A stretch of 59,075 nt of DNA from NCBI GenBank assembly GCA_026983715.1, contig JALSTM010000119.1, forward strand, positions 1 through 59,075. Direction: 5' to 3'. A program made the translations under genes and the position numbers. The notes below the pieces were generated by a model, which saw only the letters and a list, made by a program, of their open reading frames with translations, ran no database searches and was not told where the DNA came from. Below are positions 1 through 59,075 of the stretch, in pieces. Position 1 is the stretch's first letter, and each line of letters begins with the position of its first letter. The stretch is from Desulfobacterales bacterium (GTDB taxonomy: Bacteria; Desulfobacterota; Syntrophobacteria; B119-G9).

Positions 1-250
1 ACCGACTGTCCTCACGATGAATACTACTATTTCCACAATGATCATCTCGGAACCCCTCAGCGAATAACTGATCAATCAGGCGCAGTTGTCTGGAGCGCCA
101 ACTACAAGCCCTTTGGTGAAGTTGACATCACCACCGACACCATCACCAACCCTTTCCGCTTCCCCGGGCAGTACCTTGATCCTGAAACAGGCTTGCACTA
201 CAATTATTTCAGATATTATGATCCTGGGGTTGGAAGGTATTTGAGACCGG
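1..250 (+). repeat. RHS-core-encoding nucleotide repeat, copy 1 of 3
   Basis: Bases 1-250 align base-for-base, with scattered substitutions, to 1309-1540 and 3053-3300. Confidence 0.85.
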
Positions 251-789
251 ATTTCATCGAAGATTCAGTAGGCGCCAATCGTTTTATTTATGTCGATGAA
301 AACCCGGCAAACTGGATGGACTTTTTTGGACTTGCAAGATATTTTGTATTTTGGAACATGAAATCCGCTTCAGCTGTAGTAATTCCTGTTGGTGTCACTA
401 AAATAGAAGGCACAGTAGTCTCTACGAAGCAAAATAGGTATGGTACGTATGATGCTATTGATTTTGAAGGTTTATTTATCGGAGCGGCTTTGGGTCCGTT
501 ACCCCTGGCAGGTACCGTGAATAATCAGGAATACTTTGAGGACCAGTGTAAAGAACCTGACCTCTATGGGATTGAAGGTCTATCAAAGTATCTGGCAGGG
601 ACAATCGCCTTTTTTAAGATGGGTATATCAGGTGGTGGTTACCAATTCGGAAAGTTGCAAGGAATAAAGAAAACACCATCCCCCTCAGAGGGACTAGATC
701 TAGGACTAGATTACATGATTGGTGAAATCAAAACCAAAGGGACTATCTATCAACTAGGACCCGATATTTTTCCAATGGTGAAATATTAA
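1..789 (+). CDS. RHS repeat-associated core domain protein, 3' part (5' end outside window) with a variable C-terminal tip
   Basis: Frame 1 is open from base 1 (TDCPHDEYYYFHNDHLGTPQRITDQSGAVVWSANYKPFGE...FRFPGQYLDPETGLHYNYFRYYDPGVGRYL...NPANWMDFFGL). This is the typical RHS core ending in a DPxGL-like boundary. About 150 aa of Gly-rich unique sequence follows. Confidence 0.8.
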   Translation, partial: TDCPHDEYYYFHNDHLGTPQRITDQSGAVVWSANYKPFGEVDITTDTITNPFRFPGQYLDPETGLHYNYFRYYDPGVGRYLRPDFIEDSVGANRFIYVDENPANWMDFFGLARYFVFWNMKSASAVVIPVGVTKIEGTVVSTKQNRYGTYDAIDFEGLFIGAALGPLPLAGTVNNQEYFEDQCKEPDLYGIEGLSKYLAGTIAFFKMGISGGGYQFGKLQGIKKTPSPSEGLDLGLDYMIGEIKTKGTIYQLGPDIFPMVKY

Positions 790-790
790 G

Positions 791-1024
791 ATGAGAAGAT
801 TCATTATTAATCCTATAAATTCGTACTTATGTTTTGTACTTGCTTTAATCTTTTTCAGAAAAGACGGAATTTCTCTTAGTTCTGCCCTATTATTTTTCGT
901 TAGAAGAAGTGCTCTCAACTTCGATACTAAAATGAGAGATGTTTTCACAACAAAAGGTATCTATTTATTTGTTTTGGGCCTTATTTTAGCTATTGCCTAT
1001 GTATTAGATATTTTGCTTGTATAA
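791..1024 (+). CDS. small hydrophobic protein, possible immunity protein for the upstream RHS tip
   Basis: The ATG sits 1 nt after the RHS stop codon. The 77-aa product has two hydrophobic stretches (YLCFVLALIFF, IYLFVLGLILAIAYVL). The call rests on position only. Confidence 0.4.
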   Translation: MRRFIINPINSYLCFVLALIFFRKDGISLSSALLFFVRRSALNFDTKMRDVFTTKGIYLFVLGLILAIAYVLDILLV

Positions 1025-1077
1025 TATATTTTAAAAAAATTGAAAAGGACCAAAAAGAAACCATTGCTTCCAAAATC

Positions 1078-1755
1078 GTGAGAGATTACATATACATTGG
1101 TCGTTCTCGAATAGCGATGGTTTTATCAAAAAAGTGCCTTGCAGATATTGACCATGATAACGATGTGGACGGAAATGATCTCGCAACCTTAGCTTCAGAT
1201 TTTAACCGGAGCGATTGTTCAAGCGCATCCCCGTGCCCGGGAGACATAAACGGAGATGGAGTGGTAGATTTAGATGATCTCGGCATCCTTGCATGCGATT
1301 TTGGAAAGACCGACTGTCCTCATGATGAATACTACTATTTCTACAATGATCATCTCGGAACTCCTCAGAAAATCACCGATCAATCAGGCACTATCGTCTG
1401 GTCAGCAAATTATAGGCCCTTTGGTGAAGCAAGTATCACCACAGACACCATCACCAACCCCTTCCGCTTCCCCAGACAGTACCTTGATCCGGAAACAGGC
1501 CTACACTACAACTACTTTAGGTATTATGATCCCAAAATAAGCAGATTTAACACTCCAGATCCTTCAAACACGAATACTGAACTCAAGCCATACCTCTTCG
1601 TTATGAATAACGCTCTAAGGTGGCGAGATCGATTAGTGTTGGATGATGATTCAACATATAAATATATGAAGGATTTAGCATATCATTGGTTTGGTCTCTT
1701 TCTACTGGCATCAGGACCTATGAGTGTTGCGACAAACATAGAAGACACCACATAA
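1078..1755 (+). CDS. orphan RHS cassette 2: dockerin/EF-hand-like DxDGD repeats, RHS core and a short tip
   Basis: The sequence reads DVDGNDLATLASDF...DINGDGVVDLDDLGILACDF, then YYYFYNDHLGTPQKITDQSGTIVWSANYRPFGE...LHYNYFRYYDPKISRF. There is no YD-repeat shell upstream. The start is uncertain (GTG 1078 or ATG 1117). Confidence 0.65.
   Translation: MRDYIYIGRSRIAMVLSKKCLADIDHDNDVDGNDLATLASDFNRSDCSSASPCPGDINGDGVVDLDDLGILACDFGKTDCPHDEYYYFYNDHLGTPQKITDQSGTIVWSANYRPFGEASITTDTITNPFRFPRQYLDPETGLHYNYFRYYDPKISRFNTPDPSNTNTELKPYLFVMNNALRWRDRLVLDDDSTYKYMKDLAYHWFGLFLLASGPMSVATNIEDTT
1162..1540 (+). repeat. dockerin-like plus RHS-core nucleotide repeat, copy 2
   Basis: It aligns to 2905-3300 over about 380 bp. 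Its 3' part also aligns to 1-250. Confidence 0.85.
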
Positions 1756-2054
1756 TGAGCATTAGTTATCTTTGTTATGGTATGGAATTTGGTCTGAGTG
1801 TTAAAACTGGAGGGCGTTCGGCCATTAGCGATAAGAGAAAAATTGGTAAATGCCCCAAATTAGATTGTACAAGGTCATGGTATTCAAGTCATGGCTCTGC
1901 TGTCTACGGAGCCTTACCTTTCTATGGGAGATCGTACGACATACGCGAGGGGCAGGGTGGAACAATATTTGGATTTGGTGGTGGTTATAGGTTTTGGATG
2001 GAATGCCATAATCATCTTATCCAAGATGTTGTTTATGGATGCTGTGGAGATTAA
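1755..2054 (+). CDS. Gly-rich 99-aa ORF, probably the detached C-terminal part of the cassette-2 toxin tip
   Basis: Its ATG overlaps the stop of 1078..1755 (TAATG). YLCYGMEFGLSVKTGG...GFGGGYRFW...VYGCCGD resembles the cassette-3 tip YLVIGYGLTVGLKAQ...FSFEGQLYIPW...VESCCEE. Confidence 0.35.
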   Translation: MSISYLCYGMEFGLSVKTGGRSAISDKRKIGKCPKLDCTRSWYSSHGSAVYGALPFYGRSYDIREGQGGTIFGFGGGYRFWMECHNHLIQDVVYGCCGD

Positions 2055-2055
2055 T

Positions 2056-2322
2056 ATGACAATAATCGAGACAATCAGCTCTCTTTCAACAGTTTTATAT
2101 GGCATTACCTTTTTGTTTATTGTTAATGAAGTAAAAAAAATGGACTCAGATTTTGTTAAAAACGCAATAAAAAACCCTCTTTGGCCACGTACAAAACTAG
2201 GTACTATTTTCACCTTTTATGAAATTTACTACAAGTCCAAAGGATTTAATTTGATACTGGCGCTAAATCTCTTATCTTTTTGTATGGCTGTTATCGGACT
2301 AGTACTGACAATTCTTACTTGA
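2056..2322 (+). CDS. small membrane protein, possible immunity protein
   Basis: The ATG lies 1 nt after the preceding stop. The 88-aa product has hydrophobic N- and C-terminal helices (ISSLSTVLYGITFLFIV; LILALNLLSFCMAVIGLVLTIL). Confidence 0.4.
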   Translation: MTIIETISSLSTVLYGITFLFIVNEVKKMDSDFVKNAIKNPLWPRTKLGTIFTFYEIYYKSKGFNLILALNLLSFCMAVIGLVLTILT

Positions 2323-2507
2323 CAGCAATAGGGGAGGAATCATTGTGAACCCCAAAAATGAGACAACTTGTTAAGGAGAGAAAAAGCGAAGAAAGGGGTT
2401 CCTTAAAGTATACCGCTTGAGGAGCTCTTAAGGGGTTTTGTTTTCATTGTTACGGGTGGCGAAGTGTCCGAGAAAGGGGTCGTCACATGGGATGGGGGGC
2501 GCTCTCG

Positions 2508-2598
2508 CTTCGTTCGCTGGTCTCGAGCCATTTAGGACTCTGAGCGGCCGCGCTCCTTCGGCCGGAAACTTGTTACGACAAGCCTGATGGTTCGGGTT
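2508..2598 (+). repeat. inverted-repeat arm A (partner at 4646-4740)
   Basis: cttcgttcgctggtctcgagccatttaggactctgagcggccgcgctccttcggccggaaacttgttacga matches the reverse complement of 4646-4740. The core ctctgagcggccgc is identical. Confidence 0.7.
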
Positions 2599-2674
2599 TT
2601 TGGAATCGTTCCTGATTAGGAGATTTAGGGGAGCTTAGTGTTAAAGAGGTAACCCCAAAGATCCAAAAGAAAAC

Positions 2675-3820
2675 ATGATCAAGGAGGTGATAGCAGATAA
2701 AGGTAAAGAAAGAATTCGAGAAAAGACAATCGGTACAAGAGATTATTCCCAACAAGTTCATTGGTCAGAGCGATTAAGTGGTGAAACCCTGCTCACCATG
2801 GCATCGAAAATGTTTGGGAGATTAACTAGAACTTTAACCAATGCTCAAGGTGGGCAAAATTATATTATCACAGGTGGTCAATTTTCGGTTGTCATTACCA
2901 ATAGTGATGTAGACGGAAATGATCTCGCAACCTTAGCTTCCGACTTTGACCGGAGCGATTGTTCACCCGCATCCCCGTGTGCAGAAGACATAAACGGAGA
3001 TGGAGTGGTAGATTTAGATGATCTCGGCATCCTCGCTACAGAACTTGGAAGAACCGAATGTCCTCACGATGAATACTACTATTTCCACAATGATCATCTC
3101 GGAACCCCTCAGCTAATAACTGATCAATCAGGCACCGTTGTTTGGAGCGCCAACTACAAGCCCTTTGGGCAGGCTGACATCACCATCGACACCATCACCA
3201 ACCCTTTCTGCTTCCCCGGACAGTACCTTGATCCGGAAACAGGCCTGCACTACAATTACTTCAGGTATTATGATCCTGGAATTGGGAGGTATTTGAGGGG
3301 GGATCCACTCGGGATTTCATCGAAAACCACTTCATACTATTATGTTTCTAATAGTGCATTATCAAGTTACGACATCTTTGGTGAGCGGGAATGGACCGTT
3401 TACAGACGAGGTATTTCTATCAGCAGTGTGGTGATTGGAGGATCTGGTCAGTTGGTCAAATTTGTCAGCAACTGCGAAAGCAGTACAAGGATTACCAAAA
3501 CATATCTAGTTATCGGGTACGGCCTGACTGTAGGTTTGAAGGCGCAAATTCGGCTCAACAATAAAGGTTACTATGGCAAGACTCGCGTTTTTGGTAATGA
3601 ACCGAGTCCCTTCTACACAGGAATTGCAATATCCGGCCCATCAGGGGGGTTAGGATTCATTGGTGGTACAGTTGCCTCTGCATCCCTTGATTTTACTTCT
3701 TATGCAGAAGTATACGCAGTCTCCAAAGGGAAAATTCTTGGTTTCAGTATATTTAGCTTTGAAGGACAGCTTTATATCCCCTGGGGCCTTCGGAGGGTTG
3801 AGAGCTGTTGTGAAGAGTAG
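2675..3820 (+). CDS. orphan RHS cassette 3: dockerin-like repeats, RHS core and a Gly-rich C-terminal tip
   Basis: The sequence reads DVDGNDLATLASDF...DINGDGVVDLDDLGILATELG, then YYYFHNDHLGTPQLITDQSGTVVWSANYKPFGQ...LHYNYFRYYDPGIGRYLRGDPLG, then a unique tip of about 170 aa. The true start is uncertain. Confidence 0.7.
   Translation: MIKEVIADKGKERIREKTIGTRDYSQQVHWSERLSGETLLTMASKMFGRLTRTLTNAQGGQNYIITGGQFSVVITNSDVDGNDLATLASDFDRSDCSPASPCAEDINGDGVVDLDDLGILATELGRTECPHDEYYYFHNDHLGTPQLITDQSGTVVWSANYKPFGQADITIDTITNPFCFPGQYLDPETGLHYNYFRYYDPGIGRYLRGDPLGISSKTTSYYYVSNSALSSYDIFGEREWTVYRRGISISSVVIGGSGQLVKFVSNCESSTRITKTYLVIGYGLTVGLKAQIRLNNKGYYGKTRVFGNEPSPFYTGIAISGPSGGLGFIGGTVASASLDFTSYAEVYAVSKGKILGFSIFSFEGQLYIPWGLRRVESCCEE
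2905..3300 (+). repeat. dockerin-like plus RHS-core nucleotide repeat, copy 3
   Basis: It aligns to 1162-1540 and, for the core part, to 1-250. Confidence 0.85.
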
Positions 3821-4232
3821 CATAAGTACTATGGAATGGCTCTTGGTTTTTTTCGGTTTCGCATCTTTTTTCCTTTTTTTTTGGAAGCATATTGAGAAAT
3901 ATTTTGAGACAGAAGAGTCTGGTGGGGTGGCTATTTCCTGATGGTACGACGAAAAGTGAGCGCATCTTCATGATTCTAACCCTGCTAGTAGCATTAATTT
4001 CTTTTATCGTGCTAGCTATCATAAAAGGATAGTCAATGGAAGAATCTGCTGTCTTCACAATCGAGTCCACCTTAATCTGCTGGCATCGGTGCTGGCATTT
4101 ACGGAATATCCACATCTTGGGCGTTCTGTTCTGATACTGTAATATCCAAGAAGAAAATAGGTTGTTGTAATAATTAGATAATATATAAGGAATGATACTA
4201 GTAATAAGAACTTCTTTTCGATAGGCAACTTT

Positions 4233-4484
4233 ATGATTAGAAAGGTAAAAATTACTATAGCTTGTTGGGCAACAGTAGTAGCTACCGCAATAGTTATTAG
4301 CCTTATCTTTGTTCTCTTTGGAATGAAAGATAAAATTGAATTGTTTTTTTATTTACATTTCTCTGTTGGAGCCATAGTTATTTTTTTCTTTTTTGGCCTT
4401 TCTATTCAAAAAGAATCAAATGAACTATCCGATCTAAATGGTGCCAGGCTTGACAATTGGATATTCCAAGTCAATGAACAGTAA
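4233..4484 (+). CDS. small membrane protein (83 aa), possible immunity protein for cassette 3
   Basis: It has two long hydrophobic helices (IACWATVVATAIVISLIFVLFG; LHFSVGAIVIFFFFGLSI). The call rests on position only. Confidence 0.45.
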   Translation: MIRKVKITIACWATVVATAIVISLIFVLFGMKDKIELFFYLHFSVGAIVIFFFFGLSIQKESNELSDLNGARLDNWIFQVNEQ

Positions 4485-4645
4485 GGAGGATTCTATTGTC
4501 AAGACAGTTTTTTGGTGAAAATTAAGGTATACCAAGAATGTAAATTTCCATTGGTCTTTTATGGGATGTATTGACACTCAAAATTTCCCTAACTTCCTGA
4601 TTAAAGGCATGTTTAAAAGCTTGTTGTAGAGCCATACCGGCGCCT

Positions 4646-4740
4646 CTTTGAACCCAGTCTTGAAGCTTCTCGTAAGAAGTGTCCGGCCAAAGGACTGCGG
4701 CCGCTCAGAGCCCTTAATAGATCAAGACCTGCGATCGAAG
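4646..4740 (-). repeat. inverted-repeat arm B (partner at 2508-2598)
   Basis: The reverse complement reads cttcgatcgcaggtcttgatctattaagggctctgagcggccgcagtcctttggccggacacttcttacga. Confidence 0.7.
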
Positions 4741-5096
4741 AAGGAGCCAGAAGCCAGCATAGGACATGTGGATACCGCATCGAAGCCTACCCCTTATCTA
4801 GTCAGGGGGCGGCATGACTTGCAAGTGATCCTCGGGGTATTTCCGTAATTAATCAGGGGTTCCTTTAATCTAATTTCAAAAGAATTCTAGGAAGTGTGAT
4901 GTTCTACATGAATTTGATCAGATTTTTTCTCCACGTCTTTATAACTTTAGGGATTTTTCACCTGCCTAAAATCAACTGAAAGGAATCCGTGCAGAAGTAT
5001 TTTTGCCAAAAATCCTGGCTTTGCACCCCGCGCCTTCTTGAACCAACGATTAGTACCGAGCCATCATTCTTTGACTTGGGACTAATCCTTTATTTA

Positions 5097-5477
5097 TTAT
5101 GGATTGATTTTCATGTCAGTTAGAATTGCCCTTATTACCTTTTTCAATTCAGGAATGTGTGTCCTGCAGACCTCAAAAATAGCTTCAGCATCAATATCAA
5201 AATAATGGTGCGTTATTATGTCGCGCATTCCTTTGATACCTTTCCAATCCACAGATCCGTATTTGGACAAGAATGATTTGCCCGCAATTTTGTCTATGTT
5301 TTTGACGCTCTCCCCGATAGCTATGAGTTGCATACATATAGAATCCAGCTTTTCCATACCTCCCGGGCTACCTGTAAAGTCACTGGCGGATTTGATTACT
5401 GACGACCGGTACAGAATCTTATCTATTGCGTTGTCTATCTGATGCAAAATATCAATGACCAATTCTCGGTCATACAT
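5097..5477 (-). CDS. hepT: HepT-type (DUF86) nucleotidyltransferase-associated toxin
   Basis: It carries the Rx4HxY motif (MRDIITHHYF). The 126-aa ORF overlaps the upstream MNT gene by 8 nt. Confidence 0.85.
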   Translation of the reverse strand: MYDRELVIDILHQIDNAIDKILYRSSVIKSASDFTGSPGGMEKLDSICMQLIAIGESVKNIDKIAGKSFLSKYGSVDWKGIKGMRDIITHHYFDIDAEAIFEVCRTHIPELKKVIRAILTDMKINP

Positions 5478-5760
5478 ACAATGCCTCTTTTTCTATGCGT
5501 TTTTTCAGATATGGATTCATTTCTTTACGGTTTCTTACGATATCAACCTGGACTCCGAGTAACTCCTCCAAATCTTCTTTAATATGCACCATCTTAAATA
5601 GATCAGGATTTTGTAATTCAATCACGATGTCAATATCGCTTTTTTGTGTAGGACTACCCTTTACATATGATCCAAATATGCCAATCCGACTTATTCCATA
5701 TCTATTTGCAAATTGAGCTTTATAACTTCTTAATGTTTCAAGAATTTCCGAAACCTTCAT
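5470..5760 (-). CDS. mntA: MNT-type nucleotidyltransferase antitoxin
   Basis: It carries the GSx(n)SDxDxxV motif (IGIFGSYVKGSPTQKSDIDIVIE). The product is 96 aa. Confidence 0.85.
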   Translation of the reverse strand: MKVSEILETLRSYKAQFANRYGISRIGIFGSYVKGSPTQKSDIDIVIELQNPDLFKMVHIKEDLEELLGVQVDIVRNRKEMNPYLKKRIEKEALYV

Positions 5761-5797
5761 TTTTATTTTTGTTCCTTGTGGTTACGCATAGCAAGTT

Positions 5798-5826
5798 ATT
5801 ATATGGTTCCTAGATATCTACCATGC
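5798..5826 (-). promoter_or_regulatory. putative promoter/operator of the MNT-HepT operon
   Basis: A minus-strand TATAAT at 5798-5803 lies 38 nt upstream of the MNT start. A perfect 10-bp palindrome TAGATATCTA sits at 5811-5820. Both are conserved in copy B (56350-56372). Confidence 0.35.
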
Positions 5827-5958
5827 ACAAGATAGATTGACAAGTATAGCGCAAGAATTCGTCTGTAGAAAGTTGCTTACCCTTTCTTCTGTGTCCTTTC
5901 CTTGTGGCATCCTTCCTTCACACCGTGAAGTTCCATTAGTTTGCCTCATGTCATGGGG

Positions 5959-6165
5959 TCAAGCCTTCTCTTGACCTATGATGAGGTCGTGTTTTATTTG
6001 TTCAATTCGTTTCTTTATGATGCGATCTTTGATTGTCCATTGCTTTGTATGGAGCCAACCCCATTTCTCCGATCGGCTAAGATAGTCTTTTTGGCTGCTC
6101 CACTCACAGGATTTCAAGCGATCACCCTTCCCCGGTCTAAGACGATTTCTGTGGATATCACCCCA
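5959..6165 (-). pseudogene. C-terminal remnant of an IS200/RAYT-like (COG1943-type) transposase
   Basis: The minus-strand translation is WGDIHRNRLRPGKGDRLKSCEWSSQKDYLSRSEKWGWLHTKQWTIKDRIIKKRIEQIKHDL. It resembles the 'YIHxNPxRAGxVxxxxDYxWSS' tail of these transposases. A stop codon precedes it and there is no N-terminal catalytic part. Confidence 0.35.
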
Positions 6166-6614
6166 TTATGACCCCACTAGGATCTCCAGGTATGAGTCAA
6201 CGACAGACTTGACCCCATTATGGGCGTTTTAAAGCCAGGATCTTGCCTTGTTCGTTAGGTTCGACACGATGTCGCATTTATATATGTGATTATAGTAGGT
6301 AACACTACTGGGAATCACAGGCGTATCCCCGCCGGTACCCTAGGGGAGTTGTGCTGACGAAGTGATAGGATTGAAACAACTCAAAGGGCTGCCTGTTCAG
6401 AAAGTATTGGATAGCATCAGGCCAAAGACATGTCTTTGCTGTTGTTGCCAAAACTGCTCAAGGCGTGATAAAAGTCTATCAGGTCGCGAGAATAAGTGCC
6501 GCAGGAATCAAAAAATTTGATAAAATGGAAGCGGCAGCGGGTTTTTACCTCCCGGAATTTGCTAGATACTTCTGGGAGTGCAGGAATAACATGGGTAATA
6601 AAAAGGGAGAGATT

Positions 6615-6827
6615 ATGATTCTGAAACTAAAGGGAATGACCAATGAGGAAAAACTCAAGGCAATGGAAGCATTATGGGATGATATTTGCCGGAGTGCTCC
6701 GGATTTCTCTTCACCTGCTTGGCATGAGAATATCCTTAATCAGAGGGAACAGAACGTAAGCACAGGTGAGGACAGGTTTGTCGACTGGAATAAGGCCAAG
6801 AAAGATATACTGGATTCTATTTCATGA
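6615..6827 (+). CDS. putative addiction-module antitoxin (Unstab_antitox / TIGR02574-like)
   Basis: MTNEEKLKAMEALWDDICRSAPDFSSPAWHENILNQREQNVSTGEDRFVDWNKAKKDI fits the pattern of this family. An AAGGGAGAG RBS precedes the ATG at 6615. Confidence 0.6.
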   Translation: MILKLKGMTNEEKLKAMEALWDDICRSAPDFSSPAWHENILNQREQNVSTGEDRFVDWNKAKKDILDSIS

Positions 6828-7293
6828 GTTTTCCAAATTTCAGATGGGCATTTATTTATATGTTGTAAACTTAGATAGTTACGGCCTTTATAATGTAGTT
6901 CTAGGAATATCTCATATCTCATGGGGTCAAGTCTGCTCTTGACTCATGAGGTCGTGTTTTATTTGTTCAATCCGTTTTTTAAGATTTCGATCTTTGATTG
7001 TCCTTTGCTCTGTTCTTTCAATTATCGTGCTGACAGCTTTTTTGGTGGGCACAGCCCACCCTCCAGGGAGATTACCTTGAATCTGAAGTAAGGCAGTCAA
7101 GGCCACAAAACATTGTAGGGTGGGCTTTGCCCACCTAGTGGTGCCGTTGAGAACTATGAGAAGGGCAAGTTCAGGATGTTTCCCATATACGAAGAGATTC
7201 AAAAGGACGGGGTGGCTGCGCGATGAATGAGGTGTCTGGGCAATCCGATACCAAGGAGAATATTTTAGTAAGACACTGAATAGAAAAAGCTAA

Positions 7294-7503
7294 GGTGGCT
7301 ATAGAATCCGCCTTTCCCGCATTGAAAAATTAAGCAATGAGCCTGAACTTCAAGGGAAACGTTTATCTAGAGACCTAAAAAAATATCGGAGCATACGCTC
7401 CATGAGACATCGAACCGTCTACAAACTAGATAAAGATCAGGCAAAGATAAAAACGATGTCTATGAAATCCTTAATCGCCAATCAAGGTCGTAAGCTTCAC
7501 TAA
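7294..7503 (+). pseudogene. decayed RelE/ParE-like toxin fragment
   Basis: Translation gives ...IEKLSNEPELQGKRLSRDLKKYRSIRSMRHRTVYKLDKDQAKI... An adjacent frame gives IEKAKVAIESAFPALKN*. This is RelE/ParE-like ('ENP..G..L.g.l.gyrsiRvg.yRivY.id') but frameshifted and truncated. Confidence 0.35.
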
Positions 7504-7660
7504 GGTCTGAGCTCTACTAACTCTCCGCAAACTCGTCTATTGCTGTCCCACGTGATGCGCCCAGGAAATAACGTACGAATTAAAAAAAGGGAATTCAAGA
7601 AGCGGTAAACCTATTTATTGCAATGGTCAAGGATGCGGACACATTGAATAAAATTTTTAA

Positions 7661-7746
7661 TGGTGCCGAAGGCCGGACTCGAACCGGCACGGGTCTCCCC
7701 ACCACCCCCTCAAGATGGCGTGTCTACCAGATTCCACCACTTCGGC
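7661..7746 (-). tRNA. tRNA-Leu (anticodon GAG), CCA encoded
   Basis: The reverse complement is GCCGAAGTGGTGGAATCTGGTAGACACGCCATCTTGAGGGGGTGG...GCCGGTTCGAGTCCGGCCTTCGGCACCA. It has a 7-bp acceptor stem, the anticodon loop TTGAGGG, a long variable arm and a TTCGAGT T-loop. Confidence 0.9.
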
Positions 7747-7761
7747 ACTCAATCAACTTGA

Positions 7762-8247
7762 CTACTTATTTTTATCGGCTCCTTTATTACCAGCCGACGG
7801 AGCTGCCTGTTTCGAAGTTTTACTGCCTTCAGTTGTAGTTGCTGCCGGCTTAGAGCTTGCCGCCGGCGTCGAAGTTGTTTTCGCTTGTTCGCCCTTATCC
7901 ACTTTCTGGCTCTGCTGTGCTACCCCTGTACTTTTTGATTCAGCAGTCGTTTTTTTCTCAGTTTGCTGAACCGGGGCTGTTTGTGCAGCCTTGGTCTTCA
8001 TAAGAGACCTAGTGCCGGGCTTTGATGAAAAATAGGCCAGAAGTAAGCATGTCAACATAAATACAGTAGCGACACCAATCGTGAGCTTGTTAAAAAATGT
8101 ATTGCCTCCTGTCGATCCAAACAACGTCTGCGTTGAAGTACCACCGAAGGCTGCCCCGATATCGGCCCCTTTACCTGTCTGTAAAAGAACTATAAGGATA
8201 AGAAAGAAACAAACGATAACATGTAATATTAAAATAGCACTAATCAT
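7762..8247 (-). CDS. secG: preprotein translocase subunit SecG with a long low-complexity C-terminal tail
   Basis: The N-terminal about 75 aa are typical SecG (LLQTGKGADIGAAFGG...TLFG). The gene sits in the conserved tpiA-secG-tRNA-Leu neighbourhood. Confidence 0.85.
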   Translation of the reverse strand: MISAILILHVIVCFFLILIVLLQTGKGADIGAAFGGTSTQTLFGSTGGNTFFNKLTIGVATVFMLTCLLLAYFSSKPGTRSLMKTKAAQTAPVQQTEKKTTAESKSTGVAQQSQKVDKGEQAKTTSTPAASSKPAATTTEGSKTSKQAAPSAGNKGADKNK

Positions 8248-8263
8248 AAAAAAATCAACCCTC

Positions 8264-9025
8264 TTAAGCCTCGAATCGAATTATTCGCAAGAACGAATCA
8301 ACTTCCAGACTTGCACCCCCTACCAGTGCACCGTCTATGTCCGGCTCACTCATCAACGAATCTACATTACTAGGTTTTACACTTCCACCATACAAAATTC
8401 GCACCTCGTTTGCAACGTTTTTGTTGGTTAGCATGGAAAGATGCTCCCTGATAAAAGCGTGAACTTCCTGTGCCTGTTCGGGAGAAGCCGTTTTCCCGGT
8501 ACCAATAGCCCAAACAGGCTCATACGCTACAACCATTTTGGCGATATCAACCGAGTCCAAATCTTTTAATCCGCCGTCCAGCTGGGTCTTTACAACATCA
8601 AAGGTTTTTCCTGCCTCTCGTTCTTCGAGCTTCTCTCCTATGCAGAAGATGGGCTTTATACCAACTTTTATCAGGGCTTTCAACTTTTTATTTATATCTT
8701 CGTCATTTTCCCCAAAGTACTGTCTTCTCTCTGAATGTCCCACAATGGTGTACGAACATCCGACATCTTTTAACATAACCGGAGAGATCTCTCCCGTGAA
8801 TGCACCTTTTTCTTCCCAGTGGCAATTTTGCCCGGCAAGGGAAATCCCGGCACCTTTCACCAGGTCTTTCAAAGCGTACAAAGAAGTAAACGGTGGTGCT
8901 ATTACTACTTCACGGTCGTCGAAGGTTTCAATTTTTTCCCTTAATTTCCTGACAAATTCTACAGCTTCCCCAACCGTCTTGTACATCTTCCAATTCGCAG
9001 CTATGCAAGCAGTTCTTGTTGCCAT
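8264..9025 (-). CDS. tpiA: triosephosphate isomerase
   Basis: The sequence contains IAANWKMYKT...VGHSERR...AYEPVWAIGTG...YGGSV. I chose the ATG at 9025 because it has a GGAGGT RBS. The longer ORF to 9217 would overlap pgk. Confidence 0.9.
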   Translation of the reverse strand: MATRTACIAANWKMYKTVGEAVEFVRKLREKIETFDDREVVIAPPFTSLYALKDLVKGAGISLAGQNCHWEEKGAFTGEISPVMLKDVGCSYTIVGHSERRQYFGENDEDINKKLKALIKVGIKPIFCIGEKLEEREAGKTFDVVKTQLDGGLKDLDSVDIAKMVVAYEPVWAIGTGKTASPEQAQEVHAFIREHLSMLTNKNVANEVRILYGGSVKPSNVDSLMSEPDIDGALVGGASLEVDSFLRIIRFEA

Positions 9026-9041
9026 AATTACCTCCCATTTG

Positions 9042-10229
9042 CTATTTACCACACTTCTCAAGGGCCTCAAGCGCCGGTAACTTTTTACCTTCAAGCAGCT
9101 TAAGAAAGGCACCTCCACCCGTGGAAATGTATGAAACCTTATCCTCGACACCCGCATGTTTGAGTGCCGCCGCCGTATCACCACCACCCACGACGGTAAG
9201 TCCGTCCAGACCCGCAAGGCAACGGGCTATCGAAACCGTACCCGTGTCAAAGGGTTCTGTTTCAAAGGCACCCAGGGGACCGTTCCAGATGACGGTTGTG
9301 CAATCCTTGAGTTCGTTTGAGTATTCTTCAACCGTTTTCGGCCCAATATCCAGCACTTGCCAATCGGCGGGAATATTGTTTATTTCAACCTCCTTTTTGG
9401 GAGCACCCTTTTCGAGCCGTTCGGCAACAACCGCATCCACGGGCAAATAGAGAGCAACGCCTCTTTTCCGAGCATCCTTAATCAGGTCTCCAGCAGCTTC
9501 AACCATGTCTTCTTCCACGAGGGATTTCCCCACGTTGTATCCCTGGCTTACCAGAAAGGTATTTGCCATTGCTCCACCCACAAAAATTTTGTCAACCTTT
9601 TGAACCAAATTCCGAAGCGCACCCAGTTTACTTGATATTTTCACTCCGCCTATAATCACCCCAACGGGATGCTTCGGAGCCTCCAGGGCCTTCTCATAGT
9701 AATGAAGTTCATTTTTGATAAGAAATCCGGCCCCGCATTCCCTGGCAAAGTTCGTAATTGCATGGACGGAAGCATTACGCCGGTGACAAACTGCAAAAGC
9801 ATCATTGATATAAACATCGGCAAGGGCTGCGAGTTTTTTTGCAAACTCGGGATCATCGTCCGTTTCTTCCTTGTGGAACCTCAGATTCTCTAGCATCAAA
9901 ACATCACCAGGGCGCAACGCTGCCACCATTTCCGCTACCTCCGGCCCAATACAGTCCGGTGCCAGTTTAACTTCTTTTCCAAGCAGTTCACCAAGCCTCC
10001 TGGCTACCGGTTCCATGCTAAATCTGGGGTTTCTCTCGCCCTTGGGACGTCCCAGATGCGAAGCCAGGATCACTGAAGCTCCATTTTCAAGGGAGTAATT
10101 AATGGTGGGCAAAGCAGCCCTGATCCGGTTATCATCCGTTATGTTTCGATTTTCATCAAGAGGGACGTTATAGTCCACCCTGATAAATAGCCTCTTTCCG
10201 GAAACATCAATCTCGTCTATATATCGCAT
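9042..10229 (-). CDS. pgk: phosphoglycerate kinase
   Basis: The 395-aa product contains RVDYNVPLD, ASHLGRPKG and WNGPLGAFE...TGGGA. Confidence 0.95.
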   Translation of the reverse strand: MRYIDEIDVSGKRLFIRVDYNVPLDENRNITDDNRIRAALPTINYSLENGASVILASHLGRPKGERNPRFSMEPVARRLGELLGKEVKLAPDCIGPEVAEMVAALRPGDVLMLENLRFHKEETDDDPEFAKKLAALADVYINDAFAVCHRRNASVHAITNFARECGAGFLIKNELHYYEKALEAPKHPVGVIIGGVKISSKLGALRNLVQKVDKIFVGGAMANTFLVSQGYNVGKSLVEEDMVEAAGDLIKDARKRGVALYLPVDAVVAERLEKGAPKKEVEINNIPADWQVLDIGPKTVEEYSNELKDCTTVIWNGPLGAFETEPFDTGTVSIARCLAGLDGLTVVGGGDTAAALKHAGVEDKVSYISTGGGAFLKLLEGKKLPALEALEKCGK

Positions 10230-10394
10230 GGCTCTCCCTCCCTATTTAACACCGGAAGCTTACACTGAACTAGCAGGCACACTCAAGCACCTAAGCCACC
10301 GGAGATAAGCCTTAAAGGCTCATCTCCTGATATCCCGAAAAAACATTATACCTTATAGGCAGTAGACTTTATCCGCACACCAGAACGAAACAAA

Positions 10395-11402
10395 TCAGAA
10401 GTGCTTTGCCATTAGCAGTGCCAGATCCGCCAAGCGGTTCGAGTAGCCGTACTCGTTATCGTACCATGCAAGAACTTTTACGAGCCTCCCGTCAACAACG
10501 GAAGTTAAAGCGGCATCTACAATCGAGGAATAAGGGCTGTGGTTGTAGTCAATAGAAACCAGCGGAACAGTAGAATAGTAAAGAATTCCCTTGAGGCGTG
10601 TTTCCGATGCTTCTTTCAAGGCAGCGTTAATTTCCTCCTCGGTAACATCCTTGCCTACCTGGCACACGAAATCCACCAGGGAAACATTGGGCGTGGGTAC
10701 TCGAATTGCCATCCCATTCAACTTACCCTTCAACTCCGGTATAACCTCCGTAACCGCAACCGCAGCTCCGGTCGTGGTTGGTATCATGGAAAGGGCGGCT
10801 GCCCTAGACCTTCTCAGGTCTTTATGCAACGCATCGAGCAATCTCTGGTCCATGGTATACGAATGGACCGTGGTCATTAAACCTCTTTCTATAATAAAAT
10901 TATCGTGTAATACTCGCACCACTGGAGCAAGACAGTTAGTGGTACAGGAAGCATTGGAAACGACATGGTGGTTCCTGGGATCGTATTCTTCGTCGTTAAC
11001 GCCGATCACAAACGTTGCATCAAGCCCTTTCCCGGGGGCAGTAACAATAACCTTCTGTGCTCCCGCATCGATGTGCTTTTGAGCCGAAGCCCTGTCGCGG
11101 AAAAGACCCGTTGCTTCAAACACTACCTGGACACCAAGATCATGCCACGGTAACTGTTCAAGGTTCGGGACAGAAAGGCATTTCAGTTCCTTTCCGTCAA
11201 CCACGATTGATTCACCCTTGACCTCAACATTCCTGTTCCAAACACCATGAACCGAATCGTACTTAAGCAGGTGTGCCAGATCGTTAATATTTCCCAGGTC
11301 GTTTATGGCAACAACCTCTATCTCCTCTCCCCTGTCGAAAATGATTTTAAAAAGAGTTCTTCCGATACGACCAAAACCGTTGATTCCTACCTTTAGCGCC
11401 AT
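10395..11402 (-). CDS. gap: glyceraldehyde-3-phosphate dehydrogenase, type I
   Basis: The 335-aa product contains INGFGRIGR, SNASCTTNCLAP and WYDNEYGYS. Confidence 0.95.
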   Translation of the reverse strand: MALKVGINGFGRIGRTLFKIIFDRGEEIEVVAINDLGNINDLAHLLKYDSVHGVWNRNVEVKGESIVVDGKELKCLSVPNLEQLPWHDLGVQVVFEATGLFRDRASAQKHIDAGAQKVIVTAPGKGLDATFVIGVNDEEYDPRNHHVVSNASCTTNCLAPVVRVLHDNFIIERGLMTTVHSYTMDQRLLDALHKDLRRSRAAALSMIPTTTGAAVAVTEVIPELKGKLNGMAIRVPTPNVSLVDFVCQVGKDVTEEEINAALKEASETRLKGILYYSTVPLVSIDYNHSPYSSIVDAALTSVVDGRLVKVLAWYDNEYGYSNRLADLALLMAKHF

Positions 11403-11526
11403 GACTCACACCCCCTTGTAATAAGATTAACAATTCTTCTCATTGAGCCTCATCCGTTAACATAATAATAAATCTTATCTTCTGACAATCAAGCAATCCA
11501 AACAAAAAAGCTTAGAGGATGATTGA

Positions 11527-12804
11527 TTACATTAACTCAGCGATGCTCACCGCCCTGTCTCCCAGCATATTGGTGTAACTCCCCAGTTCATTGTCGTACC
11601 ATCCATAAACAACCACCTGGGTTACAGGGATATTTATGAAAGAGCCCGCCGATGTTTTAACATCGGTGGTGCACTCGCAGGGAATTTTATCGAGGTCGAA
11701 TTTTACCGCAAACGTACGGGTGTGTGTTTCGTGTCCTTCGATAATAGCGGCAGCCTTGGGTGTTCCAATTATATCAGATGATACATTCTGATCATCTGTA
11801 TAAATCAAGTACCCAGGAGGAAACTTGTTTTCTGCGGCATCTCTATAAATCTTGTTAATTTTTTCCCGGTTTACCGGGTCTTTTAAGCTTTCGTCTTGGA
11901 GGTTTACGATCAATATTATGAGCGACCCCGTGTTCACCGGGATTCGAACGGACTCTGCAATAAAACCGATGTTTTTCATTTCGGGTATGACAAGAGCGAG
12001 CGCGCGAGCTGCACCTGTAGTTGTAAGGATTATGTTGTTCAACACGCTCCTGTTCTTTCTCAAGTCTTTTGCTTTTGCCTTGGCCGCCCTATCCAGCACA
12101 GGTTGAGAACTGGTAGCCGCATGAACAGTTGCCATGGATGCGGAAAGGAGTCGTTGTGCACCGAAGAAATCAATCAGAGGTTTCATCATGTACGCAAGGC
12201 AGGTGGTAGTGCACGACGCATTTGAAACAATCAGGTGCTTCTTATGATCATAATCATCATCATTTATTCCAAGAACGGTTGTTACGCAATCGTCAGGTAT
12301 GCTTTTGCCCTTGTCTTTGATCTTAAATGGAGCAGACACTATCACCTTTTTGGCTCCCGCAGCCAGGTGGCCTCTCACGGAACCGGAATCGGATTCAGGC
12401 GGCAGGGTTGGATCCAGAAACTTTCCCGTAGCATCAACCACCAGTTCAACACCGAGGTCCCGCCACGGCAACTTCACCGGGTTTCTCTCCTTCCTTAGCA
12501 CCGTTACTTTTACCCCGTTAATGCGCATTGTTCCGGACTTATCGTCAATTTCCTCTATCACGCGATTTGCACGGCAACCGTAAATGTAATGATGCAAAGT
12601 TCCGTACGTAGAATCCTTTTCTATAAACAGTGCAACATCCTCAAGACTTGTACCCACGTCTCTACCAATATTTACAACAAGCTCTGAAAAGTATCTTCGT
12701 TCCACGTGGTGCCAAACTGTTAGTTTCCCTATACGCCCCAGTCCGTTGATCCCAAGTTTTTTCGGCACCATTAAATCCCTTTTTGCATCAAGATTTCCAA
12801 TCAT
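11527..12804 (-). CDS. long GAPDH-family paralog (425 aa)
   Basis: It contains INGLGRIGK, the catalytic SNASCTTTCLA, TVHAAT and WYDNELGSY. Insertions relative to the canonical gap include PPESDSGSVRG and KIKDKGKSIPDD. Confidence 0.8.
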   Translation of the reverse strand: MIGNLDAKRDLMVPKKLGINGLGRIGKLTVWHHVERRYFSELVVNIGRDVGTSLEDVALFIEKDSTYGTLHHYIYGCRANRVIEEIDDKSGTMRINGVKVTVLRKERNPVKLPWRDLGVELVVDATGKFLDPTLPPESDSGSVRGHLAAGAKKVIVSAPFKIKDKGKSIPDDCVTTVLGINDDDYDHKKHLIVSNASCTTTCLAYMMKPLIDFFGAQRLLSASMATVHAATSSQPVLDRAAKAKAKDLRKNRSVLNNIILTTTGAARALALVIPEMKNIGFIAESVRIPVNTGSLIILIVNLQDESLKDPVNREKINKIYRDAAENKFPPGYLIYTDDQNVSSDIIGTPKAAAIIEGHETHTRTFAVKFDLDKIPCECTTDVKTSAGSFINIPVTQVVVYGWYDNELGSYTNMLGDRAVSIAELM

Positions 12805-12864
12805 GGCAACCTCCTTTTCCCTAAAGCCCTGCGATTAAAAATACTCTCCGTACTTCTGCAAGAC

Positions 12865-15800
12865 CTATGACTCCAATTCCACTACTTCTATGTCCTGCAT
12901 CCCAAGGTAAATTGCGCCGTTGTGGCCATCTATGCTCAATTCATCACCCTTTCTGATAACGTGACCATTGATTATGCACTTCTTGTCGTTTTCCCAAACC
13001 CTCATCTTAACACACCCTACTACGCAAGTTTTGTTAAGCCTGTGTGCCACAATTGCGGCATGAGAGGTTGGCCCACCTTTACCGGTAAGAATTCCATCAG
13101 CCATGGAAATTTCCCTTATATCATCGGGAACCGTATCAGAGCGGATCAGGATAAGCGGAGTCTCAGGCTCCTGCAATCGAAACTGTTGTATGTCTTCCAA
13201 AGTAAATACCACTTTCCCGCTCAAAGCACCACCACTAACCCCGATACCGCTTCCGAGGTAACTCTTTTCCAGTTTTGGAGTAGGCACAAAAACGGGAAGT
13301 TGTTCTGTTTTTCTGGTAACCATGTTGCGGGACTGGAGCACGTAGAGCCCGTCGGGGGAATCTCCCTGGAAGGTGAATTCAATTTCCTGCGGTCCCCATT
13401 TTTCGCGATAGATCAAGGTCTTCGCTATCTCCACCAAACGCTGATAAATCTGGGGGAACCGGGACTCAAGAGAAATTTTCTCTCGTCCCTGTAGCCTGCG
13501 CTGCTCTTCCGATATTGGCAGGGTCTTCACGAGTCCTCCCACTACGTCTTCGCCCTGGTTACCAAGCGTGAAGTCTCCCCAGGGCCTGATTTCATCACCA
13601 ACCTGCCTGGGGTGATGAGTGAACATAACCCCTGCTCCCGAGTGAGTATCGAGGTTACCGAACACCATGGTCTGGATAGTTACGGCAGTCCCCCAGTTTT
13701 CCGATATCCCCATGATTTCCCTGTACGTTTTGGCCTTTTCCGAGTACCAGGATTCGAGAACCTGGGTAATAGCGGTAAGAAGCTGTTGCTCGGGGTCATC
13801 CGGAGGACATATTCCCCTGAGCTCAAGCGCTTTTTTGTATCCCAAAGTAAGTTCCCTGATTTCCTTCGAGGAAAACTCTCGCTTCACCCGCCTCCCGTAC
13901 ATGGCTTTGAAGGCGTTCATTATTGCGTCGAATTCATCGCGTTGCATACCGAACGCCATTCCCCAGGACTGCAAAAACCTCCTGTAATTGTCCCACGCAA
14001 ACCATACTTCCCCGGTTTCCTTTATCAGTCCTTCTACAATATGTTCGTTAATCCCCACGTTTAAAAACGTGTTCATCATTCCAGGCATTGAAATCGCTGC
14101 TCCGCTCCTGACAGACAAAAGAAGCGATTGTTCCGCACTGCCGAAGTTTTTACCTGTTATTTTTTCAAGAACAGCTATATGCTCGCGCACCTGCTGCACA
14201 AAATCTTCGTAGGCCTGCTTGAATGCGACCACTGCTTTTCTGCACCTGAAAAATTCGGTTGTTATAACAAATCCCGGCGGTACCGGGATCCCGAGTAGCA
14301 GTAACTTGATCAGGTTGTAACCCTTGTTGCCAAGGTGAATAAGATCAAGGGTATTGGGATTGGGGTCGTTTATTAGTGATATCGTTTTGTCGGGATCATA
14401 GCTGAGGAGCAAATCCAGGTGATCGACGTCCAGGACTTCTTTCTGGTTCGACAAGGTAGTAATAACGCTTGTAATAAAATGATCAAAATACTGAAGCCCA
14501 AACGTCCTTGCCACGAGATCCCGCAGGAACGCTTCACTAATTTTGAGATAATCTTCCGTTTTTAGCTCACCAGAGTTACCCCGCTTGTATCGATCAAGTA
14601 ACTTATCCGGTCCAAGTAGTGGTATAATCATAAGGAGGTTGTCTTTGTGCACAGAATCGTAGTAGTGACTTACAAGCTGGTGAATACTTTCTGAAAAACC
14701 GCGGAAAATATCGAGGTACTGGGAATGTGAAAAGCGCCTTATCTCTGTTGCCTTTTCAAAAAGTTCCACCTGCCCGTTTAGCCTGTTTGACGTTATTCCA
14801 TCGATGGCAAGAGCCCTTTTGAAAAGCCTGATTATCCTTACAATTCTGAAAAACGTTGCTCTAGTAATGAAGCTCAAATTGAAAGAATAGATGAGGTCTT
14901 CAAAAATGACATTCGCCATGTTTTCGAGCCGGAAACTAAGTCCCATGGCATCAAATTTTCTTTCGGCGTAGGTGCCGTACATTGACGGAATATCTACCGC
15001 AATATGGCGCTTGTGGTATATGTTCTCGATGTAATTCAGTTCACTCGGTGTAACAATGACTTCTTTCAACTGCTCAAGGTAGGTTAGAATGGCTTCGAGC
15101 TTTTCATAATTGTCATTGCTCTTCAATGCTTCCTTAAGTTGAGAGGGGTCCGGCAAGCCGAGGTGAGCAGCTCTTTCGAGATGATAATTTATGTCTTTAG
15201 AACTTAAAGCGTATTTTTCATGAAGCAACTGATAGAGGTGTATTAGCTTCACCGCCCTTTCCTTTTCATGCTCGGAGTAACCGGTTTTGGATGCCAGAAA
15301 CATTTTCACCTTATTGGTATCCACCCCGAGCAAATCTTGAGGATGGTGGGCACGGAAATGATTGAAAACATCCTTCATGATCAAATGTATTTCATCGACC
15401 AGGGGACCCGAGGTTTGAATTTCATCGTAAATCTCCTCGGGCAAAAAAGGCCTTATTTTTTCCTTGTCAAGGGTAAGCCAGAAATCGATAATCGCTTCCG
15501 TAAAAGGGACAATAACATTGTTACTCTCAACGTGGCTTTGTTTTCTGAGAAAGTGAATCAACTTGTCCTGCCTCGAAACAATCTCGTCTATTTCCGTGGA
15601 TACTTCCCGTAAAGCGCCCTCCGCCCCAATTTCGTTGAAATATACAGGGAAAAGTTTAGCCAGTTGCTTGACCATGTAATATACGGGTTCAATTTCAGCA
15701 TGGAGTAATTTACTGATATCCTTTTGAAAGAGGTCCGTGTCCCGAACATACACCCCGCCGAGGGCAAGGTTAACCATGAGAGCCGAAAGGAGTCCTCTGG

Positions 15801-17088
15801 TTCTCTTTGGATCCAGCTCTATCAATTCCAGGTAAACGCGGATATTTTGCAGGTGGGCGGGGTTAAAAGATACCTGCCATTCACGAGTCACAGGGCCAAT
15901 TTCAGGGGTTTGAAACCCCATGGCAACGGTTCTTTTGATGAAGAAATTGATAAGATCCATATTCTTGGTGGGAATGATTTCTTTTCCGATAGTACGAACG
16001 CAGTTTAGAGCGGCTTCGGGGTATTTCTTGAGACTATCGAGAAGGATTGCAAAAGTTTGTTCGAGAAAATTCTTAAGCCCCGAGATATCCTCATTTCGAA
16101 TCAGATCCCCGATGCAGTAATTGATTTCCCTTAACGTTTCTTCGTGAATGCTTTCAAGCCCCTTAATCTCCATGAGCTTAAAAAGCATTATAAGCTTTAT
16201 CCTGTATTGCTCGGATGGGTCTACAAGTTGAGCTATCTTCTCGGGTATTTCCCGGTACCTTTCAACAATATCCCTGAAATTAGGATACGTAATCAGTTTC
16301 TGCAAAATTTTCTTGCTATCTTCGTCAGCGGAAATACCTTCTATCTCACCTTTAAACCTTTTCAGTTCTTTGTGATTCAGGAAATCAAAGGTCTTTTCGA
16401 TTTCCTCAACCGGAATCTTGTTCTTTATTTGAGTAAGAAACCAGGACATTACATCTTCCTGGCTTAACCAGAAATCGTACGTTTCACTGAGCCACCGTTT
16501 TACAAACTTTGCGACGACACCGTGTATTTCATCGTCATCGGTAACTTCCAGAATTCTAAGGAGTGCCTTCCTTACCTGGTAGTAACTGCTGAGCAGGTAA
16601 TATAGATCTTTCGAATCCAGGTGGTAGATCTTCTCGAACAAGGATTTAAAAAAGGGTCTAAGAGTAACAAGGGATTCATCATCTGATTGGCTGAGCTTAT
16701 CCAAAAATCCCAGCAGGTGGTCAGATGCCATGGTTTTTACACGGAACTGCCGGGATTCTTTAAGTATCATCAGAAAGGTATCTGCAATAAGCTCACAAAC
16801 GTCTACAACTTTCGGATGATTTATATAGAGGGTATAATTTTTAACACAGTATCTCCATAGTTCCTGGGTAACGTATTCAAGGTTCCTGTATGGATGATTT
16901 AATTCCCTGAGGAGTTGCTCCGCCTGCTTGGTAAGTCCCGAGTAATTCGACACTACATCCAGAAGTACCTGGTACCTCGGGTCGATATCCACGTCAACGC
17001 TTGTGAAAGCCAGGTTAATCTTTAAGGCTTCTGATGTAATGCTTTCGGGAACTTCCTGTTTTTCCAGTTGTGTCGTTGCTTTCATCAA
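12865..17088 (-). CDS. 1407-aa protein with an unknown N-terminal region of about 900 aa, a PPDK/PEP-synthase-type ATP-grasp domain and a phosphohistidine swivel domain
   Basis: GNKGYNLIKL...PVPPGFVITTE...VRSGAAISMPGMMNTFLNVGINE resembles the PPDK N-terminal nucleotide-binding domain. GKGGPTSHAAIVAHRLNKTCVVGC is the PEP-utilizer mobile His domain. The protein ends about 60 aa later, so it has no PEP/pyruvate TIM barrel. Confidence 0.8.
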   Translation of the reverse strand: MMKATTQLEKQEVPESITSEALKINLAFTSVDVDIDPRYQVLLDVVSNYSGLTKQAEQLLRELNHPYRNLEYVTQELWRYCVKNYTLYINHPKVVDVCELIADTFLMILKESRQFRVKTMASDHLLGFLDKLSQSDDESLVTLRPFFKSLFEKIYHLDSKDLYYLLSSYYQVRKALLRILEVTDDDEIHGVVAKFVKRWLSETYDFWLSQEDVMSWFLTQIKNKIPVEEIEKTFDFLNHKELKRFKGEIEGISADEDSKKILQKLITYPNFRDIVERYREIPEKIAQLVDPSEQYRIKLIMLFKLMEIKGLESIHEETLREINYCIGDLIRNEDISGLKNFLEQTFAILLDSLKKYPEAALNCVRTIGKEIIPTKNMDLINFFIKRTVAMGFQTPEIGPVTREWQVSFNPAHLQNIRVYLELIELDPKRTRGLLSALMVNLALGGVYVRDTDLFQKDISKLLHAEIEPVYYMVKQLAKLFPVYFNEIGAEGALREVSTEIDEIVSRQDKLIHFLRKQSHVESNNVIVPFTEAIIDFWLTLDKEKIRPFLPEEIYDEIQTSGPLVDEIHLIMKDVFNHFRAHHPQDLLGVDTNKVKMFLASKTGYSEHEKERAVKLIHLYQLLHEKYALSSKDINYHLERAAHLGLPDPSQLKEALKSNDNYEKLEAILTYLEQLKEVIVTPSELNYIENIYHKRHIAVDIPSMYGTYAERKFDAMGLSFRLENMANVIFEDLIYSFNLSFITRATFFRIVRIIRLFKRALAIDGITSNRLNGQVELFEKATEIRRFSHSQYLDIFRGFSESIHQLVSHYYDSVHKDNLLMIIPLLGPDKLLDRYKRGNSGELKTEDYLKISEAFLRDLVARTFGLQYFDHFITSVITTLSNQKEVLDVDHLDLLLSYDPDKTISLINDPNPNTLDLIHLGNKGYNLIKLLLLGIPVPPGFVITTEFFRCRKAVVAFKQAYEDFVQQVREHIAVLEKITGKNFGSAEQSLLLSVRSGAAISMPGMMNTFLNVGINEHIVEGLIKETGEVWFAWDNYRRFLQSWGMAFGMQRDEFDAIMNAFKAMYGRRVKREFSSKEIRELTLGYKKALELRGICPPDDPEQQLLTAITQVLESWYSEKAKTYREIMGISENWGTAVTIQTMVFGNLDTHSGAGVMFTHHPRQVGDEIRPWGDFTLGNQGEDVVGGLVKTLPISEEQRRLQGREKISLESRFPQIYQRLVEIAKTLIYREKWGPQEIEFTFQGDSPDGLYVLQSRNMVTRKTEQLPVFVPTPKLEKSYLGSGIGVSGGALSGKVVFTLEDIQQFRLQEPETPLILIRSDTVPDDIREISMADGILTGKGGPTSHAAIVAHRLNKTCVVGCVKMRVWENDKKCIINGHVIRKGDELSIDGHNGAIYLGMQDIEVVELES

Positions 17089-17108
17089 CTAATTCTCCTG
17101 CCTGCAAT

Positions 17109-17582
17109 TCAGTGTATATCGAGTCTCATAATTAGGGCATCTTCACCTGTATCTACGTAGTAGCCTTTTCTAAGGCCAACCCTTTTAAACCCAAGTGCTT
17201 CATATAGTCGAATAGCAGCTACGTTATTTTCTCTTACTTCGAGAAAGGCTTTTTTAACGCCCTTTCTTTCTAGGTTATCCAGAAGGTTTAGAAGAAGTTT
17301 CCTGGCTATGCCACGCCGCCGGGCATCAGGATGTACCGCCAGGTTTACGATTTCCGCTTCGTCCGAAGCCCACCTACCTGTAATATAACCTACGACCTTA
17401 CTCTCCTTTCCCTTGTTCAATATGGCCACAAGACTCTCAGAGTTTTTAACCTTCAGTTCACCTGCAAACGCCTCGTAGGACCACGGGACTCCAAAACTCA
17501 ATCGCTCAATTGCAACCACATCGGCTATGTGGTCACTACCGAAAGGCACAAGGAGTAATTTCTCATTACAAACCCTCGCCAC
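17109..17582 (-). CDS. rimI: GNAT N-acetyltransferase, RimI-like
   Basis: It contains the acetyl-CoA motif LAVHPDARRRGIARKLL. The product is 157 aa with a GTG start. Confidence 0.7.
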   Translation of the reverse strand: MARVCNEKLLLVPFGSDHIADVVAIERLSFGVPWSYEAFAGELKVKNSESLVAILNKGKESKVVGYITGRWASDEAEIVNLAVHPDARRRGIARKLLLNLLDNLERKGVKKAFLEVRENNVAAIRLYEALGFKRVGLRKGYYVDTGEDALIMRLDIH

Positions 17583-17737
17583 ACCGATTCACCCACGTTT
17601 GCTTCCCTGGTTTTTCGGCATTTTTGAATATGGTTGTTTTTGTTGCCGGTTCTGTATAGAATTAAAAAAATCGCTATATTAAGATATCCGGTTTATAGAA
17701 GCTGGTCAAATACTTACCTCTAGTTTTTAAAAACGTT

Positions 17738-18481
17738 ATGTCTGTTCCCCGGTTTTTCGTAGATGCTGAACTTCATCCAGAAGGCGAATTTGTACTAAAC
17801 GAAGGTACAGCACATCATGTTGCCCATAGCCTTAGGCTAAGGAAAAACGACAAAATAATTCTAATCGACCCAAAAGGAAAAGAATACTCGTGCAAAATAC
17901 AAAATATTGAACGAAAAAGGGTCGAGGTAAAAATAGAGGGACAACTTTTAAGCAATACAGAGTCTCCTATTCATGTTGCCCTTGGGATATCATTAATAAA
18001 TACATCAAAGCTAGATACCATAATCCGGCACGTTACCGAACTCGGGGTTAGTGAAATTATACCATTTCAATCCCGTAGATCACAATTAAAGTGCCACCAC
18101 GTGGAGAAAAGAAAAAAGAGATGGGAAGAAATAGTCAAAAATGCGTGTCAACAGAGTGGTAGAACGAGGATTCCGGTAGTTTCCGGGGCGGTACCTTTCG
18201 GCGAAGTAATAGAGAGGGATTTTCCGTTAAAACTTATTTCCTGGGAAAAGGAGAAAGGAGGAACATTAAGAGGAATATACGAAGCTCACAAGAAGGCAGG
18301 CAGGATAATTCTTCTTGTGGGCCCGGAAGGCGGTTTCACCGAGGAAGAATTCAAACAGGCTACTGAAAAGGCGTTCTTGCCATTTTCCCTTGGCCCTAGA
18401 ATATTAAGATGTGAAACGGCGGCCATTGCTTCAGTAGCTTTGGTTCAGCATTACTGGGGTGACCTCGGGATTTTTTCTTGA
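17738..18481 (+). CDS. rsmE: 16S rRNA (uracil1498-N3)-methyltransferase RsmE
   Basis: It has an N-terminal PRFF... PUA-like region and LLVGPEGGFTEEE...LGPRILRCETA. Confidence 0.85.
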   Translation: MSVPRFFVDAELHPEGEFVLNEGTAHHVAHSLRLRKNDKIILIDPKGKEYSCKIQNIERKRVEVKIEGQLLSNTESPIHVALGISLINTSKLDTIIRHVTELGVSEIIPFQSRRSQLKCHHVEKRKKRWEEIVKNACQQSGRTRIPVVSGAVPFGEVIERDFPLKLISWEKEKGGTLRGIYEAHKKAGRIILLVGPEGGFTEEEFKQATEKAFLPFSLGPRILRCETAAIASVALVQHYWGDLGIFS

Positions 18482-18615
18482 CGCTTCTTTGATTTTACCT
18501 TTATAGTGTTAATTAGTAATTTTGAGTACTTGTATTAAAACTACAGTCAAAAACGATGAAGAGGAAGGCTAATTAATTGATTTGGTACACATAACGACAT
18601 ATACAGGAGCTTTTC

Positions 18616-19458
18616 ATGAAGTGCCCAAAATGTGATTTCACCAGCTTTGACTATTTGGAAAGTTGCAGGAAATGCGGCAACAGCCTGGTTACAGTCCGGG
18701 AAGCACTGAGGCTGCCAGGTGTTAAGCCAGAGGTCCCTTTTTTGCTAGGATCGTTGCTGGAAGATTTTGACCAGGCGCAAGTGCAAGCTACGATTCCACC
18801 GCCAGAAGATGTGGACCTCCCGCCACTGCCAGAAGGCTACGAAGGTTCCACGGAAGAAACGAGACCAACTGTCGAAATTGGGGATAGTGTTGATATAACG
18901 GCTCCAATTGACGATACAGCATCCGAGTTAACAGAACCCATACAGGAAACCGGTGAAGAGCCAAGAATCACAATTACCGATGATGAAATAGATGAAGCTC
19001 TCTCAGAGGATCTCCTCTCACCCATCGACACCGACGAGGGTGACAGTACACAGCCCCTGGACCTGGAGATGTCTTTGAAAGAAATAAGCAGTACAGACCT
19101 TGCCAGTGACGAGGCTCTTTTGGACCTTATTGGTGAACAAACGGAGCCGGTTGTGGATCTCGAAACGACTTCAGATGCCCTGGAACTTGGTGGCGACACG
19201 GAGCCGATTGATCTCGATGAAGCTGCTGCTACCGCACTCAGTGACACCGACGAGGTGACGGTCATAGAAACAGACGAAATCGCGATGTCCGACCACGAAT
19301 TTACAGAACTGGACATCGACGAGGATGAGCTCGACGACCTTGCTAAGGAGCTTGAAGATGCTCTCATAACCGCAGAGCGTGAATTCAAGAAAGATTTCAA
19401 ATTTCCCGAAGACGAACCTGAGCCATCAAAAAAAGAGACGAAAACGGATAAAGAATAA
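18616..19458 (+). CDS. zinc-ribbon protein with an extremely acidic low-complexity tail
   Basis: An N-terminal CPKC...CRKC zinc ribbon is followed by about 230 aa rich in D, E, T and L. Confidence 0.6.
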   Translation: MKCPKCDFTSFDYLESCRKCGNSLVTVREALRLPGVKPEVPFLLGSLLEDFDQAQVQATIPPPEDVDLPPLPEGYEGSTEETRPTVEIGDSVDITAPIDDTASELTEPIQETGEEPRITITDDEIDEALSEDLLSPIDTDEGDSTQPLDLEMSLKEISSTDLASDEALLDLIGEQTEPVVDLETTSDALELGGDTEPIDLDEAAATALSDTDEVTVIETDEIAMSDHEFTELDIDEDELDDLAKELEDALITAEREFKKDFKFPEDEPEPSKKETKTDKE

Positions 19459-19482
19459 TAGTCAAAACCCTTTCAAAAAGGC

Positions 19483-19511
19483 TTGACAATTTCACAACTT
19501 TCACTTACATT
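19483..19511 (+). promoter_or_regulatory. putative sigma70-type promoter for tRNA-Phe
   Basis: TTGACA (19483-88), a 17-nt spacer and TACATT (19506-11) lie 17 nt upstream of the tRNA. Confidence 0.35.
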
Positions 19512-19528
19512 TCCTATGCCTAAAGCAA

Positions 19529-19601
19529 GGCGAGGTAGCTCAGTCGGTAGAGCAGTGGACTGAAAATCCTCGTGTCCCCAGTTCGATTCTGGGCCTCGCC
19601 A
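19529..19601 (+). tRNA. tRNA-Phe (anticodon GAA), CCA not encoded
   Basis: The sequence is GGCGAGGTAGCTCAGTCGGTAGAGCAGTGGACTGAAAATCCTCGTGTCCCCAGTTCGATTCTGGGCCTCGCCA. The cloverleaf is readable and the anticodon loop is CTGAAAA. Confidence 0.9.
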
Positions 19602-19620
19602 TCACTAGAATTTTTAAAAA

Positions 19621-19652
19621 AGAGCCGGCTAACTATCAGCCGGTTCTTTTTT
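19621..19652 (+). terminator. rho-independent terminator after tRNA-Phe
   Basis: The hairpin gagccggct-aactatc-agccggttc is followed by TTTTTT. Confidence 0.65.
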
Positions 19653-20000
19653 ATCCCGCGCATTTTCGACGAACCATTGCTTGAAAACAGTCTTTGGTTG
19701 GTTTAGTCCATCAATATATCCTAATAGTGTTGCATTCCCTGAAATACACTGGTAAAATAAAAGATAAGTGGAAACAATAGGTTGTAAAAAACGAGATTGA
19801 TTTGCTTATTATGGAAAAATACTGAAAATGTTTCACTCCGAATCCAAGGTTCCGAGAAAGCTTATCGAAGGTCAAGTCTCTTCACCTCATTGCTCTTTGC
19901 TCCGGTTGAGCAATTCAGTGAAAGGCAATACTTACAGTCGAGTACCAAACGTCTTGTGAGGTGCCAAACAAGCAAGACCGTAAAAGGATAGTGCATTCCC

Positions 20001-23000
20001 ATGACAAAGACCACTACAAGATTAGCCCTAACTTTGCTCGTCTTTTTCATAGTCGCCACATTTGTAGCCGGGAGTGTTCTATTCAGGGCGGAGAAAAGGA
20101 TTCACGAGAGTCTCCTAATCCGCGGCCAGTCTCTCGCCTCCAAATTTAGTAAAAAGCTTAACACTGTTTTCTCGGACGTGAATATAGAAACCCCGTCCCA
20201 CAAGCGGCTAGAATTAAAGAATGAATTGGCAGCCGATTGCATTGCGTATCCGAATTGCATTGCAATTTATCTTGTAGCACAGAAGAGAGATGGCTCACTT
20301 GTATACCTTACCTCCAAGGGACAAACTAGAAAACAAGGCACATCAAGTTCGGATTCGCTTCCCGAGAACACGGTAGCCACAATAAAAAAAGTATTTACAG
20401 ATGGTAAACAAATCTTTCGGGAATCATCCAGATTCGGAAAAAGAGGTAACATCAGTATTTTTATTCCTGTTAAGTCGAAATCAGGGGAAAAGGTAGATTA
20501 TGTCCTTTTCATACAGGTTAACTCGAAGGTCATTGAAAGACAGTTACTGACCCAGGGGCTTTTTCCCTTAGGGCTCAGTTTTATCCTGCTTTTGGCAGTC
20601 TTTGGAGGATTTCTTGTCATATCACGAACTTACGCTGAAAAATTATCAACAAGCAAAAAACTGTTATTGATACTGGCATCTTCCCTGGCTATCATTATTC
20701 TTTCTACAATAACGATGTACGCTACTCATCACATCTTATGCGAAAAAGAATACAAAAGGTCCGAGTATTTTACCAGGCAGGTTGCCCAAAAGATTAACTA
20801 CGTTGTAGTTTACCCTCTCAAAAACACGGCTAATTCAATTGCGCATTCACGACTATTTTACCTTACCGCGGCGGGCCAACTCCCAAGAGATAATGAGAAA
20901 ATACTCATCGCTCTTAACACCGTTAAAGCTGATTACAATGCATCCCTTGCGTACATTCTTGATCGAACCGGAACCGTAGTCGCCTGTACTCCCTATGATA
21001 ACCATAAGACCTTAACAGGCAATAACTACTCCTTCAGACCTTACTTTACAGAAGCCATGAAGGGTAAACCTTATCTTTACCTAGCAGTTGGTGTAACAAC
21101 GCACAGGCGGGGAATATATGCTAGTTCGCCTATTTCAGAGGGCGGAACTGACCCGGTAGGAGTATTTGTTATAAAAGTAAGCCTTAAGAAAATCGACAAT
21201 ATCCTGTTTACGTCCGAAAGTATAATGGCTCTGGTGTCTCCTGATGGTGTGATATTTGCCACTAATAAACCTGACTGGCTCCTTCATTCTACAGGGTTGA
21301 GCGAAACACAAAGAAAAAGACTCATCAAAAGCAGACAATTTGGCACCGAAACGCTCGAACCGTTATCCCGGGGTATTAAACTGAGTGGCAGGCAAACCAG
21401 GATAGGAAACAAAAAATTTATAATTACGAGTGCCCCAGTTGATATCGTGGATTCCAATGGTCGGTTCTGGAAGATTATCAGACTTAAAGAGTTAAGAAGT
21501 TACGTCTTTATGGTGGTTTGCTCAGGGGTATTAACCGCACTGATTGCTTTGCTGGTACAACTCTACTTCGTGTCACGGATGGAAAGGCAGTGGCTCCAGA
21601 AGAACATAGAGCTTAGTGATAGAACCCAGAAAATACTAATCGAAAACTTAAGTGCTGCAGTGGTGATAATCGATGCCGAAACACACAGGATTGAGACTGT
21701 AAACCCTGTAGCTGCTTCATACTTTGGAGCGACAGCCGAGGAAATGATTGGAAAATCCTGCTACGGTTATCTTTGTCCTTACACTGAAGAAACCTGCCCC
21801 GCGATGTCAAGGACTGAAGATATTTACAGTGAAGAAGGAAAGATACTGCGCAATGATGGTACCTTCCTGCACATAATCAGGTCCATCAAGGTTCTGGACA
21901 TCAAGGGCGAGAAAAAATTCTTACACACCTATGTAAATATTACCGATTTGAAAAAAACTGAAGAGGCACTCCAGGAAAGTGAAAGGAATTTTAGAACGTT
22001 CTTCGAAAGCATTGGCGACATGGTCACCGTAGCCACCTTCGACGGAAGGATTCTTTATGCTAACTCTGCGCTGATTCACAGACTCGGGTACTCAATTGAC
22101 GAACTATCCAGGATGCACGTATTTGATCTGCGACCTCCAGAATCCAGAAGTGAAGTTGAGGCTTCATGCGAGGCGGTCTTTCGTGGTGATCTCGAGCGGT
22201 GTCTTATACCGTTGATGGCCAAAGATGGTTCAAAGATTCCAGTAGATACCAGGGTATGGAAAGGGAAATGGAATGGAACAGAGTGCATATTCTGCGTTTC
22301 AAAAGATATTAGCAAAGAACAGGAAGCTTTACAAAAATTCGAACAGTTATTTAGGAATAACCCGGTAATGATGGCACTTACCGCGATTCCTGACCTCGTA
22401 CTTGCAGATGTAAACAACGCTTTCGAACAGACTCTCGGATACAGCCAAGATGAGTTGAGTGGAAAAAGCTGGAAAGACTTGCAAATTCTCGCTCCTTCTG
22501 ATCTTGAAAAACTCGAAAGACACCTTGCTGAAGAAGACGTACTTTCTAATATCGAGATGAGAATGAGACACAAAGATGGGAGCATTAGGTACGGGTTGTT
22601 TTCTGCCCAGTACCTGAAAGCAAATGGCCAAAGTAGTGTCCTTATCGCCATAAAAGACATAACAAATCTCAAGAAAACAGAAGCTTATCTAAAAGCAAGT
22701 GAACAGCGGCTTAGAGCCATAACGGAGTCCGTACTTGATGCGATAATAATGATTAACAGTGAAGGACGAGTTTCTTTCTGGAATCCTGCTGCCACCACGA
22801 TTTTTGGATATACCAAGGAAGAGGCTCTCAAGCAACCTGTGGCAGATCTAATAATACCGCCTTCCCTCCGCGATGCCCACACACTTGCACTGGAAGATTT
22901 TGCCAAATGCGGAAAGGGAAAGGTCTTTGAAAAAACGCTTGAACTCAAGGCAGTCCGCAAGAATGGTAAAGAAATTCCTGTTTCTCTTTCGTGTGCACCT

Positions 23001-24527
23001 GTATTGATACACAACCAATGGCATGCCGTAGGTATTTTGCGAGATATAACAAACGAAAAGATGGCACAGGAAAAGCTGGTTAAGATGAATCTCGAACTTA
23101 AAAAAGCCATGGAAAGGGCAAACCAGATGGCGATAAAGGCTGAAGCAGCTAACAAAGCCAAGAGTATATTTTTGGCCAATATGTCGCATGAAATTCGTAC
23201 CCCTTTAAACGCCATCCTCGGATTTGCACAGGTGCTCCAGAGTGATCCGAGGTTCCCTGAAGATCTCCTGGGCATACTTGATATTATAAATAGGAGTGGC
23301 GAACATCTTCTGGGTATCATTAACGATATACTGGAAATTTCAAAAATCGAAGCAGGGCGAATAACTCTCAGTCTTTCCACTTTCAACTTGCATGACCTAA
23401 TTTTAGAAATAGAAAGAATGTTCAAGCCGAAGGCTGAAAGCAAGGGATTGGATTTTACTATAGAATACCAACCTGGCTACACGGAATGGATTGAAACCGA
23501 TAGGATCAAGTTGAGACAGGTACTGATCAATATTGTAGGAAATGCCATTAAGTTTACTGCTCGAGGTTACGTAAAGGTTAGAATTAGTTGCGAACAACCT
23601 TCCGGAGAAAGTAACAGGCTTTTACTTACGTTTGAAGTTGAAGACAGTGGACCGGGCATCTCACCAGAAGAGATCAAGCACCTGTTCAAGCCTTTCTCCC
23701 AGACATCGGAAGGTATGAAGGTTGGCGGTACCGGATTGGGACTGTCGATAAGCCAGGGATACCTGGATGTAATGAATGGGAAACTTTCAGTGAAAAGCAA
23801 GCCAAACAAAGGAAGCCTCTTCATCATTCAGATACCGGTAAAAGCTTTTGATCTTAAGGCTGAAAGAGCATCAAAAAAGGAGGAGTATAAATACGTAACA
23901 GGAATAAAGTTTGAAGGTGCTACACCGAAGATACTGATAGTGGACGATAATCCTGGAAACAGGAAACTTCTAGGTGTTATTCTGGAACGAGTTGGATTCT
24001 CCGTGAAGAAAGCAAGCGGGGGTTCCGAGGCACTGGAAATTTTTGAAGATTGGTCCCCCGATCTGGTATTCATGGACATAAGGATGCCGGAGATGGATGG
24101 ATATGAAACAACAAAGAGAATTAAAAAAATTAGAAAGGATGTTCCCGTGGTAGCCGTAACCGCAAGCGTTTTTGCCATTTCGGAAAAGCGATTCACCGAA
24201 GCAGGTTTTGACGACTATATAAGAAAACCCTTCAAACAAAACGAAATATTCGAAGCCATAAGGAAGTTCGTCGACGTAGATTACATTTTTTCATCACTTT
24301 CCGAATCAAAAGAAGAAAAGCTACGGGATATCGATCCCGATGAAATGAGAAGACTACCTCAGACCCTTCTCGTTGAAATGCGTAAATCTCTTGAAGAAGG
24401 AGACATAAACAAGCTAAATTCCTTGATCTTAAGGCTTGAACCTATGAATGGAAACCTAGCAAGAAAATTAAGACAATTGGCTGAAAATTACGATTATCAT
24501 AGCCTTGGTAAGATACTAAATCTATAA
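20001..24527 (+). CDS. hybrid sensor histidine kinase: periplasmic Cache-like domain, multiple PAS, HisKA, HATPase, REC and a C-terminal helical domain
   Basis: Two TM helices flank a loop of about 300 aa. It has several PAS-like units, the H-box SHEIRTPLNAILGF, the G-box GTGLGLSIS, and the REC sequence ILIVDDNPGNR...FMDIRMPEMDG. Confidence 0.9.
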   Translation: MTKTTTRLALTLLVFFIVATFVAGSVLFRAEKRIHESLLIRGQSLASKFSKKLNTVFSDVNIETPSHKRLELKNELAADCIAYPNCIAIYLVAQKRDGSLVYLTSKGQTRKQGTSSSDSLPENTVATIKKVFTDGKQIFRESSRFGKRGNISIFIPVKSKSGEKVDYVLFIQVNSKVIERQLLTQGLFPLGLSFILLLAVFGGFLVISRTYAEKLSTSKKLLLILASSLAIIILSTITMYATHHILCEKEYKRSEYFTRQVAQKINYVVVYPLKNTANSIAHSRLFYLTAAGQLPRDNEKILIALNTVKADYNASLAYILDRTGTVVACTPYDNHKTLTGNNYSFRPYFTEAMKGKPYLYLAVGVTTHRRGIYASSPISEGGTDPVGVFVIKVSLKKIDNILFTSESIMALVSPDGVIFATNKPDWLLHSTGLSETQRKRLIKSRQFGTETLEPLSRGIKLSGRQTRIGNKKFIITSAPVDIVDSNGRFWKIIRLKELRSYVFMVVCSGVLTALIALLVQLYFVSRMERQWLQKNIELSDRTQKILIENLSAAVVIIDAETHRIETVNPVAASYFGATAEEMIGKSCYGYLCPYTEETCPAMSRTEDIYSEEGKILRNDGTFLHIIRSIKVLDIKGEKKFLHTYVNITDLKKTEEALQESERNFRTFFESIGDMVTVATFDGRILYANSALIHRLGYSIDELSRMHVFDLRPPESRSEVEASCEAVFRGDLERCLIPLMAKDGSKIPVDTRVWKGKWNGTECIFCVSKDISKEQEALQKFEQLFRNNPVMMALTAIPDLVLADVNNAFEQTLGYSQDELSGKSWKDLQILAPSDLEKLERHLAEEDVLSNIEMRMRHKDGSIRYGLFSAQYLKANGQSSVLIAIKDITNLKKTEAYLKASEQRLRAITESVLDAIIMINSEGRVSFWNPAATTIFGYTKEEALKQPVADLIIPPSLRDAHTLALEDFAKCGKGKVFEKTLELKAVRKNGKEIPVSLSCAPVLIHNQWHAVGILRDITNEKMAQEKLVKMNLELKKAMERANQMAIKAEAANKAKSIFLANMSHEIRTPLNAILGFAQVLQSDPRFPEDLLGILDIINRSGEHLLGIINDILEISKIEAGRITLSLSTFNLHDLILEIERMFKPKAESKGLDFTIEYQPGYTEWIETDRIKLRQVLINIVGNAIKFTARGYVKVRISCEQPSGESNRLLLTFEVEDSGPGISPEEIKHLFKPFSQTSEGMKVGGTGLGLSISQGYLDVMNGKLSVKSKPNKGSLFIIQIPVKAFDLKAERASKKEEYKYVTGIKFEGATPKILIVDDNPGNRKLLGVILERVGFSVKKASGGSEALEIFEDWSPDLVFMDIRMPEMDGYETTKRIKKIRKDVPVVAVTASVFAISEKRFTEAGFDDYIRKPFKQNEIFEAIRKFVDVDYIFSSLSESKEEKLRDIDPDEMRRLPQTLLVEMRKSLEEGDINKLNSLILRLEPMNGNLARKLRQLAENYDYHSLGKILNL

Positions 24528-24581
24528 TTGGCAATGTCATCAACTTCTGATCACAGTGTAGCTGTTATCTAAGAGGGCGTT

Positions 24582-25733
24582 ATGGGAGAAAACCAAGAGT
24601 CGTTACCAAGGTACACCGTCATGGTGATTGACGATACACCGACCAACCTCACTCTTCTAAATGACATACTTCAAAAAATGAATTACCGAGTACAAGCTTT
24701 CCCACGAGGAGATCTTGCTATCAAGGCAGCCTTAAAAAAACCGCCCGATTTAATCCTTCTTGATATCATGATGCCAGAACTCAACGGTTTTGAGGTATGC
24801 AAAATCCTGAAAGGTCATGACCATCTCAAAGACGTGCCTATTATCTTCATTAGCGCTCTGGATGACATTCAAAACAAGGTAAAAGCCTTCTCAGTGGGAG
24901 GAGTTGACTACGTAACAAAACCGTTTCAATATGAAGAAGTCCATGCCCGCGTTAAAACACACCTTGAATTAAATGAACAGAAAAAGAAATTGAAGGAGAA
25001 TTACAAGCGCTTAAAAGAACTTGAGGCAATGAGGGATAGCCTTGTACACATGATCGTCCACGATTTGCGTTCACCCCTTATGAGCATTACGGGTTTTCTC
25101 GACTTAACACTCATGGAGAAACTACCTGAAAAAGCCACCGAGTACCTAACCCACGTAAAAGATTCGTCTAATATGCTTTTAGAGCTTATAAATACGCTTC
25201 TTGATGTAAGCAAGATGGAATCCGGGAGGATGGAATTGACATACTCTCCTGTAGATATTAATGAGATCGTCAGGAAAGTTCTGTCAAGTTACGCCTCGTT
25301 GAAAAGAGAGCGCACCTTGGAGTTGAAGTCCGAGAGGAAAGAAATTGTTGTCCCCTGTGACGAGCAACTCATCGAAAGGGTCATCTGGAACCTCGTTGGA
25401 AATTCTTTAAAGTTTACTCCCGAGAAGGGAGGTAGGATTATCGTTACGACGAGACTCAGTGAGCTACATGCCATTGTCTCTGTATCTGATAACGGCCACG
25501 GTATACCAGAGGAATACCAGGGGAAAATATTCGACAAGTTTAGCCAAGCAGCCTTAAAAAAATCGGGTACAAGGGCTTCTACGGGCCTGGGATTGACTTT
25601 CTGCAAATTAGTTGTCGAGGCTCATGGTGGAAATATTTACGTGAAAAGCCGCGAGAACGAGGGTTCCACCTTTTTTGTCGAATTACCCCTGGCACCCCAG
25701 ACCTCACCACGGGACTCATCAAGTGCAGGGTAA
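24582..25733 (+). CDS. response-regulator receiver fused to a histidine kinase
   Basis: It contains the REC sequence VMVIDDTPTNL...LLDIMMPELNG...KP, the H-box HDLRSPLMSITGF and STGLGLTFCK. Confidence 0.9.
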   Translation: MGENQESLPRYTVMVIDDTPTNLTLLNDILQKMNYRVQAFPRGDLAIKAALKKPPDLILLDIMMPELNGFEVCKILKGHDHLKDVPIIFISALDDIQNKVKAFSVGGVDYVTKPFQYEEVHARVKTHLELNEQKKKLKENYKRLKELEAMRDSLVHMIVHDLRSPLMSITGFLDLTLMEKLPEKATEYLTHVKDSSNMLLELINTLLDVSKMESGRMELTYSPVDINEIVRKVLSSYASLKRERTLELKSERKEIVVPCDEQLIERVIWNLVGNSLKFTPEKGGRIIVTTRLSELHAIVSVSDNGHGIPEEYQGKIFDKFSQAALKKSGTRASTGLGLTFCKLVVEAHGGNIYVKSRENEGSTFFVELPLAPQTSPRDSSSAG

Positions 25734-26365
25734 TGGTGGTGGATCATCACGAAAAAAAAATTATACACATTGGACTCACAGGCGGTATTGCCACGGGAAA
25801 ATCTACCGTCGCTAAAATGTTTCAGGGCAAGGGGGCGAAACTAATCAACCTTGACAAAATTGCTCACGAAGTTATGGAACCAAACACGTCAGCCTGGAAA
25901 AAAATAATAGCCACTTTTGGCGAGCGTATATTACTCCCCGACAACACTGTAGACAGGATAAAGCTTGGGAAGATCGTTTTTTCAGATCCAGAAAAACTTA
26001 GGAAACTCGAAAAGATTATTCACCCGGCGGTTCTCGAAAGATGGAGAGAAAAGGTAGCTAGAATTTCAAAAGAAGCGCCTGGGAGCATCATAATTTCAGA
26101 GGTACCTCTTCTTTTTGAAAAAAACCTCCACTGCAGCTTCGACGCCACGATCCTCGTTTACGCTCCACCCAGTGTTCAAATAAAACGACTTATTGATAGA
26201 GATTCAATCACCCCTGATGAGGCAAACAGGAGGCTTCAAGCACAAATTCCCATTGACGAGAAACTTTCTCTTGCAACGTGGATCATTTACAATGACTCCA
26301 CTCTGGAAAAAACGAGAAAGCAAGTAGATTCCCTGTGGAATAAACTCCTTGAGTTGTCAAAATAA
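25733..26365 (+). CDS. coaE: dephospho-CoA kinase
   Basis: It has the P-loop IGLTGGIATGKST. The product is 210 aa. The start overlaps the previous stop (TAATG). Confidence 0.85.
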   Translation: MVVDHHEKKIIHIGLTGGIATGKSTVAKMFQGKGAKLINLDKIAHEVMEPNTSAWKKIIATFGERILLPDNTVDRIKLGKIVFSDPEKLRKLEKIIHPAVLERWREKVARISKEAPGSIIISEVPLLFEKNLHCSFDATILVYAPPSVQIKRLIDRDSITPDEANRRLQAQIPIDEKLSLATWIIYNDSTLEKTRKQVDSLWNKLLELSK

Positions 26366-26425
26366 AAAACCCGTAGGCTACTTTATCCCACGGGCTTATC
26401 GGATAAACATTCTAAAGGTGGAGAC

Positions 26426-27253
26426 CTAAGCGGCTGCTGCCTCCTCTTTTTTGTCTTCCTCCGTTCCCTTATCCTCAGAACCTGAACAAACGCTGCTTTT
26501 ACAACCTTTCTTTTCAATGTGCTCAACGAATTCTTCTTCGTAATACTTCAAGGCGAGTAAAAGCGGCATACTTGTGGACTTGGCAAAATCACAGTAGGCA
26601 GCCAGTCTCATGGCGTCACAGACCGCTTTTAATTCCTCAATGTCCCCCTTTTCTCCTTCCCCGGCCATGATTCGATTCAAAATCTTCCTTAACCTTATAT
26701 TTCCCTGCCTGCAGGGGACACACTTCCCACAGGACACTCCCTCATCCCAACGCAAAAAATAATCACTCAAACATACCATGCAGATACTGTCATCAATGGC
26801 AAGCAGATACTCCTCTTCCCTGTCAAACAGTACATCGCTCCGGTAAGACCTGTAAGGCGATATGTGGAGAAGATCAAAGATGACCCTCCCCCGCATTAGG
26901 GTCTCAAGCAGTATACCACCTGCCATATCAGGGGTAACCTTTGAATAGAATATTTTCTTCTTCGGAAATCCCACGAAAGGTCCTTCACCGCACTTCCCAC
27001 TACAGGCGGTTTTCATCAATCCTACCCTGATATCGAGACCATTCTCCTTTACTGCCTCCAAAAGCGTATCCCTGACTTTTTCACAACCACACGCACAATC
27101 TTCCCGGTAACAAACGGTAATGCATGGTTTGTCAAAGCCATCCGGGCAGAACTCTTCGCTTAACTTCCCAGTCAACCCATAGGGGTAATAATCTGCCTTT
27201 TTTGTCCCGAACAAACCACCCTTATTCTTCCCCTTACCGAACTTCAATGCCAT
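26426..27253 (-). CDS. Fe-S protein fusing a NuoE-like thioredoxin-fold [2Fe-2S] domain to a NuoF C-terminal [4Fe-4S] domain, with no FMN/NADH domain
   Basis: The N-terminal part has CYREDCACGC...ACSGKCGEGPFV. The C-terminal part has SCGKCVPCRQGN...GEGEKGDIEELKAVCDAMRLAAYCDFAKS, which is the CxxCxxC...C pattern of the NuoF N3 cluster region. It lies directly downstream of nuoN. Confidence 0.7.
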   Translation of the reverse strand: MALKFGKGKNKGGLFGTKKADYYPYGLTGKLSEEFCPDGFDKPCITVCYREDCACGCEKVRDTLLEAVKENGLDIRVGLMKTACSGKCGEGPFVGFPKKKIFYSKVTPDMAGGILLETLMRGRVIFDLLHISPYRSYRSDVLFDREEEYLLAIDDSICMVCLSDYFLRWDEGVSCGKCVPCRQGNIRLRKILNRIMAGEGEKGDIEELKAVCDAMRLAAYCDFAKSTSMPLLLALKYYEEEFVEHIEKKGCKSSVCSGSEDKGTEEDKKEEAAAA

Positions 27254-27281
27254 TAGAGTTCCCCTTGTTTCACTCTAGTTT

Positions 27282-28703
27282 TTAATACAACATGCTGGCA
27301 GCTGCCTTAGCAATGTCAAACAACTGACTCGGAGCAATACCGAGCAATACAATGGCAGCAATCAAGCCATAATTGAGTATCTTTAAACCTGCTCCAACTT
27401 TTAGGGGCGGAATTTCATCTTCATCTGGTTCAAGAAGATAAGCAGCCTTAATAATAATCAAGTAATAATAAAGTGAAATTGTAGCGTTTATCATGCCTAT
27501 AATGACCAATGCAAGGTAGCCCTTTTGCATGGCGGCAAGGAAAACTAGAAACTTACCAGTAAATCCTATCGTCGGAGGTATTCCGGCAAGTCCGAACAAG
27601 CCAAGCATTAGGGTCATCGCTAGCAAGGGAGATCTTTTGTGCAATCCCGCAAGATCTTTCACCCACACATTTCTACCATTTGGCGCCACTTTAACTATAA
27701 CCATAAAACAGGAAAAGTTCATGATCAGGTACGCCAACGCATAAAACATTGCGGAGGCAAATCCAGTCTTATCAAGCGTAAGGATCCCGATTAACACGTA
27801 GCCTGCATGTGCAATACTCGAGTAAGCAAGCAATCGTTTTATGTCTTTTTGAATAATCGCAACCAGGTTACCAAACGTCATTGACGCCACGGACAAAACA
27901 GTCAAAACCTGTACCAGCATGTGGTTATTTTCGCTCGCAAGGCCCACAAACCTTATTACTATAGCAATGGCAGCAACCTTGGACGCCGTAGCAATATACG
28001 TGGTCACCTGGTTACTGGCTCCCTGGTAAACATCCGGTGCCCAGAAGTGAAACGGGAAAACTGCTTGCTTGAAAAACAAACCCGCCAGAACCAGCATCAA
28101 CCCGATGGCACCTGCAGGCTGGGTTATGAGATTTGGGAAAAGCTTGAACAACTCGGGCAGGTACGTTGTATGAGACACCCCAAATAACAAGGACATTCCA
28201 AAGAGGAGGAATGCCGAAGCCGTTGCCCCTATAAGAATGTACTTAACGCCTGCTTCTTTGTCAAAACCAGTGCCTCGGCGCAAGGGTACAAGGATGTACA
28301 AGGAATACGAAGAGAGCTCAAGCGCAATGTAGAAGGTTAGAAGTTCTACTGCACTCACAAGCATCATCATCCCGATGGTGCACGTGGTAAGAAAGAAATA
28401 AAACTCGGCGTGCTCCCTTTCGCTAATCCCCTCGAGATTGTCACAGATTGCAACAACGAAGAAGAGGCCGAGGGCAAGCATAAACTTGAATACTTGAGAA
28501 AATAAATCCACCCTGTAGGCATTGTAGAAGAGGTGTCCGTGCATCTTCACAGAGAAAAGTGTCACGAACAAACCCAGGCTTGCCAGACCAAAAGCTACCA
28601 GGAAGGTTCTCCTCCGGTTTGCCACAGTCTGGACAGACAACAGGAAAAGAACCAATGCCATCACCGTGTAGTAAATCTCAGGTAAAAAAAGTAAACTCTT
28701 CAT
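27282..28703 (-). CDS. nuoN: NADH-quinone oxidoreductase subunit N
   Basis: It is a polytopic antiporter-like subunit at the end of the nuo operon. I chose the ATG at 28703, which has a GAGGTGAG RBS. The ORF extends to 28718. Confidence 0.85.
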
Positions 28704-28730
28704 CTCACCTCTACCCAAAACAGAGTTAAA

Positions 28731-30218
28731 TTAAAATCCACCCACAAACGGTATAACTGCGCTCTGAATAACGTCCAAAATCAACCTCGGGAACAATCCG
28801 AAAAGCAAAAGGATACCGGCAAGAATAATCCTTGGCGTAGCCAGAAACAAAGGTACATCCGGTATATGTGCATATTTCTCGTTCTTTGGCCCGTAAAAGG
28901 TTTTCATGACCACTCTTAACATGAAGAGTGAAGTAATAACGATTCCGCATATAGCAAGGATGCCTCTCACAGGGTATGCCTTAACAGCGGCGATGAAGAC
29001 AAGAATTTCCGCCCAGAAACTGCTCAAACATGGCACACCAACTCCGCATAAAGCGGCAATGATGAAAAATGCTGATGCGACGGGCATTATCTTTGACAAC
29101 CCTCCAAGTTCGTCAATCATCTTGGTATGCGTCTTATCATAGATATAGCCGATGCTGGAGAAAAAGAGCGCCGTCATAACACCATGAGAAAACATTTGAA
29201 AAACCGCACCATTAAGACCACCCACACTCATGGTAGCGAGCCCAAGTCCCACAATTCCCATGTGAGACACGCTGGAATAACCAACAACATACTTCAAGTC
29301 GTTCTGGGCAAGGCCAATAAACGCCCCGTATACGATACCAATTGTGGCAAGGAGAGCCATAAGTTGAGCCCAATACTGCAATCCTTCCGGGCAGAGGAAC
29401 ATCCCTACCCTAAGGATTCCATAGGCACCCAATTTCATTAAGACTCCCGCGTGAATCATGCTCACCGCCGTCGGAGCCGCAACGTGACCAACCGGAGACC
29501 AAGTGTGGAATGGCCAGACACCAGCCAGTATTCCAAAACCCAGGTAAAGCATAATAAAAGCAATTATCTGTACATGCTTGGTAAAACCAGCGTTGTGAAG
29601 CGCGATCAAATCAAAAGTATTTAATCCGGATTTAGTCCAGAGATATAAAATGGCTGGAAGAATTAATGCACTACCAGCAAGGAGATAAAGGGTCAATTTC
29701 ATACCGCCGTATTCCTTACGGGTTGAACCCCAGATAACGATCAACGGATACATTGGAAAGAGTGCAACATCGTACCAAACAAATATGAAGAAAAGGTCAA
29801 AGCTCATGAAAACGCCATATACACCGATAACCAGGAGATACATGAAGGCGAAGAATTCCTTTACCCTGGTCTCGAGCTCCCACATGGTCAATACCCCGGT
29901 GAAAAGCACAACCGAAGTAAGAAGAAGCATCGGCAGGTTTATGCCGTCGGCACCAACAAAGTAGTGTACCCCGAGGGATTTAATCCAGAGATAGCGTTCT
30001 ACAAACTGCAGGCCACCCTTGCTCGTGTCGTACGTAACGTACAGGTAGAGCGAAATTACAACAGTTATACCTGCAAAAAAGAGACTCACTTGTTTGATAA
30101 GCTTATCTCGCTCCGGCGGGATAAACATGATAACAAGAAGCGCCACCAAGTTTGTTAGCAACAAAACTGTGAGAAAAGGAAAGTTAGCCATTTCCATCGA
30201 TATCATAAGCTTGTCCAC
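28731..30218 (-). CDS. nuoM: NADH-quinone oxidoreductase subunit M
   Basis: It is a 495-aa antiporter-like membrane subunit (HTWSPVGHVAAPTAVSMIHAGVLMKLGAYG). Confidence 0.9.
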   Translation of the reverse strand: MDKLMISMEMANFPFLTVLLLTNLVALLVIMFIPPERDKLIKQVSLFFAGITVVISLYLYVTYDTSKGGLQFVERYLWIKSLGVHYFVGADGINLPMLLLTSVVLFTGVLTMWELETRVKEFFAFMYLLVIGVYGVFMSFDLFFIFVWYDVALFPMYPLIVIWGSTRKEYGGMKLTLYLLAGSALILPAILYLWTKSGLNTFDLIALHNAGFTKHVQIIAFIMLYLGFGILAGVWPFHTWSPVGHVAAPTAVSMIHAGVLMKLGAYGILRVGMFLCPEGLQYWAQLMALLATIGIVYGAFIGLAQNDLKYVVGYSSVSHMGIVGLGLATMSVGGLNGAVFQMFSHGVMTALFFSSIGYIYDKTHTKMIDELGGLSKIMPVASAFFIIAALCGVGVPCLSSFWAEILVFIAAVKAYPVRGILAICGIVITSLFMLRVVMKTFYGPKNEKYAHIPDVPLFLATPRIILAGILLLFGLFPRLILDVIQSAVIPFVGGF

Positions 30219-30282
30219 CTGATTCTACTGTTGGTGATCAATATTGCACAAAAACACGTCCCTCTTAACCACAACTCCCTTA

Positions 30283-32184
30283 CTATCCTAGGAAGGAAAG
30301 TGCTACAAACCCCAATATAGCTACCATCACAAAAATATTGTATTGAACCATATTGGACTGTAGAAAGCTCGCAATTCGCCCACTTCCCTCAGTTCCCCTA
30401 CACAGGCCATCAATACCTCCATCAATTACTCTACGATCGTTACGAGTAAAAATATTGGTGAAGCCACTATAAATAATCATATCAAGCGCCCACCTGTAGA
30501 AATGATCCATGTACCACCTACGGGCAAAAAGTTTCTCTATTGCAGGCATACGGCTTAGGAATCCTTCTTGTGAAGCACCCTTTCGGCCGTATTCTAGCCA
30601 GGCCACTGCCACCCCGATTGCAACCAGGCTTATGGCGGTTATCGTCAACCAGTGCCCGCCTGCATGGGCAGCTTCAGCACCATGTTCAACTCCATGGGCA
30701 AGTATGTAATCACCCAAGAGGTAATGCTCGAACTGCTTTTCGAAAAATCCCAGAACACACGTTACCGATGCCAGGATAATTAGCGGCCAACCCATTAGCC
30801 AGTAAAGGATTCCTTCCCCTTCATGGTGTTCTTCTTCATGATGAGTTTCTTCCATCTCTTTTGGAAATAGCATCACAAAGATCAGCCTAAAGGTGTAATA
30901 GGCCGTAAGAACTTCCCCGAAGAGCCCCGCCGCCAGCCAGATCTTATTAGGATGGCTGGCAAGAGCGACCATTATGGATTCCTTGCTGAAAAACCCGGAG
31001 AAGGGAAAAACTCCGCTCAGCGCAAGGGCACCTATTGTCATACATACCATCGGCACTTTTAGACTTCTTGCCCCCTGCCTAGACATTACGAAAAAGTCGT
31101 TGGTATGGTAGTGGTGAATGAAGACACCGGAGCAAAGAAAGAGCAGGGCTTTAAATCCTGCATGGGTTGTTAGGTGAAACATGCCTGATACGTATCCACC
31201 GGCTCCAAGCGCCATCACCATGTATCCAAGCTGACTTACCGTGGAATACGCCCACACCTGCTTGATATCTCTCGCCACCATCGCCATGGTAGAAGACAGC
31301 ACCATGGTGATGGTCCCGATCAACAGGGCAAACTGGAGTGCGTCGGCAGACCCGGAAAAAAATGGAAAGAGCCTTGCAAACATGTAAACACCTGCTGCAA
31401 CCATGGTTGCCGAGTGGAGCAAGGCGCTTACTGGTGTCGGGCCTTCCATTGCGTCGGGCAACCAGGTGAGAAGCGGAAACTGTGCACTTTTACCGATAAC
31501 GCCGCAGAAAATAAGGATTGCGGAAATCGTTATAAGCGGCGCTGGAATCTGCTTCGCCACAGCAGCGCTGTTTACGCCCACGATGCTTAGGTTACCGTAG
31601 AACAAAAGAAGGATAACCAGCCCGATGAACATCCCCACGTCACCAATACGGGTGACAACAAAGGCTTTCTTGCCTGCCTGGGAAGCACTCCACTTCTCAT
31701 AGTAGAATCCGATTAGGAGGTATGACGCAAGGCCGACCAGTTCCCAGAAAATATAAAACTGGATCATGGATGGTGCCACGGTCATGGTCATCATGGCCCA
31801 GGCAAATAGCGATTGAAAAGCGTAATACCTCGAAAACCCCGGATCTCCTGCCATGTATCCCAACGAGTATATCTGCACAAGCGACGCTATGACAGCCACG
31901 ATCACGAGCATTAACATACTTAGGTGGTCAACGAGAAAACCAAAGGGGATTATGGTTTTCCCGGAAATTATCCAGGGAAGTTTATACTGAAGAGGTTCAG
32001 CAAAGTGGCGGGATGCAATAAAGAGATAGATGGCACAGATTAACGATATCAAAATAGCGCCAATAGAAATGGAACACGAAACCTTTTCCCACTTCCGGGT
32101 ATAACAGATGATTGTAAGAAAGGACAGAAATGGTAGAACCACCGTTATTGTACAAGCCAGAAGAATTGGATCTTTCACAAACAT
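30283..32184 (-). CDS. nuoL: NADH-quinone oxidoreductase subunit L
   Basis: It is a 633-aa product containing WLPDAMEGPTPVSALLHSATMVAAGVY, with the C-terminal lateral-helix region. Confidence 0.9.
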   Translation of the reverse strand: MFVKDPILLACTITVVLPFLSFLTIICYTRKWEKVSCSISIGAILISLICAIYLFIASRHFAEPLQYKLPWIISGKTIIPFGFLVDHLSMLMLVIVAVIASLVQIYSLGYMAGDPGFSRYYAFQSLFAWAMMTMTVAPSMIQFYIFWELVGLASYLLIGFYYEKWSASQAGKKAFVVTRIGDVGMFIGLVILLLFYGNLSIVGVNSAAVAKQIPAPLITISAILIFCGVIGKSAQFPLLTWLPDAMEGPTPVSALLHSATMVAAGVYMFARLFPFFSGSADALQFALLIGTITMVLSSTMAMVARDIKQVWAYSTVSQLGYMVMALGAGGYVSGMFHLTTHAGFKALLFLCSGVFIHHYHTNDFFVMSRQGARSLKVPMVCMTIGALALSGVFPFSGFFSKESIMVALASHPNKIWLAAGLFGEVLTAYYTFRLIFVMLFPKEMEETHHEEEHHEGEGILYWLMGWPLIILASVTCVLGFFEKQFEHYLLGDYILAHGVEHGAEAAHAGGHWLTITAISLVAIGVAVAWLEYGRKGASQEGFLSRMPAIEKLFARRWYMDHFYRWALDMIIYSGFTNIFTRNDRRVIDGGIDGLCRGTEGSGRIASFLQSNMVQYNIFVMVAILGFVALSFLG

Positions 32185-32190
32185 ACGTTT

Positions 32191-32499
32191 TTATCCCCTC
32201 AATTCTCGAGCACGTTCTATGTTTATAGACCTTAACTGGCGGAATAGCGCCAAGAAGATACTCAGAGCAATTGCCGCTTCAGCCGCCGCTATACCCATTA
32301 TAAAAAGCGTGTAGATCTGCCCTATGCTCGTATCCGGTGACAAAAACTTGTTAAAAGCCATAAAATTGAGGCTCGCTGCATTTAGCATAAGTTCGATGGA
32401 TACGAGTATAGCTATGAGAGATCGCCTCATCATTACTCCGATGAGGCCAAAACTAAAAAGAACCGCAGAGATTAAAAGATACAAAGTTAGGCTATTCAC
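32191..32499 (-). CDS. nuoK: NADH-quinone oxidoreductase subunit K
   Basis: It is a 102-aa, 3-TM protein (SIELMLNAASLNF...AAAEAAIALSI). Confidence 0.9.
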   Translation of the reverse strand: MNSLTLYLLISAVLFSFGLIGVMMRRSLIAILVSIELMLNAASLNFMAFNKFLSPDTSIGQIYTLFIMGIAAAEAAIALSIFLALFRQLRSINIERARELRG

Positions 32500-33026
32500 G
32501 AGGAAACCCTCCCGTTAAACCTGGAAATGATTATTGCACCCAGCATAGCAACCAACAACACCAGGGATATGACTTCAAAAACCAGGACGTACTTCGTCAG
32601 AAGAAAGTCACCTATGGTTTTGACAGACCAATCAATTTTTCTTTCAGCCGCAGGCTGCCACGCTGTCTTGTATATGACCCCGATATTAACACCAAGAATA
32701 AGTAGCCCGGCAAACACGCCCGTGGCTATCTTGGATATCTTTCTCTTCGGTTTCGGCAGGTGAACGGGCCTTGAAAGCATGATAGCAAAAACCATAGCAA
32801 TACAGATTGCTCCCACGTAGATCAGCAGCTGCATCAACCCAATAAACAGGCTACCGAGAAAAACGTAAAGCGCCGCCACACCGGCCAGTGCCAGAGCCAG
32901 TCCAAGCACATTGTAAAGAATATTCCTGTGAAATACAGCTATTATGGCGCCACAAAAGGTCAAACCGACCACGATGATAAAGGCGACCTGAGGCAAAAAA
33001 CCCTGGCTCAATATACTTCCACTCAT
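32496..33026 (-). CDS. nuoJ: NADH-quinone oxidoreductase subunit J
   Basis: It is a 176-aa membrane protein in the expected operon position, with 4-nt overlaps on both sides. Confidence 0.85.
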   Translation of the reverse strand: MSGSILSQGFLPQVAFIIVVGLTFCGAIIAVFHRNILYNVLGLALALAGVAALYVFLGSLFIGLMQLLIYVGAICIAMVFAIMLSRPVHLPKPKRKISKIATGVFAGLLILGVNIGVIYKTAWQPAAERKIDWSVKTIGDFLLTKYVLVFEVISLVLLVAMLGAIIISRFNGRVSS

Positions 33027-33463
33027 CTCGCTGACTCCTCAAAATATCTCACCAAATCAATGACTCCATCCCACCGTGATTCATCTGCAAGTTCATATTC
33101 CTTCGAGAAAGTCAAGGTCTGCATCGGGCAAGATTCAACGCACAAACCGCAAAGACTACAGTGACTAAAATCAATGTAGTAATGAACAACCCGCTTTGCA
33201 TCCAAAGCCTTGTCTTTCTCTCCCTGCAGCTTAATCACCTGTGAAGGGCAAACCCTCATGCAGGTGCCACACGCTACGCAATAGTGGGTACCAGTATCCG
33301 GAAAGCGCTTCAACTCGATATGCCCCCGGTAACTGGGAGACATCTCGATTCTGTGCCTCGGGTACTGAAGAGTAACAACCGGCCGATAGATTCTTTTGAT
33401 TGTTACTTCAAGGCCCTTTACTAAGCTCCATCCGCCAACTAAAATATCTTTGAAGTATCCCAT
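33023..33463 (-). CDS. nuoI: NADH-quinone oxidoreductase subunit I (2x[4Fe-4S])
   Basis: It has two ferredoxin motifs, CVACGTCMRVCP and CSLCGLCVESCP. Confidence 0.9.
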   Translation of the reverse strand: MGYFKDILVGGWSLVKGLEVTIKRIYRPVVTLQYPRHRIEMSPSYRGHIELKRFPDTGTHYCVACGTCMRVCPSQVIKLQGEKDKALDAKRVVHYYIDFSHCSLCGLCVESCPMQTLTFSKEYELADESRWDGVIDLVRYFEESAR

Positions 33464-33480
33464 ATTCGCAATTCACCCTA

Positions 33481-34497
33481 CTAAATGAGTTTAATTACTC
33501 CCGCAGTTATAATAAGGTTTGCCAAGGCTAAAGGAATCAATACTTTCCACGAAAAACTTATCAATTGATCGAACCGCAAACGCGGAAACGTCCAGCGGAA
33601 CCACATTATTACAAATACCAGCAGGTATGTCTTGGCCAAGAACCAGATAATCCCGGGGATACCAAGGCTAAACCCGAAGGGTCCTTGCCATCCTCCCAAA
33701 AACAGGGTTGTCGCAACGGCACACACAACGAAAACGTTCGTGTATTCAGCCAGGAAAAAGAGACCAAAACGCATACCGCTAAATTCTGTGTGGAAACCCG
33801 CTACCAGTTCTGATTCGGCTTCGGGGATATCAAAAGGCGCCCTGTTGGTTTCAGCAGTGGCACATATAAAATACGTGAGGGCCGCAATTGGTTGTATCAG
33901 GAAGAACCAGTAACTTCCCTGGGCTTGAACAATTTTCGACATCTGCAAAGTTTTTGTCATCAAAACCACGCTCAGCACCGAAAGCAAAAGCGGGATTTCA
34001 TACGCGATATTTTGCGCCACAGACCTGATTGCCCCCAGCAGGGCATACTTGTTGTTGGAACCCCATCCACCAATCAAAATTGCCAAAACATTTATGGTTG
34101 AAAAGGAAAAGATCACAAGAAGACCGACATTCATGTCGTTAAGAGGCAGTGATTTCGAAAACGGAAGAACTATGAATGGTACGAGCACCGGTACAAAAAC
34201 AAGAACCGGGGCAATTATAAAAAGGATCCTGTCGGCTCTTTTCGGTGTAATTAACTCCTTCCCCACCAGTTTCAAACCATCAACAATTGTCTGGAGCAAC
34301 CCATAAGGTCCCACTTCCTTTGGCCCAATCCTCAACTGGATATGACCAGCAACCTTCCTTTCCAACCAGACAAGAAACAGGGCATTCAACTGGCTAAAAA
34401 TTAACACCACGATCAACCCAACGATAAGCCGCCCTAACTCATTACTTAAAATGTGCTCCATTACTCCCGCCATAAAAGAATTCCCCTCTGTTAACAA
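33481..34497 (-). CDS. nuoH: NADH-quinone oxidoreductase subunit H
   Basis: It contains [16 protein letters not shown]...GLLQ and [20 protein letters not shown]. Confidence 0.9.
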
Positions 34498-34535
34498 TCT
34501 GGAGAAAACAACCTAATTAAAACAATTTACATGAG

Positions 34536-35666
34536 TTAACGATCTATTTCCGGCACGACAATGTCAATGCTTCCGAGAATCGCTATTGTATCGGCCACCA
34601 ACGTTCCGGGTAAAACCTCGGTCAACGCCTGCAAGTTGGAAAAACTTGGCACCCGAATTCTTATCCTGTAAGGGTATTCCGTTCCGTCGCTCACTATGAA
34701 AAACGCTGCTTCCCCTCGAGCGCTTTCAAACGGGAAGTAGACTTCTCCCTTCGGTGGTTCGATTTTAACCGGTACACCACTCGCTTTTACAGGACCCCGA
34801 GGCAGCTTCTTGATGGCCTGCTCGATAATCCTGCAACTCTGTTCCATTTCATTTAAACGCACCATGTAACGATCCCAGATATCTCCTTTTTCTCCCACCG
34901 GGATCTCAAAGTCGACTTCCTCGTAAATCTCGTACGGTTCGGCCTTCCTGACATCGTAAGGGACACCACATCCCCTGAGATTTGGACCTGTTACCCCGTA
35001 CTTGAGGGCAATATTCTTATCAATAATCCCTATGTCCTTCACACGGTGGATGAAAATAACATTCTTCGTAACCAGGTTGTGGTAATCTGTCCACCTGCTA
35101 CGCAGCCTTTTAATAAAATTGAGGGTTCCCTCGATAAATTGGTCGTCAATGTCCTTAGCAACACCACCGATCCTGCAGTAACAATAGGTCAGCCTGGAAC
35201 CGGTAATATAGTCAAGAAGGTCCAGGATCACTTCACGATCATCAAAACAATAGAGAAACGGGGTAAATGCGCCGAGATCCATTAGGAAAGTACCAAACCA
35301 GAGAAGGTGGCTGGAAATCCTGTTAAGCTCGGAACATATAACACGGATGTACTTGGCTCGCTCTGGAACTTCCAGGCCCATCAGTTTTTCGACGGCCAGA
35401 ACGTAGCCATGGTTGTACAGAAATCCTGATAGGTAATCTACTCGGGAAGGATTTGGCATGAATTGCTTGTAAGTACGGTTTTCAGCCATCTTTTCATGGC
35501 CCCTGTGCCCGTACCCTATTATCGGGTCGGCTTCCACGATGTACTCACCATCTAGCTTCAAAAGAACTCGTAATACCCCGTGAGTACTCGGATGCTGCGG
35601 ACCTAAATTTAAGAAATACTCCTTCGTTAATACCGGCTCACTATTTGTCGTCGCCATAAATCTCAT
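34536..35666 (-). CDS. nuoD: NADH-quinone oxidoreductase subunit D
   Basis: It contains LNLGPQHPSTHGVLR...GYGHRGHEK and ends in IDR. Confidence 0.9.
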   Translation of the reverse strand: MRFMATTNSEPVLTKEYFLNLGPQHPSTHGVLRVLLKLDGEYIVEADPIIGYGHRGHEKMAENRTYKQFMPNPSRVDYLSGFLYNHGYVLAVEKLMGLEVPERAKYIRVICSELNRISSHLLWFGTFLMDLGAFTPFLYCFDDREVILDLLDYITGSRLTYCYCRIGGVAKDIDDQFIEGTLNFIKRLRSRWTDYHNLVTKNVIFIHRVKDIGIIDKNIALKYGVTGPNLRGCGVPYDVRKAEPYEIYEEVDFEIPVGEKGDIWDRYMVRLNEMEQSCRIIEQAIKKLPRGPVKASGVPVKIEPPKGEVYFPFESARGEAAFFIVSDGTEYPYRIRIRVPSFSNLQALTEVLPGTLVADTIAILGSIDIVVPEIDR

Positions 35667-36138
35667 CCATCCTGTGATAAGCGTTCACCTTTCCAAAATC
35701 TTTCAACAGCGGATGAAAATCCACATCCTCGGGCATCAGAAGAGGCCGCATATCAGGGCTTCCTTCAAATTCTATCCCAAAGAAATCATGAACCTCTCTT
35801 TCATGCCACAAAGCAGCACTGTATATACAAGAAATGGTAGGAACCTTCTCACCCTTTCCGACCATTAACCTGACAACAACCCTATCCCTGGTTTCGAACT
35901 TGTTGAAGTGATAGAGCACCTGAAACCCGTCGGTGAAATCAAGGCCCGTGATTGCTTCCAGGTAATACAATTCGTCGTACATGGCTTCTGCCGTGTCGGT
36001 TATTTTCGCCACCGGCACAACCACCTCCAGGAAACAACCCGTTTTTGAATGATCCGTTTCGTTGATCTTGGCTTCCGGTACTTTGTTTTCTATAGTCTTA
36101 CTTAACAAGTCTAAAGGCATGCTTCTTTCCACTCCCAA
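35641..36138 (-). CDS. nuoC: NADH-quinone oxidoreductase subunit C
   Basis: It contains [22 protein letters not shown]. The start is uncertain because it overlaps the nuoB 3' end. Confidence 0.85.
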
Positions 36139-36640
36139 ATCGAGAAAACCTTCTTAAGATGTTACGTTTTTCACCCTTCGTTATCTTGTCTTCAAGAGCC
36201 AGTATGCCCTGAATTAATCCTTCGGGTCTCGGTGGGCATCCTGGAACGTAGACGTCAACAGGTACAATTAAGTCGGCGCCTGGCACAATTGCGTACTGCC
36301 CGTCGTATTCGAAGGGGCCACCGGAGATGGCACAGTTCCCCATGGCTATACACCACTTGGGGTTAGGCATCTGATCCCACAGCGTCTGTATCGTTGGCGC
36401 CATTTTTTTGGATATGGTTCCTGCAACTATCATAAGATCAGATTGGCGCGGCGAAGGTCTGAAAACACCAAAACCAAAACGATCAAGATCAAACCTCGAA
36501 GCACCTGCAGCCATCATTTCAATGGCACAACATGCCAAACCAAATGTCATGGGCCAAAGAGAATTGGCTCGCGCCAGATTAAGCACGTCTTCAAGCAGAG
36601 CAAACTGTACCACGGGGGGGTCTAAAACCTTCTTTGCCAC
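36098..36640 (-). CDS. nuoB: NADH-quinone oxidoreductase subunit B
   Basis: It contains [11 protein letters not shown]...[10 protein letters not shown]...VPGCPPRPE. Confidence 0.9.
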
Positions 36641-37002
36641 TCAAACACTCCTTTTCGCCATGCGTAAACTATTACCAAAGAAAGAATGCCAATGAATATA
36701 ACAATCTCCACGAAGTCCCTTATGTGGAAATTTCCGTAAGCCAGACCCACAGGAAAGAGATACAAAACGTCCACATCAAACGCGAGGAAAATGAGAGCGA
36801 AAATGTAATAGGCTATGCTGAATTGCACCCACGCTGGACCAATTGGTGCCATGCCGCTCTCATAAGTCTCATCTCGCTTAATTCCCTTACTACGCTTAAC
36901 AATCAAGTACGAGATAATAATGGGAATGATTGCGAAAATTAGTGCAACCAGCAAAAAAATCGAGATATACATAAAATCCGTGTACACGGAGGCAGGATGC
37001 AT
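36622..37002 (-). CDS. nuoA: NADH-quinone oxidoreductase subunit A
   Basis: It is a 3-TM protein with YESGM...[11 protein letters not shown] chose the ATG at 37002, which has a GGAGG RBS 6 nt upstream. The ORF extends to a TTG at 37017. Confidence 0.85.
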
Positions 37003-37521
37003 GCTATTCCTCCCCAATCTCTATGAGTAGCTGTTCTACCTTAGAAGGATGATAACCTTAAAATACAAGTACCACTAAAATTACTTTTTATTCCCCTTGA
37101 AACAAGTAGCCTTTCTTGCCTTGGCATTTCTCACATAAAAGGAAGCGAATGTCAAGCAAAAACTTTCACGTTTTGATGTTAACAAAACAATTATCCTCGT
37201 TGCGCAAACTACCAATCATAACCTATTATAACTACTAAGATTATCAGATACCAATTTAACATCCGAGAGAATCATCTTCCGGCAATCTAACATTAAAAGC
37301 CACATACCAAAAAAATCTTTTTAAATCGTTCTAAGAAAAATCGTTGTTATTTCCATGTGTTATACTAGTAGACAGAAACAGAGCGACGCAAAGATGAGGT
37401 GAAATATTTCACATAACCTGTTGGGTAGAAATATTGCTGCCACGGTTGAGATATCGCCGGTAATGATTTATATGTAACTTCAAATGCCGGTTAGCAACGT
37501 TACTATCAAAGGAAGATAAAG

Positions 37522-39000
37522 ATGAAATCCTACGAACAATGGCTAGAAGAAGTTTATTTTCTTACCTTAAGGAGAAGAAAGCGAGACCTAAACCTCCAGC
37601 TGGGTAAACCGGCTGATGATTCGTGTGCCGTTACTTACGACGCGGAAGATCTAATGAGTCTTAAACACGAAATCGAATCCACCCACAGTAACCCTTCCTT
37701 ATATTACGAAGCTGTTGATCATTATTTAAGAACAAAGGCAGAACCTTTTCAAGCCATGCTTGCCACGTGGATGGGGGGAGCAAAAGCCTACGTAGGGGAT
37801 GCCGTTATACCGTTCAACGATGCTATAAACTGGTGTCAGAAGGCCAGCGACCCAGAGAACCGAAAAACTCTTGCAAAAGAACTTCTCGCCTTATGCAGAT
37901 TTTTAACACAATTCAGCCACGCTACCTGGGAAGCAATCACAACGACCCTCGTTGAGATCCTCGGGTTTCGCAGTTACCTCCATTACAATGAATCCAAAAG
38001 AAACACGTCTATCGTGGAGTTTTCTAACTTGGCACAAGAATTTTTAAGCAAAACATCTCCCGTTTACTTCGAGTCAATCGGGCTTCTTGTGGAAAAAATA
38101 GCGGGTTTGCCTCTCGAAAATGCTTCCAGGTATGATGCTATTTACCTGTTAGGGCTTAGGTACATGGATCACTTGATGCCAGATAATCTCAACATGGAAA
38201 AAATCGAGGCTTTTTTCGAAGACGTTAAACTCTCTCTCAGGAACAACATACACATGAAAATTCACAGGGGGACTCCTGGGCGTCAAACCTACTGTGTGCC
38301 CGTGAAAATACCTTATGAGATCCATATTATTACCGGTGAAATATCAGGCTGGCTTGATGTCGAATCCCTCTTTCACGAACTCGGACATGCTTTCAGTTTT
38401 ATTTTTACGGATCCTTCTCTTCCCGTAGAAAAAAAGGACTTCTTTCATTCTGCAGCTCTTTCCGAGAGTTATGCTTTCCTGTTCCAGAAGCTTTCCATGT
38501 CCAGGTTATTTTTAGAGGAAGTCCTAGGAGTTGATTCCGAGTTGGCCCAGGGTATTTCCGGTATCCACCGCGCCAAGTGGCTCACGCTTGCTCGAAGATA
38601 CGCCGCAAAACTTATCATTGAAACCAGGAACTTTGAAAACCACGATCTCATGGAATCAAAGAAATACTACTCCGAGGTAATGGAAAGAGAAACAGGTTTT
38701 TCATACGAACCGGACACGTATCTTTTTGATCTCATGCCCGATTTTTACACCCTTGATTACTTTTGCGGATTTGTAGGTGCCGCCATTATGGAAAGCTATC
38801 TCACAGACAAATTCGGAAAGGGGTGGTTCCTAGAACAGAAGGCTTATGAAACCTTGAAAGAATGGTGGCATGGGGGTAATTCGCTAGAATTAAAGGACTT
38901 CCTGGAAACGAAACTAGAAATCCCCTTTGACGTAAACTATCTTGTAGATGATTTCGATATGGTAGCTTCCAGAGCATTTCCCTTGGAATCTTTACCATGA
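37522..39000 (+). CDS. putative zinc metallopeptidase (HExxH), M3/oligoendopeptidase-like
   Basis: The only recognisable motif is FHELGHAF, within an all-helical 492-aa protein. Confidence 0.55.
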   Translation: MKSYEQWLEEVYFLTLRRRKRDLNLQLGKPADDSCAVTYDAEDLMSLKHEIESTHSNPSLYYEAVDHYLRTKAEPFQAMLATWMGGAKAYVGDAVIPFNDAINWCQKASDPENRKTLAKELLALCRFLTQFSHATWEAITTTLVEILGFRSYLHYNESKRNTSIVEFSNLAQEFLSKTSPVYFESIGLLVEKIAGLPLENASRYDAIYLLGLRYMDHLMPDNLNMEKIEAFFEDVKLSLRNNIHMKIHRGTPGRQTYCVPVKIPYEIHIITGEISGWLDVESLFHELGHAFSFIFTDPSLPVEKKDFFHSAALSESYAFLFQKLSMSRLFLEEVLGVDSELAQGISGIHRAKWLTLARRYAAKLIIETRNFENHDLMESKKYYSEVMERETGFSYEPDTYLFDLMPDFYTLDYFCGFVGAAIMESYLTDKFGKGWFLEQKAYETLKEWWHGGNSLELKDFLETKLEIPFDVNYLVDDFDMVASRAFPLESLP

Positions 39001-39149
39001 GACTTAACAACCCTTGACTCCAAGCCCATGGGGTCATTACGATTGACTAAAAGGAACTCTTGGCTCCGGAATGCTCCCTTCGCCATGCCGGACTCATGGC
39101 CTACTCGCCGGTTTTATAATTATCGTGTCAAACCAAAAGCCAGAGTACA

Positions 39150-39236
39150 GTCATTGCGATCCCGCACCCACTTCCTGCGAATTGTAGGAGCAATGGCAAA
39201 TAGTCGTATCTGAAGTAGGTGCGGGATCGCCATGAC
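39150..39236 (+). repeat. 87-bp palindrome-ended repeat (family M2), copy 1
   Basis: The sequence is gtcattgcgatcccgcac...gtgcgggatcgccatgac. Further copies lie at 44301-44387 and, rearranged and inverted, within 54391-54594. Confidence 0.8.
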
Positions 39237-39478
39237 AGAATGTTGCAAGTGTTTTTTGGGAATCGGTATCCTAGTTAGGGGCAAGCTTTGATCTGGCATC
39301 CAAAAAATTCCAAGCAGAGCAATCCCTGGATTCCCGCCTCCGCGGGAATGATAAGTCGCATAGCGACAACCAAAAACTTTTCTACGCCTAGAGGCGAGAG
39401 GTTTCGATCATCCCAGAAAGAGACACTACAAGATGTCCCCTGGCTTCTCGGAAGCCAGGGGGCATGGATTTTAGCCGC

Positions 39479-40855
39479 TTAATCCACGAAGTGATAGTAA
39501 TCTAGCCCGAAGTGAGTGATCTGATCTTCTCCCATCAGGTATCGCAACGTGTTTTTGAGTTTCATCAATTGGATAAATAGGTCGTGTTCCGGGTAAAGGT
39601 TTTCGGCATGCATGGGGCTCTTAAAGTAGAAAGACAACCATTCTTGTATACCGGTCAACCCTGCCCTTTGGGCAAAATCCATGAAAAGTACCAAGTCTAG
39701 AACAATGGGGGCAGCCAAGATGCTATCACGGCACAGGAAATCCACCTTGATCTGCATTGGATAACCAAGCCACCCAAAAATATCAATGCAATCCCAGCCT
39801 TCCTTGTTGTCACCTCTTGGTGGGTAGTAGTTTATCGTAACCTTGTGGTAAAAACCATCGTAAAGATCAGGATATACCTTTGGCTGTAAAATGTATTCCA
39901 GAACCGATAGCTTGCTTTCTTCTTTCGTTTTAAAGGACCCCTTGTCATCGAGTACCAGGCCATCTCTGTTGCCAAGAATATTGGTAGAATACCATCCCTC
40001 AAGGCCCAGCATTCTTGCCTTCAGCCCTGGGGCAAGTATCGTTTTCATCAGGGTTTGACCGGTTTTGAAATCTTTGCCGGCGATAGGAATACCCTTGGAT
40101 TTTGCCAGTTCTACCAATGCTGGGATATCAACGGTAAGATTCGGAGCTCCGTTGATAAAAGGTATACCACTTTCCAGGGCTGCCACGGCATAAAGCATAC
40201 TTGGCGCTATTTCCGGATCGTTTTTCTTGATTCCGTCGTAGAATGCATCAACGGACTTGTGTACATCGGTTGGTGCAAGGTAAGTTTCCGTGCTTGCGCA
40301 CCATATCATTATACATCTATCTAGATCATTTTCTTTTTTAAAGGCTTCAATATCGTCTTTTAATGCTTTGATATTATCTTCGTGGTTCTTATATGGTTTT
40401 TGGTGATCCCCGTCGAGGTTTTTTACGAAATCTTTGTTAAAAACAGCGGGAAGAGGTTTAATTCCACTCAAGAAATCGGCCAAGGGACCCACGTGCTTAT
40501 CTTGCAGTACTCCCGCTTGCTTGCAGGCGTCATATGCATTTGCCGGGTATATGTCCCAGCCTCCGAATACCAGGTCGTCAAGTTCAGCCAGTTTAATGAA
40601 TTCTCGGATCTTTGGTATTCTTTTCTCAAACCTCTTGCCAAGCCGTATGGTACCAAACTGGGTCAAAGATCCGATAGGTTTAGCATAACCTCGCCTTACG
40701 GCTTCCACTCCGGCAATAAATGTAGTACTAACGGCACCACCCAGGCCGGGAATCAAAACACCAAGTTTACCTTGAGGTTGAACGATATCATTTTTTTTTA
40801 GTACCTTTTCTTTTTCCAATGTCCTTTCCTCCTTCACTCTAATTAGATGTTCCAA
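39479..40855 (-). CDS. ino1: inositol-3-phosphate synthase (myo-inositol-1-phosphate synthase)
   Basis: The N-terminal region LGVLIPGLGGAVSTTFIAGVEAVRRG, the size (about 440-458 aa) and the overall pattern are typical of archaeal/bacterial MIPS. The start is uncertain (TTG at 40855 or a downstream TTG after a GGAGG). Confidence 0.8.
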   Translation of the reverse strand: MEHLIRVKEERTLEKEKVLKKNDIVQPQGKLGVLIPGLGGAVSTTFIAGVEAVRRGYAKPIGSLTQFGTIRLGKRFEKRIPKIREFIKLAELDDLVFGGWDIYPANAYDACKQAGVLQDKHVGPLADFLSGIKPLPAVFNKDFVKNLDGDHQKPYKNHEDNIKALKDDIEAFKKENDLDRCIMIWCASTETYLAPTDVHKSVDAFYDGIKKNDPEIAPSMLYAVAALESGIPFINGAPNLTVDIPALVELAKSKGIPIAGKDFKTGQTLMKTILAPGLKARMLGLEGWYSTNILGNRDGLVLDDKGSFKTKEESKLSVLEYILQPKVYPDLYDGFYHKVTINYYPPRGDNKEGWDCIDIFGWLGYPMQIKVDFLCRDSILAAPIVLDLVLFMDFAQRAGLTGIQEWLSFYFKSPMHAENLYPEHDLFIQLMKLKNTLRYLMGEDQITHFGLDYYHFVD

Positions 40856-40932
40856 TTTTACTATTCTAAGTATTACCGTAAACTAACTCAGTAACGTACA
40901 AATGCTAGCACTGTCCAAGGTCTTTCGGACTA

Positions 40933-41229
40933 TTAAAGTAACTCGATTTTGTCCAGTCCATATCTCTCGAGCAGATTTCTAATTTCAACCGGGAAAAGGT
41001 AGAGGACTTCTATAGCCTCAGCTGCTGGAACATTTTCTTTTAAGTACTCCGCAAACCCAGTTATCTTATCCTTGTCGGCTGATACACACAACCTGTCGGG
41101 TTTTTCACTCGGTTCACCTGAAGACCCCGGGAGGCATACGGGAAACCACCCTTTTTTCCCCTTCAAAAAAGCAACATAGAACTGGTCTTCCTTGTTTTTT
41201 TCCAGGAATTCCTCGCCGTCAAATTCCAT
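40933..41229 (-). CDS. hypothetical protein (98 aa)
   Basis: It is an ORF in operon context with no recognisable motif. Confidence 0.45.
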   Translation of the reverse strand: MEFDGEEFLEKNKEDQFYVAFLKGKKGWFPVCLPGSSGEPSEKPDRLCVSADKDKITGFAEYLKENVPAAEAIEVLYLFPVEIRNLLERYGLDKIELL

Positions 41230-41236
41230 CTTGGCA

Positions 41237-41494
41237 TCACTCCGCTTTTTTCTTGAGTCTAACGTACACGTGATTTAGAAACCCCGCTAGTATGGCTCCA
41301 CTGATTAAAATAATCAAGTTCGAAGCGAAAAAAGTTACGAGGAAAAAAAACGGGTTGGTAAGGTCATAGGAAGCTCTACAAAGCTCGATCCCAAAAAAGA
41401 GGAAAAAAACGGACAATATCCCTTGTATTATCTTACCTGTCCACCAAAATAAAGCTCTTTGTGATCTAGGTTTCCCGGCAGAATACTGTCTCAC
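41237..41494 (-). CDS. small membrane protein (85 aa, 2 TM)
   Basis: It has a 4-nt overlap with the upstream kinase gene and two hydrophobic helices. Confidence 0.5.
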   Translation of the reverse strand: MRQYSAGKPRSQRALFWWTGKIIQGILSVFFLFFGIELCRASYDLTNPFFFLVTFFASNLIILISGAILAGFLNHVYVRLKKKAE

Positions 41495-42882
41495 TGGTTG
41501 TTCCCCAATCTTGATCTATCTCGCTTCTTGGGAATGATAAAATAAAAAAGGTTTCCATTTTTTTGCGGTTTGCACCCCACTACTCCACCGTGTATCTCGA
41601 TTACGTGTTTCACGAAACTCAATCCATGTCCGCTACCCAGCTCAATTCCCATTCCTCGTCCCCGATAACCTTCTTCAAACACTCGTGCCGCTTCTTCCTT
41701 TGATAATGGCGGACCGGTCGTAAACACGGTGAATTGCACTCCGTCTATTCCCTGTCCAAAATAGTCCTTTAACACCTTCCGTCCGCACGAAACAAACTTG
41801 ACTTTGTGTCCCAGGTAATCCACTATTTCCCGGGTATACTTGACAGCATTGGAGAAAAAATTGTCAAACACCTGCGATATAAGCCCTTTGTCCACCAGCA
41901 GTTCTATTTCATCGTCGGGCACGTCTTCAAGCAGATTTTCAATAACGATACCCCTTTCCCTGAACTTAGGAAGGTATCTACTTAACACCGGTTCCAATAT
42001 CTCCCGCTTAAAATTGCAAGGTTGCTCTCTTAAAACGTACGTCCCCTTAACGAAGTGTTCTCTTCTGAATAGTGTTTCCAGAAACAGGCTTATATGTTCG
42101 TAATGTTTCTTAATTTCTTCTGTTTGGGACCTGAGTTCTCCTACATTTTCTTCAAACTTCTCCTGAAAATCAGCAAGCCTTTCAGCCATTTCTTTGCATG
42201 AACCATCGTCAAGCTTTCTTATCTCTTCGAGATCGATGCTTATTTTCTGGAAGTTTTTTATAATTTTATCTAGCCTGCGGAAGAAGAGCTTATAATGGAG
42301 ATTGGGGGATATAACGTTATGCTCAATATCAGCCACCAATCTGTTGATAAACTTGATATGTTCAATGTTTTGCTGTATGAGCATCTTCTGATGGAGGTTA
42401 TATCCAATTCGGTTGGTAAACTTTTCAAAAAAGAAAACCCAGTGCTCGCCAATGTCTTTCTCGCTTATAATTTCAAACATCCCCAGAATCTGATTTGGAA
42501 CATGGAAAGGTACCCTCTTTCTTAACGCTCTGTTGCCTCTGATGGGGAAGACGAAAGAAGAGCCTTTCCTGTAGAAGGAATCAGCCAGTTTTATATGCTC
42601 GACGTCACCGCTAGTACTTTCAACAATGCCATCTTCGCTGGTACAAACCAGCTTGATAACATTATCTTCTTCAACAAGGTAGAGCCTTGATTCCAATCCG
42701 AAAAATATCTTGGGGACTGCAACGCTAATGAGGTAAAGGGCTTCGAGACTGGTATACTCCTGGGCAAGGTCGAAAAACGTTGCAAAGGCTTCCTCTTGTA
42801 GCCTCTCGAAGTTGTATTTCTGGTAATCCTGCTTTTTCTTCTCGACTCTTCGTATTATTTGCTTTAGTCCAATCTTGGGCAT
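41491..42882 (-). CDS. cytoplasmic sensor histidine kinase
   Basis: It has a C-terminal HATPase_c domain (FDNFFSNAVKYT...GSGHGLSFVKHVIEIHGG) and an N-terminal GAF/PAS-like region. No TM segment is visible. Confidence 0.75.
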   Translation of the reverse strand: MPKIGLKQIIRRVEKKKQDYQKYNFERLQEEAFATFFDLAQEYTSLEALYLISVAVPKIFFGLESRLYLVEEDNVIKLVCTSEDGIVESTSGDVEHIKLADSFYRKGSSFVFPIRGNRALRKRVPFHVPNQILGMFEIISEKDIGEHWVFFFEKFTNRIGYNLHQKMLIQQNIEHIKFINRLVADIEHNVISPNLHYKLFFRRLDKIIKNFQKISIDLEEIRKLDDGSCKEMAERLADFQEKFEENVGELRSQTEEIKKHYEHISLFLETLFRREHFVKGTYVLREQPCNFKREILEPVLSRYLPKFRERGIVIENLLEDVPDDEIELLVDKGLISQVFDNFFSNAVKYTREIVDYLGHKVKFVSCGRKVLKDYFGQGIDGVQFTVFTTGPPLSKEEAARVFEEGYRGRGMGIELGSGHGLSFVKHVIEIHGGVVGCKPQKNGNLFYFIIPKKRDRSRLGNNQ

Positions 42883-42911
42883 AACGAGTCACCTGGTGTT
42901 TCTCACTTTAC

Positions 42912-43082
42912 CCTAAATCCGTGACGGAGCTTTATGGTGATTTGTCTAACATGTCTACCCTGCTGGTTGCAGGTCACACACTCAGCATGGGTCATTCTTC
43001 GTTGTCAAACAATTTTTTTCCGCCCCGCGGGCCGCCTATCTGCACCGCATCTGCAGCCCATGTGAACGATCACGGATTCATG
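42912..43082 (-). mobile_element. MITE-like element (family M1), shortened copy in inverted orientation
   Basis: Its ends, cctaaatccgtgac ... gaacgatcacggattcatg, are the reverse complement of the ends of the copies at 44476-44709 and 54623-54832. The interior is alignable with deletions. Confidence 0.65.
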
Positions 43083-43239
43083 TTTACAAATAAGCAGCCT
43101 AATGGGTGCATAGTCTTTTCACGGTTAATACCGGGGTAGGTTTTACTCCCCTAATGACTGCACGTAAATCAGAATACTGTAGCTTTCTCAAGTAAACAAG
43201 ACAAAAATGCAAGAGGTTTTTTCAGGGATGATGTGAATA

Positions 43240-44016
43240 CTAAACCGGGGGTTTTTTATTCTTTTGATCCTTCAGCTTGTTTAGCACATGCACGAAGCGC
43301 CAGAGAGCCGTCAAGTTGGTGCCCACGGCAAGCACTATGAGTGTTATGATAATAGTTGCATCCCTACCAAGCAAGGAACCGTCATCGGGTTTCACGGACA
43401 TGTTCAGGAACGTATTAATCATTCCGAACACCCCCAGGAAAATAATTCTCTCACCGCGCTGGAACAGTCCTACCAGGCAGCACTCTCCAAGCCCCTCGGC
43501 TCTGGCTCTCGTGTAACTAACCATAATCGACCCGAACACGAGGAAAATAAGGGTTAGGCTTATGATGTTATCTGCAATTCCCTGGCGATAAAAATAGTAC
43601 CAGAGCCCTATAATAATGAAGAGTTCAGTATAACGGTCGAGAACGGAATCGAGGAAGGCTCCAAAACGATGAGACTGCTCCAGTTCTCTTGCGAGGGCTC
43701 CATCAAGGGTATCAAGCAACCCGGTAAGAAGTGTTAAAAGTCCCCCCCAGAACGTACTGAAGGCAAAGGCAAAACCTGCTATTATGCTTAGAAAAAAACC
43801 TAAAAATGTTATCTGGTTTGGTTTTAATTTAAAAGAAATGCATACCGGAATGAGGTATTTGCCCAAAAACCTGTAGTAAGCGTTCTCAATTTCGCTACCC
43901 TTAAGCACCTCATCCCTCTTTCGTGGTCTGTTGGTTATACAAACCCCTCGGCAATCAAGCCGATCCTTCCATGGGTTACCGGCAAAAAGTAACCTTGATA
44001 ATACCAGAAACAACAA
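43240..44016 (-). CDS. CDP-alcohol phosphatidyltransferase family protein
   Basis: It carries the motif DTLDGALAR...G(x)FLDSVLDR, matching D(x2)DG(x2)AR...G(x3)D(x3)D, and is polytopic. The likely true start is the GTG at 43908, after AGAGGG. Confidence 0.8.
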   Translation of the reverse strand: MLFLVLSRLLFAGNPWKDRLDCRGVCITNRPRKRDEVLKGSEIENAYYRFLGKYLIPVCISFKLKPNQITFLGFFLSIIAGFAFAFSTFWGGLLTLLTGLLDTLDGALARELEQSHRFGAFLDSVLDRYTELFIIIGLWYYFYRQGIADNIISLTLIFLVFGSIMVSYTRARAEGLGECCLVGLFQRGERIIFLGVFGMINTFLNMSVKPDDGSLLGRDATIIITLIVLAVGTNLTALWRFVHVLNKLKDQKNKKPPV

Positions 44017-44090
44017 AAAAGTCGAGACTAATCTTACTCAAAGTCTGGTTGCCTCCCCTGCAGACCTTCCGCCAAACTTCCCCTCCCAGA

Positions 44091-44709
44091 TTAAGGGATC
44101 TCTGATAAATTCGGATCATTAGAACTAGTGGATCGATTCCTAAAGAACATTTGCAATATTCTGTCATTGCGAGGAGGCTACCAAAGGCAGACAACGAAGC
44201 AATCTCACTGGAATATCCAAGTCTTAGAATACTTCCCTATAAACATGTAGCGCTTTAGCGTGTCTTAATCCTGACAGTATCGCAAAAAATCTCCTGTTTT
44301 GTCATTGCGATCCCGCACCCACTTCCTGCGAATTGTAGGAGCAATGGCAAATAGTTGTATTTGAAGTAGCTGCGGGATCGCAATGACCGGTTTTAGGACT
44401 TTTTGCGAAACCATCAATATTTATCCTGAGTTTTGGTTGCGGCTTCGCTGCCTTAGCATTTTCGTCAATCAGTATCCTGAATCCGTGATCGTTCGCCTGG
44501 GCCGAAGGTGCAAGGAAGAGCCCGGCAGACTATAGTACGCCATGTCTGCTGGGCGATGACGCCGAAGATGCGGTGCAGGTGGACAACCTGCAGGGCGTAA
44601 GAAGATCGCTTGACAAGATGAAGAATAATCCACCCTAGCTATGTATCCAATAATGTGCAATTTAAATATGTTATACAAATTAGCCATAAGGTTTTATCAC
44701 GGATTCAGG
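44091..44709 (+). repeat. composite repeat block, left copy (leader repeat, M2 element, M1 MITE)
   Basis: 44091-44175 matches 54319-54402. An M2 copy lies at 44301-44387. An M1 copy lies at 44476-44709, with TIRs cctgaatccgtgat / atcacggattcagg. The same order recurs at 54319-54832. Confidence 0.8.
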
Positions 44710-44902
44710 AGTATCTCCTGATTGGCAAAAACAGCACTTTTTTCCGGATGCCCTGTGAATTTGCGATGACATTAAAAATCTTTTTTGAAACCCTCTAACG
44801 AAATGGTTTATTATGATAGCCAGATGTTGGCCTGTGATTGCTAAAAACGCACCTCAGTAGCCGATTTGTATTATCAACATAAAAGCTAAGCGAAAGGGGA
44901 AG

Positions 44903-45349
44903 ATGAAACTAGAAGACATCATGACCACCAGAGTGGTAACGCTTGAAATGGACGACACGCTGGAAGTTGTCAAGGAAATATTTGAGAATACGAGGTTTCA
45001 CCATCTACCCATTACAGAAGATGGCAAGCTTAGGGGAATTATTTCTGACCGAGACTTTGCACGACATATCAGCCCTTTCATATCGACTCTCTCCGAGCGA
45101 ACCCAGGATGTCAACACGCTTAAAAAGAAAGTTCACCAGATAATGAGTCGAGACATCATCACGGCTTCAAAGGAGACAACGATCCCAGAAGCGGCCCAGA
45201 TACTTTTGAAAACAAACGTCTCGTGCCTCCCGGTAGTTTCAGACGAAGGCACCCTAGAAGGAATTGTAACAATGAGGGATCTTTTAAGAGCCCTACTCAA
45301 AGACCACCTGGAAACCCTCAAAGAATGTAAAGGCGGCTTCATGACGTAG
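44903..45349 (+). CDS. CBS-domain pair protein
   Basis: It has two CBS units (IMTTRVVTLEMDDTL...HHLPI; IMSRDIITASKETTI...LPVV). Confidence 0.85.
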   Translation: MKLEDIMTTRVVTLEMDDTLEVVKEIFENTRFHHLPITEDGKLRGIISDRDFARHISPFISTLSERTQDVNTLKKKVHQIMSRDIITASKETTIPEAAQILLKTNVSCLPVVSDEGTLEGIVTMRDLLRALLKDHLETLKECKGGFMT

Positions 45350-45364
45350 AAAAAGCTTTCACAT

Positions 45365-46348
45365 TTACCTATACTTTTTCTTCCAGGCTTCAAAATCCCA
45401 GGTGGATAAGAATCTTTCAGCCGCGTTGACTCCGTTTTGAAAAAGCTTCCGGCTTTCTTCTTTCGTGATGTTAAAGTCTGTCGTTTTTATTTCTTTAGTT
45501 TTCCCATTTAGATTTATTGTGACAGGGATTCCTATAGTCCTATCATAATCACCCTTCGACTTTGATATATGGTAATTGTCGTGTGCATCCATCATGGTTC
45601 CAATAATGGCCTTCAGGAAACTGATAGGATTATTAATCGGGTTTCTACTTCCCGGCTTAAGAGTTCTTGTGTCCTCTTCAATGAGTTTAAATCCAAAGGT
45701 AGGCCACGGAGGATTACTCGTACCATCATCCAGCAACCATATCGGATAATTACTTAGGATACCCCCGTCTACAATGAAATGAACCCTGCCACTGGCGTCA
45801 GTTAGTTTTACAGGTTCAAAGAAAAAAGGAATGCTCATGCTCATCCGAACTGCCCTTGATATGCTGAACTGATCAGGGTCATAGCCGAGGGATTTCAGAT
45901 CCTGGGGAAGCACAAGGAGCCGCTTATCGGTTACATCCGAAGCTATAACCTGAAGCTTGTACCTGTATTTTTCTTCCTTGTACCTTGTCCTAATATCACC
46001 GAACATGGTTTTCCCTTTTTGAACCAGGAGATCATCCAGCCAGCCTTCAAAGTATTCCCCTTCGTATATGCCGTACTCAAAGCCAATACTCAATGCCTTC
46101 CCAAAGAGTCCCAGTTTATCTAGCAACCCTTCATCCTTGAACTTATTGTAATCGAGCTTTTCAAGTTCTTTCTTGATCCTGGAAGACCGGTAACCGACAG
46201 CCAATAGTGACGCCACGATAGCTCCGGCAGAAGTACCTGCAAGATTTTCAAATTTGTATCCAGCTTTCTCGACTACCTGCACGGCCCCAACAAGGCCAAT
46301 CCCCTTAACTCCTCCACCCTCAAAAACTGCGTCCACCTTTTTCGCCAT
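45365..46348 (-). CDS. patatin-like phospholipase
   Basis: It has the GGGVKG oxyanion motif, the GTSAG nucleophile elbow and the catalytic Asp motif DGGILSNYP. Confidence 0.85.
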   Translation of the reverse strand: MAKKVDAVFEGGGVKGIGLVGAVQVVEKAGYKFENLAGTSAGAIVASLLAVGYRSSRIKKELEKLDYNKFKDEGLLDKLGLFGKALSIGFEYGIYEGEYFEGWLDDLLVQKGKTMFGDIRTRYKEEKYRYKLQVIASDVTDKRLLVLPQDLKSLGYDPDQFSISRAVRMSMSIPFFFEPVKLTDASGRVHFIVDGGILSNYPIWLLDDGTSNPPWPTFGFKLIEEDTRTLKPGSRNPINNPISFLKAIIGTMMDAHDNYHISKSKGDYDRTIGIPVTINLNGKTKEIKTTDFNITKEESRKLFQNGVNAAERFLSTWDFEAWKKKYR

Positions 46349-46640
46349 TTCTTCCTCCGATATGAAAAATAAATGATTTAAAAAGACATTAGAAACCTCT
46401 GATTAGTTACCTAAAGAACCCAGGACCACCTGCACCCCGTGCCGATTCCCTGATCAAAGGTGTAGATTCGGCTCTCAGCTCCGCTTCGGCCGGATTGACG
46501 GATTTTGTATTGTGCATTCCTACTTCTATAATTGATTCCTAGTTCTAGGAATCCGAATCCATCTGGGTTTCCTAGAAAGAATTACTAACCCTCGCCTATG
46601 AGAGGGGGGGTGCCAACATCCTCGAAAGAAAACCCAAGCT

Positions 46641-47456
46641 TCATTTACATGTATCTGGCATTGCGATCCTTCGCCCCCAGTCTCTCAAAAGAGCAGCACC
46701 GGTAAGCTCCAGTTTTCCGGCTTCTTTTTCGAAATTCCCCCACACCACGCTAGCAATTGTGCACCATTCATCTATTTCCCTTGCCTTGTCAAAATGTTCC
46801 GGGGTTAAAACAGCGTATGCTCGCGGATTGCCTCTTAGGTCCGCCCAATTCTTGAGCGCCGCAAGTTCAGATAAAAGAATGTATAGGCGAATCTTCGAAC
46901 CGCGCGGTGCCTGAGAAAGTGCAGTATTCAAGTTCGCCAAGGAGTCCCGGAGTAGCCTCTTTAAATCAGCATATGGATAGTCTTTCTTCATCATGTGATG
47001 AAATGCCTGGTCATTTTTAACCAGTCCGCGAATTGCCAGAAGGAGGATTCGATCTCTTTCGAAGACTTTAGCTTTCGAATTTCCAAGGGCATCCGAAACG
47101 GTTTTCATGGCGCTCCCATAATCACCAAGCCTCCACTCAGCCATCGCCTTAATGGTATAAGCTGTACCCAGAAGCCTATCTTTCGCCAGGTTACTTTTGT
47201 TTTTTTCCAGCAGTTCAGATACAATTTTCACAGCCATCCTGTACGAAGTTGTAGCTTCTCCGGTTGATAGCAAGGCTTCCCCCGGATCTCCCAGCCTGGC
47301 ACGATTCTCTGCCGTCGCAGCCATGTTAAACTGCGTCTGTGCTTCTCTAAGCTGCTGAATGTGCGTTACACACCCACAAGCAACAAAAACAAGCATGCAA
47401 AAAGTGAAAAAAACCCTGCGTCTCAAAGGGCTTATCCTATTTAACTTAGTTCCCAT
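46641..47456 (-). CDS. probable secreted protein or lipoprotein, all-helical (TPR-like)
   Basis: It has an N-terminal signal-like segment ending FVACGC. Its start overlaps the stop of the upstream 601-aa gene by 11 nt. Confidence 0.55.
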   Translation of the reverse strand: MGTKLNRISPLRRRVFFTFCMLVFVACGCVTHIQQLREAQTQFNMAATAENRARLGDPGEALLSTGEATTSYRMAVKIVSELLEKNKSNLAKDRLLGTAYTIKAMAEWRLGDYGSAMKTVSDALGNSKAKVFERDRILLLAIRGLVKNDQAFHHMMKKDYPYADLKRLLRDSLANLNTALSQAPRGSKIRLYILLSELAALKNWADLRGNPRAYAVLTPEHFDKAREIDEWCTIASVVWGNFEKEAGKLELTGAALLRDWGRRIAMPDTCK

Positions 47457-49251
47457 TTATTCCTCCATTTATCGCATACATTAGCCCTTCCATAAACTCA
47501 CCTATGCTCCACACCTCTCCGCTTGAAATCTTTTTTATCTCTCTATCGATCGCAGCCTTTAGCAACCTTATATTTTTGGAAGAAATCCCTCCCTGTTCAA
47601 GTTGATCTAGGAATATCTCAACTATAACCTCAAACATTTCCTCCCTCCCAAGTACCCATCTAGCCTTTCTATCCACCTCGTCAGAAAGGATGGCAGATAC
47701 TACAGCATCGAGGGCAAGTCCTAGTAAAGTACTCGTCTTTCCATTAAGCGAAACCTTGTCTAGAAAATCCTTTCTCCGTGCAACAGCCTCTACTACTTCT
47801 AATATCACGGCCTTTGCCATGGTCGGGGTTATTCTATTCGGGGGCACTGACTTAAACGCATTTACGGCTTCCCTGATAGCCAAACCTGCAAGACTGCTCT
47901 CACCACCGGCAATATCAACCAGCCACTGAGGATTCTTGGCCACCTCCTCCAGCGTAGCCTCGAGGATATCAAGTATCTGGTTCTTCGTCAGTTCAAGTGT
48001 CCATCCGGAACCGCCGTCCATGGCATTGGCAAGTTCTTCAAGCACTTCTTTTGCCACGGTTATCAATAGGTGTTTGGCCGGGTCATTGAATCCGTCTGGC
48101 CATACAAGCCTTGCATTAATCGCAGTCTTTTCAAGAAGAAGGCGTACGATATCTGGTAGTAAGTCGATACCAATTTCTTGACTTGTAGCCGATAATTCAC
48201 TGGCAATCTCGGAAATTATTTTTTTTAGCCCTTCGTTATCAATACCCGCAAGCGAGGGGTACTCAGAAAGAACTTTAAGAGCTGCTTTGACCAGCTTGTC
48301 TATTGTTTTTCTGCCAAAGAGGTAGTCCAAGTCAAAGCTATCACTCCGGACCAAGAGGTCAACAATCGCTTTTCCAACCGATGTTACAAGAGCTTGCTCC
48401 TGCGGCTTGTGAATCGATAAGTATAAGCCAGGATTTTCGATAATTTCACTACTCAAATTGTTAAGGATGCTCCTCAGAACCAGCTGTGCCACGTCATATA
48501 CTCTTTCCTTCTTCGATAGGTCGGTTTCCCCGAGCTTTGCCAGGTACGCATTAATGTCAGAAACCAAGCCCCTGGAAACTGTTTCGACGAAGTGCTCCGT
48601 CACGTGATCGCCACCCAGAAGATCGGGATTTTCACCTATGGCTTCTATAGCCGCAATGAAAAGCCGACGAGCCAGCAGGTCTATTTCTTCCGAAGCAAAA
48701 TCTAGATCATCGATGGAATTAAGAAATCCAAGGAGCGCCCTTCCCTTTGCACTTTCCGTATCGATAAATTCGTGATTTGCTGAGAAATACTCGATCCCGA
48801 TCTCAATAGCCGTTCCTAGTATCCTCTGATAGACAGATGGAAAGGGGCTCTTTTTCAATGCCCACTGGCGTACTTTTACAAGGGAAAGAAGAGCTTCTGA
48901 CGTAAATCCAAGCTCATCTCCACGAATAACTCCTGCCTTAATGTCGTCTTCACGCTTGAAATCGAGGTAATAATCGACGTACTGTTCTTCTTCTGCCGGC
49001 GTCAGTTTTTCACCCCGCATCGATTTTTCATACAACTCCTTCAACCGAGCTACTTCGTTGAGATGTACTTGGCCGCTACCGCTAAAATATCCGTCTGCCG
49101 TCCCGATCTTAGCCTCGGGATTAAAGTCGGGTAGTGGTAGTACGAGTTCTCTTTTTATTGTAGCTTCAGCGTACGCCGTTTTTGCCTGGTGTCCCAGTTT
49201 AAGCCCAGCTTTTATTGCAAAGATGACCAGATCTCCAGTGCTAGTAAACAC
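47446..49251 (-). CDS. hypothetical 601-aa helical-repeat protein
   Basis: It is a long uninterrupted ORF with no P-loop or catalytic motif that I can recognise. It is translationally coupled to the downstream lipoprotein gene. Confidence 0.6.
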   Translation of the reverse strand: MFTSTGDLVIFAIKAGLKLGHQAKTAYAEATIKRELVLPLPDFNPEAKIGTADGYFSGSGQVHLNEVARLKELYEKSMRGEKLTPAEEEQYVDYYLDFKREDDIKAGVIRGDELGFTSEALLSLVKVRQWALKKSPFPSVYQRILGTAIEIGIEYFSANHEFIDTESAKGRALLGFLNSIDDLDFASEEIDLLARRLFIAAIEAIGENPDLLGGDHVTEHFVETVSRGLVSDINAYLAKLGETDLSKKERVYDVAQLVLRSILNNLSSEIIENPGLYLSIHKPQEQALVTSVGKAIVDLLVRSDSFDLDYLFGRKTIDKLVKAALKVLSEYPSLAGIDNEGLKKIISEIASELSATSQEIGIDLLPDIVRLLLEKTAINARLVWPDGFNDPAKHLLITVAKEVLEELANAMDGGSGWTLELTKNQILDILEATLEEVAKNPQWLVDIAGGESSLAGLAIREAVNAFKSVPPNRITPTMAKAVILEVVEAVARRKDFLDKVSLNGKTSTLLGLALDAVVSAILSDEVDRKARWVLGREEMFEVIVEIFLDQLEQGGISSKNIRLLKAAIDREIKKISSGEVWSIGEFMEGLMYAINGGINGN

Positions 49252-49382
49252 CTGTACCTCCTTGGTGACTCCATGGGAAATTCAATTTCCAATCCCACGG
49301 AGCTTTAATCGTACACATAAATTTGTCTATTAGCCTAGTTTCCCTACATTTCATCTCACTGGATGGATTTGTGAATTATCTG

Positions 49383-49521
49383 GAAACCGAGTTTTTCATA
49401 CCCAGAGCTAAAACCGTGGTCTACCTTGGTCGCAACCAGGAATTTCTATCACCCCATAACCCACGGTTTTAACCGTGGGAGAAACACTAAAACTCATCCA
49501 CAAACCGATTCATCGGTTTCA
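49383..49521. repeat. palindromic-repeat cluster 1 (CCCACGGTTTTAACCGTGGG type, bounded by AACCGATTCATCGGTTT-type palindromes)
   Basis: The region reads gaaaccgagtttttcat ... cccagagctaaaaccgtggt ... cccacggttttaaccgtggg ... aaaccgattcatcggtttc. Confidence 0.75.
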
Positions 49522-49643
49522 CTTATACCTTGGTTAGTTTGCTGCAAAGTCTGTTAACCTATTTAACCGCCGTAAAGAACCGGCACATTGTTAGCTTCTA
49601 AGAATAAATGGGCATTCCTGGGCTCCGATCAAGCGAGGTACTA

Positions 49644-51131
49644 TCATGCTGCCAATCCTGCGGAAGTACCAGACTTTCTAAGAAAACTCTTCAGCCCCAA
49701 AAGCGAATTCAACACATCATTCCAGAAAGGTGCCCCGAAGGAAATGAGTACTGCAGTGATAATCAATCCCAGGATCTTGGTAACGAGAACGAGGGGATCT
49801 TCCAGGTGAGATATGAGGGCATCAAATCTTTGAGAATTCCAACCCAGAGGCAATTCCACAGCACGTAGAAGACGCTTTTGCATCTCAACGGTTGTCAATT
49901 GAAGGGCCGCATACCTACGGGTCAGGTAAAAAAGAGCCGTACCAAGATCATCAAAAATAGCACGAATCCGTTCGCCGCCAAGTTCTTTTGCCGGAACATC
50001 TCTTTCCAGGTGACGTTTTAGATTACCGATTATATCATCTCCACCCTTTTCTGGTTGATAAGGAACTACTTTGCCACTCCTTTTTTCCACATCGAACCCC
50101 AAATCCTTGTAAAGCTCAAAATATTTTTCCAGAGCCAGGTATAACGCTTTGTATTTTCGATAATACTTCCTGTATGAATCCGCGTCCAACCTTTGGTTTT
50201 CTTCCAGGTAGTTTTCAATTTTGATTGCAAGATCGGAGAGTTCATTTATTGAAGCGCTCATAGGTTTCAGATCTACGCGGGTGGTTAGCAGGTCTGCCTT
50301 TTTCATTATTGCGGTTCGCACCTGGGGTGCATCTCTGAGGGTTCGATAAATGACGATAGAATCTGCATTCAGAAGGAAAACCATGGCAAGGCCGATACAA
50401 AATGTCCATACATTTATTTTTCTCACATACCTGTTTTCAAGGTCTCGTAATAGAGTCTCTCCCCTTAGAGAAAAACTGGTGTGAAGGTGAAAGATAAATT
50501 TTTCCACGCGGTCAAAAGTCTCGTTCAGTTCCTTAATAATGGCCAACATATCTCCCTTTAGTTTCAAAATTTCGTCTTCGACACCCGGCAAGGTGGATAT
50601 TCTTAGCAGAAGCTCTTCACATTTTCTTTGAACGCTTTTCAAGTCTTCCAGCGAGACCGTGTGCGACGAATGAGAAAACAGTTTCTTGTAGAGCTTGAAA
50701 ACATCATCAAAATCAATTACCAAGAGACTTGATACCAGTGGTAGGAGCTTCTTCCTGAAATCCACGAAGGCCGATCTTACGCTGGTGGTATCCTTACCAG
50801 GAGTCTCTTCAAGGAAATGTTCGAGATCAAGAAGGAAAGCCCGGATTTTTCTAAAGTCTTCAGCAAGGGAATTAATCGTTTTCTGAAAACCCTTGAATCT
50901 CTCTAGGGTTGACCCTATCGAACTCCGTTCTTTTCTGCTGCTAAGAGCTTCTTTTTCACGAAGTGAAACTCCAGGGAAAAGCTGTTTGTACATTTCAACA
51001 AGAAAATTCTCATACACAGCCCACCTTAGTTTCAGCAGGTTTTTGATGGCTTCAACAATTATTTGCAAAAAAACAGAGAGGCCGATTATTACCAGAACAT
51101 AGGAAATTAATACATCGAGGTTCTCCTGCAT
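49644..51131 (-). CDS. hypothetical 495-aa membrane protein with coiled-coil loops
   Basis: It has hydrophobic helices at the N terminus (VLISYVLVIIGLSVFLQIIV), mid-protein (VWTFCIGLAMVFLL) and C terminus (ILGLIITAVLISFGAPFW). Long charged helical regions lie between them. Confidence 0.6.
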   Translation of the reverse strand: MQENLDVLISYVLVIIGLSVFLQIIVEAIKNLLKLRWAVYENFLVEMYKQLFPGVSLREKEALSSRKERSSIGSTLERFKGFQKTINSLAEDFRKIRAFLLDLEHFLEETPGKDTTSVRSAFVDFRKKLLPLVSSLLVIDFDDVFKLYKKLFSHSSHTVSLEDLKSVQRKCEELLLRISTLPGVEDEILKLKGDMLAIIKELNETFDRVEKFIFHLHTSFSLRGETLLRDLENRYVRKINVWTFCIGLAMVFLLNADSIVIYRTLRDAPQVRTAIMKKADLLTTRVDLKPMSASINELSDLAIKIENYLEENQRLDADSYRKYYRKYKALYLALEKYFELYKDLGFDVEKRSGKVVPYQPEKGGDDIIGNLKRHLERDVPAKELGGERIRAIFDDLGTALFYLTRRYAALQLTTVEMQKRLLRAVELPLGWNSQRFDALISHLEDPLVLVTKILGLIITAVLISFGAPFWNDVLNSLLGLKSFLRKSGTSAGLAA

Positions 51132-51264
51132 GGGTTGATCTCCTGATTTCTACCCTACCCTGTAGCAATTGAGATTATCCGTATCCACGCAGAGATAGAG
51201 TTTGTTTAATTTTCATTTGTTCCTTTAAGATAACCCCTACCCATAGAAAATGAGAAATAGAAAC

Positions 51265-52134
51265 TTAAACAACGGCTTCAGAGATTTCATCAATGGCACT
51301 TGCATAAGCCTGGGCAAGGCCATCCTTGTTATTCATCGCCCTTTCCAGGTCATTATCGTTATCGATAAAAAAAGGCTCTGCAATCACGCACGGTGCGTTA
51401 GTGTAACGAAGAAGGTAACCTCCCCTATCTTCGGCTGTTTTCGGCTTTATGCCCCTACTTGGCAATTTGAGGCATCCCACCAGGTGTCTCAAAATAATCT
51501 CCGCCATTCTTTTGCCCCGTGTCGACTTGTGGTAGTAGAGTATCTCCGTACCCGAAGCTTTTTTATTAAACGCGTTACAGTGGAGGCTCACCACGAAGTC
51601 TGGATCAAGGGAGTTGATATCGCCTGGAAGTTCCCTGTACGTTCTCCTGTATATTCTCTGTACTTCAGTAGTGCGAACCTTCTTTTCAATCCTCAGCGCC
51701 AGATCTTCGTTGAACTCGAATTCACTGATACTTGAATTTACGTTCACGGCTCCAGGAGATCGCTTTTTGTGCCCAATTACAAGAGCACAAAGCTTTCTAT
51801 CTTCTTCCGGAATTTTTACTTCAGGCACGGGTTCCGCATGTTCGCCTTTGATATCCTCAAGAGTGAGGATGCCTTTTTTAAGGAGGGTCCTCACGATAAT
51901 GGCACTCACGGGAGAAAGAACCTCAACGATGGTAGCCGAGTAAATAACATTTCCGGACTTTATACCGCTTACCAGTGCCATTTTGCCAGCATCTTCACTA
52001 GATACCTTAAGAACGCCAGACTCGGGACTAACCGCTTCCTGCAAAGAAACGGCGGTCATCAGGAGTTTCTTAGAGTCAACCCTCAGAAAACCATCCCTAT
52101 CCAGGACACCAAGAATTAAATCACCTTTTTCCAT
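51265..52134 (-). CDS. N-acetylmuramoyl-L-alanine amidase (Amidase_3) with an unrecognised N-terminal domain of about 110 aa
   Basis: The sequence LVIGHKKRSPGAVN...VSLHCNAF...GTEILYY...AEPFFIDNDND matches the Zn-amidase Amidase_3 pattern. Confidence 0.75.
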   Translation of the reverse strand: MEKGDLILGVLDRDGFLRVDSKKLLMTAVSLQEAVSPESGVLKVSSEDAGKMALVSGIKSGNVIYSATIVEVLSPVSAIIVRTLLKKGILTLEDIKGEHAEPVPEVKIPEEDRKLCALVIGHKKRSPGAVNVNSSISEFEFNEDLALRIEKKVRTTEVQRIYRRTYRELPGDINSLDPDFVVSLHCNAFNKKASGTEILYYHKSTRGKRMAEIILRHLVGCLKLPSRGIKPKTAEDRGGYLLRYTNAPCVIAEPFFIDNDNDLERAMNNKDGLAQAYASAIDEISEAVV

Positions 52135-52637
52135 TAGATTTCTCCCGTTTGCGGTAATAGGTCACTCGTTTCTGACAACAAAGTTATCTATTACGCATCT
52201 CCCTTTTTCGCTGAATATATACTGGCTTTACCGATAAGACACGCCTCGGTTACCCAAGGATCCCCTGTGAAATAGGTGTCCTGCCAACCCCAAGCCAAGT
52301 GAACCAAAAACGTTAATCAAGGCATCAAGAAGTAGCAGAGGGAGCGGTAACATTCTATTACCTCATCCGCAGGACGCATAGAAAGTCTAAGAGCTAACCA
52401 GATAGTGATAGATCTCGGCGTGATAAGCTATCCTCAATTCGGAATTTCGCTAAGCTCGTAATGTTCTTAACATAACACACAAAAACTGGCCGGGAAAGCA
52501 GAATATGGGTACTATCTATAAAAACCTTCTGTTGACTTTAAAGGGTTAGCTGTACTAAGAGATTGAGCGTTTCATAAAGATACGAGAAATTTGCCAGAGA
52601 CCTGTACAAAATATCAACCAACTGAGGAACAGTCAAA

Positions 52638-53492
52638 ATGATAGATTTGCATACACATTCAACAGCGTCTGATGGTTCTCTTGCTCCCACCGAGTTAGTG
52701 AACTACGCCAAGACAAAAGGGATAGAAGTACTGGCACTAACAGACCATGACACCATAGCGGGGATCGCAGAAGGGATAGAGGCGGCTAGGAAAGCAGCAA
52801 TTGATTTTATTCCCGGAGTCGAAATAAGTGCGCTATGGCTTATAGGAACCATGCACATACTCGGATATTATATTGATCCCGACAGCGAGTTGTTGCACGG
52901 TACTTTAGAACATCTGCAGAAGTTGCGAGATGAAAGAAATCACAAGATTATTGAAAAGTTAAGAGAACACGGCGTGGATATTACATACGAGGAAGTGGAG
53001 AGGGTAGCTGGAGGCCAAATAGGTAGGCTTCACATATCCAGGATACTCATAGAAAAGGGATACGCCTCGGACGTGCAATCGGCATTCAAGAAATTTCTTA
53101 CAAATGGAGCCCCCACCTATATCCCGAAGGTACGTCTCGAACCACCCAGGGCAATCAAATTGATAAAAGACTCCGGTGGTATCCCTGTTCTTGCACACCC
53201 GTGCACCCTTGGCTTAGATGATTTTCAAGACCTAAAGAATCTCTTCGTCGAACTCAAAGAGTCGGGAATCGAAGGGATCGAGGCATATTACCCGGATCAT
53301 TCCAAGGAACTCACGGAGTTTTGCCTGGAGATGGCCAGAGAATTGAAGCTTCTGGTCACCGGAGGCAGCGACTTTCACGGGAGCAACAAGAAGCACATCG
53401 ATCTGGGTGTTGGGCGCGGAGACCTCCTAATACCCGATGAACTCGCTGTTGGGTTAAAAGAATACAGGGAGAAGAAAAGTCTCACGGGGTAG
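52638..53492 (+). CDS. PHP-domain phosphoesterase (TrpH/YciV-like)
   Basis: It contains IDLHTHSTASDGS...LTDHDT...AHP...GGSDFHG. Confidence 0.85.
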   Translation: MIDLHTHSTASDGSLAPTELVNYAKTKGIEVLALTDHDTIAGIAEGIEAARKAAIDFIPGVEISALWLIGTMHILGYYIDPDSELLHGTLEHLQKLRDERNHKIIEKLREHGVDITYEEVERVAGGQIGRLHISRILIEKGYASDVQSAFKKFLTNGAPTYIPKVRLEPPRAIKLIKDSGGIPVLAHPCTLGLDDFQDLKNLFVELKESGIEGIEAYYPDHSKELTEFCLEMARELKLLVTGGSDFHGSNKKHIDLGVGRGDLLIPDELAVGLKEYREKKSLTG

Positions 53493-53529
53493 GACTCGGC
53501 TCAAAAGAACAAGGTGAGAGTATTGAGCT

Positions 53530-54306
53530 ATGAAGATTACCGACTTTAGGGTTTGCACTGTTGGAACAGGGACAGGAGTTCCGAGGGTCAAACGAAGATC
53601 CCCAGCTACCTTGGTCAAGATAAACAGGCACCTGCTCCTGTTCGACACTGGTCCCGGAACGTTGAGGGCCCTTGAAGAAGCAGGAAGAAGTTTCCGCGAT
53701 ATTGATTATATTTTCTATACTCACTTTCACCCTGATCACCTGAGCGATTTGGTTCCCTTTCTTTTCGTGGCACATTCCCCTGACTATGGCAGAAAAAAAC
53801 CCGTGGAAATCTGGGGAGCCCGCGGACTTGCCAAAATATATCACAAGTACGTGGAAATATTCGGGCACTGGGTGGAGTTATCCCCATCCGAACTTTCCAT
53901 AAAAGAAATCGATTCCCGACAAATCAACAATTTCGAGGTACCATTTGGAAAGCTAATAACTTACCCGATGTACCACACGTCAAGAAGTGTGGGATACAGA
54001 ATTGAGATTGACGATGTCCCCTACCTTGCTATCACGGGAGACACCGAGTACGGTGAAAACGTACTGAAGCTTGCCCGGAACGTAAAAATCCTGGTGGCTG
54101 AATGTTCTTTTCCCGACCCAAAAGAACCCAGGGGACATCTCACCCCATCAAGGGTTGGGCGAATTGCCCGGGAAGCAAACTGCAAACACCTCGTGCTTAC
54201 CCACATGTATCCGGAGTGCGACAAGGTGAACCTCTTTGAACAGGTCAGAAAAGAGTTTGACGGTAGAATAACCGTCGGAAGAGACCTCATGTGGATAGTG
54301 TTTTAG
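53530..54306 (+). CDS. MBL-fold metallo-hydrolase (RNase Z/BN-like)
   Basis: It carries the HFHPDH motif and a later LTH. Confidence 0.8.
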   Translation: MKITDFRVCTVGTGTGVPRVKRRSPATLVKINRHLLLFDTGPGTLRALEEAGRSFRDIDYIFYTHFHPDHLSDLVPFLFVAHSPDYGRKKPVEIWGARGLAKIYHKYVEIFGHWVELSPSELSIKEIDSRQINNFEVPFGKLITYPMYHTSRSVGYRIEIDDVPYLAITGDTEYGENVLKLARNVKILVAECSFPDPKEPRGHLTPSRVGRIAREANCKHLVLTHMYPECDKVNLFEQVRKEFDGRITVGRDLMWIVF

Positions 54307-54318
54307 TCATTCTCAGAA

Positions 54319-54832
54319 TTAAGGAAACTCGGATAAATTCGGATCTTTAGAACTAGTGAATCGATTCCTAAAGAACATTTGCAACATTCTGTCATTGCGA
54401 GGATCCCGCACCCACTTTATGACAATGTTTCCGACTTAATATCAAGATGTATGGCTTAAAGTGGGTGCGGGAGACGAAGCAATCTCCCTCGAATATCAAA
54501 GCGTTGGAGATTGCTTCTCCCGCGCTTACTTCAAATACGACTATTTGCCACTGCTCCTACAATTCGCAGGAAGTGGGTGCAGGATCGCAATAACTATGCT
54601 TTAGCTTTGTGTTTGACACAATCCTAAATCCGTGATCGTTCACCTGGGCCGCAGATGCAAAGAAAAGCCCGGCAGGTGATAACGCCAAAGATCCGGTGCA
54701 CCTCGACGACTTGCAGGGCGCAAAAAAGATTGCTTGAGAAGGTGAAGAATAATGCCCCTCGCTATGTAGCCACTAATGAGCAATTTAGACATGTGATACA
54801 AATTAGCCATAAAGTTTCGTCACGGATTCAGG
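54319..54832 (+). repeat. composite repeat block, right copy (leader repeat, rearranged M2 element, M1 MITE)
   Basis: 54319-54402 matches 44091-44175. A compound palindromic M2-like element lies at 54391-54594. An M1 copy lies at 54623-54832. Confidence 0.8.
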
Positions 54833-54898
54833 AAGATATCAAATAAAGGAGTAAGCCGAAGCCTGTCATTCCTTTGCGAAATACCAGTCATGTGATGT

Positions 54899-55156
54899 GA
54901 GAAACCGATGAATCGGTTCTTGGGGTTCGTATGCTATTTATACCCACGGTTAAAACCGTGGGCTACCTGACCCATCAGCCGAACAGCGTTCCCTTCAATC
55001 CACGGTTTTAACCAGGATCTGTCCGTATTTTTAGAGTTCGCCACCTTGAACCCACGGTTTTAACCTTACATCCTTACATGGATATCCTGCTAGCCCACGG
55101 TTTTAACCGTGGGTAGATGATGGACCAATTACATCAATAACCGATTCATCGGTTTC
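54899..55156. repeat. palindromic-repeat cluster 2
   Basis: Four copies or half-copies of CCCACGGTT(T/A)AAACC(GTGGG) lie at 54943, 55000, 55041 and 55094. They are bounded by gaaaccgatgaatcggttc and aaccgattcatcggtttc. Confidence 0.8.
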
Positions 55157-55646
55157 TAACCAAAGGAGAAATTTTAATCAAGGAGAAAATCTTATAACCA
55201 TGGGTTTCTAGAACTAGCAATTAATTGAAGTAGGACAAAAACAATCCAAAATCCGTCATTCAGTCCGAAACGAAGCGGAGAGCCGGAATCTATCACCGTC
55301 ACCGTTTATCTAGATGTCGAAGATGCGCCTCAGGTGTCCCGCATCAAAGCCTGCCCCTTATCTAGTCAGGGGGCGGTATGACGTGCAAATGATCCTCGGG
55401 GTATTTGCGTAATTAATCAGGGGTTCCTTTAATCTAATTTCAAAAGAATTGTAGGAAGTGTGATGTTCTACATGAATTTGATCAGATTTTTTCTCCACGT
55501 CTTTATAACTTTAGGGATTTTTTACCTGCCTAAAATCAACTGGAAGCAATTCCATGCAGGAGTATTTGTGCCAAAAATCCTGGCCTAGCGCCCCGCGCTT
55601 TCTTGAACCACGGATTAGTACCGAGCCATCATTCCTCGAGTCGCCA

Positions 55647-56000
55647 CTAATCCTTTAAAGGAGATTCCTTATTCAGGATTTCTTTAATTTTCAGCCGAAG
55701 AGTTGGGATCTTGTTAGTTACAACATCCCACACGATCTCATAGTCTATTCCAAAATAATCGTGTATTAATTTGTCTCTCATCCCTGCCATAGCTTTCCAT
55801 TCAATGCGAGGATATTTTTACTTGAACTCAGAAGGAATCTTCTTAACTGCTTCACCAATAATTTCGATGCTTCGTACAAAGGCCCTTTTCATGGTTTCAT
55901 CGTCAAGAAAATCTTCTTTCCCTCAATTTGCTGATTGTTCTATGAGATATTCAATTTCATCCATAACATGGCGTAGGTACTCAAGAGGAAAAATTGACAT
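55647..56000 (-). pseudogene. HepT (DUF86) toxin gene inactivated by two in-frame stop codons
   Basis: My manual minus-strand translation is MSIFPLEYLRHVMDEIEYLIEQSAN*GKEDFLDDETMKRAFVRSIEIIGEAVKKIPSEFK*KYPRIEWKAMAGMRDKLIHDYFGIDYEIVWDVV... The stops are a TGA at 55923-55925 and a TAA at 55818-55820. The Rx4HxY motif is still present. The gene overlaps the MNT stop by 20 nt. Confidence 0.75.
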
Positions 56001-56316
56001 ATTCCACCTCTCTAATAATATGTGGGCCGATGTATGGGCTGAGAGCATCAATTGTAATTAGCTCTACTCGACGCTCAAGGATTTCCTCTAAAAAGAAGGC
56101 GAGCTCTATAAAATTATCGAAGCTCTTTTTATCTTCCTCAAACTCCACTAGTAAATCTATATCGCTTTCGCGCTTGTATTCGCTACGAACAAAGGAGCCA
56201 AAGAGACCCAATCTCCTTACTCCGTAAGACATTATTTTGTCTTGGTTTGAACGGATTAACTCCAGAACGTGTTCTTTCGTCTCAATCTCTCGCGCTGTCA
56301 TATAATCACCTATCAT
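55981..56316 (-). CDS. mntA: MNT-type nucleotidyltransferase antitoxin (divergent from the copy at 5470-5760)
   Basis: It contains LGLFGSFVRSEYKRESDIDLLVE. The product is 111 aa. Confidence 0.85.
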   Translation of the reverse strand: MIGDYMTAREIETKEHVLELIRSNQDKIMSYGVRRLGLFGSFVRSEYKRESDIDLLVEFEEDKKSFDNFIELAFFLEEILERRVELITIDALSPYIGPHIIREVEYVNFSS

Positions 56317-56510
56317 TTTTTTATCAATCTATTGGTAGTTTAACAAGTTATTATATGATTTCTAGATATCTAGCAAACACAAGATAGATTGACAAGGATA
56401 GCGCAAGAATTCGTCTGTAGAAAGTTGCTTACCCTTTCTTCTGTGTCCTTTCCTTGTGGCATCCTTCCTTCACACCGTGAAGTTCTATTAGTTTGACTCA
56501 TGTCATGGGA

Positions 56511-56717
56511 TCAAGTCTGCTCTTGACTCATGTTGAGGTCGTGTTTTATTTGCTCAATTCGTTTTTTGAGAGTGCGACCTTTGATTGTCCTTTACTTTGT
56601 GTGGAACCACTCCCATTTCTCCGACCGACTAAGATAGCCTTTTTGGCTGCTCAACTCATAGCATTTTGAGCGATCCTCCTTTCCCGCTGCCAGGGGATTT
56701 CTGTGGATATCACCCCA
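56511..56717 (-). pseudogene. second copy of the IS200/RAYT-like transposase C-terminal remnant, with an internal stop
   Basis: The minus-strand translation is ...QKGYLSRSEKWEWFHTK*RTIKGRTLKKRIEQIKHDLNMSQEQT*, homologous to 5959-6165. Confidence 0.3.
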
Positions 56718-58050
56718 TTATTGACTCCACTAGGATCTCCAGGTGTGAGGCAAGGACAGACTAGACCCAAATACTTTCAGAAATTAATACGAGATTTTCA
56801 TGCTTTGTGAGACGCGTACCATCTGAAGGTTTTAAAAATGCGAGTCCCTTTCAACAGTAGGGTGGGCTGTGCCCACCATTTTAGGGGAGCCGAGATGAGA
56901 ATTCCCTACTTTGTAAAAGGGGGATTTCATGCTTTCTTACATGATGAAGGTTTGTTATGTCTTCAACTCTAAGTAGATCCTTGGAGAAGGTTTTATCGGT
57001 CGTTGTGGCTGACCCAATATGGTCCAGCTATACTTGCGAGTCACCAGAAAGAGTATTACGCTATTTTTCCTAAAAAGCAGGCTTCTTATCTTATGAGTTT
57101 TAAATCCCCCTATGTTAGGTGCACCTCAACCCCACTACATTTACACCATTTATTTTTTCGTAAACCTCAGTGACACCCTTCAACAACTCATCCCAACTCT
57201 TTGTATTCCCCTCTTTTTCAGTCCTGTTATCAATAACCAAGAATACTGCAAATCCACTTGACGCAATCCATGCAGGGTACCATCGACAACCTTCCACTAC
57301 GACGAGTTAACAAAAGGGGAACGACGCAGGAATCTCCCTGGAATGTCGAGGTGTCAGAGATTACTTCGCCACGCTCGCGATGACCTTGATCCAAATTTCC
57401 ATCGGGTTAGAGGATTGGTTTCCTCCGGATCATTTTCATTCAGAAGACGAGAAAACGTAACCTCGGAGAGGTAAAGAATTAGCTAGCCTATGGTTTCCAC
57501 CGTGGGCATGATAGATTCGAAGTATAACAGATTGAAATAATTCCCTATAAACATGTAACGTTTTAGCGTGTCATAGTTCTTATACTACCACTGCCATCAT
57601 AAATGAACCGCTCGCTTTGCTCAAGCCGCGAAGAACTATAAGAAGGAAAATATTGGGGGCGGCCGATTAATGCTGCCCACAGTGTCTTGCACCCTTTCAG
57701 GCTAGCAAGGGCAATGGACAACACGCATATCCTAGGAAACGCACGCAAGACACAAAGTTTCGGGTGCCAACTCAAGGTGTCTGAACTTAACAGCATGCCC
57801 GAAGGGCAGGTTTCTTTCCTTGAGCAGGCACTTGCCCCGTGAAATTTTTATCCAGTGAAACCTTGAATTGTTTCACCAGGACCGAAAGACATGTAGTATT
57901 TCACTGGGGAACTGCTCAAGGAAAAAAGAGTATCCCTTTGCGCTCTTTGCCTGCCCCGTTAAATCTTGTAACATTTAACGAGGGCGTCTTGGCGGTTCAA
58001 ACTTGGTTCGGCTCGCTGCCTTAGTTTTGTAAGCCGGTTAGCGACTTTTT

Positions 58051-59043
58051 TTAAGCTCGGCGGTCACAGATGTAATCCGCAATATCGATCAGAACCTCCT
58101 TGGTAGGACAATTATCGAAGATGCTAAGCGCTTGCTTTGCACTGTAGATGTGTTTTCTCGCCAGATCAAGGGTATATTCAATGCCACCTGATGATTTGAC
58201 GATTTCTTTAACTTCCCTGAACTCCCTTTCACCGATTTCGTCCCCCGTGACAAGTTCCAGCAGCCTCGACCGAACCTTTTCCTCACAATTGTTGAAAGCA
58301 TGTATAAGGGGAAGGGTGACATTACCTTCCTGCAAGTCGTTGCCGATGGGTTTTCCGAACTCTTCCTCAGTCCCGATGTAATCTAAGGCATCGTCCGTTA
58401 ATTGAAATGCAAGGCCGAGGTTTCTCCCGAAGCTCGCCATCGCCTCTTCTTCTTCGTTGCTCGCTCCTCCAAAGATGGCACCAACCTGGCACGCCGCCTG
58501 GATAAGCACTGCTGTCTTCCTTGTTATCACTTCCATGTACTCGGGGATTGTTATTTCCAGATTATCCGAGTTTACAAGCTGGAGGACTTCTCCCTCCGCC
58601 ATGATGGTGGTGGTTTTGGATATAACGTCAAGAATCTTTAGGTTCCGGTAACCAACGGTTAAGAGTATTGACTTGGAGTAGAGGTAGTCTCCGATGAGTA
58701 CCACCGCGGGATTCCCCCAAATGGTGTTGGCGGCAGGCTGACCACGACGGAGTTCGGCCTTATCCACCACGTCATCATGGAGCAACGTTGCGGCATGCAG
58801 GTATTCAAACACCACTGCAAGAGTTATGTCTTCATTCCCTTCATAACCGCACAACCTGGCGGAAAGAATCATAAGCAACGGCCTAAGCCTTTTCCCGCCA
58901 CTATTCATGATGTAGTTGCCAACTCTGGAAATGAGAGGAACTGTGGAATCTAAGTGGACGGCAATCTCTTCTTCAATTCGCTCCAGGTCAGGTTTTACGT
59001 GGGCTAATATGCGTTTTTTCTGCAAAGAGCTTTTCAGGTTCAC
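58051..59043 (-). CDS. trans-polyprenyl diphosphate synthase (IspB/HepT-synthase class)
   Basis: It has the first DDxxD motif (LLHDDVVD) and the second (LTDDALDY). The product is 330 aa with a GTG start. Confidence 0.85.
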   Translation of the reverse strand: MNLKSSLQKKRILAHVKPDLERIEEEIAVHLDSTVPLISRVGNYIMNSGGKRLRPLLMILSARLCGYEGNEDITLAVVFEYLHAATLLHDDVVDKAELRRGQPAANTIWGNPAVVLIGDYLYSKSILLTVGYRNLKILDVISKTTTIMAEGEVLQLVNSDNLEITIPEYMEVITRKTAVLIQAACQVGAIFGGASNEEEEAMASFGRNLGLAFQLTDDALDYIGTEEEFGKPIGNDLQEGNVTLPLIHAFNNCEEKVRSRLLELVTGDEIGEREFREVKEIVKSSGGIEYTLDLARKHIYSAKQALSIFDNCPTKEVLIDIADYICDRRA

Positions 59044-59075
59044 AGGTTATCAATTCTCGCAATTCGTTCACTATT

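What the first reader, a model, noticed from the sequence alone, without database searches (positions are those of the whole stretch)
45365..52134. Candidate uncharacterised envelope-targeting module: patatin phospholipase, lipoprotein, 601-aa helical protein, 495-aa coiled-coil membrane protein and Amidase_3 with a novel N-domain
Five consecutive minus-strand genes combine two lytic activities that attack different envelope layers. One is a GxSxG/DGG patatin lipase. The other is a Zn peptidoglycan amidase fused to an N-terminal domain of about 110 aa that I cannot place.

The three proteins between them show no motif I recognise. The 601-aa gene and the lipoprotein gene overlap by 11 nt, indicating translational coupling. 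The 495-aa protein has three TM helices separated by long charged coiled coils.

Patatin effectors are recurrent in abortive-infection and conflict systems, and the block lies inside a repeat-bracketed interval. It could be a defence or lysis system, or an inter-bacterial weapon with novel sensor or scaffold components.

A caveat is that intergenic gaps of 292, 392 and 133 bp, two of them filled with repeats, mean the five genes may not form one operon.
Basis: inference. Interest (0 to 1): 0.7.

Follow-up and report, generated by a model that had tools for sequence, protein, structure and literature searches.

The report
Unannotated envelope system with swappable lytic enzymes
The five genes belong to a conserved, so far unnamed bacterial gene system: an invariant pair (a 600-aa helical protein plus a lipoprotein), often joined by a three-pass membrane protein and by interchangeable cell-wall- and membrane-degrading enzymes; its function is untested, most plausibly triggered self-lysis or defence.

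Summary
All five minus-strand genes, their gaps, the 11-nt overlap and the catalytic motifs are as described.

Across 36 distinct related loci from at least six phyla:
- The 601-aa helical protein and the lipoprotein are always adjacent: 15/15 loci with 3 kb or more on both sides. They often share the same 11-nt overlap.
- The 3-TM protein (7/15), patatin (6/15), a peptidoglycan hydrolase (5/15) and a metallophosphoesterase (4/15, absent from this window) come and go.
- The enzymes are swapped between unrelated families: Amidase_3, Amidase_2+SH3, PG_binding_1/lysozyme-like, and three patatin subfamilies, one CapV-like. All lack signal peptides.
- Peptidoglycan hydrolase presence tracks the 3-TM protein (7/8 vs 3/14 loci).

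The 601-aa, lipoprotein and 3-TM proteins match no Pfam, NCBIfam, PADLOC or PHROG family and no PDB sequence. The 601-aa and lipoprotein models also find no specific fold. The 601-aa family is nevertheless large (789 clusters at 50% identity), and every named source entry checked reads 'hypothetical protein'.

The non-enzymatic parts evolve 3-5 times faster than the flanking genes.

The repeat 'bracket' consists of dispersed intergenic repeats, not island ends. No neighbouring defence genes were seen, and the 601-aa family was not found in the phage, viral-contig or plasmid collections searched.

Best reading, with function inferred only: a trans-envelope core controlling cytoplasmic lytic effectors.

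The parts
51265..52134 (-). Signal-less N-acetylmuramoyl-L-alanine amidase. It has a system-specific N-domain (residues 1-113, 51796-52134) and an endolysin-type Amidase_3 catalytic domain (residues ~114-289).
   Evidence: - PF01520, 100 bits; phrog_435 endolysin, 5.6e-43.
- 41-47% identical to Vibrio and Shewanella phage endolysins, from residue ~114 onward.
- H122, E138, H185 and E253 are invariant.
- The N-domain has no PDB or phage match and occurs only in this system's amidases.
- Conserved together with the N-domain in the Nitrospirota locus L024, at 59% identity.
49644..51131 (-). 495-aa inner-membrane protein with three conserved TM segments (~7-25, 236-254, 447-465) and two variable helical loops of about 200 aa. 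Predicted topology: N-terminus out, C-terminus in.
   Evidence: - Hydropathy.
- Family alignment A4 shows conservation concentrated in the TM and juxtamembrane motifs LNAD..YRTLRD and LPLGW..FGAPFWND.
- No Pfam, PADLOC, PHROG or PDB family.
- Homologues lie next to the 601/lipoprotein pair in 10 of the 22 assessable loci.
- It tracks peptidoglycan hydrolases: 7/8 vs 3/14 loci, Fisher p = 0.006, not corrected for phylogeny.
- The topology is inferred from charge distribution.
49252..49643 (.). 392-nt gap enlarged by dispersed palindromic repeats (CCCACGGTTTTAACCGTGGG type).
   Evidence: Repeat copies at 49401-49479 and 49498-49549 have partners at 54872-55160 and 57484-57506. The equivalent gap is 12-160 nt in L014, L023, L024 and L012.
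47446..49251 (-). 601-aa acidic, cysteine-free, all-alpha protein. It is core component 1, with no signal peptide or TM segment.
   Evidence: - AlphaFold2 model: about 30 helices, pLDDT 71.8.
- No Foldseek match in PDB or BFVD at E < 0.07; no Pfam, NCBIfam, PADLOC or PDB sequence match.
- The family has 789 representatives at 50% identity, many with 2-5 copies of the C-terminal module of about 270 aa.
- pI 4.9, 0 Cys.
46641..47456 (-). 271-aa basic TPR-like lipoprotein. It is core component 2 and is translationally coupled to the 601-aa gene.
   Evidence: - Invariant lipobox Cys29 and a conserved C-terminal Cys pair.
- AlphaFold2 pLDDT 91.5, 12 helices; best Foldseek matches are 14-3-3 and TPR solenoids, E ~1e-2.
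- Adjacent to the 601-aa gene in 15/15 loci with full flanks.
- The 11-nt overlap with an internal SD recurs in L003, L012, L014, L009 and L019.
46349..46640 (.). 292-nt gap with a dispersed-repeat copy and a terminator-like hairpin. The patatin may have its own promoter here.
   Evidence: - Repeat 46469-46513 pairs with 55241-55285.
- Terminator-like site at 46439-46421 on the minus strand, a consensus scan only.
- The equivalent gap is 40-150 nt in L003, L006, L011, L017 and L022.
45365..46348 (-). Signal-less patatin-like phospholipase with an intact Ser40/Asp194 dyad.
   Evidence: - PF01734, 113 bits; alignment to PlpD, VipD and ExoU.
- Patatins of three subfamilies follow the core in 9 of 22 assessable loci, in addition to the 601-less L015.
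- In this lineage it is as conserved as the flanks: 89% identity, dN 0.08.
52135..52637 (-). Divergent intergenic region upstream of the amidase. This is the likely operon promoter region.
   Evidence: No ORF. A promoter-like site TTGACT-17-TATTTT at 52636-52608 on the minus strand, from a consensus scan only. Sequence read.

Best explanation
The block is one instance of a widespread but undescribed multi-component envelope system.

**Core and membrane component**
- The invariant core is a cytoplasm-synthesised 600-aa helical-repeat protein plus a translationally coupled, extracytoplasmic TPR-like lipoprotein.
- A three-pass inner-membrane protein carries one large helical loop on each side of the membrane. 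It is the frequent third component and the obvious physical link between the two compartments.

**Enzymes**
- Interchangeable degradative enzymes are attached to this scaffold. All are made without signal peptides.
- In this window they are an endolysin-type peptidoglycan hydrolase (Amidase_3 with a private N-terminal adaptor domain) and a patatin phospholipase.
- Sister loci add a metallophosphoesterase.

**Proposed mechanism (inferred, not shown)**
1. The core holds or senses the state of the envelope.
2. On a trigger such as phage attack or envelope damage, the effectors are released or activated.
3. The patatin degrades inner-membrane lipid. The 3-TM protein, in a holin-like role, gives the endolysin access to the cell wall.
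4. The result is regulated lysis of the producing cell: abortive-infection-like suicide, or programmed lysis.

That this is a real, conserved functional unit is well supported. The lysis/defence function is a hypothesis.
For: **Conserved unit**
- 601 + lipoprotein are adjacent in 15/15 fully flanked loci, out of 36 distinct loci. The same 11-nt overlap occurs in several lineages.
- The loci come from Desulfobacterota, Nitrospirota, Methylomirabilota, Planctomycetota, Verrucomicrobiota and Bacteroidota.

**Accessory genes recur on the same strand, tightly packed.** Among the 15 fully flanked loci: 3-TM 7/15, patatin 6/15, peptidoglycan hydrolase 5/15, metallophosphoesterase 4/15, any enzyme 9/15.

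**Effector swapping**
- Peptidoglycan hydrolases:
  - Amidase_3 (window, L003, L012, L014, L024).
  - Amidase_2+SH3_3 (L015).
  - PG_binding_1 with a lysozyme-like or unassigned catalytic region (L023, L039, L042).
  - All have PHROG endolysin-family hits and no room for a signal peptide.
- Patatins of three subfamilies. The L006 patatin scores 197 bits on the CBASS lipase model against a cutoff of 200, and 1e-75 on PADLOC.

**Sub-modules**
- Peptidoglycan hydrolase tracks the 3-TM protein (7/8 vs 3/14, p = 0.006).
- The trio 3-TM + amidase + patatin also exists without the core (L015).

**Compartments**
- Lipobox Cys and a conserved Cys pair in the lipoprotein.
- No N-terminal signal-like segment on the 601-aa protein, the amidase or the patatin.
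- Charge distribution consistent with N-out/C-in topology for the 3-TM protein.

**Rate pattern between close relatives**
- Slow: flanks dN 0.05-0.13; patatin dN 0.08; amidase catalytic domain about 71-80% identical.
- Fast: amidase N-domain 40-52% identical; lipoprotein dN 0.31-0.35; 601-aa protein dN 0.28-0.38; 3-TM protein dN 0.45.
- Gene content also varies between close relatives: metallophosphoesterase present or absent, 3-TM present or absent.
Against: - There is no experimental or expression evidence.
- The four non-patatin proteins have no PADLOC hit. The patatin has only weak generic phospholipase-effector hits.
- No restriction, CRISPR, integrase or other known defence-system genes appear in about ten annotated neighbourhoods; one locus (L012) has a HicA toxin gene.
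- In its own lineage the locus sits at a fixed place between housekeeping genes in all relatives seen. That is unlike typical defence-island turnover.
- Four of 15 loci have only the 601/lipoprotein pair and no enzyme nearby, so lysis cannot be the pair's only role unless partners are encoded elsewhere.
- The tight coupling of a protein without a signal peptide to an extracytoplasmic lipoprotein is unexplained if the two bind each other.
- Fast evolution of helical scaffold proteins can simply reflect weak constraint. dS is saturated, so selection cannot be tested.
- The 3-TM protein is 3-5 times larger than any holin I know of.
Confidence: 0.4

Rival explanations
1. Export or envelope-remodelling machine, resembling a type 10 secretion system or a specialised cell-wall-breaching assembly. 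In this reading the acidic, cysteine-free, repeat-built 601-aa protein is the cargo or structural element. It crosses the inner membrane with the help of the 3-TM protein. The endolysin-type hydrolase opens the cell wall locally, and the basic TPR-like lipoprotein receives or anchors the cargo at the outer membrane.
For: - This resolves the compartment paradox of a signal-less protein translationally coupled to a lipoprotein.
- The charges are complementary: pI 4.9 versus 9.6.
- The family is cysteine-poor.
- Variable copy number of the C-terminal module (600 to 1637 aa) suggests a ruler or fibre-like structural protein.
- The locus is syntenically stable within the lineage.
- Peptidoglycan hydrolase tracks the 3-TM protein.
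Against: - The roles of the patatin and metallophosphoesterase are not explained.
- Pair-only loci lack any export partner nearby.
- No secretion signal of any known type was detected, and there are no Pfam secretion domains in nine long family members.
- Swapping between unrelated hydrolase families is more typical of effectors than of dedicated assembly enzymes.
Confidence: 0.25
2. Not one system. The 601/lipoprotein pair is a unit of unknown housekeeping-like function. The patatin, amidase and 3-TM genes are merely neighbours in some lineages and act independently, for example in lipid turnover and cell-wall recycling.
For: - In this window the patatin is separated by 292 nt containing a terminator-like hairpin.
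- The patatin evolves at the rate of the flanking housekeeping genes.
- Four of 15 loci have the pair alone.
- Gaps of 133-392 nt in this window.
Against: - Enzymes of the same two activities, drawn from unrelated families and subfamilies, recur next to the core in different phyla. They lie on the same strand, with 12-90-nt spacing.
- Inherited synteny cannot explain convergent recruitment.
- The amidase N-domain is found only in this context.
- The window's large gaps are repeat insertions.
Confidence: 0.15
3. Inter-bacterial weapon. The patatin and amidase are exported toxins acting on neighbouring cells, and the lipoprotein serves as periplasmic immunity protein.
For: - Phospholipase and amidase effectors paired with periplasmic or lipoprotein immunity proteins are the classic type VI secretion payloads (established knowledge).
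- RHS toxin cassettes exist elsewhere in the window, at 1078-3820.
Against: - No VgrG, PAAR, Hcp or other secretion-system genes appear in any annotated neighbourhood.
- The enzymes carry no recognisable delivery domains.
- The lipoprotein co-varies with the 601-aa protein, not with either enzyme. It is present in loci with no enzyme at all.
Confidence: 0.07

Closest known systems
Phage holin-endolysin-spanin lysis cassettes and the type 10 secretion systems derived from them
   Same: - A signal-less, endolysin-type peptidoglycan hydrolase is encoded next to a membrane protein.
- That membrane protein is predicted to be N-out/C-in with three TM segments, the topology I recall for class I holins such as lambda S105.
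- A lipoprotein is encoded in the same operon.
- The catalytic domain is 41-47% identical to real phage endolysins.
   Different: - The membrane protein is 495 aa, with two loops of about 200 aa, rather than roughly 70-150 aa.
- The lipoprotein is a 271-aa TPR-like solenoid, not a small o-spanin, and there is no i-spanin.
- There are no phage genes nearby.
- The 601-aa family was not found in the viral-contig, phage or plasmid collections, and the 3-TM protein was not found in the phage records.
- The extra 601-aa core protein, the patatin and the metallophosphoesterase have no counterpart.
Patatin-effector abortive-infection systems (CBASS with CapV and other PADLOC phospholipase-effector systems)
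   Same: A cytoplasmic patatin phospholipase appears to act as a membrane-degrading effector. In one sister locus (L006) the patatin is nearly a CapV equivalog: 197 bits against a cutoff of 200.
   Different: - No CD-NTase cyclase or any nucleotide-signalling gene lies in the operon.
- The window's patatin scores only 27 bits on the CBASS lipase model.
- The partner proteins are unrelated to any CBASS component.
Envelope-anchored defence systems such as Zorya (ZorAB membrane complex with a long helical cytoplasmic tail, plus soluble effectors) and Kiwa
   Same: The concept is shared: a membrane- and cell-wall-associated complex with long helical cytoplasmic parts that could relay an envelope signal to soluble cytoplasmic effectors.
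   Different: - There is no sequence relationship: no PADLOC hits.
- There is no MotAB-like stator and no peptidoglycan-binding OmpA-like domain.
- The effectors here attack the envelope rather than DNA.
- The resemblance is from memory and is functional only.
TPR-type outer-membrane lipoprotein scaffolds of cell-wall enzymes (NlpI, LpoA)
   Same: A helical-hairpin (TPR-like) lipoprotein is encoded together with a peptidoglycan hydrolase.
   Different: - No NCBIfam or Pfam match to NlpI or LpoA.
- Foldseek shows only generic 14-3-3/TPR similarity, TM 0.35-0.45.
- The associated hydrolases are cytoplasmic endolysin types, not periplasmic housekeeping enzymes.
- The distribution is patchy rather than universal.

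Membership tests
Patatin-like phospholipase (PF01734) | Pfam score above the gathering cutoff; oxyanion G-G-G-x-K/R-G, nucleophile G-x-S-x-G and catalytic D-G-G/A motifs | tested here: met
   112.8 bits against a cutoff of 27.7. GGGVKG at 11-16, GTSAG with Ser40 and DGG with Asp194, seen in the sequence and in the alignment to PlpD.
Amidase_3 N-acetylmuramoyl-L-alanine amidase (PF01520) | Pfam score above the cutoff; zinc ligands His/Glu/His and catalytic Glu | tested here: met
   100.2 bits against a cutoff of 27. H122, E138, H185 and E253 are invariant in the five orthologues; residue roles are assigned from knowledge of the family.
CBASS (CapV-type patatin effector) | Patatin reaches the curated CBASS_lipase equivalog cutoff | tested here: not met
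   The window patatin scores 27.1 bits against a cutoff of 200. The patatin of sister locus L006 scores 197.4, just below the cutoff.
CBASS (CapV-type patatin effector) | CD-NTase cyclase encoded in the same operon | tested here: not met
   No cyclase family appears among the precomputed Pfam hits of any gene within 10 kb in the window's contig or in the sister loci. The four partner proteins have no PADLOC hit.
Phage lysis cassette / type 10 secretion system | Endolysin without signal peptide | tested here: met
   PHROG endolysin families match. The N-terminus MEKGDLILGVLDRDGF is not signal-like. Signal-peptide absence was judged by eye and by hydropathy only.
Phage lysis cassette / type 10 secretion system | Small holin (about 70-200 aa) and a spanin pair or unimolecular spanin; prophage or cargo context | tested here: not met
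   - The membrane protein is 495 aa and the lipoprotein is 271 aa and TPR-like.
- Neither has a PHROG hit.
- The 601-aa family has no relatives in the viral-contig, phage or plasmid collections, and the 3-TM protein has none in the phage records.
Zorya or other catalogued anti-phage systems (PADLOC-DB 2.0) | Component proteins match the system's profile models | tested here: not met
   Only weak generic phospholipase-effector hits for the patatin. Nothing for the other four window proteins, nor for the non-patatin accessory proteins of sister loci.
Type VI lipase/amidase effector-immunity pairs (Tle/Tli, Tae/Tai) | Linkage to VgrG, PAAR, Hcp or a T6SS cluster; the immunity gene co-varies with its effector | tested here: not met
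   No such Pfam families appear in any annotated neighbourhood. The lipoprotein is present in 15/15 loci regardless of enzymes, including four loci with no enzyme.
Housekeeping envelope factors (NlpI, LpoA/B, Tol-Pal, Bam/Lpt/Lol components, division proteins) | Match to a curated NCBIfam or Pfam model of the family; near-universal presence in the phylum | tested here: not met
   There are no matches above noise for the three unknown proteins. The 601-aa family has 789 clusters at 50% identity among 1.84 billion representatives, scattered over at least six phyla. Presence or absence per complete genome was not measured.

The most novel reading that the evidence does not exclude
This is a new, widespread class of trans-envelope immune or programmed-lysis system. 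A lipoprotein, a three-pass membrane protein and a helical-repeat cytoplasmic protein together sense an envelope event such as phage adsorption or injection. They then unleash interchangeable cytoplasmic lytic effectors: endolysin-type hydrolases (possibly via a private adaptor domain), patatin phospholipases and metallophosphoesterases. The 3-TM protein acts as a giant regulated holin.
Probability: 0.3. Interest if true: 0.85.

Novelty: categorically new. Interest (0 to 1): 0.66.

Why it matters
- **Unannotated core.** Three protein families that form the core match no curated family in the libraries searched here, although the 601-aa family alone has 789 clusters at 50% identity across at least six phyla.
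- **Defence-like architecture.** An invariant non-enzymatic core combined with swappable envelope-degrading enzymes of phage-endolysin and CapV-like types is the pattern that has repeatedly marked new defence systems.
- **Unusual effectors.** Here the effectors would act on the cell's own wall and membrane. The sensor would span the envelope, a layer of immunity that is still poorly understood.
- **Value if not defence.** The system would then be an unrecognised machine for regulated lysis or for moving a large protein across the diderm envelope, in environmentally important anaerobes (Desulfobacterota, Nitrospirota, anammox Planctomycetota).
- **Testability.** Either way it gives testable handles: catalytic point mutants, a private amidase adaptor domain and a conserved intramembrane motif.

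Tried and rejected
**Placing the three unknown proteins**
- Sequence profiles of the 601-aa, lipoprotein and 3-TM families against PDB returned only designed helical repeats or coiled-coil noise. For the lipoprotein there was also a repeat-summation artefact on WD40 proteins with no passing stretch.
- Foldseek of the 601-aa model against PDB and BFVD gave nothing below E = 0.07. The lipoprotein model matched only generic 14-3-3/TPR folds.
- Pfam on nine long 601-family members and on all 13 3-TM family members gave only noise.

**Amidase N-domain**
- The phrog_435 alignment formally starts at residue 22.
- The N-domain alone finds no phage match. All individual strong phage hits start at residues 108-117, and the PDB profile search is empty.
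- I therefore rejected the idea that the N-domain is a known endolysin module.

**Mobility and context**
- Phage or plasmid carriage of the 601-aa family is rejected. The 3-TM protein is also absent from the phage records.
- The repeat-bracketed island idea is rejected, because synteny runs across the repeats in relatives.
- Rfam found no regulatory RNA in the window, only a tRNA.

**Selection.** dN/dS could not be computed because synonymous sites are saturated (pS >= 0.75) in every gene, including the flanks.

**Literature.** Five full-text searches found no description of this gene set. The Lipocone paper (PMC12419801) mentions patatin and lipoprotein operons, but of a different kind.

- The first genome scan with the 23-sequence alignment failed for lack of conserved stretches. 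It was repeated with closer sequences.

Full report
**1. Observation**

| Gene | Coordinates | Length |
|---|---|---|
| Patatin | 45365-46348 | 327 aa |
| Lipoprotein | 46641-47456 | 271 aa |
| Helical protein | 47446-49251 | 601 aa |
| Membrane protein | 49644-51131 | 495 aa |
| Amidase | 51265-52134 | 289 aa |

- **Gaps and overlap.** The gaps are 292, 392 and 133 nt. The 601-aa gene and the lipoprotein gene overlap by 11 nt (ATGGGAACTAA), and a GGAGGA Shine-Dalgarno sequence sits 7 nt upstream inside the 601-aa gene.
- **Patatin.** PF01734 at 113 bits, with GGGVKG, GTSAG (Ser40) and DGG (Asp194).
- **Amidase.** PF01520 at 100 bits over residues 118-282. H122, E138, H185 and E253 are invariant among orthologues.
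- **The three middle proteins** have no significant Pfam, NCBIfam, PADLOC or PHROG match.
- **495-aa protein.** Hydropathy finds three TM segments at about residues 7-25, 236-254 and 447-465.
- **Lipoprotein family.** It has an invariant Cys after G/A at the end of an N-terminal hydrophobic stretch. Most members also have a conserved C-terminal cysteine pair. Both features fit an extracytoplasmic lipoprotein.

**2. Context and the repeats**

- The flanks are housekeeping genes: inositol-1-phosphate synthase, CDP-alcohol phosphatidyltransferase, a CBS protein, a PHP phosphoesterase, an MBL-fold hydrolase and polyprenyl synthase.
- The window is rich in dispersed intergenic repeats. Related copies lie at 39122-39276, 44090-44720, 54318-55160 and 57324-57587.
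- Small copies sit inside two gaps of the block, at 46469-46513 and 49401-49549. They include a 23-nt palindrome family with six copies.
- Three relatives (L003, L013/L014) have flanking proteins 82-92% identical to the window's. They keep the same gene order across both 'bracketing' repeats.
- The repeats therefore enlarge intergenic gaps but do not delimit an inserted island.
- In other loci the same genes lie 12-90 nt apart (L014, L023, L024, L017).

**3. Neighbourhood conservation**

Homologues of the 601-aa protein were collected by several routes:
- a word-indexed search (28 clusters);
- an exhaustive profile search (789 representatives at 50% identity with E <= 1e-3, 350 with E <= 1e-30);
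- contig look-ups;
- a genome scan and a metagenome scan.

Family HMMs built from the collected neighbours were run over all ORFs of 47 loci, which collapse to 36 groups at >=90% identity of the 601-aa protein.

Among the 15 groups with at least 3 kb on both sides:

| Component next to the 601-aa gene | Groups |
|---|---|
| Lipoprotein, immediately downstream | 15/15 |
| 3-TM protein | 7/15 |
| Patatin | 6/15 |
| Peptidoglycan hydrolase | 5/15 |
| Calcineurin-like metallophosphoesterase (Pfam Metallophos above cutoff; absent from this window) | 4/15 |
| At least one enzyme | 9/15 |
| Only the 601/lipoprotein pair | 4/15 |

Gene orders seen include:
- Ami-3TM-601-LP-Pat (window, L012);
- Ami-MPE-3TM-601-LP-Pat (L013/L014/L018);
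- Ami-MPE-601-LP-Pat (L003);
- MPE-601-LP-Pat (L011, L022, L032);
- Ami-3TM-601-LP (Nitrospirota, L024);
- PGB-3TM-601-LP (Thermodesulfovibrio, L023);
- 601-LP-3TM (L004);
- 601-LP-3TM-PGB (L042);
- 601-LP-3TM-Pat (L017);
- 601-LP-Pat (Planctomycetota, L006).

The organisms named in the records are MAGs of Desulfobacterota, Nitrospirota, Methylomirabilota, Planctomycetota (Scalindua), Verrucomicrobiota and Bacteroidota. No relative of the 601-aa protein was found in IMG/VR viral contigs, GenBank phages or PLSDB plasmids, and none of the 3-TM protein in the phage records.

**4. The enzymes are interchangeable and of 'inside-out' type**

*Peptidoglycan hydrolases*
- The window's amidase catalytic domain is 41-47% identical to single-domain endolysins of Vibrio and Shewanella phages. 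It matches PHROG endolysin families.
- Other loci carry different hydrolases instead:
  - an Amidase_2+SH3_3 protein (L015);
  - proteins of about 315 aa with a PG_binding_1 domain (L023, L042; L039 has a GH46/lysozyme-like domain plus PG_binding_1).
- In all of these the first domain starts within about 30 residues of the N-terminus, or the N-terminus is plainly not signal-like. As with canonical endolysins, they are made in the cytoplasm and need a breach of the inner membrane to reach their substrate.

*Patatins*
- Three subfamilies occur: the window type, 76-90% identical in L003, L011, L012 and L014 (L022 and L032 carry patatins recognised by the same family HMM); an L015/L017 type, about 30% identical to the window's; and a CapV-like one in L006.
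- The L006 patatin scores E = 1e-75 on PADLOC phospholipase-effector models, and 197.4 bits on NCBIfam CBASS_lipase against a cutoff of 200.

*Associations*
- Peptidoglycan hydrolase presence is associated with the 3-TM protein: 7 of 8 loci versus 3 of 14, Fisher p = 0.006.
- Metallophosphoesterase presence is associated with the patatin: 5 of 6 versus 4 of 16, p = 0.02. Neither test is corrected for phylogeny.
- A module 3TM-Amidase_2-...-patatin also exists without the 601/lipoprotein pair (L015).
- The system therefore looks like a combination of a [601+LP] core with a [3TM+hydrolase] sub-module and a [patatin +/- phosphoesterase] sub-module.
- Convergent recruitment of the same two activities from unrelated families cannot be explained by inherited synteny. 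It is the main argument that the five window genes work together.

**5. The unknown proteins**

*601-aa protein*
- The AlphaFold2 model, built from a 23-sequence alignment, is all-alpha with about 30 helices. Mean pLDDT is 71.8; the C-terminal half scores 80-90, and the highly conserved N-terminal 44 residues score below 50.
- Foldseek finds nothing in PDB or BFVD below E = 0.07.
- The protein is acidic (pI 4.9) and has no cysteine.
- Longer family members (850-1640 aa, for example in Saprospiraceae/Lewinella) repeat the C-terminal module of about 270 aa two to five times. They contain no Pfam domain.

*Lipoprotein*
- The model is confident (pLDDT 91.5): a 12-helix solenoid. Its best structural matches are 14-3-3 and TPR proteins, at E ~1e-2 and TM 0.35-0.45.
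- It is a generic helical-hairpin scaffold, and it is basic (pI 9.6).

*3-TM protein*
- Family conservation is concentrated in the three TM segments and their borders: MQENLDVLISFV..., LNAD..IYRTLRD and LPLGW...ISFGAPFWNDVL. The two loops of about 200 aa are variable.
- Charge distribution fits an N-out, C-in topology, with loop 1 cytoplasmic and loop 2 periplasmic (inference).
- The profile search against PDB sequences finds only coiled-coil noise.

*Amidase N-domain*
- It is conserved from Desulfobacterota to Nitrospirota at 40-52% identity.
- It occurs only in this system's amidases and has no PDB or phage relative.
- It is most simply read as a private adaptor or regulatory domain.

**6. 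Rates of change**

Comparison is between the window and its syntenic relatives L003 and L014.

| Gene or part | Non-synonymous divergence (dN) | Protein identity |
|---|---|---|
| Flanking genes | 0.05-0.13 | 82-92% |
| Patatin | 0.08 | 89% |
| Amidase, whole | 0.24-0.25 | 65-67% |
| Amidase catalytic domain | n/a | about 71-80% (five-orthologue set) |
| Amidase N-domain | n/a | 40-52% (five-orthologue set) |
| Lipoprotein | 0.31-0.35 | 56-62% |
| 601-aa protein | 0.28-0.38 | 53-62% |
| 3-TM protein | 0.45 | about 50% |

- Gene content also differs between these close relatives: the metallophosphoesterase and the 3-TM protein are each present in some and absent in others.
- Synonymous sites are saturated everywhere. 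It cannot be decided whether this reflects diversifying selection, weak constraint on helical scaffolds, or allele replacement.

**7. Interpretation**

*Shown*
- A conserved, tightly coupled 601/lipoprotein pair.
- Recurrent, same-strand association with a 3-TM protein and with catalytically intact, signal-less envelope-degrading enzymes drawn from several unrelated families.
- No relationship of the core proteins to any curated family or solved structure.
- Chromosomal location, not viral or plasmid.

*Inferred*
- The proteins form a trans-envelope assembly: lipoprotein outside, 3-TM protein in the inner membrane, 601-aa protein and enzymes inside.
- This assembly keeps the lytic enzymes in check and releases them on a signal.
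- The patatin attacks the inner membrane from within. The 3-TM protein plays a holin-like role for the endolysin.
- The outcome is regulated lysis, as abortive infection or programmed lysis.

*Against a typical defence system*
- Neighbouring defence systems are absent from about ten annotated neighbourhoods, apart from one HicA toxin gene in L012.
- PADLOC gives only weak generic hits to the patatin.
- The locus is stable within its lineage.
- Some loci contain only the pair.
- A signal-less protein is tightly coupled to an extracytoplasmic partner, which the model does not explain.

The main rival reading is an export or envelope-remodelling machine with the 601-aa protein as cargo or structural element. 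It explains the compartment paradox and the module-number variation, but not the patatin or the phosphoesterase.

**8. Comparison with known systems**

- The closest functional analogues are phage holin-endolysin-spanin cassettes and type 10 secretion systems, patatin-effector abortive-infection systems such as CBASS, and envelope-anchored defence systems such as Zorya.
- Membership was tested and failed for each:
  - The window patatin scores 27 bits on the CBASS lipase model against a cutoff of 200, and no cyclase is present.
  - The membrane protein and the lipoprotein are far outside holin and spanin sizes, and there is no phage context.
  - There are no PADLOC matches for any non-enzymatic component.
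- The two enzymes themselves are ordinary members of Patatin and Amidase_3.
- Five full-text literature searches found no description of this gene set.
- Every named source entry among the 601-family clusters checked reads 'hypothetical protein'. For the lipoprotein family, a few JGI entries say 'tetratricopeptide (TPR) repeat protein'.

**9. Verdict**

- The genes do form a conserved envelope-targeting module with novel components. The real unit, however, is a 601/lipoprotein core with facultative 3-TM, hydrolase, patatin and phosphoesterase parts.
- The repeats are incidental, and the defence/lysis function remains a hypothesis.
- I give about 0.4 to the regulated self-lysis reading. That these genes form a real conserved functional unit seems to me much more secure.
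- The core lies far from every described system, so I rate it categorically new in composition, with function unproven.

Noticed in passing
window 1-3820 (ORFs 193-789, 1078-1755, 2675-3820): Three partly repeated segments (1-252, 1309-1560 and 3053-3304, 80-91% identical). They hold ORFs with the RHS core-end motif (PF03527) followed by different C-termini. This looks like an array of orphan RHS polymorphic-toxin cassettes.
   Followed up: partly
window 5097-5760 and 55339-56773: A HepT (HEPN ribonuclease, PF01934) ORF lies next to a 96-aa ORF that reads like an MNT-type nucleotidyltransferase. This is a toxin-antitoxin pair at 5097-5760. An element of about 1.4 kb around it (4775-6220) is duplicated at 55339-56773 (86-95% identity), 1 kb beyond the MBL gene that flanks the studied block. 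The second copy keeps an MNT-like ORF (55981-56316), but no intact HepT ORF was seen.
   Followed up: partly
window 39122-39276, 44090-44720, 54318-55160, 57324-57587, 46469-46513, 49401-49549: Several families of dispersed intergenic repeats (REP/MITE-like), including an 87-nt hairpin element (39150-39236 and 44301-44387) and a 23-nt palindrome CCCACGGTTTTAACCGTGGG with six copies. They inflate the intergenic gaps in this genome compared with its relatives.
   Followed up: partly
L006 12755-13798 (Planctomycetota MAG): A nearly canonical CapV/CBASS-type patatin (197.4 bits against a cutoff of 200; PADLOC 1e-75) sits directly after the 601/lipoprotein pair. No cyclase appears among the annotated neighbours. 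This raises the question of what activates it.
   Followed up: partly
L015 5758-11979 (also L016): A related module lacks the 601/lipoprotein core. Its order is: a 306-aa membrane protein, a 3-TM homologue (32% identical), Amidase_2+SH3_3, three small ORFs (138, 144 and 99 aa, the last two looking helical and charged), then a patatin 65% identical to that of L017.
   Followed up: partly
P0073-P0101 and similar (601-aa family): Many family members are 850-1640 aa long and contain 2-5 tandem copies of the C-terminal module of about 270 aa. The longest named ones come from Saprospiraceae/Lewinella. In L029 (Phaeodactylibacter, 1133 aa) no lipoprotein partner was detected; only about 1.6 kb downstream was available.
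   Followed up: no
window 53530-54306 and L009 9205-9972: The MBL-fold gene flanking the block matches the Pfam Anti-Pycsar_Apyc1/Lactamase_B_2 models in precomputed hits. In unrelated locus L009 another such MBL (also matching PDEase_II) lies 6 kb from the core, beside cNMP-binding and GAF-HD genes. This may be coincidence, or a hint of cyclic-nucleotide involvement.
   Followed up: no
window 37522-39000: A 492-aa ORF with no Pfam match is only 59% identical to its syntenic counterpart in L003. Its neighbours are 82-91% identical, so this is another fast-evolving unknown gene in the same region.
   Followed up: no
alignment A2 (lipoprotein family), profile positions 119-145: The family profile gives whole-sequence E-values down to 2.6e-10 against WD40 repeat proteins in PDB, yet no single stretch passes. 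This is probably a short motif summed over repeats and therefore an artefact, but it is unexplained.
   Followed up: no
window 12865-17088: A 1407-aa protein has PPDK_N and PEP-utilizers domains only in its last ~450 residues. About 950 N-terminal residues have no Pfam match.
   Followed up: no
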